DNA from: Raphidiopsis brookii D9
Lineage (GTDB): Bacteria > Cyanobacteriota > Cyanobacteriia > Cyanobacteriales > Nostocaceae
DNA length: 32,000 nucleotides
NCBI GenBank assembly: GCA_000175855.1
Contig: ACYB01000035.1
Coordinates: forward strand, 210,001 to 242,000
Direction: 5' to 3'
Shown: positions 1 to 32,000 of the stretch, in pieces
Layout of the letters: every line of letters begins with the position of its first letter
Numbering within the stretch: the stretch's first letter is position 1
Position numbers and translations under genes: made by a program
Notes under the pieces: model-generated
What the model was told of the DNA's origin: nothing
Database searches by the model: none
The model's input: only the letters and a program-made list of their open reading frames with translations

Positions 1-245
1 ACAGCAGTTAATAACTCCTGTGGCCAGGCTATGGAAATATGACCAAAACTGGCCGCAGGATTTGCAGGGGGGTTGGCAATCATGGCCTGCAGTTTCTTGA
101 TATGGTCAGAACTGGGGCGATGATAAATTTTGGCGACTAAATTTTCATCGCTTGAAACCGTATAAATGAAGGCTTCACCCCCGCGTCCCAAATTTTCCCG
201 TAAATCCAGAACCTCTTGATTGGAAAAATAACGTAGTACCCGCAT
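1..245 (-). CDS. Ser/Thr protein kinase, N-terminal fragment (gene continues past the left window edge)
   Basis: I translated the reverse strand from the ATG at 245-243: MRVLRYFSNQEVLDLRENLGRGGEAFIYTVSSDENLVAKIYHRPSSDHIKKLQAMIANPP... It has a glycine loop (GRGGEA) and a VAKIY lysine motif, matching kinase subdomains I-II. It lies 42 nt downstream of the PP2C gene on the same strand. It is absent from the ORF track because it is open at the edge. Confidence 0.7.
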   Translation of the reverse strand, partial: MRVLRYFSNQEVLDLRENLGRGGEAFIYTVSSDENLVAKIYHRPSSDHIKKLQAMIANPPANPAASFGHISIAWPQELLTA

Positions 246-287
246 AATTCAATGGTGATTAATAAACTCTATAAAACAAACCTTTTA

Positions 288-1067
288 TCAGCTACTAAAT
301 GCTGCTAGTATCAATGTTAAATCATCATCTGTACGTTCAATTATTTTTCTAGAAGATAAAAAACTTGTTAACTGTTCTTGTGCTAGTTTATAGTCTTCAA
401 TCTTGGTAACAAAATCAAACAAAGGTAAAAAGAAGGGTTGATGTGGTTGCTGAACTAGCATATTTAGAGCTAACATTTGTAGACCATCTGTAAGCACTCC
501 AATATTAACTATGTTATGACGCAAAATTTGTATCTGAGTTGTAGTCACCGCTTCGGATGAAGTCAAAAATATGGTTTCATTGACATATTCGCCTCTGTGA
601 GGAGTAGTCAGAGCTTGCAGTTTACCCGTGCTATCCCTAGTCACAGCCAAACCATCACCTATTTGTGCTACAGCTGCAAGTTTTGGGGTAGCAAGTACAA
701 TAATTAAAGTAGTTGCTAGGTCAGATAGCTCATATTTGCTCACCTCAGCTTCCTTTTCCAAAGCCGTTTTGGCATTGATTATGGCATTGTGCAGCATCTC
801 TCTTAATAGGGTATTATCAGCGATAATAGTGGCAATATCTTTCCGCTGGGATATATACTCTATAGCTGTTTGGGTCGCTATCACCGCTCCTGCTTTCCCT
901 AGGTTCGCACAACCTGCTCCGTCTGCAACTGCTATTAATAATACATTATTGGGCAGTATATGCCAGTAGTAAGCATCTTGACACAACTGGTTACTTTTGG
1001 TGTGGCTGGTTCCACATACGGATGCGGCTGCTACTCGCCATTGAGCAACCTGTTTCGATGAGTTCAT
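288..1067 (-). CDS. PP2C-family protein phosphatase (PP2C_2 type)
   Basis: 259-aa ORF. The N-terminus WRVAAASVCGTSHTKSNQLCQDAYYW...LIAVADGAGCANLGKAGA is the typical bacterial PP2C_2 signature (GxSH, CQD, vaDGaGs). A late DG (LTDGL) is also present. Confidence 0.85.
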   Translation of the reverse strand: MNSSKQVAQWRVAAASVCGTSHTKSNQLCQDAYYWHILPNNVLLIAVADGAGCANLGKAGAVIATQTAIEYISQRKDIATIIADNTLLREMLHNAIINAKTALEKEAEVSKYELSDLATTLIIVLATPKLAAVAQIGDGLAVTRDSTGKLQALTTPHRGEYVNETIFLTSSEAVTTTQIQILRHNIVNIGVLTDGLQMLALNMLVQQPHQPFFLPLFDFVTKIEDYKLAQEQLTSFLSSRKIIERTDDDLTLILAAFSS

Positions 1068-1112
1068 AATCGCATAATTGGTAGCTGATGGCTGGCTATT
1101 GTCAATATGTAT

Positions 1113-1811
1113 TTAGATAGAACCCCAACCGATAGGTGGTAGTGCTACTTGCTCTTCTAACTGAGAATGGGATACAGCGGACATACTGGCTGAAAGCCAC
1201 ACAAACATTTCTACAAAGTTGAGACCTTTGAGTTTCAGTGGAGTTCGCACGGCTATTTCATGGAGACGATGCATATTGGCATTTTCTACCCCTACCGTAA
1301 AAAAAGCTACTTTTTTATTGAACTCGTCTCCTCGTAGACGCTGGGTTGCTTCTTCTATAACCTCATCTATCTCACCTTGGGGTTCACCATCTGTAATCAT
1401 AAATACCCATGGACGATAGTAAGCAATGCCATTGGCACGATACTGGGATTTGCGCTCCTGAATTATTTCTAGGGCTTTATTAATTCCCGCTCCCATAGTT
1501 GTTAATCCCTGAGCTGTTAGAATAGGAGGAGTAAATTGGTCTACGGTCACAAAATCTTGCACCACGCTTACATAACTATCAAAAGTAACAATTGCTACTT
1601 CTACCCTTCTGGCAGCTAGGGTATTCTTAACCAGTTCATCTTTAAAACTCAGTAGACCCTGATTTAGTGCTTCAATTCTATCACCCTGCATGGATCCAGA
1701 CGTATCTAGCAGGAGTACACAAGGACACCGAGGTTCTGGATTTTCTGCAAACTCAACCACTTCATCTAAGGTAAAGGTATTCAGCATAATTTCTTGTGTG
1801 ATGTCTTCCAA
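1113..1811 (-). CDS. von Willebrand factor A (vWA) domain protein, TerY/YegL-like
   Basis: 232-aa ORF with the MIDAS motif LLLDTSGSM, followed by GLTTMGAGI and FMITDGEP. The track start at 1811 is TTG; an in-frame ATG lies at 1787 (MLNTFTL...). It is the first gene of a three-gene minus-strand operon. Confidence 0.85.
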   Translation of the reverse strand: MEDITQEIMLNTFTLDEVVEFAENPEPRCPCVLLLDTSGSMQGDRIEALNQGLLSFKDELVKNTLAARRVEVAIVTFDSYVSVVQDFVTVDQFTPPILTAQGLTTMGAGINKALEIIQERKSQYRANGIAYYRPWVFMITDGEPQGEIDEVIEEATQRLRGDEFNKKVAFFTVGVENANMHRLHEIAVRTPLKLKGLNFVEMFVWLSASMSAVSHSQLEEQVALPPIGWGSI

Positions 1812-2187
1812 GGTTCTGATTTCCTATTCTCAAATTATATAGTGTCTAGACTGTGGGGACTACAATTATTGCATCTGGTGGTAAATAAACAGAATTTGGT
1901 CTCCCAATTATTTCCCATTTAATTCTCCAGTCCAGGAAACTTGAGCATTACCATATAGTTTGTTACTGTCTAATTAATCTAAAGGTACACAATATTATAA
2001 TATATAATGAATGACCGGCTAGAATTTAAAGGTTCTATGTTTTCTGTTCTCTATTATTATCGATTAGTTTGAAAGAAACTACCGTATCAAAAAAACTCCC
2101 TCTTGACCAATATTCTCATAATATAGTCTTGGTAGCACAGCTGCTTTAATGTCTTAAATCGCTTATTAATTTACTTAATCATTTACT

Positions 2188-3471
2188 GTGGCAAAAGTTG
2201 TATTAGAAAACGTTTACAAAACTTTCCCTCCCCGCATAGGAGAAGTTAAAATCGAAGCTAAGAGCCAAGAATCATTATCTTCCAACCAACCTGGAGATAG
2301 TATTCATGTCCTGCGTCGGATTAATTTAACTATTACTGAGGGCGAGTTTATGGTATTAGTGGGCCCGTCAGGTTGTGGAAAAAGTACCTTGCTACGTTTA
2401 ATAGCAGGATTGGAGGTGATGACAGGGGGTAACATTTGGATAGGGAATCATCTGATTAATGATTTACCTCCCAAGGCCAGAGATATTGCCATGGTATTTC
2501 AAAATTATGCTCTTTACCCCCATTTAACAGTTTATGAAAATATTGCCTTTGGTTTGCGTCGTCGTTTACCACTTAACCAAACTAGCTCTAAGGGAAGTGT
2601 CAGTTACTGGGGAGAAAATATGCTCATGGCATTGACTCAAAAACTACCCAAAGGATTACGTTATCAAACTCAAACAGAAAAAATCATAGAACAACAGGTT
2701 TTGAAAGTTGCTCAATTGCTACAAATAGACACAATGTTACATAGACTGCCTAAACAACTCTCTGGAGGACAAAGACAACGGGTAGCACTAGGTCGAGCAA
2801 TCGCTCGGGATCCACAAGTGTTTTTAATGGATGAGCCCCTCTCTAATTTAGATGCTAAATTACGAGCAGAAACTCGCGTACAAATTGTCCAGTTACAGCG
2901 ACAATTGGGAACAACCACTATTTATGTCACCCATGACCAAACGGAAGCAATGACTATGGGCGATCGCATTGCTATTATGAATATGGGACAAATTCAACAA
3001 GTTGCCCGTCCCTTAGAAATATATAATTATCCCAAAAATCGCTTTGTGGCAGAATTTATTGGTTCACCACCGATGAATTTTATTCCCGTAGAATTTTATG
3101 CACCCCTATTAATTACCCATAGCAATTTCCGCTTTACCCTACCAAATGAGTGGGGAAAAGCACTACAAAAATACAGTGGACAAACTGTAATTTTAGGGAT
3201 TCGTCCAGAGCACCTAATTTTAAGCGTACCAGCTACAAAAAATATACCGGTCAAAGTAGATCTAGTAGAAAATCTAGGAAATGATAGTTTCGTGAGTGTA
3301 AGAATAATTAATCCTGATTTACCAAAATTAGATGGTCAGATTCTACAGGTAAGAGTACCTTCGGATAGACTAATTGAAATGGGGGATCAAATTTGGCTAT
3401 CACCTATTATGGAAAAACTGCACTTTTTTGATCGAGAAACCGAACTAGCAATCTTTACCAATAACCAATAA
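2188..3471 (+). CDS. ABC transporter ATP-binding protein, MalK/UgpC/MsmX sugar-importer ATPase family (orphan, no permease nearby)
   Basis: GTG start. Walker A GPSGCGKST, Q-loop MVFQNYALYPH, signature LSGGQRQRVALGRA, Walker B VFLMDEPLSNLD, H-loop YVTHDQ, and a C-terminal MalK-type regulatory domain. Relative to E. coli MalK there are two insertions: about 25 aa before Walker A and about 35 aa after GLRRR. Confidence 0.9.
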   Translation: MAKVVLENVYKTFPPRIGEVKIEAKSQESLSSNQPGDSIHVLRRINLTITEGEFMVLVGPSGCGKSTLLRLIAGLEVMTGGNIWIGNHLINDLPPKARDIAMVFQNYALYPHLTVYENIAFGLRRRLPLNQTSSKGSVSYWGENMLMALTQKLPKGLRYQTQTEKIIEQQVLKVAQLLQIDTMLHRLPKQLSGGQRQRVALGRAIARDPQVFLMDEPLSNLDAKLRAETRVQIVQLQRQLGTTTIYVTHDQTEAMTMGDRIAIMNMGQIQQVARPLEIYNYPKNRFVAEFIGSPPMNFIPVEFYAPLLITHSNFRFTLPNEWGKALQKYSGQTVILGIRPEHLILSVPATKNIPVKVDLVENLGNDSFVSVRIINPDLPKLDGQILQVRVPSDRLIEMGDQIWLSPIMEKLHFFDRETELAIFTNNQ

Positions 3472-5868
3472 CTATTTAAAGCATGTATATATAGCCCAAA
3501 TAGCCATAGGTCGCAGGTAGGTACTAGCTCGGAAAGTACCAGCAGCAGTGATCGCCTCTGGTGTGCGGAATTGTAAACCATGGTCATAGATTTGTCTCAC
3601 CACTGCTTGGGTTAAACGCAAACCTTGATCCTTCATGCCCATTTGCAGTAAAAAAGCAGCCAAGCCAAAATTGATACCCGTCCAAACCTCCAGAGGGTGG
3701 GTAGCTTGAGGATTTTCCGGTGAACCATCCGGAAGAACACCATTAGCAGCACCAAACTTACCATCTTGGAACTTGAGGAAACAAGCATCGTAGATAGTAG
3801 TCAAAGCAGAAAGGGCCCGATCTTGTGGCACAATATCTGGTAGATTAAGCAACCTGGCATAAAACTGTCCTGACAGTTGATCAGCCATCACTACATTAGA
3901 ACCACTTTCACTATCTAAACGGTAAAATTTGCCATTCCATAGTTTTTGTTGATACACTGGTAATGATTGGTTTAACCAATTCTCATAAATAGATCTTTGC
4001 TCCCCTACATTTGACAATTCCGGGTGGTTCATCAAAACATCACAAATGGCGATCGCAGCTTCTAAAGCGGCCAACCACAAAGCACCACAATAGGCGCTAA
4101 CACCACTTAGTCGCCAATCATCAAAGGTCTGGTCGGGAGCTCCGGAATTTTCTGGTATTCCATCTGCATCTATGTCAAATTGTTTGAGATAATCTAAAGT
4201 CAGCACTATACCATACCAACAGTCGACTAGAAACTCTATATCATTACCACCGGTAAACAGGAAATCACGGTACACTTGCAGAACAAAATCACAACCCAAA
4301 TCTTTCCATAGGTTACAGTCCTGATAACTAGTATAGTTGGTTTGCTCCCATACCCATTCATTAGGTGCCCCTAAATCATGGGGTGTAGCCCCTGCTACCT
4401 TGCGTAATGCCACCGGACTGGGGGAGTTAATGGTTAAATAGTAACCAATAATTCTGGATCTATCGTCACTTTGGGGGATTGCCCGCGCAAAAGCACGAAT
4501 GACCGCCTTTTCCAATTCTGGGAATAAAATTAACAGTCCAAAGGAACCATATAATCTAACATCTAAACTCTCATACCAACGATAGTCTAAACACTCTAAA
4601 ACCGCGAATTGACCCATGGGGTCTTTTTCCGTCCCTGCACTCCATAGGGTTCCCCCACTAGTTAAGTCATATAGTTCGTTAAATAAAGCCATCTTGAACC
4701 AGCTTGGTAAATCCTCCCTTTCCAGAATTGGTTTTTGCCAACTCTCAATATGCGATCGCCAGTTATAGCATTCTTTCAGAGCACAAGTAGCAATCTGCCA
4801 AGCATTATCGCCAGTAGTGCCGAAAAAATCAGTATATCTACGATAATAGTTGACACCTGCTGCAAATTCTGTCACTGGAAAGTCCCAACTTAAGACAAAA
4901 GGAACTGTGAAAGTTTCCCCAGGTGAGATGGTAAAGCGGACTGCAACAGCAGCGCCCAAACGAGAATTTACATCTGCGGGGGTTTCGTCCTGGTAATTAG
5001 ATAGAGAGCCATTCTGACTAAAATCACGCCAAAGTTCTTCACCATTACCCACGGGATTAAATTGGCAATGATAGAATAATTCAACCTGGGGATTTTTCAC
5101 AGTAGCAATACACCAAGTACCATCACCTTCCTGAACTGGATGATTAGTAGCTCGACCCAAAACACAACCCAAATATTGGTCATTTTCTGCTAACCAGTTA
5201 TAGTTCCCCTGACTTTCACCCCACCGTGGTTGATATTCGTATACGGGAGAGCCATCATCCCTAATTTTAACTTGAGGAGATTTAAGAGCATTAGTAAACC
5301 ACCCGGTCATATTCTCCCAACTCAACATAATGCTCGCGGTAATGGGTTGATTGGTCGGGTTATGGATATTCCATAAGAAAACAGCTACAGGATAACTAGT
5401 TTCTCGGTAGTTATGGGCCCAAACCGGGGAAAATTGTTCGCAAGTGAATTGTAGGGGAAATAGGTTTTCATATACAAACCAACTGCGGGGGTAAAGTGCG
5501 TGATATGTCCCCCCATCAGTTTTTGTACCTGTTGATGAATGGACAACATTGGGATACCATTGCCAGGTTTGTAAGGTGTTATCTTCTGGTGGTTGGGTGG
5601 ATAATGCGTAAGCTTGACCAGATGTAAAAATACTGAACTGACACCCGGGAACATTTTTAAAAACATGTTCACCCCCATCAATATGCCATAAATTAAAATC
5701 TCCCCGAGAGGAACGACCAATGCAACCTGCTCCAAAACCACCTAATGGCATACCATGAAATGGCCCGTCATCTAAATTGCTGGGATAGCGAACTGTATAT
5801 GGTCTTTCCCACCCCAGACCAATAGCACGTTTCCATGTGTGGGGCGGTATTTCACTGTATTTGTTCAT
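3472..5868 (-). CDS. GH116 family beta-glucosidase (GBA2 / non-lysosomal glucosylceramidase-like)
   Basis: About 800-aa ORF. The N-terminal motif GMPLGGFGAGCIGRSSRGDFNLWHI and the C-terminal PDQTFDDWRLSGVSAYCGALWLAAL are typical of GBA2/GH116. The track start at 5877 is TTG; I use the ATG at 5868 (MNKYSE...). Confidence 0.85.
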   Translation of the reverse strand: MNKYSEIPPHTWKRAIGLGWERPYTVRYPSNLDDGPFHGMPLGGFGAGCIGRSSRGDFNLWHIDGGEHVFKNVPGCQFSIFTSGQAYALSTQPPEDNTLQTWQWYPNVVHSSTGTKTDGGTYHALYPRSWFVYENLFPLQFTCEQFSPVWAHNYRETSYPVAVFLWNIHNPTNQPITASIMLSWENMTGWFTNALKSPQVKIRDDGSPVYEYQPRWGESQGNYNWLAENDQYLGCVLGRATNHPVQEGDGTWCIATVKNPQVELFYHCQFNPVGNGEELWRDFSQNGSLSNYQDETPADVNSRLGAAVAVRFTISPGETFTVPFVLSWDFPVTEFAAGVNYYRRYTDFFGTTGDNAWQIATCALKECYNWRSHIESWQKPILEREDLPSWFKMALFNELYDLTSGGTLWSAGTEKDPMGQFAVLECLDYRWYESLDVRLYGSFGLLILFPELEKAVIRAFARAIPQSDDRSRIIGYYLTINSPSPVALRKVAGATPHDLGAPNEWVWEQTNYTSYQDCNLWKDLGCDFVLQVYRDFLFTGGNDIEFLVDCWYGIVLTLDYLKQFDIDADGIPENSGAPDQTFDDWRLSGVSAYCGALWLAALEAAIAICDVLMNHPELSNVGEQRSIYENWLNQSLPVYQQKLWNGKFYRLDSESGSNVVMADQLSGQFYARLLNLPDIVPQDRALSALTTIYDACFLKFQDGKFGAANGVLPDGSPENPQATHPLEVWTGINFGLAAFLLQMGMKDQGLRLTQAVVRQIYDHGLQFRTPEAITAAGTFRASTYLRPMAIWAIYTCFK

Positions 5869-6008
5869 AATCTTCAAAAAGTTTTCTCGATCTAATCACT
5901 AAAAACGACGTTATACAAGTTCATTATTGTAATGTGGTTAGTCACACAAAAATTCTTCTCTTTTATTTTATGTATAATAAATATGTAACAATTATTATAA
6001 TAAAACAG

Positions 6009-6761
6009 ATGTTACCTAATATGATAAAATTCACTGTGCTGACAATAATTATATTTTGCGCACTTTCTCTTAGATATTTTCTTGTATCCTGGCCCCTTTA
6101 TTGGTTGCTGTGGACTCGTCGTCCTCCTTCCTGGGAAAAACGCCGTCTTCAGGAAATTAAGGAAAACAGTCAAAATATCAAAACTGAAATCAAATGGTCT
6201 ATTGTATCCAGTCTAATTTTCTCACCAGGAGTCGCTCTGGCCATGACCATCATTAATAATGGATATACCAGAGTGTACACTAATCCTCTAGAATATAGCT
6301 ATTTATACTTGCCTATAAGCCTACTCATATATTTATTCTTACACGATACATATTTTTACTGGACCCATTTATGGTTACACAATCCTAAAATATATCGCCG
6401 CTTTCACCGAATACATCATCAATCTATAAAACCCACACCCTGGACATCCTTCTGCTTTGACCCTTTAGAAAGTATAATGCAAGCAGTGATTATTCCTATC
6501 ATGTTATTAATCATTCCTATTCATATCAGCATGTTAGTATTATTATTAATATTAATGACGGTATTTGGTGTGATTAATCACCTAGGTTATGAAGTTTATC
6601 CCCGTTCCTGGATGAAGGGTTTTTGGGCTGAACATTGGATTACACCCTCCCATCACACCCTACATCATCACAAATTCAATTGTAATTATGGTCTTTATTT
6701 TCGCTTTTGGGATAAAGTGATGGGGACGGATGTTATACAAGAGGAGAAACTACATTTTTAA
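6009..6761 (+). CDS. membrane fatty acid hydroxylase / sterol desaturase superfamily protein
   Basis: Histidine boxes HDTYFYWTHLWLH, HRIHHQS and HHTLHHHKF sit among several hydrophobic helices. The track ORF starts at GTG 5934. The ATGs at 6009 (MLPNMIKF) or 6021 are more plausible; the start is uncertain. Confidence 0.8.
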   Translation: MLPNMIKFTVLTIIIFCALSLRYFLVSWPLYWLLWTRRPPSWEKRRLQEIKENSQNIKTEIKWSIVSSLIFSPGVALAMTIINNGYTRVYTNPLEYSYLYLPISLLIYLFLHDTYFYWTHLWLHNPKIYRRFHRIHHQSIKPTPWTSFCFDPLESIMQAVIIPIMLLIIPIHISMLVLLLILMTVFGVINHLGYEVYPRSWMKGFWAEHWITPSHHTLHHHKFNCNYGLYFRFWDKVMGTDVIQEEKLHF

Positions 6762-6763
6762 GC

Positions 6764-7066
6764 CTACTTGCCACCATAGAAAAAAGCAATCTCTTTTTCC
6801 TTTAAGGGTGCAAAACCAGCTGCTACTAATTTCTCATCTAACTCCCCTTGGGGTATGTGTTTAGCACCTATGCGAACAATTCGAGAACGCATGGTGTTAG
6901 ACACCCCACTCCTTTGTCTACCCGCTTCCAGTCCCATAACGTTATTATATAGCTCTAGCTTAACAGTAGGAATGGGGGATCCATCAAAGTCAATCCCTTG
7001 CGCGATCGCTACATCTATAGCATCAGCGCCAGTGGTTGGATTTTGTGCGGTTGTTTCGGTGGTCAT
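6764..7066 (-). CDS. hypothetical soluble protein (100 aa) downstream of ppc
   Basis: Clean ATG-initiated ORF, co-directional with ppc and 109 nt downstream of it. The composition looks coding. I do not recognise the family. Confidence 0.5.
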   Translation of the reverse strand: MTTETTAQNPTTGADAIDVAIAQGIDFDGSPIPTVKLELYNNVMGLEAGRQRSGVSNTMRSRIVRIGAKHIPQGELDEKLVAAGFAPLKEKEIAFFYGGK

Positions 7067-7175
7067 GGCTATAATCTGGTTAAACTTAACAGGTATTCTA
7101 TCAGGAACAGGAGAGAATTTAACCCAACCAAACCACCAAAAAATGCCCCCGATATTGTACTAGTCCAAATCTCAA

Positions 7176-10100
7176 TCAACCAGTATTTCTCATTCCCGCT
7201 GCAATCCCATTAATAGTTAACAATGCGCCGCGTAGTAATTCCCCTTTACTGTAACGAGAATGTATTACTCCCGGCGTGCTGCTAGTCTTGTACTGTCTCA
7301 ATCGCTTGAGCAGAGAAACCTGAATGAACCCCAATGGCAATATGGTGCTATTTCGTAATTGCACTGACCGCTGTAAAGTAGGATCTTCATCTAGTAGTCT
7401 TTGATTTCCCGTGATTTTCAACGCCAATTCCCTGGTCAAATAGTATTCTCTGGCAATTTGGGTAAACACTTTCTCAAACCTTGGTCTGTCTTCCGGACTG
7501 GAAAGTTCCTGTACATAATGACGTGCCATCTCTATATCCACTTTTGCTAGGGTCATTTCCACTTTGGAAATCACCATTTTAAAGAAAGGCCACTTAATAT
7601 AGAAATAACGCATTAGTTTCAGATGTTCTTCCGGTTGTTCCTGCAAAAACTCATTTAATGCCGTACCTACACCATACCAAGAAGGCAATAAAAATCTGGT
7701 TTGTGTCCAACTAAATACCCAAGGTATAGCTCTTAAACCACCCAAATCCTTCTTACCAGATGATCGTCTCGCTGGGCGGGAACTAATTTGTAACTGACTA
7801 ATTTCTTCAATAGGTGTTACCTGGTGGAAGAAGTCAATAAAATCGGGATCATCATAAATCAAAGCTCGATAATGTTGACGAGATCTCACTGACAATTCCT
7901 CCATGATCTCATTCCATGCTTCAATGTCATCAAACCCTGTTTTCAATAAACTAGCCTGCACTACCGCGCTAGTAATTGTTTCTATATGATACAAGGCCAA
8001 GTCTAACAAAGAATATTTGGAAGCTAAAACTTCTCCCTGTTCTGTAATTTTGATCCTACCATTAATACTATGTCCAGGTTGGGCTAAAATCGCCTCGTAG
8101 GCTGGTCCACCACCACGACCTACCGATCCCCCCCGCCCATGAAAAATTCTCAGGTTTAAACCGTATTTCTCGGCAATTCTTTGCAAGGATTTTTGGGCTT
8201 TGTGGATTTCCCAATTACTACTTAAAAAACCAGAATCTTTATTACTGTCGGAATATCCTAACATCACTTCTTGCAGGTCAGGTCTAAGATCGCTATGGTC
8301 AGGTTTATAACCCCCCGCTAAGAAAGCACGGTATAGGGGAAGTTCAAATAATTCCCGCATCACACTTCTGGATCTTTGTAAGTCTTCTACAGTTTCAAAT
8401 AGGGGAACCACACGAATAGATCCAACCGCAGTAGCAGGGTCAAACAATCGAGATTCTTTAGCTAGTAGTAGTACCTCTAATACGTCACTAACTTGCCGAC
8501 ACATGCTAATAATATATGTTTGGCAGATGCTAATCCTAAATTCCTGTTGTAGCGATCGCACCACTCGGAAAGTTTCAATGACATCATTAGTTTTTTCCGA
8601 AAATGGCAATTCTGCTGGAATTAAAGGTCTTCTAGTCTGTAATTCTCCTGTCAACCAACTCACCCTTTCGCTTTCTGAGAGTTCATTATAGGTTCGGGGA
8701 AGGATTTGCAGGTATTCAAGAATTTCATTTATTGCATCAGAGTGTCTAGAAGACTCTTGACGAATATCTAATTGAGCCAGATGAAAGTCAAAAATCTCCA
8801 CCTGGCAAATCAAATTATCCAACTCGCCACAACTCAATCCGGTTTCTGTTAAGTTACGTTGAATCAGTCTTAGCTCCGCCAAAAATTCTTCCCCCGAAGC
8901 ATATTTATCACCATCCTCATTGCTGGGAGTCTCCCCACGATATAAGGACAAATTCCGATCTCTAGTATTTTCCAGTCTTCTTAACACATAGGAAAGTTTT
9001 AAGCGATAGGGTTCTTGACGATAACGCAGGGCTAAAGCATCATAAACATCACCTAATACAGATTGGTCTAACTCCAGAGACTCCAATAAATCCGGTAGTA
9101 CATCACTCCAGTGCATGGAAATGCTCAATAACTCAATCAGCTTTTTCACTGATTGAATATATCTCTCTAAAACCATTTTCCGCTGGTAACAGGCAGTTTT
9201 CCAAGTCACCTCGGGTGTCACCGATGGGTTACCATCCCGATCCGAACCTACCCAAGAACCGAAAGAACAAAAGTTCTTGCCCGGTGGTTCCAACCAAGGA
9301 AATGTTTGTTTTAAAGCATAAGCAAACCGTTTATACAATTGAGGAATACCATCAAATAGAACCTCTTGAAAGTAATGTAATGCATAGTCTACTTCATCTA
9401 GTACGGTTGGTTTAAACTGATGCAGTTCATCTGTGCGCCACCAGAGACGAATTTCTTCTAATAAGCGCTCCTTAATTTCTGCCAGCTCCCAGGTATGACC
9501 ACCAGCATGGGTTTGTAGGGTATCCAACTGCTGTAAAAGGTGTACTACCTGTCTTTGTTTATCCCGGATGGTATGACGGACAATTTCTGTGGGATGTGCT
9601 GTGAAGACTAAGCGGATATCCAGTTGAGAAATCAGTCTTTGAATCTGCTGGGGTGGAACATTTAATCTAAATAGTAGAGGGAATAAGACCCCAAAGGTTC
9701 CCTTCTGGTGAGCGGTAGCTTTATCATTCCCAGTTGGGGTGTCTGTACTTAGTTCTTTATTGATGGGTAGATCATTTTCCCTTTGATTAGTTGAATAAAT
9801 AATATTAGGCCAGCTTTCTTGCACTACAGGATCAGGTACAGAATAACGAGTTAACTGTTGCTTTTGTTCGTATTCTTGCTCAATAATGTTAATTAACTGA
9901 AAGTATAAGGCAAAAGCACGAGCAGCACGAATAGCTTCATTAATGTTTAGCTGTTCAATCAGTGCTACTGCTAAGGATGCTTGATCATGGGTGGTTTGTC
10001 CCTCCGGTGAACATAAGTCCCGCAGCTGACGCAGTAGGTCAACCATTTTTTGTCCACATTCTTGTCTGAGAACCGACTCCCATAATTCTTCTACTATGTA

Positions 10101-10178
10101 CAGACGATGATGTAAAAATAATTCAGACATAGGGTGCATATTTGCCGCTGGCAATGAAGAGTATAAAATCGAACTCAT
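7176..10178 (-). CDS. ppc: phosphoenolpyruvate carboxylase
   Basis: Motifs VFTAHPTE and [14 protein letters not shown], plus the C-terminal [10 protein letters not shown], are diagnostic. I place the start at the ATG at 10178 (MSSILYSS...). The track start at 10223 adds 15 unconserved-looking residues. Confidence 0.95.
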
Positions 10179-10701
10179 ATTTTTTGATCCGGTCCGCTTA
10201 ACTTGTAATCCTATCTTCAGCACAGGATTCTTGTGGAAATTTTAGTGGAGGGAGGCGATCGCCCCTAAATATCTCCTCACTAGCAGTTCCCAGGGTTATA
10301 ATCAGCTCACTAGTTACTTTATTTGCTACAAGTAGTAGTAGCATAGATGCTGTACCTATTTGTAGTAAAGGGGAATGGGAAATCGTAGAAGACATGATTT
10401 ATTCTGTGGATTGGTGGTTTTAGAATCACTAGTGACATTGCTAATGACACTGGCAATTATATAGGGTGTGGATTGAGTCCGAACAAAGGAATTCCTTTTG
10501 AGTCCCTGACTGAAAACCATTGACTTATGGGTTAATTCTATGGGGAATTAACCGTCAAGACTATCTTGGCTCATTTCTATAGCTACAAAAGTAACAAAAA
10601 TGTCGAAAAAAAACTGCTCAATATGATGAATCCATGATTTTTTGACAAAAGAGCTGGGGAAACCTTCCAAAAATTAACATGCGGTTACATTTAACTTAAC
10701 A

Positions 10702-13617
10702 ATGACAACACTATTACTAAATCGCCAGCAATCTCTAGTTCGTTGGGTGAGCCAAGCAACAGGAATCAGCACTGTGGGTATTAAAGTCCGTTTTATTGGT
10801 AAACAAATACATATACTTTGTCAAGACACAAAATGCCCAGATTCCCGCGAAACGGTTTGCAATCTACTGACTGCAATGGCAAAAACAGACCTACAGAGTT
10901 TTGCTCAATATCGGGATTCCCCACTGTATGAAGTATTAGTGTACGGTGGGAAAAGGGGAGATGCCAAACCTCAATGGTGTGAGCGAATCTACCTGAATCA
11001 ATTAGATCAACATTGGGAGTGGAACAACAAAGCCTTGTTATTACAGGCTAACCAGTCTCAATTTTTGGATACCAATTTAACCCCATCTAATGAAAATTTA
11101 GCAAGACAAGGAGATATTCAAGCGATATCTAGATATCTAAGTGAAAGTCTAAGCCAATTAGGTGTTTTAGTAGAAGTTAAAAGCAAACCACTAAAATCAA
11201 ATATCGGATCAAAAATTAAAATAGACCAAAATGTTAATCGCCTATGGGTATTTTGTCAATCTACTTACAGTCATGATCCTGGACTATTAGCTGAACCAAT
11301 AGCCCGAAAGTTGCGCCATCTGAACCTAGAAGGTTATCGCGACGCACTAATTGTATCTCAGGTTCTGGGGGAAACAAATCCAGACTGGTTATTGCGAGTA
11401 GATCTAACTTTGGCGGAATCCATGCTTAAACAGTGGGCCCGCTGGGGAGATCTGGAAGCAATCGAGCGACTGCTCAATCATTCTGTATCAGACTTAGGGG
11501 TTTCGGTCACCGTTTCTTTACAACAATTTACCCTGCACACATTTTGTTATTGCAGTGGAGACCCATCCCCAAATTCAACCTGTCCAGAAAAAAGTAAATG
11601 TTTACCCAGAATCACCGAGCAACTGCAAAAAATTTCCCCCCAAGGCATACTATCAGCTACCATCTATGGGCAATCGACAAAGAGTGACCAGCCCAGTTGG
11701 ATAGATTGGATTTCTCTACCCGCTGCACAAAATATAAGTTTATCCATACCTACCCAAGAACTAGCAATATCGGGAGACCAACCAGCAATTATTTTTGTTC
11801 TGGAACGTCTACTTAATCATGACATCGATTGGCGGTTAAAAACGGGCGGAATTCGTATTCTTACTGTACAAAAAGGTCACATCTTACATATTATGTGTGA
11901 TGCCACTACCTGTCCACTCCAAGAAGAGGTAGTTGACAAGGTGACTGAATTCGTCCAACAAATTAGAGCGATCGCTGGTGTGAGAATCTATGGTCGTCGT
12001 GCAGGTGATAGGGAACCCCTTTGGCGCCATGGTGCCAACTTTCACGGGACTAATCCTGGCGATCGCCAGAAAGCATCCACGGAAGAATTAGTGTTAGTAG
12101 ACACACCAAAGTTTGCCCCAATAGTGGAGTATAGAGAATATAATAATACTTTAGTCAGTTATCAGCCTAGTAGTAACTTAACCCCATATATTGGCAGTGG
12201 GACCTGGGTAGAAGAAGAAAGTGAATATCGCTTCATAGGTTTTCATCAACAAATAAAAGAGTTAATAAAAAAGCTACTTTTAACAACTCAAGTATTCATA
12301 CCAATCCAAAACCAAAGGGATACAGATCCAAAAGTAAAGGGAATTTCAGCCGGGTTTTTGTGGTTATTATTAGGAATAATCTTAATTATCCAAAGCGATT
12401 GGGTTCTAGGGAATTTAACCATGGTTCAACAACAATCCCAAGGCACAAAACATAACCAACCCAAAGATTTAAAATTATCTAATAGTTCCCATTCTTCCAC
12501 CAAGTCGAACACGTGGGTATTGAGTCAAGACGATCAGGTTTCATTAGAAGATTCTTCTGCGAACTTACCAAGTTTTAATGCCAAACAATTAGATGCACAA
12601 CTAGCACTATATAGAAAACGATTAAAAACAGATGGCAAACCACCAGATATATTGATCGTTGGTTCTTCTCGCGCATTACGGGGTATTGACCCATCAGCTA
12701 TTACTCAAACCCTAGCCAGTCGTGGATATCCGGAAGTTAGCATTTTTAATCTAGGGATTAATGGATCCACTGCTCAAGTAGTAGAATTTGTGATTTGCCA
12801 AGTCTTGGCACCTGCGGAAGTACCAAAAATAATTATTTGGGGAGACGGTTCCAGAGCATTTAACAATGGTCGTCTAGATATAACTTTTAATGCTATTGCT
12901 GCTTCCCAGGGATATAAAGAGGTATTGAAAAAAGCCAATCAACGAAAAATGAATGAAAACTCATCTGTAGTAAATAAAAACTCTACAGAAAATAAGATTA
13001 CCAATATTACTAACATTAATAGCCAACAGGTAGCAAATCAGATATTAAATGAGTACTTAGCGAATTTATCTTTAGGTTATCAAAAGCGTGAAGAAATCAA
13101 GAAATTATTCTTGGATAACCTGAATAATTTAAACCTAATTCATAACTCTCAAAAGAATAATAACTCCCCTGGTGTAGAAAACAATATTAATCAACTTAAT
13201 GGATTTTTACCCATATCCATGAAATTTGATGCTAAAACCTACTATCAAAAGTATCCTAAAGTGTTTGGTGCTTACGATAATGACTACAAAGATTTTCGCC
13301 TGGAGGGTATGCAACACAACGCATTAAATTCTATTTTACAGTTCACACAAAAACACCAGATAAATCTAATTTTCATTAATATGCCATTAACAACAGACTA
13401 TCTAGATTCCTTCAGGTCTAAATATGAGCGAAAATTCAAACGATATATGTTACGTAATGCTAGACAGAATCCTAATTTGACCTACAGTGATTTCAGTCGC
13501 ACCTGGACAGAAATTGATCAATACTTTTCTGATCCCAGCCATCTGAACCGTTATGGAGCTCGTGAACTTTCCCAGAGATTAGCTACTGATATGATCATCC
13601 CTTGGTTGAAGAAATAA
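10702..13617 (+). CDS. 971-aa membrane-anchored protein: four cytoplasmic repeats, one TM helix, and an SGNH/DUF1574-like (AlgJ/AlgX/DltD-like) outer domain
   Basis: Residues 1 to about 470 contain four copies of one unit (details in the findings). A single TM helix (GFLWLLLGIILII) lies near aa 550. The C-terminal domain has ILIVGSSRALRG, IWGDGSRAFN and DPSHLNRYGA, which resemble SGNH blocks I and V. Its stop TAA (13615-13617) abuts the ATG of the MBOAT gene. Confidence 0.75.
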   Translation: MTTLLLNRQQSLVRWVSQATGISTVGIKVRFIGKQIHILCQDTKCPDSRETVCNLLTAMAKTDLQSFAQYRDSPLYEVLVYGGKRGDAKPQWCERIYLNQLDQHWEWNNKALLLQANQSQFLDTNLTPSNENLARQGDIQAISRYLSESLSQLGVLVEVKSKPLKSNIGSKIKIDQNVNRLWVFCQSTYSHDPGLLAEPIARKLRHLNLEGYRDALIVSQVLGETNPDWLLRVDLTLAESMLKQWARWGDLEAIERLLNHSVSDLGVSVTVSLQQFTLHTFCYCSGDPSPNSTCPEKSKCLPRITEQLQKISPQGILSATIYGQSTKSDQPSWIDWISLPAAQNISLSIPTQELAISGDQPAIIFVLERLLNHDIDWRLKTGGIRILTVQKGHILHIMCDATTCPLQEEVVDKVTEFVQQIRAIAGVRIYGRRAGDREPLWRHGANFHGTNPGDRQKASTEELVLVDTPKFAPIVEYREYNNTLVSYQPSSNLTPYIGSGTWVEEESEYRFIGFHQQIKELIKKLLLTTQVFIPIQNQRDTDPKVKGISAGFLWLLLGIILIIQSDWVLGNLTMVQQQSQGTKHNQPKDLKLSNSSHSSTKSNTWVLSQDDQVSLEDSSANLPSFNAKQLDAQLALYRKRLKTDGKPPDILIVGSSRALRGIDPSAITQTLASRGYPEVSIFNLGINGSTAQVVEFVICQVLAPAEVPKIIIWGDGSRAFNNGRLDITFNAIAASQGYKEVLKKANQRKMNENSSVVNKNSTENKITNITNINSQQVANQILNEYLANLSLGYQKREEIKKLFLDNLNNLNLIHNSQKNNNSPGVENNINQLNGFLPISMKFDAKTYYQKYPKVFGAYDNDYKDFRLEGMQHNALNSILQFTQKHQINLIFINMPLTTDYLDSFRSKYERKFKRYMLRNARQNPNLTYSDFSRTWTEIDQYFSDPSHLNRYGARELSQRLATDMIIPWLKK

Positions 13618-15126
13618 ATGAAATTTACATCTGCACTCTACGGTCTATTTCTAGTAATTGTTCTAATCACTTACTGGAATATTAAGCAACCAAAGTTTCG
13701 TCTGTGGACAATAATTATTTCCAGCATAGTTTTTTACGCCTCCTGGGATGTTCAGTATATACCACTAATAATAGTCCTAACATTTATTAACTTTCGGCTA
13801 GGGTTAGAAATTGCCGAAAAGTCTGCCTCAAATAATTACCCAAAGGAAAACAACAACAACCAAAACTCAGACCAAGATCCAGAAATTATAGAAGGTGACT
13901 GGAATCGCAACAGGCTGAAAATTTTAGCTTTAGGTATTTGTTTAAATGTAGGCTTATTATTAGTTTTTAAATACTCGACCATTCTATCTGAATGGATATT
14001 GATGTGGGATATCACTCCAGAAAATGCCAGTTTTAAGTTGGGTATTCCCCTAGGAATTTCATTTTTTACATTTGAGAATATAGCTTATCTAGTAGATGTT
14101 TATCGAGGAGTACCCCCAGCTGATAACCTATTAAAATTTACGTCCTATAAATTATTTTTTGCCAAACTAATTTCTGGACCAATTACCCGCTACCAACAAA
14201 TATCTTGGCAATTTGATCAGCCAAAAATTAACCATATTTACACATGGACAGAAGGTTTATGGTTAATTGCCAGAGGTGCGGTGAAAAAAGGAGTTTTAGC
14301 CGACAATTTAGGAATTTTCGTAGAATTGTGTTTTAATAATGTACAAAGAGCGGGTAGCACAGATTTATGGTTAGCTACTTTTGCTTACGGTCTTCAACTG
14401 TATTTGGATTTCAACGGTTATGTAGACATTGCCCGTGGTAGTGCTTTATTACTTGGTTTAGTATTACCAGAAAACTTTGATTTTCCCTACTTGAGTGGTA
14501 GTATTGCTGATTTTTGGCGTCGTTGGCATATTACCCTAGGTGACTGGTTACGTAATTACTTATATTTTCCCTTGGGGGGTTCTCGTCGGGGATTATTACG
14601 TACCTGTGTTAACCTATTAATAGTCATGTTAATAGCCGGTATTTGGCATGGTTCCGCATGGGGTTTTGTGGTGTGGGGGGGTTCACATGGTATAGCTTTA
14701 TGTATTCATAGAGTTACAGATGTGGTTAGCAATAATTCCAAGATTTTACGTCTATTTTGGCATCATCCTTTAGGGATAATTTTGGCATGGTTCTTAACTC
14801 AATTGACCGTATTTACCTCTTGGATTTGGTTTCGGTTACCTAGAATTGAAGATTCAGCATTAGTCATGGGAAATCTCTGGGGACACACAGCTGATGTGCA
14901 ATTTATCGAGAAGGTTTATATGGAAGCTCTAAATACTAGTCCTAATCAGGTATTATGGGGTTTAATTTTAATATTTGTCTTCATGATTGTGGCTTATGTA
15001 TTTAAACGAAAACTTCACTTAGAACTGACCTGGCAGTTAAAACTGGTTTTTGTGCCTCTATGTTTTTATGCAGTTTGGTTATTGGCACCTCAAGGAAGTT
15101 TGCCTTATATTTATTTTGATTTTTAA
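13618..15126 (+). CDS. MBOAT family O-acyltransferase (AlgI/DltB/PatA-like)
   Basis: 502 aa and polytopic. It carries the conserved MBOAT core FWRRWHITLGDWLRNYLYFPLGGSRRG and IWHGSAWGF. It is translationally coupled to the upstream gene. Confidence 0.9.
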   Translation: MKFTSALYGLFLVIVLITYWNIKQPKFRLWTIIISSIVFYASWDVQYIPLIIVLTFINFRLGLEIAEKSASNNYPKENNNNQNSDQDPEIIEGDWNRNRLKILALGICLNVGLLLVFKYSTILSEWILMWDITPENASFKLGIPLGISFFTFENIAYLVDVYRGVPPADNLLKFTSYKLFFAKLISGPITRYQQISWQFDQPKINHIYTWTEGLWLIARGAVKKGVLADNLGIFVELCFNNVQRAGSTDLWLATFAYGLQLYLDFNGYVDIARGSALLLGLVLPENFDFPYLSGSIADFWRRWHITLGDWLRNYLYFPLGGSRRGLLRTCVNLLIVMLIAGIWHGSAWGFVVWGGSHGIALCIHRVTDVVSNNSKILRLFWHHPLGIILAWFLTQLTVFTSWIWFRLPRIEDSALVMGNLWGHTADVQFIEKVYMEALNTSPNQVLWGLILIFVFMIVAYVFKRKLHLELTWQLKLVFVPLCFYAVWLLAPQGSLPYIYFDF

Positions 15127-15155
15127 GGAAACATTTTAGTGATAAAATAGTGGGT

Positions 15156-15584
15156 ATGGTTCACCACATCCAAAACTTCGGACCTATTAAATCAGGACTT
15201 ACAGAAAATGAGGGCTTGGTTACAGCTGGTAATACACTAATTATGACCACTCATAGTCCTTACATTATTGACTACCTTACCTTAGCAATTAAAGCACAGC
15301 AGATTTTACAAACTTTTGATAATTTCCCGAAGGGAGAGTTTTTAAAAACTAAACTCAAAAATATTGTTCCTTTGAATTCCTCCATATTTCCAGAAGATTC
15401 AATTGTATACGAGTTAACAGATAGTGGAGAAATTAGAAAACTTTCTACCTATGAAGGACTACCTTCTGATGAAAATTATTTGAATAGTTGTTTGGCAGAA
15501 ACCAATCGATTTTTCAGTGACTTATTAGAAATTGAGGAAGAAATACTATTTTTCCACCCACTCATCAGACAATCCATAAAATAA
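15156..15584 (+). pseudogene. remnant of an ABC-like AAA_15/AAA_21-type ATPase, apparently internally deleted
   Basis: The N-terminus MVHHIQNFGPIKSG matches the first beta-strand of this family (I.NFg.Ik). The sequence then jumps directly to the C-terminal H-loop region NTLIMTTHSPYIIDYL. Walker A, the signature motif and Walker B are all absent. The 3' end overlaps cbiO by 39 nt. Confidence 0.45.
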
Positions 15585-16331
15585 CATTTCACATATTAAT
15601 GGTAAACCCAACTCCAACTCTTCTAATAATCTTCGTTGACTAAATACATCCTGGGGACTTCCTTCCAGCACTAATTTTCCTCTATCCATCACAAAAACCC
15701 AATCCGCCCACCTATAAACTAAATCTAAATCATGAGTTGCCATCACTAATGTAGTTCCATATTCATGAATTTTATTCAGCATTGCTATCAAATTACGAGT
15801 CTGTTTAATATCCAGATATGCAGTAGGTTCATCCAATAATAACAATTCCGGACTTAGTACCAGCTTATCCGCCTTGGAAACCCGCCTTTTTTGTCCTAAA
15901 CTCAGATGATGAGTAGGTGTTTGTGCTAAACCAGTTAGCTCAAATTCCATCAATGCTTTCTCTACCCGCTGTTGAATTTCTACCAACGGTAAACCCAAAT
16001 TACATAAACCATAAGATATATCTTCTTCAACAGTAGCAGCTACTAATTGTTGTTCTGGATCTTGAAACACCAATCCAACTTTCTGTCTTAATCTACCTAG
16101 ATAATTTCGGTTGTAAGTTAACGGTTCACCACACCAACTTACAACCCCACGATTGGGTTTATACAATCCATTAGCTAGTAATAAAAGTGTTGTTTTTCCA
16201 CAACCATTCTGACCAATCAAGGCACACTTCTTACCTGATGGAATTCTCAATGTTAGACTATTCAAAGCTAATTGTTGAGATTCCATATAACTGTAATATA
16301 CTTCTTTAAACTCTAGTAGGTATTCCCGCAT
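15546..16331 (-). CDS. cbiO: ECF cobalt transporter ATP-binding protein
   Basis: Walker A GQNGCGKTT, Q-loop VFQDPEQQL, signature variant LSLGQKRRV, Walker B LLLLDEPTAYLD, H-loop ATHDLD. It is the last gene of the cbiMNQO operon. Confidence 0.9.
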   Translation of the reverse strand: MREYLLEFKEVYYSYMESQQLALNSLTLRIPSGKKCALIGQNGCGKTTLLLLANGLYKPNRGVVSWCGEPLTYNRNYLGRLRQKVGLVFQDPEQQLVAATVEEDISYGLCNLGLPLVEIQQRVEKALMEFELTGLAQTPTHHLSLGQKRRVSKADKLVLSPELLLLDEPTAYLDIKQTRNLIAMLNKIHEYGTTLVMATHDLDLVYRWADWVFVMDRGKLVLEGSPQDVFSQRRLLEELELGLPLICEMLFYGLSDEWVEK

Positions 16332-16332
16332 T

Positions 16333-17118
16333 TTACCAAAAATTTAATCCTATTAACACTACACAACCAACTATTGACTCAATTATATATCGCAGTTGCA
16401 AACGATACCGACGTTGGCGCCAAACCCGAAATTCGCTTACAAAACCTCTTGCTTCCAGTCCCAGAGAAAACTGATTATATTGCTGTAAGCTACGCTGCAG
16501 CAGTTTTCCTATCAGTATTGCTAAACTTTTCATCCCCACACCAACAGTGCGATAACCACCACGAGAAGTTTGTGCCATCCACAATTCATTCGCTGTGCTC
16601 AACAAAATGAAAATAAATCTATACATTAGCAATAATAGGTCCGTTATCAGTATGGGAACCCCTAAATAGCGCAAAATTCCTAGTATTTCTGTAAAAGGAA
16701 TAGTTAGTATCATAAAGTATACACAAGAAGCAGAAGATAAGGATCGAGTTAAAATATTCCATGCCTGGATTGTTCCATTATGACTGATATAAACATAAAA
16801 ATTCCCTAGAGTTATTCCATGCCACGAGTCTAATTTGACACTTTCTATATCAAAAATGCTTACACCATTAACTATGAGAGCTGGTAAACTCATCAAGCCA
16901 AAAACTATGGTCAACATCAACAACTGTAAATAAACCTTGGCTGGAATTCTGGCATAAATAACTGTCCAAATACTCATCCAGATCACAATTAAAATTTGTA
17001 CTCGGGTATCACTAGCTAGAGAAATAGCAAGGGTGGTAACCGCAAAAATAAGTTTATGCCATGGTGATAATTTTCCTAGTCTATTAGTATAAGATAAAGT
17101 ATCTATTTGGTGGATCAT
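16333..17118 (-). CDS. cbiQ: ECF transporter transmembrane (T) component
   Basis: 261-aa polytopic protein between cbiN and cbiO. It has the C-terminal LEARGF arginine-containing motif typical of CbiQ/EcfT. It sits 1 nt from the cbiO start. Confidence 0.85.
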   Translation of the reverse strand: MIHQIDTLSYTNRLGKLSPWHKLIFAVTTLAISLASDTRVQILIVIWMSIWTVIYARIPAKVYLQLLMLTIVFGLMSLPALIVNGVSIFDIESVKLDSWHGITLGNFYVYISHNGTIQAWNILTRSLSSASCVYFMILTIPFTEILGILRYLGVPILITDLLLLMYRFIFILLSTANELWMAQTSRGGYRTVGVGMKSLAILIGKLLQRSLQQYNQFSLGLEARGFVSEFRVWRQRRYRLQLRYIIESIVGCVVLIGLNFW

Positions 17119-17124
17119 CAGAAA

Positions 17125-17439
17125 TTATTTTGCTGGCTTATTCTTAGGGTTTTGCGGTTGGGAACGTCCCTTGTATAACCCAATTGCATAACCAACCACT
17201 CCAGCGCCCAAAGCTGCTTGTAAAGCAAATAATAAACTTTCTATTTCTCCACTAGGAGGTTCAAACAATGATGTAAACCAAGGTTTATATTTAGGTTGTA
17301 TTTCAGTTATTACCTTTTGGGCTTGCTGATCGGCCCCTCCAAATTCACTATCACGAATTAACACTAGTGGTGTCACCGCTAAAATTACTACACCTACTAC
17401 CAAAAGCCAGTTAATTAACCCTTTCTGAGACTGATTCAT
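17125..17439 (-). CDS. cbiN: cobalt transport protein CbiN
   Basis: 104 aa with two TM helices flanking a loop that contains FGGADQQA...KPWF...[21 protein letters not shown], the CbiN pattern. It overlaps the cbiM 3' end by 29 nt. Confidence 0.85.
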
Positions 17440-18199
17440 TTCCCTTTCCTCCCTTGATTAATTGTAAAAGTTCCAACTCTTGAGGATTATAAGATTGTAG
17501 CCAATTCCACACTAGCAGGGTTAGCAATCCTTCGCTAATTGCTAAAGGAACTTGAGTAATGGCAAAAATTCCAGTAAACTTGACGAATGAGGCCATAAAG
17601 CCACCAACCGGTGCGGGAAAAGCCAGGGCAAGTTGTATAGAGGTAATTATATATGTCAGTAAATCTGCTATCGCAGCTGACAAAAAGATGGCAATTTTCT
17701 CTTTACCACTAATTTTAATTGTCAAATTGTATATCCAATATGCAGCAAAAGGTCCAGCTATGGCCATAGAAAAGGCATTGGCCCCCAATGTGGTTAATCC
17801 ACCATGTGCTAACAGCAAGGATTGAAATAATAGGACCAAGCTACCCAGGACTGACATTGTTAAAGGACCAAATAGTACTGCACCCAATCCAGTACCGGTG
17901 GGATGGGAGGAACTACCCGTAACCGAGGGGATTTTTAATGCTGACAGCACAAAAGCGAAAGCACCAGCCAAACCCAGTAGTAGTTTCAGCTGGGGGTTGG
18001 CCTGAGTAGTGCGAGTTAGACTGCGTAACCCAAGAATAAAAAAGGGTAATGCTACTACCCACCAAAAAACTGCCCACTCTACTGGTAGGAAACCCTCCAT
18101 AATGTGCATGGCGTAGGCGGGCTTTGGCACACTAACTAATATACAGAAACTGACAATTGCTATTAGGGTGGGATTGAATAAACCCCGTTTTACTCTCAC
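17411..18199 (-). CDS. cbiM: ECF cobalt transporter substrate-capture component CbiM (with a cleavable leader)
   Basis: The mature N-terminus MHIMEGFLP, typical of CbiM/NikM, is preceded by a signal-like leader ending in AYA. I prefer the GTG at 18199 ([31 protein letters not shown]). The track start at 18250 is TTG and lies inside the promoter elements described below. Confidence 0.88.
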
Positions 18200-18243
18200 A
18201 ATTTCTACCTCACAAACTTTATCCGACTTTTTGGCGATTGCTG

Positions 18244-18273
18244 TTGACAAGCAAATCTTACCTTAACTATACT
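18244..18273 (+). promoter_or_regulatory. near-consensus sigma70-type promoter for the 18338 ATPase gene
   Basis: TTGACA (18244-18249) - 18 nt - TATACT (18268-18273). The predicted TSS is near 18280, about 58 nt upstream of the start codon. It interdigitates with the divergent cbiM promoter. Confidence 0.5.
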
Positions 18274-18284
18274 GTTTAAGTCAA
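18255..18284 (-). promoter_or_regulatory. candidate sigma70-type promoter for cbiMNQO
   Basis: The minus strand reads TTGACT - 18 nt - TAAGAT. This places a TSS near 18248, about 50 nt upstream of the GTG at 18199. Confidence 0.4.
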
Positions 18285-18287
18285 CAA

Positions 18288-18308
18288 ACATTGTTGGTCG
18301 AACAATGT
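18288..18308. promoter_or_regulatory. perfect 8-5-8 inverted repeat ACATTGTT-GGTCG-AACAATGT (operator or 5'-UTR hairpin)
   Basis: Read directly from the sequence. It lies just downstream of the predicted plus-strand TSS and just upstream of the minus-strand -35 element. Confidence 0.4.
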
Positions 18309-18337
18309 AATGCCAGTAAATAAATTATTAGCCACCA

Positions 18338-19672
18338 TTGGATATAACAAAATCTCTTTACCAAGCTTGCAACCCCAACAAAACCTTAAATAGTAATAAT
18401 CCTGAAGATAAAAAACGGTATATTGACTTCTCTCCAGTTCGGGGACGGGAAATAATTAAGGAACTAAAACGGACTATTACCCGACTTTCCCCAGATTTAC
18501 CAACTTGTCAACTGTTTACTGGACATATCGGTGTGGGTAAGTCTACTGAGTTAATGCGTCTAAAATCAGAACTGGAAACTGAATTTTTTCACGTAGTATA
18601 TTTTGAATCTAGTCAGACTTTGGATTTAGGAGATGTTGATGTTACGGACATTTTATTAGCAATAGCTAAAGAAGTAAGTCACAGTTTAGAGGTTACACAA
18701 ATCAAAGTTAAATCCGGATTTTTCCAGACTCTATTTAAGGATGTGATTGAGTTCTTACAAACACCCTTGGATATTGATTTTGAGGCGGAGTTATCTGTTG
18801 GTATAGCTAAAATCACTGCAAAAACTAAGGAAAGTCCCAAACTACGTAATCAGCTCAGACAGTATTTAGAACCTCGCACCGCTAGTATTTTACAGTCCAT
18901 CAATAGAGAATTACTAATCCCTGCTCAAGAGGAATTAAAACAGCGGGGTAAGTCAGGTTTAGTAGTAATTATTGATAATTTAGACAGGATAGATAATAGT
19001 CCTAAAGCTAATGGTCAATATCAACCAGAATATCTGTTTGTTGAAAGAGGTGAAGATTTAAAAGCTTTAAGCTGTCATATTGTGTATACTATTCCTTTAG
19101 TGCTGATATTTTCCAATGCTTTAGGTAGATTAATTAATCGCTTTGGGGTAGATCCTAAAGTGTTGCCAATGATATCTGTTAAACAAAGAAATGGTGAATA
19201 CTACTCAGCAGCTATGACACTTCTACAACAAATGATTATGGTCAGAGCTTTTCCCGGTGTGAATTGGCAACAAAGTTCAGAGAAATTGGCCTTGACCACT
19301 CAGATTTTTGATAGTCCTAAAACGTTTGATCGCCTTTGTCAGGTTAGCGGTGGCCACTTACGTAGTCTTTTGAAGTTGTTGTTTCGTTGTTTACAATCCC
19401 AGGATGTACCAATTTCTCGTCTATGTTTGGAAAATACCATTAGAGAACAATGTAATCTGTTAAGTTTAGCTATTACACCTGATGAATGGGAACTATTGCG
19501 AGAAGTACGGAAAACAAAAACATATAGAGGTGAAGAACAGTATGATATTTTGCTACGCAGCTTGTTTGTTTTTGAATATCGAGATCACCAAGGTTCTTGG
19601 TTTGATATTAATCCAATTTTATTAGAAAACTCCGAATTTTCTGGGTATTATAGGGATTCATATCATGAATAA
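18338..19672 (+). CDS. P-loop NTPase with an Orc1/Cdc6- or STAND-like AAA+ layout; function unknown
   Basis: 444 aa. The N-terminal lead-in YIDFSPVRGREIIKELKRTI precedes Walker A GHIGVGKSTEL and Walker B LVVIIDNLDRID. A helical C-terminal half follows (GGHLRSLLKLLFRCL). The start at 18338 is TTG. The stop overlaps the next ORF in ATGAATAA. Confidence 0.7.
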   Translation: MDITKSLYQACNPNKTLNSNNPEDKKRYIDFSPVRGREIIKELKRTITRLSPDLPTCQLFTGHIGVGKSTELMRLKSELETEFFHVVYFESSQTLDLGDVDVTDILLAIAKEVSHSLEVTQIKVKSGFFQTLFKDVIEFLQTPLDIDFEAELSVGIAKITAKTKESPKLRNQLRQYLEPRTASILQSINRELLIPAQEELKQRGKSGLVVIIDNLDRIDNSPKANGQYQPEYLFVERGEDLKALSCHIVYTIPLVLIFSNALGRLINRFGVDPKVLPMISVKQRNGEYYSAAMTLLQQMIMVRAFPGVNWQQSSEKLALTTQIFDSPKTFDRLCQVSGGHLRSLLKLLFRCLQSQDVPISRLCLENTIREQCNLLSLAITPDEWELLREVRKTKTYRGEEQYDILLRSLFVFEYRDHQGSWFDINPILLENSEFSGYYRDSYHE

Positions 19673-20114
19673 TTTGGAGAATGTTGCTAATAATAACCAT
19701 GATGCAATTAGGAGTATATTGAGAGCTATTAGCTTTTCCCAAGGTCAGTTTTCTCTTATCTTTTTACACTGTAATTGTGTTAGATTCCACCGGGAAATAG
19801 CAGTAAAATTGCGTGGGAGTTATTGTACAAGAATTGAGGAGATAAATCTATCCCCATCCGCTATAAGTCTCTATGACAACATATCAGCCACAATGGTAAA
19901 TATACAACCCTATGCTGTGATGGTTTTTGGTTTAGATGCTGCTAAGAATCTGGATTCGATTTTACAAGTGTCAAACCAAATTAGAGAGGAATTTAGCAGA
20001 AAATTTGCCTTTCCGCTATTTATTTGGATAGATGATCAAGTACTTAGAAGAATTATTAGGATTGCACCAGACTTAGAAAGCTGGAGTACTATTATTAAGT
20101 TACAGTCTCCCTAA
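19665..20114 (+). CDS. 149-aa protein resembling the N-terminal module of large cyanobacterial TPR/CHAT proteins (possibly truncated)
   Basis: Motifs QGQFSLIFLHCNC..FHREI, AVMVFGLDAAKNLDSILQVSNQIREEFSRKFAFPLFIWIDDQVLRRIIRIAPDLESWST. From memory, these match the start of proteins over 1000 aa long (..ALILARCNY.. / ..VFGLE.. / NQVREEFRKNF.FPLVLWV.D.. / APDFESWAT). It overlaps the upstream ATPase gene by 8 nt and the convergent cupin gene by 15 nt. Confidence 0.55.
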   Translation: MNNLENVANNNHDAIRSILRAISFSQGQFSLIFLHCNCVRFHREIAVKLRGSYCTRIEEINLSPSAISLYDNISATMVNIQPYAVMVFGLDAAKNLDSILQVSNQIREEFSRKFAFPLFIWIDDQVLRRIIRIAPDLESWSTIIKLQSP

Positions 20115-20537
20115 AACCGCCAGATCTTCAACGTCCAGGTCGACAGGTATACCACTTCTAATCAGTTCCGAGAAATCTTCGTTAGGAATCATAACAGTGA
20201 GTATATAAAGACGAGTTTTACCCGTATTTCTAATCAGATGGATGCCCATTGGTGGTACTAATAAACTATCCCCAGCCTTGATATTTACTTTTTTACCATC
20301 ACAAATTGCCATACCCTCCCCCTTGAGAATGAAGAACATTTCTACGGCCCACTGATGGCGATTAGGTGGAGTTTGTCCACCAATATCAAAAATTTCCACA
20401 CAGCAAGTTAAAGAAGTATTAGCTGTGTTGGAATCAAAGATAATTGCTAACCGATTAGTATCATAAGGGCTAATGCGGTATGCTTGATAATCTTGAGGAG
20501 ACTTGATCACAGGAATAATACAACGATGACTAATCAT
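20100..20537 (-). CDS. cupin domain protein
   Basis: 145 aa with a cupin_2-like core: NRHQWAVEMFFILKGEGMAICDGKKVNIKAGDSLLVPPMGIHLIRNTG. Confidence 0.75.
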   Translation of the reverse strand: MISHRCIIPVIKSPQDYQAYRISPYDTNRLAIIFDSNTANTSLTCCVEIFDIGGQTPPNRHQWAVEMFFILKGEGMAICDGKKVNIKAGDSLLVPPMGIHLIRNTGKTRLYILTVMIPNEDFSELIRSGIPVDLDVEDLAVLGRL

Positions 20538-20743
20538 ATAATTAATATTTTTTGCTTAATTTCGTTATAATCTTAACTAGCTTGATTTTATGGGACGCTA
20601 TCTAAAATGATTGCTAAATTTTTAACTACGAACCATAAATAATAGTAATTTAGGTGTTAGGGAATTAACTTTAAAAAAAGGTAAAATTCACAAAAAGGCA
20701 AAAATCATGAATTCTATTGTACGGAGATAATAACTAGTATTTT

Positions 20744-22205
20744 ATGACCATAACACTAGAAGAAATGCGTAAAAAGCTAAAACAGGTTTGGGGTTATGAA
20801 AATTTTCGTCCTCCTCAAGAAGAAATAGTCAGTAGTTTGCTATCACAAAAAGATGCTTTAATTATTATGCCTACGGGAGCGGGAAAATCTATTTGTTTTC
20901 AACTTCCAGCCCTTTTAAGTAATGGTTTAACTCTGGTAGTTTCACCATTAATTGCATTAATAGAAAATCAGGTTGAAGAGCTAAAACAAAGGAATCAAAA
21001 GGCAGATCTGCTGCACAGTGAATTACCTGCTAGTCAACGTTATAAGGTTTTAGAATCTATTAGTAAACAACAGTTGAGATTATTATACTTATCACCAGAA
21101 ACTCTCCTCAGTTCTGCTGTGTGGGAAAAAATCTCCCATCCCCACATAGGAATTACCTCCCTAATATTAGATGAAGCACATTGTTTGGTACAATGGGGAG
21201 AAACATTTAGACCAGTCTATCGTCGTTTAGCAGCTGTGCGTCCGTCCTTATTAAACACCAAACCGCCGGGAACAAAAATTAGTGTAGCAGCTTTCACAGC
21301 TACCGCTGACCCTAGTACACAAAACATTATTAAGGATGTTTTGCAATTACAACAACCTGACATTTATCGACTTAATCCCTATCGTCAAAATTTACAACCT
21401 ACTGTCAAAACTGTCTGGACACCAAAAGCAAGAAAACAGCAATTATTAAAGTTCCTTCAACTCCATCCCCATCAAACAGGATTGATTTATGTTAGAACTC
21501 GTAAAGACAGTGAAGAATTGGCTCAATGGTTAATGAATCTTGGCTATCATACAGCTAGTTACCATGGGGGTTTGAGTGGGGAAGAAAGACGAGCTATAGA
21601 AAAAAGTTGGTTGCATGGAAAAAAATCATTTGTTGTCTGTACTTGTGCTTTTGGTATGGGGATCAATAAAGCTGATGTTCGATGGATAGTCCATTTTCAT
21701 GCTCCCTATTTATTATCAGAATATGTTCAGGAAATTGGACGTGCAGGAAGAGATGGAATAGTTGCAGAAGTTTTAACTTTTATCAGTGAACCTAACCGGT
21801 TTTTTTGATGGGGAAGACCAAAGAAGAAAACTGTTTTTTCAGCAACAAATATTACAACAATACAAAAAAGCTCAAGAATTAATTAAGAAATTACCACTAC
21901 AGGGAGAAGTTAAGTCCGTAGTTAAAGAATTTCAACATGGTGCGACAGCACTGGCCATACTTCATAGCAGTGGAAGACTACTCTGGAATGACCCTTTTCA
22001 TTATCAGATTTTGGGTAGGGATATTCATCAGAGCAGGACATACTTTAATCCTGCTCAACAAATGGTTGAATATTTAAGAACTAAAAACTGTCGTTGGCAG
22101 TTTTTATTGCAGTCCTTTGGCTTTAATAAAGATAGAGAAAATTGGCGTTGTGGACACTGTGACAACTGTAGATTTAAATCAGGGGGTTTTCAGGGGATTT
22201 CTTGA
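20744..22205 (+). pseudogene. recQ: ATP-dependent DNA helicase RecQ, interrupted by a +1 frame break at a T7 run
   Basis: ORF 20744-21808 carries helicase motifs I-VI (MPTGAGKSICFQLPAL, LDEAHCLVQWG, FTATAD, QEIGRAGRDG). ORF 21786-22205 carries the RecQ Zn-binding region (CRWQFLLQSFGF...CGHCDNC). The two frames meet at TTTTTTT (21800-21806). Removing one T gives the seamless reading ...SEPNRFFDGEDQRRK... Confidence 0.8.
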
Positions 22206-22263
22206 TAATTGCCATCTGGAGTATAATGTTTGGCCATACTAACTTTAATTAACTTTGAATTTA

Positions 22264-23796
22264 ATGAGTTTAGACAAAATATATAAAACTGATGTTTTAG
22301 TTGTGGGTGGAGGAACTGGAGGAACCACTGCTGCTATTCAAGCAGCTCGTAGGGGATGTAAAACTATTCTGGTGAGTGAGTTTTCTTGGTTGGGAGGGAT
22401 GTTAACTAGTGCTGGTGTATGTGCGCCTGATGGTAATGAATTAAACTCCTTTCAAACAGGAATATGGGGAGATTTTATCCGCGAGTTACAAAAACGACAA
22501 TCAGGAGGACTAAATAACAGCTGGGTGAGCTTTTTTAGTTATCAACCCCAGGTGGGAGCGGGAATTTTTGCTGATTGGATAAAAGAACTACCTAATCTAC
22601 AATGGATTACCCACAGAATTCCCCTAGAAGTATTACGTCAGGGAGATCGCATTGTAGGTGTAAGTTTTGCAGATTGTACTATTTATGCCCAAATAATTCT
22701 GGATGGTACGGAATTAGGTGACGTTTTAGCTTTGGGAGAAGTGCCTTATCGTTGGGGTTGGGAATTGCAATCTGAATGGGGAGAAACTAGCGCCCCCAGC
22801 AGTTTTAACTCCCTCACAAAAACATACCCCATACAAGCACCAACATGGGTAGTAATAATGGAGGATTTTGGGGAGGTTCTTGCTCCGGAAATTCCTCCCG
22901 CACCCAATTATGACCCAGCTTTGTTTGCAGGAGCTTGGGAAAACTATGGAAAAGAAAAATTTTTAAACTATGGACGTTTGCCACAAAACTGGTTTATGAT
23001 TAATTGGCCGATTTGTGGTAATGACTACGGTCAAGGAACCAGTCGGTTGTTAGAGTCAAAAGCAAGGAATGAGTTCTATCAAGAGTGTTTTTGGCACAGT
23101 CAAAACTTCGCCCGTTACATTCAAACCAGTTTCGGTAGGCGTTATGGTCTGGCCCAGGGAGCTTTTCCTACTGTATCTCCAGCTTTTGCTCTTCACCCCT
23201 ATTTTCGTGAAGGTCGTCGCTTACAAGGGGTTACTACCATCTGTGAACAGGACCTTTTACCCCTCTCCAACGGTTCCGTAGCACCTCTTATGAAGGATAC
23301 GGTTGCTATTGGTAACTATGCCAATGATCATCACTACCCGGGTATAAAGTTCCCCCTACAACCTAAGTCTCTTCTCTGGGGAGGACGTTGGACCGGTACT
23401 CCTTTCACCATTCCATATTCCTCCCTAATCCCTAAATCTATAGATGGTTTACTGGTGTGTGAGAAAAATATTTCCGTCTCCCACATTGCTAACGGTGCAA
23501 CTAGACTTCAACCCGTAGTTATGGGCATAGGACAAGCTGCTGGTATGGCAGCAGCACTCTGTTGTGAGTTGAATTGTCAACCGAGGGATTTACCAGTCAA
23601 GACACTACAAATGGCTCTGTTAACTGATAAGCACTCACCCGCAGCAGTTATTCCCCTACTCAATTTATCCATGAATCATCCGGATTGGTTGAGGTGGCAA
23701 ATTGATATTCTAAATCACCCAGAAATCTATCCCCCAAGTGGTAATATTTTGACCTGTGGGGGGAACATACACCAGTCGACTTTCCATCATTTTTAG
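22264..23796 (+). CDS. FAD-dependent oxidoreductase (FAD_oxidored / GIDA-like fold), probably 3'-truncated by a frame break
   Basis: Dinucleotide-binding motif DVLVVGGGTGGTTAAIQAARRG. The track start at 22255 is TTG; I use the ATG at 22264. See the next feature for the displaced C-terminus. Confidence 0.8.
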   Translation: MSLDKIYKTDVLVVGGGTGGTTAAIQAARRGCKTILVSEFSWLGGMLTSAGVCAPDGNELNSFQTGIWGDFIRELQKRQSGGLNNSWVSFFSYQPQVGAGIFADWIKELPNLQWITHRIPLEVLRQGDRIVGVSFADCTIYAQIILDGTELGDVLALGEVPYRWGWELQSEWGETSAPSSFNSLTKTYPIQAPTWVVIMEDFGEVLAPEIPPAPNYDPALFAGAWENYGKEKFLNYGRLPQNWFMINWPICGNDYGQGTSRLLESKARNEFYQECFWHSQNFARYIQTSFGRRYGLAQGAFPTVSPAFALHPYFREGRRLQGVTTICEQDLLPLSNGSVAPLMKDTVAIGNYANDHHYPGIKFPLQPKSLLWGGRWTGTPFTIPYSSLIPKSIDGLLVCEKNISVSHIANGATRLQPVVMGIGQAAGMAAALCCELNCQPRDLPVKTLQMALLTDKHSPAAVIPLLNLSMNHPDWLRWQIDILNHPEIYPPSGNILTCGGNIHQSTFHHF

Positions 23797-24062
23797 GTTT
23801 ATCAATTGATGAGCATAATCACTTAGACCATGATTGTTGGATAGGAATTTTTAATCGCATCGGTAAACAAGATTACGAGTTTACTGTCACAAATCCCCCG
23901 GACTTGTCTTTTTCAACCTGGAAAATTGTTACTTTGGAGTCATCTGTTAACCAACAGCTAGAAATTCTCAATCAAAATTCCAAGATTTGCATCAGAGGAC
24001 GTTTAAATTCTTCTGGTAACTGGATTCTTGCAGAACATATTACATATTCAGATAATATATGA
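23745..24062 (+). other. 105-codon open frame with no start codon, likely the displaced C-terminus of the FAD oxidoreductase
   Basis: My translation: YFDLWGEHTPVDFPSFLGLSIDEHNHLDHDCWIGIFNRIGKQDYEFTVTNPPDLSFSTWKIVTLESSVNQQLEILNQNSKICIRGRLNSSGNWILAEHITYSDNI*. I see no in-frame ATG or GTG and no early TTG. It overlaps the upstream ORF across a G6 run (23758-23763). Adding one G joins the frames as ...TCGGEHTPVDF... Confidence 0.55.
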
Positions 24063-24115
24063 TTGAGCTTCTTGCAGTTAAATAAAGATTAAGTCAATAG
24101 ATTTCTTCAAGATTA

Positions 24116-24121
24116 TCCGGA
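24116..24121 (+). promoter_or_regulatory. DIF1-type motif TCCGGA upstream of the patX-like ORF
   Basis: An exact TCCGGA lies 58 nt upstream of the ATG at 24179. Candidate -10 elements are TAAAAG (24141-24146) and TAATCA (24148-24153). DIF1 is the -35-region motif of heterocyst-induced promoters in Anabaena. Confidence 0.4.
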
Positions 24122-24178
24122 TTCATAGGTGATAGACAAGTAAAAGCTAATCAGATAGTTCTAAAATAGACATCTACT

Positions 24179-24391
24179 ATGCGTGCTACCATTTCAATTC
24201 TAGTATCAAGTATGATACTCGGTTCCTTAGCTTTTAATCGCGAAACTCTGTTCACTAATCCCTCTCGGTTGTCAACCTCTAATTCGGGAACCGGTTTACT
24301 ATTTGCAGACAGTTCTAAACCTAGTCCTAATCGACCCGGGGAACCCGTAACCTACCGTGGTAGTGGACGCAAAGAGTCAATTAACCTCTAA
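24179..24391 (+). CDS. patX: PatX-like RGSGR-containing small secreted protein (HetR-inhibitor family)
   Basis: 70 aa: a hydrophobic N-terminus (MRATISILVSSMILGSLAF), a Ser/Pro-rich middle (KPSPNRPGEP), and an exact RGSGR pentapeptide (nt 24356-24370) six residues from the C-terminus. This is the tripartite PatX architecture. Its neighbours match the Anabaena 7120 locus as I recall it. Confidence 0.7.
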   Translation: MRATISILVSSMILGSLAFNRETLFTNPSRLSTSNSGTGLLFADSSKPSPNRPGEPVTYRGSGRKESINL

Positions 24392-24545
24392 AACTACCAA
24401 AGGAAATTAACTGGTATCATGGTTGTTGACAGTAGACAGAACTCCAGCAACAAACAGAACACTTTCTGAACATCTTTTCCGGGTTTGACTTCTCCCTGGG
24501 TCGAAACACTGGGGAGGGTAAACCCACTTCCCTTGGTCTATTTTA

Positions 24546-25595
24546 TCAAAGAGGTTTGCAAGCAATTATATACTTACTTAAGAAGTGCACTTCGGTTCTG
24601 ATTTGATCAAAACCAGCTTTCTCTAGTCGTGCTACTAAATCATCAAGACTATAATTGATATAGTAAGGTTCATGAAATGTGCGAGGAAAGTTGTTAATAA
24701 TATCAACCAGGTCAGGAGAATCACTGATTTGAATGGAATCACAAATAATGAAAACTCCTCCTGGTTTAATAACTCGGAAACATTGTTCAATTACTGCTTG
24801 TCGCACTGCTGCTGGTAATTCATGAAACAGAAAAACACTAGTCACCCCATGGAAATAATTATCCAAGTAGGGTAGTTCTTCCGCATTGGCTTGGATAAGC
24901 TGGGGTAATTCAGTATAATTTTCAGCTAGAAGTTGATTGGCTTTGCGCAAGTAATTGGGCGATAGATCAACACCAAATAGAGATGCTTCCCGGATTGCTC
25001 CTCTCAGCAACTTTAAGGTTCTGCCAGTGCCACATCCTACATCTAAAATACGTACATGCTTGAGAGGGAAGAATTTTTTCAGTTGGTGCTTGAGAGGTGA
25101 TAGTATGCGACGTCTCATCCCATCCCCAGTCCCATTAAATAGGATTTCTACCTGCAGGTCATACAAGTTGGCAGAAAGGTCGCTTAAATAACCATCCGTT
25201 TGATGATGGAAGTTTTGTAAATAGTAGCTGGGATAGATCTTTTCCTCCTGTGGTTGGGAAAAATCTTGATATTGCTGACGCTCTGCTCTTTCCCATACTT
25301 GGAACATATCTACACACAGCGCAGGATAGTACAAACAGAAGTCTAACCAAGAATTGTCAAATAGTAAATCATAAGGATATACACCTTGTTGAGCATCTTG
25401 CCAATCCAACTCTAATAATCTGTTGAGTCTATCTTGTAAGTTGGCGATCGCCTGTTGAGAAATTGGTTGAGACTTGTTTGAATTAGGGTAAATATGGTTT
25501 TTAACTCGCGTACCCAGGAATTTATGAGCTAGACTAAAATAGCTTTTTCCCTGTTGGTAAGCTTGGTAGGTAAGTTTTGTAAAGTCGTTAAACAT
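24546..25595 (-). CDS. class I SAM-dependent methyltransferase
   Basis: 349 aa. Motif I is VRILDVGCGTGRTL and the post-II/III region is KPGGVFIICD. An N-terminal extension of about 170 aa has unknown function. Confidence 0.85.
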   Translation of the reverse strand: MFNDFTKLTYQAYQQGKSYFSLAHKFLGTRVKNHIYPNSNKSQPISQQAIANLQDRLNRLLELDWQDAQQGVYPYDLLFDNSWLDFCLYYPALCVDMFQVWERAERQQYQDFSQPQEEKIYPSYYLQNFHHQTDGYLSDLSANLYDLQVEILFNGTGDGMRRRILSPLKHQLKKFFPLKHVRILDVGCGTGRTLKLLRGAIREASLFGVDLSPNYLRKANQLLAENYTELPQLIQANAEELPYLDNYFHGVTSVFLFHELPAAVRQAVIEQCFRVIKPGGVFIICDSIQISDSPDLVDIINNFPRTFHEPYYINYSLDDLVARLEKAGFDQIRTEVHFLSKYIIACKPL

Positions 25596-25720
25596 AACAA
25601 TATTTTAGCAACATTTAATTAGTATCCAGTATCACCTCATCTCTCCATCGTAACACAATATTGCCATTCCCACTTCTTCCAAACTCCCTATTGTAAATTT
25701 TTGTAACAAATTAGAATTTG

Positions 25721-25734
25721 GTAGTTTAAGTTAC
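25721..25734 (+). promoter_or_regulatory. NtcA-binding site (GTA-N8-TAC) overlapping the gifA promoter -35 region
   Basis: An exact GTAgtttaagtTAC is followed after 12 nt by TACTAT (25747-25752). This is closer than the N22 spacing of activated promoters, so it is consistent with repression. A second, imperfect site GTAaatttttgTAA lies at 25693-25706. Confidence 0.6.
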
Positions 25735-25805
25735 GGAATTCCCTGCTACTATAAAAAAGTGGGAAGAAAAAAACCATCCACATCAAAAAACAAGAGGATA
25801 AAAAT

Positions 25806-26006
25806 ATGTCTATCCAAGAAAAGTCCCGTGTGTTAATGGCCCGTCAACACCAACAAGTTAAAAACCGTCAACAATCAATGTTAATGCGTGCAGCCCAAGA
25901 GTTGGGACTACCCGAAGAAACTTGCCAATATTGGAGTCCCATTCAAGGGAAAGTAGATCCTACCACTCAAACTCTTTATAGCCCTAGTGGTGCGACCATG
26001 AGCTAA
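25806..26006 (+). CDS. gifA: glutamine synthetase inactivating factor IF7
   Basis: 66 aa. MSIQEKSRVLMARQHQQVKNRQQSMLMRAAQELGL... matches the conserved IF7 core (ARxLMxRHHQxIKNRQQSML). It is convergent with glnA, as in Anabaena PCC 7120. Confidence 0.85.
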   Translation: MSIQEKSRVLMARQHQQVKNRQQSMLMRAAQELGLPEETCQYWSPIQGKVDPTTQTLYSPSGATMS

Positions 26007-26125
26007 AGATTCCTAATCACCTGGGCGTGCGTTAAGAATTGTCTTAATGGAGAACGCAGGGTAGGTTTTTGGTGTGTCGTTTTTAGACGGTACAAAGGAC
26101 GTTTCCGCATGCCTGAAAATATTAA

Positions 26126-26152
26126 GGAGTACACCGCAAACGGTTGTACTCC
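26126..26152. terminator. hairpin between convergent gifA and glnA (candidate bidirectional terminator)
   Basis: GGAGTACACCG-CAAA-CGGT(T)GTACTCC forms an 11-bp stem with one bulged T. It is followed by TATTGTTG on the plus strand and TTAATATTTT on the minus strand. Confidence 0.45.
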
Positions 26153-26236
26153 TATTGTTGTCTGTATCTAGCTGTATGTAGCAGCAAAAGGTATGTTAGT
26201 GGAGTTGGGAGAAAGATTCCTAGAAGAAGATTGGCA

Positions 26237-27670
26237 TTAGCAATCGTAATAAAGGAAAAATTCGTAGGGGTGAGGACGTAACTGCAACTGCTTGACCTCA
26301 TTTGCTAGCTTGTAGTCAATCCAATTTTGGATGAAATCTTCTGAGAACACACCTGTTTCGGTTAGGAAAGCATGATCATTTTCCAGCGCTTCCAGAGCTA
26401 GTTCCAGAGAACCTGGAGTAGAAGGAATCTTAGCCAGTTCTTCTGGAGAAAGTTCATAGATGTTCTTATCCAAAGGTTCGCCAGGATGAATTTTATTCTT
26501 AATTCCGTCAATACCAGCACAAAGCATGGCAGCAAAAGCTAAGTAGGGATTAGAAGTAGCATCTGGGCAGCGGAATTCTAAACGTTTAGCTTTAGGATTG
26601 TCTCCACTTAAAGGAATACGTACAGAAGCAGAACGGTTACCTTGAGAATAAGCTAAGTTAACAGGTGCCTCGTAACCAGGAACAAGACGTTTGTAAGAGT
26701 TAGTAGTTGGATTTGTAATCGCTAGTAGAGCAGGAGCATGTTTAAGAATGCCACCGATATAGTAAAGACCCATATCACTCATACCTGCATATTTATCACC
26801 GGCAAATAAGGGCTTGCCATCTTTCCAAATAGACTGGTGACAGTGCATACCAGAGCCATTATCACCAAAAATGGGTTTAGGCATGAAGGTAACAGTCTTA
26901 CCGTACTTTCTAGCTACGTTTTTGATCACATACTTGTAAGTCATTAACCAGTCAGCAGCTTCTATTAACTTGCCAAAGCGGAAGCCAAGTTCGCACTGAC
27001 CACCTGTAGCCACCTCATGGTGTTGTTTTTCAATCGGGACACCACATTTAGCCATAGTCAACAACATTTCCGTGCGCATGTCGTGGAAGGTATCAGTGGG
27101 GGGCACGGGGAAATAACCTTCCTTAAACCGGGTTTTATAACCTAGGTTAGGACCATCAGCTTCCCCATTTTTACCCTTTCTACCAGTATTCCAACGACCT
27201 TCCACAGAATCTACATGATAGTAACCTTCATTAGCGGTTTGGTCATAACGCACATCATCAAAGATAAAGAATTCTGCTTCTGGACCAAAAAAGGCCGTAT
27301 CACCTATTCCCGTAGTTCCTAAATAATCTATAGCCTTTTGAGCAATCACCCGGGGACAGCGGTTATACCATTCACCCGTGCGGGGTTCTTTAATACTACA
27401 AATAATGCTGAGAGTCGGTTCCTTCATAAAGGGGTCAATCCAAGCTGTGCTGGCATCCAGCACCATGGTCATATCTGACTCTTCAATCCCTTTCCACCCT
27501 CTAATACTAGAGCCATCGAAAGGTACACCACTAGTGAAAGAACTTTCGTCAATTTGATTGTGGTAAACCGTTAGATGTTGCCAGGTTCCGGGTGTGTCTA
27601 TGAACTTGAGATCAATCATTTGAATGTTTTGATCCCGGATCATCTTTAACACTTCTTGTGGGGTTGTCAT
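26237..27670 (-). CDS. glnA: glutamine synthetase type I
   Basis: 477 aa. It has the conserved GSI motifs [25 protein letters not shown] and [17 protein letters not shown], plus the C-terminal YYDC. Confidence 0.97.
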
Positions 27671-27770
27671 TGTTACTCCTTCTGTAGCCAGTCTTTTAAT
27701 TTACACTAAGCTTTACCTAAGCACTTTAACTGCTGGGGGTTAATTTAGCTCATAATACACCATCTGAAAT

Positions 27771-27812
27771 ATCCTAAAGACTAGATCCCCACCAGGTTGT
27801 ATTGTTTGTTAC
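27771..27812 (-). promoter_or_regulatory. canonical NtcA-activated promoter of glnA (GTA-N8-TAC, N22, TAN3T)
   Basis: The minus strand reads GTAacaaacaaTAC (27812-27799), then exactly 22 nt, then TAGGAT (27776-27771). The predicted TSS is about 95 nt upstream of the glnA ATG. Confidence 0.75.
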
Positions 27813-28028
27813 GATTGTTCAAGTTTTTGGGTTATGTTAAGTTTTTTAACACCATTTTTACAAGATAAGAAACTTTATATGACCAGGGTCAACTTTAACA
27901 TAGAATTCTTATGTAATGGATTATTTGATATTCCCCAGTCCTAAAGGGACGAAAAATATCAAATGAATGGAACCAACTTTAATATCTAATCATAGATAGT
28001 AACTATTAACTATTGGGAGAAACACAGA

Positions 28029-28538
28029 ATGCGCGATGCAGTTACAACTTTAATCAACAGTTATGACCTAGCTGGTAAGTATCTTGACAGAAATGCACTG
28101 GATAGCCTCAGGTCCTATTTTGACAGTGGCACATCCAGGGTTCAAGCTGCTACTGCTATTAATGCTAATGCTGCTGCTATTGTCAAACAAGCTGGGTCCA
28201 AATTATTTGAGGAATTACCAGAGTTAATTCGTCCAGGTGGCAATGCTTACACAACTCGTCGCTATGCTGCTTGCTTGCGCGATATGGACTATTATCTCCG
28301 TTATGCTACTTATGCACTGATTGCAGCCAATATGAACGTGTTAGATGAACGGGTGTTACAAGGTCTTAGAGAAACCTATAACTCCTTGGATGTACCCATA
28401 GGTTCTACCGTGCGTGGCATTCAAATTATGAAAGACCTAGCGAAAGAACAAGCTATAGCTGCTGGTGTGGCTAACGCTGCTTTTGTAGATGAACCTTTTG
28501 ATTACATCACCCGTGAGTTGAGTGAGCAGAACATTTAA
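28029..28538 (+). CDS. apcF: allophycocyanin beta-18 subunit (phycobilisome core)
   Basis: 169 aa. MRDAVTTLINSYD...ELPELIRPGGNAYTTRRYAACLRDMDYYLRYATYAL...VLQGLRETYNSL is the ApcF pattern, including the chromophore-binding Cys in AACLRD. Confidence 0.9.
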   Translation: MRDAVTTLINSYDLAGKYLDRNALDSLRSYFDSGTSRVQAATAINANAAAIVKQAGSKLFEELPELIRPGGNAYTTRRYAACLRDMDYYLRYATYALIAANMNVLDERVLQGLRETYNSLDVPIGSTVRGIQIMKDLAKEQAIAAGVANAAFVDEPFDYITRELSEQNI

Positions 28539-28583
28539 TCAAGTTTAATTAGGATCTGGGAAGAGCTGGAGCTAGGTTAGGTC

Positions 28584-29957
28584 TTACTCCGCTAATTCCC
28601 TTTTGATTTTCCACCCCGGTTTCACCACCTGACGACTTCTAGCTATCACCAAAGCATCATTTTCCACATCTTCTGTAACCGTTGACCCTGCAGCAATATA
28701 TACATCACTGCCTATGGTGATTGGTGCTACTAAAACACTATTGGATCCAGTTTTGGTGCGATCGCCTATTCTAGTTCTGTGTTTTTTCACCCCATCATAA
28801 TTAGCAGTAATTGTTCCCGCACCAATATTCACCTGTGTGCCCGCACTCGTATCACCCAAATAAGAAAGATGGGCCACATTCGAGCGATCGCCTAATTGGG
28901 TATTTTTCAACTCCACAAAATTACCAATACGACAATTTTCCCCAGCTTCCACATGACCACGTAAGTGAGCGAAGGGTCCTATTTTTGTTCCTTGTTCTAC
29001 AAAACTATCTGTGATTACGGAATATAGAGCCGTAACATTTTCTCCTATTTGACTATTCTCGATTAAACTTCCAGGTCCAATGCGACTACCAGAGCCAATT
29101 AAAGTTTTTCCTCGCAGATGGGTTTGAGGTTCAATAATCACATCTGGTTCCATTTCCACAGTTTCATCAATAGTAACACTACTTGGGTCTGTGATGGTCA
29201 CCCCTGCTAGGAGCCATTTTTCCTTGATGCGTTGTTGCAAAAGCTGATAAGCATCAGCCAATTGTCGTCGGTCATTAATTCCCCAAATTTCCCGTTCATC
29301 ACTCACATCCACGGCCATCACCTTACCGACTTGAACCACCGCATCAGTGAGATAATATTCCTTTTGCACATTATTATTATCCAAATGGGGTAGTATGGTT
29401 GCTAGTTTTTGCCAATTAAAGCAATAAATACCGGCATTAACGCGATTATTTTTTCTTTGTATATGGGTACAATCTTTATGTTCAACCATTTGGTGCACTA
29501 TTTGATTATCATCGCAAAAAACTCTGCCATAACCATCCGGTTGAGCTAGATTAGCAGTCAGGATAGTACAAGCGTTGTCATGTTCCTGATGAGTTTGTAG
29601 TAACTGCTGTAAAGTTTCAGTTTTGAGTAGGGGAACATCACCATTTAAAATGAGCAAATTACCATCATAATCAGATAAATAAGGAAGCAGTTGTTGAATA
29701 GCATGACCAGTACCCAGTTGTACAGATTGCTCCACAAACTCCAAATCAGAATGTTTATCCGAATTTTTACTTAAAGCACCCTTAACCATTTGGGATTCAT
29801 ATCCAACAATCACAAACTTCCTAGTAGGTGCTAGAGGTTGAACACTGTCAATTACCCTTTCCACCAAAGACTTACCACCTAGAGGATGTAATACCTTAGG
29901 GAGCCGGGATTTCATTCTTGTACCTTTACCAGCTGCGAGAATTGCTACTGCTACCAT
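28584..29957 (-). CDS. glmU: bifunctional UDP-N-acetylglucosamine diphosphorylase / glucosamine-1-phosphate N-acetyltransferase
   Basis: 457 aa. The N-terminal [23 protein letters not shown] nucleotidyltransferase motif is followed by C-terminal left-handed beta-helix hexapeptide repeats. Confidence 0.95.
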
Positions 29958-30225
29958 AACTAATTTCAGTAAATTTATTTAATAAACTAAAGCCAACCCA
30001 TCCAGGTGGCCAGGGCCATAATACTCACCAACTTCCGACGATTATATAACAAAGTTGCCAATAAGGGGGATTGTTCACAGAGGATGAAACAGCAGTTTTC
30101 AGCTGATCCCCAGGGGAATTTTCCAGGTTACCCCGTGTTTTTGGTGGTTTGACAGGAGTGGAAATACTGACTAAAATCTCAGGCATGGAGCGATCGCTCT
30201 TCTGTTTAGTCTAAACTCCAGCAAT

Positions 30226-30828
30226 ATGAAATCAACTAATATTCACTATACAAAACATCTTATATCTCCATATGATCGTTATCTAAAGAATGGTCATAAA
30301 AGCGGGATTCTATGGTTTACTGGACTGTCCGGGGCTGGTAAAACAACATTGGCTTTAAAATTAGAGCAGACTTTGTTCGAGAAAGGATGGTCTACCTTTG
30401 TTTTAGATGGTGATAGTGTTCGTCATGGACTGTGTTCCGATTTAGGATTTTCTGCTAGTGATCGCTCAGAAAATATCCGTCGTTTGGGTGAGGTTGCCAA
30501 ACTCTTTGCGGAGTCAGGATGCCTAGTGATCACTGCCTTCATCTCACCCTACAGGAATGACCGAGAACAGGTGCGTAGACTAGCTGGAGATCTATTTCAT
30601 GAAGTATACATTGCAACTCCACTGGAACTTTGTGAGCAGCGTGATCCGAAAGGTCTTTATCTAAAAGCACGCAGTGGGGAAATAGATGGATTTACGGGAA
30701 TCAGCGCCCCTTATGAACCACCCAATAGCCCAGATTTATGGGTGGAAACATCCGAACTCACCGTCGAGGAAAGCCTAGAACAACTACTCAAATACGTGGA
30801 AAACAAATTCACAATTTTCAAACAATAG
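30226..30828 (+). CDS. cysC: adenylyl-sulfate (APS) kinase
   Basis: 200 aa with P-loop FTGLSGAGKTT, LDGDSVRHGL, ENIRRLGEVAKLF and FISPYR. Confidence 0.93.
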   Translation: MKSTNIHYTKHLISPYDRYLKNGHKSGILWFTGLSGAGKTTLALKLEQTLFEKGWSTFVLDGDSVRHGLCSDLGFSASDRSENIRRLGEVAKLFAESGCLVITAFISPYRNDREQVRRLAGDLFHEVYIATPLELCEQRDPKGLYLKARSGEIDGFTGISAPYEPPNSPDLWVETSELTVEESLEQLLKYVENKFTIFKQ

Positions 30829-30987
30829 ATTATAGCTGATTTATAAAGAAAATCTAAATAGAACTCAATATGGCTTAACTTAGGTGATAGGCTAGGTCAA
30901 AGATAGATATTTTGCGATCAATACCTTTCTTCATACACGATGGTGTATGGCTACAAACATTGTTAATACATTTGAACTATACAACTC

Positions 30988-32000
30988 GTGAAAAGGCTCA
31001 CTTTATTAATTATAGCGGGGATATTATCTGTTAGTACATTTTTATGTATAATTCCTGTTGCATTAGCAAATATAACTGACTATTATTTGAAGAATGAAAA
31101 GCTTTCTGGGCAATTTAGTGTTCCGGTTAATTTGTCCGTAGGAGTGAGATTTGCCCACAGGAGTAGTTATGCTACTGCTATTAACTTCCCAACTGGTCTT
31201 GATGCTGACTCTGTAGCAGTTGGGGATTTCAATAGCGATAGTAAGCTCGACCTGGCTGTTACAAATTGGTTCGACAATAACGTCTCGGTCTTACTGGGAA
31301 ATGGTAATGGGTCTTTTGGCGCAGCCACTAACTTTCCAGTCGGTACTAATCCCGTCTTTGTAGTGACTGGGGATGTAAATGGCGACAGCAAGCTTGACCT
31401 GGCTGTTGCAAATTTTAGTAGCAATAACGTCTCGGTCTTACTAGGAAATGGTAATGGGTCTTTTGGCGCAGCCACTAACTTTTCAGTTGGTACTAACCCT
31501 TATTCTGTAGCCATTGGAGATGTGAATAACGATAGTGAGCTTGACCTTGCTTTTACAAATTGGTTCGACAATAAGGTCTTGGTTTTACTGGGAAATGGTA
31601 ATGGGTCTTTTGGCGCAGCCAGCAGCTTCCCTGTGGATACTTATTCGATTTCCGTAGCGATTGCGGATTTTAATAGCGACAGTAAGCTCGACCTTGCTAT
31701 TACAAATTGGGTCAGCAATAACGTCTCGGTCTTACTGGGAAATGGTAATGGGTCTTTTGGCGCAGCCACTAACTTTCCAGTCGGTACTAATCCCATATTT
31801 GTAGCAACTGGGGATGTAAATGGCGACAGCAAGCTTGACCTGGCTGTTGCAAATACTAGCAGCAATAACGTCTCGGTCTTACTGGGAAATGGTAATGGGT
31901 CTTTTGGCGCAGCCACTAACTTTCCAGCCGGTACTAATCCCTACTCTGTAGCGATTAGAGATGTGAATGGCGACAGTAAACTTGACCTGGCTGTTACAAA
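30988..32000 (+). CDS. secreted FG-GAP/VCBS-repeat (beta-propeller) protein, 5' part (runs off the right edge)
   Basis: I translated this myself; it is absent from the track because the frame never closes. The GTG at 30988 gives the signal peptide M/V-KRLTLLIIAGILSVSTFLCIIPVALA. At least six 49-aa blades follow, of the form DxNxDxKLDLAVxNxxSNNVSVLLGNGNGSFGAATNFPVGTNPxxVAxG. Confidence 0.8.
   Translation, partial: MKRLTLLIIAGILSVSTFLCIIPVALANITDYYLKNEKLSGQFSVPVNLSVGVRFAHRSSYATAINFPTGLDADSVAVGDFNSDSKLDLAVTNWFDNNVSVLLGNGNGSFGAATNFPVGTNPVFVVTGDVNGDSKLDLAVANFSSNNVSVLLGNGNGSFGAATNFSVGTNPYSVAIGDVNNDSELDLAFTNWFDNKVLVLLGNGNGSFGAASSFPVDTYSISVAIADFNSDSKLDLAITNWVSNNVSVLLGNGNGSFGAATNFPVGTNPIFVATGDVNGDSKLDLAVANTSSNNVSVLLGNGNGSFGAATNFPAGTNPYSVAIRDVNGDSKLDLAVT
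31171..32000 (+). repeat. in-frame tandem repeat: 147-bp unit nested in a 441-bp (three-blade) super-repeat
   Basis: The unit starting at 31225 recurs at 31666, and the unit at 31372 recurs at 31813 (offset 441). I count about 12-13 mismatches per 147 bp between units 441 bp apart. The core AATAACGTCTCGGTCTTACTGGGAAATGGTAATGGGTCTTTTGGCGCAGCCACTAACTTTCCAG is almost invariant. Confidence 0.85.

What the first reader, a model, noticed from the sequence alone, without database searches (positions are those of the whole stretch)
18338..20114. Translationally coupled Orc1/Cdc6- or STAND-like ATPase plus an isolated TPR/CHAT-protein N-terminal module: candidate uncharacterised NTPase conflict or signalling pair
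The 444-aa protein has intact Walker A (GHIGVGKST) and Walker B (VVIIDNLDR) motifs. The N-terminal lead-in and helical C-terminal half resemble Orc1/Cdc6- or STAND-type switches rather than any metabolic ATPase. Its stop overlaps the start of a 149-aa ORF (ATGAATAA), which implies co-translation. The small protein has an alpha/beta pattern (FSLIFLHCNC ... AVMVFGLD ... NQIREEF ... PLFIWIDD ... APDLESWST). That pattern reads like a Walker-A-less NTPase-like fold. From memory, it is the conserved N-terminal module of very large cyanobacterial TPR/CHAT (caspase-like) proteins, which belong to the NTP-dependent conflict systems discussed by Kaur, Burroughs, Iyer and Aravind (2020). Here the module stands alone and ends where the convergent cupin gene begins. 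Either the effector or repeat part has been deleted, or this is a minimal two-component version. I know of no experimental description of such a pair.
Basis: partly seen in the sequence, partly recalled or inferred. Interest (0 to 1): 0.66.

Follow-up and report, generated by a model that had tools for sequence, protein, structure and literature searches.

The report
ATPase plus stump of giant sensor gene
This is an intact ORC/Cdc6-like ATPase gene followed by the cut-down first domain (a nucleotide-blind copy of an ATPase fold) of a giant cyanobacterial sensor protein, so it is a remnant of a widespread, undescribed two-gene cassette that probably acts in cell-conflict signalling.

Summary
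Window 18338-19672 encodes a 444-aa P-loop ATPase. Its stop overlaps (ATGAATAA) the start of a 149-aa ORF (19665-20114).

**ATPase.** It scores just above Pfam's KAP_NTPase threshold but has no membrane insert. Its AlphaFold2 model best matches ORC1/Cdc6, then BrxC and Apaf-1/CED-4.

**Small protein.** It matches no Pfam, NCBIfam or PADLOC family. Its model is an AAA+ core without a Walker A motif (Sir3-, ORC2-5- and TnsC-like).

**Conserved pairing.** In 75 of 77 evaluable cyanobacterial loci, the ATPase gene is followed by a gene that begins with this module. That gene is normally 1,100-2,000 aa with the order module-TPR-nSTAND1-WD40. Of 27 scanned, 27 have nSTAND1, 23 have WD40 and none has CHAT.

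**This locus.** The window ORF is the N-terminal stump of that giant. Homology to sister Raphidiopsis genomes ends at 20096, the domain boundary. The stump is still under purifying selection (pN/pS 0.19-0.49). Conserved stand-alone 161-165-aa versions coupled to an ATPase paralogue exist in Lyngbya and Symploca.

**Best reading.** This is a minimal or remnant form of an apparently undescribed cyanobacterial cassette. The ATPase and the pseudo-ATPase head probably form an active/inactive AAA+ complex. That complex and a conflict role are inferred, not shown.

The parts
18244..18273 (+). Promoter-like site (TTGACA, 18-nt spacer, TATACT; 11 of 12 matches) in the 87-nt divergent gap between cbiM and the ATPase gene
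   Evidence: This is a consensus match only, and the number of such sites in the region is not above the shuffled expectation. Weak evidence.
18338..19672 (+). Gene for a 444-aa Orc1/Cdc6-/STAND-like AAA+ ATPase, annotated elsewhere as 'KAP family P-loop' or 'P-loop NTPase fold protein'
   Evidence: ORF. Pfam KAP_NTPase 29.6 bits against a cutoff of 20. 100% identical to C. raciborskii CENA303 protein P0012 and 63-74% identical to ~434-aa orthologues across Nostocales. AF2 model pLDDT 78. Foldseek top hits are ORC1/Cdc6. pN/pS 0.11-0.14.
18521..18544 (+). Walker A motif GHIGVGKS (residues 62-69)
   Evidence: G62, G65, G67 and K68 are conserved in at least 90% of 40 diverse family members.
18962..18988 (+). 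Walker B motif VVIIDNLDR (residues 209-217)
   Evidence: D213 is invariant in alignment A3.
19349..19363 (+). GGHLR motif (residues 338-342), a candidate sensor-2 arginine in the lid domain
   Evidence: G338 and G339 are invariant and R342 is conserved in at least 90% of alignment A3. The motif lies in the helical lid of the model. Its equivalence to the Cdc6 GDAR or PF01637 GGxPR motif is my inference, not a tool result.
19478..19609 (+). C-terminal winged-helix-like domain (residues about 381-424: two helices plus a beta-hairpin)
   Evidence: Secondary structure of the AF2 model. Residues 360-444 are acidic (pI 4.9), which argues against DNA binding.
19665..19672 (+). ATGAATAA: the start codon of the small ORF overlaps the ATPase stop codon
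   Evidence: The same arrangement is annotated in Raphidiopsis L004. The Lyngbya, Symploca and L097 minimal pairs have a 4-nt overlap.
19665..20114 (+). 149-aa ORF: a stand-alone Walker-A-less AAA+-like core (alpha0 helix, then beta1 to beta5). It is the truncated N-terminal module of the module-TPR-nSTAND1-WD40 giant
   Evidence: No hit in Pfam, NCBIfam or PADLOC. 44% identical to the first 148 aa of the 1,552-aa gene downstream of the A. variabilis orthologue. AF2 pLDDT 82, pTM 0.77. Foldseek hits: Sir3 AAA+, ORC2-5, Cdc6, Hda, TnsC. pN/pS 0.19-0.49.
20096..20097 (.). Rearrangement junction. Homology to sister genomes stops here, after codon 144 of the small ORF and at the end of the last strand of the domain. 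Downstream is the convergent cupin gene instead of the phn cluster
   Evidence: blastn of L004, L012 and L007 against the window. Tail sequences compared.

Best explanation
The locus is the cut-down form of a widespread cyanobacterial two-gene cassette.

**Gene 1** is a soluble Orc1/Cdc6-/STAND-like AAA+ ATPase with an ATPase core, a helical lid and a winged helix.

**Gene 2** is normally a 1,100-2,000-aa protein with four parts in order:
- an N-terminal AAA+ core that has lost Walker A (a pseudo-ATPase);
- a TPR stretch;
- an nSTAND1 NTPase;
- WD40 propellers.

In the Cylindrospermopsis/Raphidiopsis lineage, gene 2 has been reduced to the pseudo-ATPase domain alone. In this strain a further rearrangement trimmed it exactly to the domain boundary.

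**Shown here**
- the identity and folds of the two proteins;
- the near-universal adjacency of the two genes;
- the truncation;
- purifying selection on both ORFs.

**Inferred mechanism**
- The active ATPase and the pseudo-ATPase module assemble side by side into a mixed active/inactive AAA+ complex, as in ORC-Cdc6.
- The module is therefore the docking point through which the ATPase gates, or is recruited by, the nSTAND1-WD40 sensor when that sensor oligomerises on a ligand.
- In this genome only the ATPase-module core remains, translated from one message. It is kept because it still does something: acting alone, or on a module-bearing receptor encoded elsewhere in the genome.
- The cassette as a whole most likely belongs to the NTP-dependent conflict or programmed-cell-death systems of multicellular bacteria.

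**Sub-confidences**
- remnant of the cassette: about 0.9;
- module is an AAA+-like pseudo-ATPase: about 0.75;
- direct ATPase-module complex: about 0.45;
- conflict or defence role: about 0.5.
For: **Adjacency.** In 80 genome loci found with the ATPase, 74 have a same-strand ORF starting with the module within -24 to +950 nt. One more locus (L071) carries the module split by a frameshift. Three loci end at a contig edge and cannot be evaluated.

**Architecture of the giants.** nSTAND1 in 27 of 27, WD40 in 23 of 27, with TPR_12 between the module and nSTAND1.

**Folds.** See for the module and for the ATPase.

**Truncation.** Homology with L004, L012 and L007 ends at window position 20096. Four genomes have four different C-terminal tails, but all keep the whole domain.

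**Selection.**
- Small ORF: pN/pS 0.19, 0.27 and 0.49, with P = 6e-5, 6e-4 and 0.06 against neutrality.
- ATPase: pN/pS 0.11-0.14.

**Independent conserved stand-alone modules coupled to an ATPase paralogue by a 4-nt overlap.** These occur in Lyngbya aestuarii L011, Symploca L094 and metagenome L097.

**Fusion.** One protein, P0275, joins the module and the ATPase in a single 687-aa chain.

**Co-inheritance.** Pairwise distances of the ATPase track those of the module (r = 0.94) at least as well as those of the linker (0.86) or nSTAND1 (0.90).

**Conflict flavour.**
- ATPase family members are fused to TIR_2, to CHAT plus TRADD-N, and to other STAND modules.
- Copies lie on cyanobacterial megaplasmids.
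- On A. marina pREB2 the pair sits between HicAB, RelE/ParE, integrases and a NACHT gene.
- There are multiple paralogous cassettes per genome.

**Precedent.** Active plus inactive STAND pairs proposed to form hetero-multimers are described in PMC8195603.
Against: - No complex prediction or experiment was possible, so ATPase-module contact is inferred only from adjacency, a single fusion and co-inheritance. Plain operon linkage would produce all of these.
- Profile-profile comparison of the module with the ATPase family found nothing (hhalign probability 0.6%).
- The module's fold matches are modest: best E 1.7e-4, TM-scores 0.5-0.63.
- The ATPase is unusually conserved for a defence gene: 63-74% identity across Nostocales, and less divergent than its partner.
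- It is retained when the sensor is lost, and it occurs as an orphan among housekeeping genes in L069 and L080.
- There is no convincing PADLOC match, only PDC-S20 at E 4e-4 to 1e-6 over the P-loop region, and no phage homologue.
- Stand-alone modules also occur with no ATPase nearby (L008, L095, L098, L007).
- Selection on the stump is relaxed relative to the ATPase. Recombination, as seen in L007, could distort the estimates.
Confidence: 0.6

Rival explanations
1. Dead stump. The 149-aa ORF is a non-functional leftover of the deleted giant gene, still open only because it is short and recent. Only the ATPase does anything in this genome.
For: - The ancestral gene was more than 1,100 aa in the nearest relatives (Dolichospermum, Anabaena).
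- The 3' end differs in each of four related genomes.
- pN/pS is higher than for the ATPase, and one comparison (0.49, P = 0.06) is not significantly below 1.
- The same strain also shows decay of a neighbouring PDC-M29 system and of recQ.
- Clearly decaying versions exist elsewhere (L096, L022, L031 and the IS-cut L030).
Against: - Two of three within-clade comparisons show strong purifying selection (P = 6e-5 and 6e-4).
- Every rearrangement spares the complete domain, and the start/stop overlap is kept.
- All family-invariant residues (P82, L90, R107, E109, P117, W121) are intact.
- Conserved stand-alone versions of fixed length (161-166 aa) form several families in other cyanobacteria.
Confidence: 0.2
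2. Not a conflict system. The ATPase, with or without the module, is a conserved cyanobacterial regulatory switch for development, stress or signal transduction. The nSTAND1-WD40 giant is one of its clients.
For: - The ATPase is highly conserved (63-74% identity across an order; pN/pS 0.11-0.14).
- It is retained after loss of the sensor.
- Orphan ATPase copies lie next to ftsQ-like and glycosyl-hydrolase genes.
- The minimal pair in Lyngbya and Symploca lies directly downstream of PAS-histidine-kinase and response-regulator genes.
- There is no real PADLOC or phage match.
Against: - Family members are fused to TIR, CHAT plus TRADD-N and STAND modules.
- The cassette is multi-copy and plasmid-borne, and sits in a toxin-antitoxin/integrase/NACHT island on pREB2.
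- The partner is of the nSTAND1 type, which PMC8195603 places in counter-invader systems.
Confidence: 0.25
3. The small ORF is the N-terminal module of giant TPR/CHAT (caspase-like) proteins, so the pair is an effector-less form of a CHAT protease system.
For: - A TPR stretch follows the module in the full-length proteins.
- One distant ATPase-family member is fused to CHAT plus TRADD-N (P0303).
- A CHAT-TPR gene lies 3.5 kb upstream of one plasmid copy.
Against: - None of 27 module-bearing giants has a CHAT domain, and all 27 have nSTAND1.
- An HMM of the module run against all ORFs of 98 loci hit only the genes downstream of the ATPase and stand-alone copies. It did not hit the CHAT-TPR gene in L092.
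Confidence: 0.05
4. Operon neighbours without contact. The module is simply the N-terminal output or adaptor domain of the STAND protein, for example a nucleic-acid-binding inactive NTPase. The ATPase acts separately in the same pathway.
For: - Inactive STAND/NTPase domains have been proposed as nucleic-acid receptors (PMC8195603).
- Stand-alone modules occur without an ATPase, and ATPases occur without modules.
- hhalign finds no relationship between the two families.
Against: - Adjacency holds in 75 of 77 evaluable loci, across paralogous classes.
- The stop and start codons overlap in many loci.
- A module-ATPase fusion exists.
- When gene 2 is cut down, it is the module that is kept next to the ATPase.
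Confidence: 0.2

Closest known systems
Active/inactive STAND pairs and iSTAND/iSTAND2 components of NTP-dependent conflict systems (Kaur, Burroughs, Iyer & Aravind 2020, PMC7159879; Kaur, Iyer, Burroughs & Aravind 2021, PMC8195603)
   Same: An active NTPase is encoded next to, or combined with, an NTPase-fold domain whose nucleotide-binding motifs have eroded. These systems are found in multicellular bacteria. The partner carries nSTAND1 and superstructure-forming repeats. Family members share TIR, CHAT and TRADD-N domains.
   Different: - There is no MoxR/vWA pair.
- The inactive domain here is only a 150-aa AAA+ core at the N-terminus of a protein that also has its own active nSTAND1.
- The partner ATPase is a separate ~440-aa Orc1/Cdc6-like protein.
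- Term searches did not find this cassette in those papers.
- No profile for iSTAND was available, so homology to it was not tested.
ORC-Cdc6 initiator assemblies and the Sir3 AAA+-like domain
   Same: These are the best structural matches for both proteins. ORC mixes ATP-binding and non-catalytic AAA+ subunits in one ring, which is the model proposed here for the ATPase and the module. The layout is an AAA+ core, a lid and a winged helix.
   Different: - There is no detectable sequence homology.
- TM-scores are only 0.4-0.6.
- The winged helix here is acidic.
- Nothing links the locus to replication.
Apaf-1-like and bacterial WD40 STAND receptors (Avs/NLR-like proteins; bioRxiv 10.64898/2026.01.04.697583)
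   Same: The full-length partner is a STAND NTPase with C-terminal WD40 propellers, like Apaf-1. The N-terminal position is the one usually held by an effector or adaptor.
   Different: - The N-terminal domain is a pseudo-ATPase, not a CARD, protease or nuclease.
- A dedicated upstream ATPase is part of the cassette.
- In the window the whole receptor part is missing.
KAP family P-loop NTPases (Pfam PF07693)
   Same: The Pfam hit is above the gathering threshold. There is a long insert between Walker A and Walker B. NCBI names the protein 'KAP family P-loop domain-containing protein'.
   Different: The roughly 115-residue insert is a soluble helical bundle with no membrane helices. The match covers only the first half of the Pfam model (positions 4-166 of 293).
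PADLOC candidate system PDC-S20
   Same: It is the only defence-model hit for the ATPase family (E 4e-4 for the window protein and about 1e-6 for orthologues).
   Different: The match covers only the P-loop region (about 150 of 464 model positions) at a low score. The partner genes do not match.

Membership tests
KAP NTPase (PF07693) | Profile match above Pfam's curated threshold | tested here: met
   29.6 bits against a cutoff of 20, E 5e-7, residues 39-221 on model positions 4-166 of 293. The match is partial.
KAP NTPase (PF07693) | Transmembrane helices inserted in the P-loop domain between Walker A and Walker B (family description as I recall it from Aravind et al. 2004) | tested here: not met
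   There is no hydrophobic 19-mer between residues 70 and 209. The most hydrophobic window (KD 1.76, residues 248-266) is strand beta4 plus a helix of the core. The insert is modelled as four amphipathic helices.
Orc1/Cdc6-type AAA+ ATPases | AAA+ core, helical lid and C-terminal winged helix, with structures of the family as the best fold matches | tested here: met
   Foldseek ranks 1-8 are mostly ORC1, Cdc6 and archaeal Orc1/Cdc6 (E 4e-7 to 2e-5, probability 1.0), but TM-scores are only 0.36-0.43. The domain order comes from the model.
Orc1/Cdc6-type AAA+ ATPases | Sequence-profile membership (Pfam, NCBIfam or PDB sequence match to Cdc6/ORC) | tested here: not met
   There is no Cdc6/ORC family among the Pfam hits. 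ATPase_2 (24.2 bits against a cutoff of 33.2), AAA_16 and AAA_22 all fall below threshold. NCBIfam gave nothing. The PDB sequence search returned only marginal matches to SRP receptor and mS29 (E 0.004 and 0.007).
Orc1/Cdc6-type AAA+ ATPases | Sensor-2 arginine in the lid (GDAR-type motif) | tested here: inconclusive
   A conserved GGHxR motif (G338 and G339 invariant, R342 in at least 90%) lies in the lid of the model. Its equivalence to sensor 2 is inferred, not aligned by a tool.
STAND NTPases | NBD-helical domain-winged helix unit followed by a repeat or sensor region. Profile match to a STAND clade | tested here: not met
   The three-domain unit is present, and Apaf-1, CED-4 and plant resistosome proteins are among the fold hits. 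However, the ATPase has no repeats, and its only STAND profile hit (nSTAND_NTPase5, 23.1 bits) is below the cutoff of 34.
N-terminal module of the module-TPR-nSTAND1-WD40 proteins (unnamed family, no Pfam entry) | Full-length alignment to the first ~150 residues of those proteins, with the conserved residues kept | tested here: met
   44% identity over residues 1-148 to the A. variabilis 1,552-aa protein. The invariant columns P82, L90, R107, E109, P117 and W121 in 65 sequences are defined on the window protein itself. The module HMM hits the N-terminus in 98 of 102 significant matches; the other 4 lie 116-151 residues into stop-to-stop ORFs that extend upstream of the likely start codon.
   0 of 27 carry CHAT and 27 of 27 carry nSTAND1. 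The module HMM does not hit the CHAT-TPR gene in L092.
AAA+ fold (for the 149-aa module) | An alpha0 helix followed by a five-stranded alpha/beta core resembling AAA+ structures. No P-loop | tested here: met
   AF2 pLDDT 82, pTM 0.77. The elements are H2-24, E30-35, H39-52, E57-61, H69-76, E84-88, H96-113, E117-122, H124-140 and E142-145. Nearly all of the top 50 Foldseek hits are AAA+ or related ATPases, but the best E is only 1.7e-4 and TM-scores are 0.5-0.63. The sequence after beta1 reads 'HCNC' with no GK[ST].
Known anti-phage defence systems (PADLOC-DB 2.0) | Confident match of the component proteins to a system's models | tested here: not met
   The ATPase gave only PDC-S20 (E 4e-4) and SspC (E 0.008), both partial. 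The module gave nothing. The giant matched only through its WD40 region.
iSTAND / iSTAND2 inactive STAND modules | Profile similarity to the published iSTAND alignments and association with MoxR-vWA | not testable with these tools
   No profiles for these modules are in the libraries offered. No MoxR or vWA genes were seen next to the cassette in the loci inspected.

The most novel reading that the evidence does not exclude
The ATPase and the pseudo-ATPase module form an autonomous ORC-like, mixed active/inactive AAA+ switch. This switch is the conserved upstream controller (loader, licensing factor or guard) of nSTAND1-WD40 receptors throughout filamentous cyanobacteria. That would be a two-tier NTPase architecture with no described counterpart in bacterial or eukaryotic NLR systems. 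The Cylindrospermopsis/Raphidiopsis locus would be its naturally minimised core, still functional without a cis-encoded receptor.
Probability: 0.25. Interest if true: 0.75.

Novelty: new variant of a known kind. Interest (0 to 1): 0.5.

Why it matters
nSTAND1-WD40 giants are among the largest and most numerous STAND-type (NLR-like) proteins of multicellular cyanobacteria, and none has been characterised. Three points make them experimentally approachable:

- Nearly all members of this clade come with a dedicated Orc1/Cdc6-like ATPase.
- They start with a previously unannotated pseudo-ATPase domain.
- Nature has repeatedly reduced the system to just ATPase plus module.

The result is a 600-residue two-protein core that can be expressed, assayed and modelled. 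If the two proteins form a mixed AAA+ complex, that would add an extra, ATP-dependent layer of control to bacterial STAND signalling. For genome annotation, the work gives the 149-aa 'hypothetical protein' an identity. It also corrects the 'KAP family' label to a soluble Orc1/Cdc6-/STAND-like ATPase.

Tried and rejected
- **Module search by profile.** It listed only proteins of 300 aa or less, although the giants demonstrably carry the module. The list is biased by candidate selection. I used it only to find stand-alone families, not for architecture statistics.
- **hhalign, module against ATPase family.** No relationship was found, so the idea that the module is a recent duplicate of the ATPase core is not supported.
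- **PDB sequence searches with both profiles.** Nothing useful came back.
- **NCBIfam for both proteins, the giants and the 80-aa ORF.** No family matched.
- **PADLOC.** No system matched the pair.
- **Phage collection.** No match.
- **Rfam on the whole window.** There were no RNA families, so no cobalamin riboswitch was detected in the cbiM/ATPase intergenic region.
- **L007 as evidence for long-term constraint on the stump.** I rejected this. Its ORF is a recombinant whose divergent 5' part may have evolved inside a full-length gene.
- **Mirror-tree correlation.** It is reported but carries little weight, because linked genes co-vary anyway.
- **Literature searches.** Searches for the pair using nSTAND1, KAP NTPase, WD40, cyanobacteria and Cylindrospermopsis defence found no description. 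The library is incomplete, so absence is not proof.
Full report
**1. What is in the sequence**

The two ORFs are exactly as described.
- The ATPase ORF runs from 18338 to 19672 on the + strand (444 aa). TTG is the only usable start, because a TAG stop lies 9 nt upstream and the conserved N-terminus follows immediately.
- Walker A is GHIGVGKS (residues 62-69) and Walker B is VVIIDNLDR (residues 209-217).
- The ATPase stop overlaps the start of a 149-aa ORF (19665-20114) in the octamer ATGAATAA.
- The last 15 nt of the small ORF overlap the 3' end of a convergent Cupin_2 gene (20100-20537).
- Upstream, on the other strand, lies a cbiMNQO transporter operon.
- A near-consensus sigma-70-type promoter match sits at 18244-18273. 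This is a pattern match only.

The ATPase is 100% identical to a protein of Cylindrospermopsis raciborskii CENA303, so the window comes from that species complex.

**2. The ATPase**

Sequence-family evidence:
- Pfam places it just above the KAP_NTPase threshold (29.6 against 20 bits), over the first half of the model only.
- ATPase_2, nSTAND_NTPase5, AAA_16 and AAA_22 score below their thresholds.
- NCBIfam has nothing.
- PADLOC gives only a weak partial PDC-S20 hit.

Structural evidence:
- The AlphaFold2 model (pLDDT 78) shows a P-loop core with a roughly 115-residue soluble helical insert between Walker A and B, a helical lid, and a C-terminal winged-helix-like unit.
- There is no membrane helix in the insert. 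The feature that I recall as defining KAP NTPases is therefore absent.
- Foldseek against the PDB ranks ORC1, Cdc6 and archaeal Orc1/Cdc6 first (E 4e-7 to 2e-5). BrxC, Apaf-1, CED-4, RdrA, TnsC and plant resistosome NLRs follow.
- TM-scores are low (about 0.4), as expected for a multi-domain model.
- A conserved GGHxR motif in the lid sits where I would expect the sensor-2 arginine. That is my inference.
- The winged-helix region is acidic (pI 4.9). This fits a STAND-type regulatory winged helix better than a DNA-binding one.

Membership in either family by sequence is not met.

Size and reach of the family:
- It has 329 clusters (50% identity) at E<=1e-30, and orthologues are 63-74% identical across Nostocales.
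- Some members are fused to TIR_2 at the C-terminus, to CHAT plus TRADD-N at the N-terminus, or to further STAND/TPR modules.
- One member carries an N-terminal region with a vWA-like DxSxS motif, judged by eye.
- Copies occur on cyanobacterial megaplasmids. None occurs in phages.

**3. The 149-aa protein**

- It matches no Pfam, NCBIfam or PADLOC family, and no PDB sequence.
- With a 65-sequence alignment, AlphaFold2 gives a confident model (pLDDT 82, pTM 0.77). It has a long N-terminal helix followed by a five-stranded alpha/beta core.
- Foldseek hits are almost all AAA+ or related ATPase domains. They are led by Sir3 AAA+-like, ORC2-5, Cdc6, Hda and TnsC (best E 1.7e-4, TM-scores 0.5-0.63). 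Several of these, as I recall, are themselves non-catalytic AAA+ domains.
- The position after strand 1, where a P-loop would sit, reads 'HCNC'.

**4. What the small ORF is a piece of**

In Anabaena variabilis ATCC 29413 the gene 20 nt downstream of the ATPase orthologue encodes 1,552 aa. Its first 148 residues are 44% identical to the window ORF.

A scan of one genome per species with an ATPase profile returned 80 loci:
- In 74 loci, a same-strand ORF beginning with the module follows within -24 to +950 nt.
- In one more locus (L071), the module is present but split by a frameshift.
- Three loci end at a contig edge.
- Two loci (L069, L080) are true orphans, lying between an ftsQ-like gene and a glycosyl-hydrolase gene.

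Complete downstream ORFs are mostly 1,100-2,000 aa. Of 27 scanned against Pfam, all have nSTAND1, 23 have WD40 propellers and none has CHAT. A TPR_12 stretch lies between the module and nSTAND1.

The module is thus the N-terminal domain of module-TPR-nSTAND1-WD40 giants, not of TPR/CHAT proteins. Several genomes carry two paralogous cassettes. On Acaryochloris marina plasmid pREB2 the pair is flanked by HicAB, RelE/ParE, two integrases and a NACHT gene.

**5. What happened in this lineage**

- The window aligns with Raphidiopsis sp. BLCC-F218 (L004) and with a MAG labelled Cuspidothrix (L012) at 94-96% identity, from the cbi operon through the ATPase. The alignment stops at position 20096, which is codon 144 of the small ORF.
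- In those genomes, and in a related metagenome contig (L007), the small ORF is 151-159 aa. It is followed by a phosphonate C-P lyase (phn) cluster rather than the cupin gene.
- The tails of L004 and L007 ('IIDFDENHR...') still align with the full-length Dolichospermum and Anabaena proteins ('IIDFENDSE...').
- So the giant was already cut to about 150-160 codons in the common ancestor. The window strain had a second rearrangement that trimmed it to the end of the last strand.
- Four genomes have four different tails, but all keep the whole domain.

**6. Is the stump alive?**

Within the clade that shares the truncation, the counts are as follows (NG86 values).

| Gene | pN/pS (three pairwise comparisons) | P against neutrality |
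|---|---|---|
| Small ORF | 0.19, 0.27, 0.49 | 6e-5, 6e-4, 0.06 |
| ATPase | 0.11-0.14 | 1e-17 to 2e-14 |

- All residues invariant in the 65-sequence family alignment are intact in the window protein.
- I set aside the more distant L007 comparison. Its ORF is recombinant: the 5' two-thirds are 65-75% identical and the 3' third is about 100% identical.
- On balance the stump is under selection, somewhat relaxed. A recent dead remnant is not excluded (rival 1).

**7. Minimal versions elsewhere**

Stand-alone modules of fixed length form several conserved families.
- **Paired type.** One family (161-165 aa; Lyngbya aestuarii L011, Symploca L094, metagenome L097) is encoded directly after a 450-451-aa ATPase paralogue, with a 4-nt start/stop overlap. 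A conserved roughly 80-aa ORF with a hydrophobic N-terminus follows. In two of the three loci, a module-headed nSTAND1-WD40 giant comes next.
- **Orphan type.** A second family (164 aa) stands alone next to an RlaP-family gene with no ATPase nearby.
- **Decaying copies.** Examples are L096 (an ATPase, a 161-aa module and WD40 fragments) and L030 (cut by an IS630-like transposase).

'ATPase plus module only' is therefore a recurrent state, and in some lineages a stably conserved one.

**8. How it most likely works (inference)**

The arrangement suggests that the two proteins associate as neighbouring subunits of a mixed AAA+ assembly. It consists of an active Orc1/Cdc6-like ATPase next to a nucleotide-blind AAA+ core that heads a STAND receptor.

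Eukaryotic ORC combines ATP-binding and non-catalytic AAA+ subunits in this way. PMC8195603 also proposes this for an active/inactive STAND pair.

On this reading the module is the handle by which the ATPase gates, or is recruited by, the nSTAND1-WD40 receptor. When the receptor part is lost, the ATPase-module core can persist.

Support is indirect:
- the adjacency of the two genes;
- frequent start/stop overlap;
- retention of the module whenever gene 2 is shortened;
- one module-ATPase fusion protein (P0275);
- tight co-inheritance (r = 0.94).

Against it:
- there is no complex prediction;
- there is no detectable homology between the two families;
- orphans of both kinds exist.

A conflict or programmed-death role is suggested by the family's TIR and CHAT-TRADD-N fusions, the plasmid and island contexts, and the nSTAND1 partner. 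It is weakened by the ATPase's high conservation, by orphan copies among housekeeping genes, and by the lack of any defence-database match.

**9. Comparison with what is known, and novelty**

The closest concepts are:
- the inactive-STAND components and active/inactive STAND pairs of Kaur et al. (2020, 2021);
- ORC/Cdc6, for the folds and for the mixed-ring idea;
- Apaf-1-like WD40 STAND receptors;
- KAP NTPases, through the database label.

Term searches of those papers and of the wider library did not find this cassette or this module. The module also has no Pfam or NCBIfam entry.

I rate the cassette as a new variant of a known kind (STAND-type NTP-dependent systems), and the window locus as its truncated form.

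Interest is moderate. The cassette is widespread, uncharacterised and experimentally tractable. However, the locus itself is a remnant, and the mechanism is not demonstrated.

Noticed in passing
window 15150-15584 (+): This 144-aa ORF is the remnant of a PADLOC candidate defence ATPase, PDC-M29A (E 6.5e-42, C-terminal quarter only). The sister genome L004 has intact PDC-M29A (420 aa, E 9e-170) and PDC-M29B (184 aa, E 1.5e-62) at the same place. The window has lost about 850 bp and about 580 bp.
   Followed up: yes
window 20744-22205 (+): A RecQ-like helicase is split into two overlapping ORFs in different frames: 354 aa with DEAD and Helicase_C, and 139 aa with RecQ_Zn_bind. This is probably a frameshift, from either gene decay or a sequencing error.
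   Followed up: partly
window 20096/20097; L004 6432 onward; L012 6513 onward: In three related genomes a phosphonate C-P lyase (phn) cluster follows the small ORF. In the window the cupin gene is there instead. The presence or absence of the phn cluster at this site is therefore strain-variable, and the junction lies inside the small ORF.
   Followed up: partly
L007 1707-2429: In this Raphidiopsis-like metagenome contig, the small ORF is a recombinant. Its 5' two-thirds are only 65-75% identical to L004, while the 3' third and the flank are about 100% identical. There is no ATPase upstream. A Uma2-family gene and a further 152-aa ORF (family not checked) are there instead.
   Followed up: partly
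L011 8001-8240; L094 6224-6466; L097 6156-6398: A conserved roughly 80-aa ORF follows the stand-alone module in the Oscillatoriales variant of the cassette. It starts MNR(K/L), then has a hydrophobic stretch that looks signal-peptide-like by eye, and ends with a 'DEPxxxCxxxGxC' motif. No family matched.
   Followed up: partly
P0275 (687 aa); P0294 and P0302 (TIR_2); P0303 (CHAT plus TRADD-N); P0246 (N-terminal region with a vWA-like motif by eye): Members of the ATPase family occur fused to the module itself, to TIR, to CHAT-TRADD-N, and to an uncharacterised N-terminal region of about 550 aa.
   Followed up: partly
L030 9419-10162: In Cyanocohniella sp. LLY the giant gene is cut to 156 aa. 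An ORF that looks like an IS630-family DDE transposase (identified by eye from the sequence) lies on the opposite strand immediately downstream.
   Followed up: no
L069 and L080, 7977-9353: Orphan 458-aa ATPase copies in Oscillatoriaceae lie between an FtsQ-type POTRA gene and a GH15/phosphorylase-kinase-like gene. No module-bearing gene is within 8 kb downstream.
   Followed up: partly
output: The profile search with the module returned only proteins of 300 aa or less, although the 1,100-2,000-aa giants clearly contain the module. This appears to be a bias in candidate selection by the tool.
   Followed up: no
window 17411-18250 (-): The CbiM ORF as listed starts at a TTG and carries about 47 residues ahead of the conserved 'MHIMEGFLP'. 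No cobalamin riboswitch or other Rfam family was detected anywhere in the window.
   Followed up: partly

Follow-up and report, generated by a model that had tools for sequence, protein, structure and literature searches.

Introduction

PatS is a peptide of 13-17 aa that carries RGSGR at or near its C-terminus, has no signal peptide and is found in some heterocyst formers only. HetN, with about 287 aa, resembles ketoacyl reductases, and its expression comes late, in mature heterocysts. The PatX family was reportedly named in 2018 by Elhai and Khudyakov. A DIF1 motif is said to lie within 69 nt upstream of the patX start codon, and an apparent NtcA site (GTA-N8-TAC) is said to precede DIF1 in heterocyst formers. 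The best described member of the family is PatX of Anabaena/Nostoc PCC 7120 (Asl2332). In Nostoc 7120, PatX has a functional Sec signal peptide that directs its export, and export is required for activity; PatX also has a genetic requirement for the peptidase PatP (Alr1666), which cuts on either side of its motif; and the hexapeptide HRGTGR has a KD of 88 nM for HetR and abolishes HetR-DNA binding (PMC12756182). Expression of patX from its DIF1 promoter depends on hetZ in Anabaena (PMC7377430). HetZ itself is a sigma factor whose region 4 recognises T-35CCGGA-30, and its consensus promoter is TCCGGA-N16-17-TGNA-N7-9-T, in which A is tolerated in place of T-13 (PMC13342950, PNAS 2026). HetR/HetZ-dependent expression of patX and inhibition of differentiation upon its overexpression have been described in Anabaena/Nostoc 7120 only (PMC7377430, PMC7761841, PMC12756182), and PatX is reported in all HetR-containing cyanobacteria, non-heterocystous ones included (PMC7761841).

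Raphidiopsis brookii D9 and Cylindrospermopsis raciborskii CENA303 form no heterocysts and are without the nif and hgl clusters (PMC5834425, PMC2821919). CENA303 never formed heterocysts in culture and retains hetR (PMC5834425); D9 expresses hetR, and hetR, hetZ and patU3 are listed for both D9 and C. raciborskii CS-505 (PMC2821919). Stucken et al. (2010) found no typical patS in CS-505 or D9, reported hetN and hetL as absent from CS-505, and found neither a typical patS nor hetN in the two genomes (PMC2821919). On hetN their account conflicts with that of Abreu et al. (2018), who listed 'hetN' in all eight genomes compared (seven of C. raciborskii and that of R. brookii D9). The 2010 study also put forward a patS candidate, an RGSGR-bearing coding sequence designated CRC_02157 in CS-505 and CRD_02133 in D9 (PMC2821919). 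Here we analysed a 32-kb stretch of D9 DNA (hereafter the window) in which a sequence-only reading had pointed to a PatX-like short gene at 24116-24391, a range that runs from a DIF1 hexamer through the stop codon of the gene.

A short ORF in the window belongs to the PatX family

Judged by its sequence, this ORF is a true patX, the orthologue that belongs to the Raphidiopsis/Cylindrospermopsis lineage. Its features are as follows.

24179..24391, plus strand: patX coding sequence, ATG start, 70 aa plus stop, product MRATISILVSSMILGSLAFNRETLFTNPSRLSTSNSGTGLLFADSSKPSPNRPGEPVTYRGSGRKESINL
24179..24235, plus strand: putative Sec-type signal-peptide region, residues 1-19, consisting of MR, a hydrophobic core and SLA followed by F
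24353..24370, plus strand: YRGSGR, predicted mature HetR-binding hexapeptide, with RGSGR at 24356-24370 (residues 60-64 of 70)

The three parts of PatX described in the sequence-only reading, namely a hydrophobic N-terminus, a Ser/Pro-rich spacer and RGSGR near the C-terminus, are all present, and the pentapeptide lies at exactly nt 24356-24370 as it had stated; its other factual points proved right as well. In an HMM search the product matched the NCBIfam equivalog NF047413 ('heterocyst-inhibiting protein PatX') with 65.9 bits (E = 4.1e-18; cutoff 30 bits), residues 1-66 being aligned with profile positions 1-68 of 69. Furthermore, the Pfam model PF28278 (PatX) is precomputed on a database protein identical to the window ORF product. 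The Pfam set that we searched directly returned no match for the 70-aa product, PF28278 being a newer model, and no family other than PatX was significant in either NCBIfam or Pfam. BLASTP against a 77-aa PatX member of the HRGTGR type gave 37% identity over 68 aa, and because this alignment takes in the N-terminus, similarity to PatX extends beyond the pentapeptide. The assignment to PatX proposed from the letters alone is supported.

For a family-wide view we relied on a profile search of 1.8 billion representatives, which yielded 57 PatX family members. Across the 55 aligned sequences the motif was RGSGR in 50, RGGGR in three, RGTGR in one and missing from one; conservation of the exact pentapeptide, which the sequence-only reading had named as a point to check, is therefore the rule. 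M1 and R64 were invariant in this alignment, and R2, R60, G61, S62 and G63 were conserved in at least 90% of sequences. Of 54 family sequences, 25 have Y and 24 have H immediately before the motif, so YRGSGR is a normal variant; an H-to-Y change before RGSGR, considered as a possible notable feature, turned out to be ordinary. Tails of 4-7 residues after RGSGR were found in at least eight other family representatives. As for the N-terminus, M1 and R2 are invariant or nearly so family-wide, a signal-peptidase-like S-L-A stands at residues 16-18, and SLAF is invariant among close relatives. Kyte-Doolittle means over nine residues are as high as 2.3 over residues 5-13 and turn negative beyond residue 14.

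In build, the product resembles PatX of PCC 7120 (Asl2332), sharing a putative signal peptide, a variable Ser/Pro-rich spacer and [HY]RG[ST]GR near the C-terminus, and the two genes also have in common a DIF1 -35 box and the methyltransferase, gifA and glnA nearby. On the other hand, the window product has 70 rather than 77 aa, YRGSGR rather than HRGTGR, and six residues after the motif rather than 13-14; no NtcA box is recognisable upstream of its DIF1 motif, hetR does not lie within 10 kb, and the hosts of the window allele form no heterocysts. A HetR-inhibiting RGSGR peptide and a DIF1/sigma-HetZ promoter are also features of PatS of PCC 7120 (17 aa, PMC13342950; PMC7377430), from which the window product is set apart by its length and its hydrophobic leader. 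HetN of PCC 7120 likewise carries RGSGR, internal in that protein and needed to inhibit HetR.

The product is identical to EFA72757.1 of R. brookii D9 and OSO90864.1 of C. raciborskii CENA303, the only isolates shown with exactly this protein. Both records are named 'hypothetical', in line with the remark in the sequence-only reading that genes this short are easily mislabelled. Very probably, the candidate CRD_02133/CRC_02157 of 2010 is this same patX gene. The finding is not new: it is 16 years since that RGSGR coding sequence, and with it the probable role of the gene, was first noted (2010), and in the meantime the family has received its name and curated NCBIfam and Pfam models.

The locus is syntenic with asl2332 of Anabaena

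The genes around patX are listed below.

20744-22205: recQ, frameshifted in the window
22255..24062, plus strand: FAD-dependent oxidoreductase, upstream neighbour, frameshifted, in the position of alr2333 of Anabaena
24546..25595, minus strand: class I SAM methyltransferase, convergent neighbour, in the position of alr2331
25806..26006, plus strand: gifA, glutamine synthetase inactivating factor IF7A (NF052599, 114.5 bits), equivalent of asl2329
26237..27670, minus strand: glnA, glutamine synthetase type I (TIGR00653, 682 bits), equivalent of alr2328

The order recQ, FAD oxidoreductase, patX, methyltransferase (minus strand), gifA and glnA (minus strand) was also found in CENA303, R. curvata NIES-932 and other C. 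raciborskii. In Anabaena PCC 7120 the order is alr2333, asl2332 (patX), alr2331, asl2329 and alr2328, as the published plasmid constructions describe (PMC7761841), and gene-order comparison places the window patX in the position orthologous to asl2332. The frameshifts in recQ and the oxidoreductase gene are private to the window, and they are single-base changes such as an older assembly would be expected to contain. The gene hetR was absent from the 32-kb window and from the 20-kb loci of close relatives, whereas it lies within 10 kb of patX in T. azollae and Sphaerospermopsis. With an Anabaena HetR query, no Cylindrospermopsis HetR was found among the best 120 of more than 1600 HetR clusters.

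The window shares 99.4% identity over 14179-26211 with contig NBYN01000042.1 of CENA303, rising to 100% over the patX region. It is a mosaic: across patX and the methyltransferase gene it matches CENA303 without a difference, while its glnA is 4.5% diverged from CENA303 and only 0.2-0.3% from the loci L017-L020. On this basis, recombination is evidently frequent in the Raphidiopsis/Cylindrospermopsis complex.

A conserved putative promoter and 5' untranslated region precede patX

Upstream of the coding sequence we identified the following elements.

24116..24121, plus strand: DIF1 motif TCCGGA, exact match, predicted -35 element of a sigma-HetZ-type promoter
24139..24142, plus strand: predicted -10 element AGTA, 17 nt after TCCGGA, a TGNA-type element whose -13 base is A
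24150..24152, plus strand: predicted transcription start, with T at 24151 likeliest, placed by the N7-9 spacing after the -10 element
24157..24178, plus strand: nearly invariant 5'UTR AGTTCTAAAATAGACATCTACT, the same sequence in 13 of the 14 loci, even between genera
24158-24171, plus strand: GT-N10-AC site GTTCTAAAATAGAC within the 5'UTR, found by sequence scan

The comparison covered 14 loci, namely those of the window, CENA303, NIES-932 and C. raciborskii L012 and L014, together with nine from Anabaena, Trichormus, Sphaerospermopsis and MAGs. The exact TCCGGA 58 nt upstream of the ATG that the sequence-only reading had reported is correct (58 nt when counted from its last base to the A of the start codon, which leaves 57 intervening nt), and the motif stops at precisely this distance in each of the 14 loci, a placement within the distance said to characterise patX. 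Both TCCGGA and AAGTA were invariant in this alignment, and the intervening 17-nt spacer was variable. The arrangement TCCGGA (24116-24121)-N17-AGTA (24139-24142)-N8-T (24151) fits the sigma-HetZ consensus, and with the predicted start near 24151 the 5'UTR would be about 28 nt long. On the plus strand upstream of patX, no sigma-70-like promoter was found. TCCGGA occurs nine times in the 32-kb window against 3.6 expected, so a copy within a given window of about 64 nt is roughly 1-2% probable. The longer pattern TCCGGA-N16/17-[TA]GNA occurs twice, and the patX copy is the only one that precedes a gene start.

No Shine-Dalgarno sequence was found in the 5'UTR at 24157-24178. Neither the 5'UTR nor the early coding sequence contained conserved RNA structure (folding z = +0.66, no compensatory pairs), which means that RNA structure does not explain the conservation of the 5'UTR, and Rfam gave no match anywhere in the 32-kb window.

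The upstream NtcA-like box has been lost clade-wide

One upstream element of heterocyst formers is disrupted in the window, as revealed by the 14-locus alignment and a GTN10AC scan.

24077..24098, plus strand: remnant of an upstream NtcA-like box, GTTAAATAAAG followed by ATT

In the nine non-Cylindrospermopsis Nostocales loci, without exception, a GT[TCG]-N8-TAC box ends 13-14 nt before TCCGGA. A clade-specific 11-bp insertion, ATTAAGTCAAT, at about 24088-24098 disrupts this box, and neither an NtcA-like box nor GT-N10-AC was found upstream of DIF1 in the window, CENA303, NIES-932, L012 or L014. The window patX thus does not have the NtcA site before DIF1 that is said to mark the gene in heterocyst formers. 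Insertion and box loss were seen in all Cylindrospermopsis/Raphidiopsis loci compared, those of heterocystous strains included, and because the box is absent also from heterocystous C. raciborskii (L012 and L014), its loss is untied to the loss of heterocysts. The NtcA box accompanies patX in heterocyst formers and is not a trait that defines the family.

A deletion produced the 70-aa allele

The C-terminus of the window patX was shaped by a deletion, located by alignment with a longer allele.

24379..24386, plus strand: junction of a deletion of about 290 bp, KESI being followed across the junction by NL and the stop codon

This deletion turned an ancestral allele of 77/78 aa, the form seen in heterocystous C. 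raciborskii and other Nostocales, into one of 70 aa, with nine C-terminal codons and the 3' flank lost. In the long allele, CAAT microhomology is present at both ends of the deleted segment. The 77-aa allele was found in CS-505, S07, CHAB3438, CENA302, PAMP2012 and KL1. In heterocystous C. raciborskii (CS-505 EFA69732.1, S07, CENA302, KL1 and PAMP2012) it shares 81% protein identity with the window product, and it agrees with the window in promoter, 5'UTR, synteny and the 11-bp insertion that removes the NtcA-like box. It differs in its tail, which reads PHRGSGRKESIEFLG..LA where the window has TYRGSGRKESINL and the stop codon, and in about 290 bp of extra 3' sequence with a weak terminator-like hairpin, seen in the segment of L012 that corresponds to the deletion. 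No intrinsic terminator downstream of patX was found in the window.

Carriers of the 70-aa allele were R. brookii D9, C. raciborskii CENA303 (clade R2A) and R. curvata NIES-932 (clade R1B). These are the three isolates reported to be without nif, and D9 and CENA303 are reported to be without heterocytes too (PMC12089652); every sequenced isolate devoid of heterocysts and nif thus has the short allele. In none of the named heterocystous strains checked (CS-505, S07, CENA302, KL1, CHAB3438 and PAMP2012) was the 70-aa allele found. NIES-932 has the identical deletion junction, and its DNA differs by 6%. Site patterns at 23529-26317 group the window with NIES-932 and those of the flanks do not; the local genealogy around patX unites the heterocyst-less strains and the flanking genealogy does not. 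Among the loci closest to the window in glnA, L019 has the long patX allele, and L017, L018 and L020 keep the 3' segment that is missing from the short allele. A more novel proposition, which we regard as unlikely, is that recombination spread the 70-aa haplotype and that it has a part in the heterocyst-less Raphidiopsis phenotype. The association amounts to effectively two lineages. A possible route would be that loss of the terminator and the C-terminal tail altered the output of the inhibitor, leaving HetR permanently repressed.

The short allele might also be viewed as a decaying relic, that is, an intact-looking gene without useful function that is heading for loss in a heterocyst-less lineage. 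Such decay would account for the C-terminal truncation, for the disappearance of the 3' flank with its terminator-like hairpin and for the absence of heterocyst differentiation from D9 and CENA303 (PMC5834425). A stop-loss variant of the deletion allele with the change R2H, by which the n-region of the signal peptide loses its positive charge, is furthermore widespread in metagenomes (at least 23 contigs) and could mean relaxed constraint. Nevertheless, every copy of the short allele, that of NIES-932 included, retains an intact RGSGR, signal-peptide core, TCCGGA, AGTA and 5'UTR, and tails as short as that of the window are found elsewhere in the family, as noted above. The missing NtcA-like box, which would also suit a relic, is equally gone from the heterocystous L012 and L014. 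With regard to selection, motif and signal region are undamaged in all alleles, and dN/dS of the window patX against other alleles was 0.38-0.46, its upper values (0.4-0.46) being far above those of the methyltransferase gene (0.12) and glnA (0.03). However, the ratio was equal (0.38-0.40) against alleles of heterocystous strains, and its height reflects the variable spacer of the family. In addition, hetR is expressed in D9 (PMC2821919), and PatX is reported to accompany HetR in non-heterocystous cyanobacteria too (PMC7761841). With short tails being common and dN/dS similar whichever alleles are compared, the window patX shows, at the level of its sequence, no sign of a dead gene, and we consider the relic reading unlikely.

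The remaining alternative, that the ORF encodes another RGSGR protein of the patS or hetN type or arose by chance, is highly improbable and effectively refuted by the HMM match and synteny: translated in six frames, the window yields a single RG[ST]GR, and about 7% of shuffled 32-kb windows have at least one (mean 0.077), and the RGSGR coding sequence of CS-505 and D9 was indeed first proposed as a patS candidate (Stucken et al. 2010, PMC2821919), but the equivalog match is full length and covers the N-terminus rather than the pentapeptide alone, synteny and promoter are conserved across genera, PatS and HetN differ in size and build from the 70-aa leader-bearing product, and no other NCBIfam or Pfam family is significant. 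With this HMM score, and with the motif at a constant distance in the orthologous loci, the observation is far outside what chance would give.

Predicted role of PatX in heterocyst-less strains

We are left with a patX orthologue to which the full scheme of sigma-HetZ transcription, export, PatP processing and HetR feedback would apply, a reading that we hold to be very likely. All its steps are carried over by homology from work on Anabaena/Nostoc PCC 7120. The HetZ sigma factor, whose gene is switched on by HetR, would bind TCCGGA (-35) and AGTA (-10), so that transcription would begin near 24151. The N-terminal signal peptide would then send the 70-aa product out through Sec, and PatP, a peptidase acting outside the cytoplasm, would cut it to a short peptide containing (Y)RGSGR. 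This peptide would enter cells, bind HetR and block its binding to DNA, which would impose negative feedback on the HetR/HetZ circuit. For heterocystous relatives, such a loop would restrict the places at which heterocysts arise.

The sequence-only reading went further and cast the gene as a core pattern-formation regulator. That role is ruled out in D9 and CENA303: as both strains are without heterocysts, nif and hgl, heterocyst spacing cannot be what patX does there, and because the strains bearing the allele are without heterocyst differentiation, part of the output of the circuit is gone. Most likely, patX would persist in these strains as the HetR antagonist of a conserved HetR-HetZ-PatU-PatX circuit. 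It may even be the sole source of RGSGR in the CS-505 and D9 genomes, given that Stucken et al. (2010) found neither a typical patS nor hetN.

Implications

For gene annotation, the consequence is that the 70-aa 'hypothetical' ORF in the GenBank records of D9 and CENA303 is patX, which NCBIfam and Pfam already capture. The intact sigma-HetZ/DIF1-patX module in heterocyst-less strains fits the published view that HetR-PatX predates heterocysts and acts in control at the level of the filament. What remains of interest is that the hosts form no heterocysts, that the whole clade has lost the NtcA-like box, that the 5'UTR is invariant and that allele and phenotype follow a common pattern. If the association between allele and phenotype were true in a full survey, it would provide a simple marker for the split between the Cylindrospermopsis and Raphidiopsis morphotypes, and the allele would possibly be a partial cause of that split in a bloom-forming toxic cyanobacterium.

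Alleles of patX

Comparison of alleles indicated that the 70-aa patX allele of the window arose through a deletion of approximately 290 bp, which removed nine codons together with the 3' flank and is bordered by CAAT microhomology. The segments compared were as follows.

24379-24386, window, deletion junction
10204-10506, L012 (heterocystous C. raciborskii with the long allele of 77/78 aa)
10001-10213, L015 (a further locus)

The deletion allele was common to all three nif-less isolates (D9, CENA303, and NIES-932), among which the heterocyst-less state is documented for D9 and CENA303. The named strains with heterocysts that were examined (CS-505, S07, CENA302, KL1, CHAB3438, and PAMP2012) all lacked it. 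A variant of this allele, carrying CGT>CAT (R2H) and TAA>CAA (a stop loss that extends the product to 97 aa), was seen in several metagenomes, on no fewer than 23 contigs, and it keeps DIF1, the -10 element, and RGSGR intact.

3001-3294, metagenome contigs L021-L027, R2H/stop-loss patX variant

Upstream region of patX and the presence of hetR and hetN

Two elements of the upstream region were followed across Nostocales.

24077-24098, NtcA-like box preceding DIF1, interrupted by an insertion of 11 bp
24157-24178, 22-nt patX 5'UTR, AGTTCTAAAATAGACATCTACT

The NtcA-like box was kept in nine other Nostocales loci, and the 11-bp insertion characterized the whole Cylindrospermopsis/Raphidiopsis clade, heterocystous strains included. 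Of the 14 Nostocales loci, 13 share this 5'UTR without a single change; it contains, downstream of the predicted start site, a GT-N10-AC core (GTTCTAAAATAGAC). RNA structure and covariation were also sought in this 5'UTR, and none was found that accounts for its conservation; the conserved sequence may act as an operator or as a signal for translation.

No hetR was found near patX in the window or in the Cylindrospermopsis/Raphidiopsis loci, whereas the gene lies less than 10 kb upstream of patX in two other species.

115-1008, L006, hetR of Trichormus azollae
599-1495, L008, hetR of Sphaerospermopsis kisseleviana

As for hetN, CS-505 was described as lacking the gene (Stucken et al. 2010, PMC2821919), and hetN was reported in all eight genomes compared by Abreu et al. 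2018 (seven C. raciborskii and R. brookii D9; PMC5834425).

Neighbouring genes and recombination around patX

Compared with their counterparts in CENA303, NIES-932, and C. raciborskii, recQ and an FAD oxidoreductase gene are split in the window by two private single-base indels, which reflect either sequencing mistakes in an older assembly or genuine pseudogenization. Adjoining patX, as in Anabaena, is the standard cyanobacterial nitrogen-control pair gifA/glnA.

21793, recQ, extra T
23757, FAD oxidoreductase, one G fewer in a G7 run
25806-26006, gifA (IF7A, glutamine synthetase inactivating factor), divergent to glnA
26237-27670, glnA, divergent to gifA

The gifA-glnA gap of CENA303 holds a 94-bp insertion (L001 12038-12137; window position 26211), most of which is missing from the window, NIES-932, and L012.

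Local genealogy placed the window with R. curvata NIES-932 across 23529-26317, and in the flanks of this segment the window grouped with C. raciborskii or the genealogy was star-like. From patX through the methyltransferase gene, the window was identical to CENA303; in glnA, it diverged from CENA303 by 4.5% and from strains L017-L020 by 0.2-0.3%. By these sequence comparisons, the region around patX in the window is a recombination mosaic.
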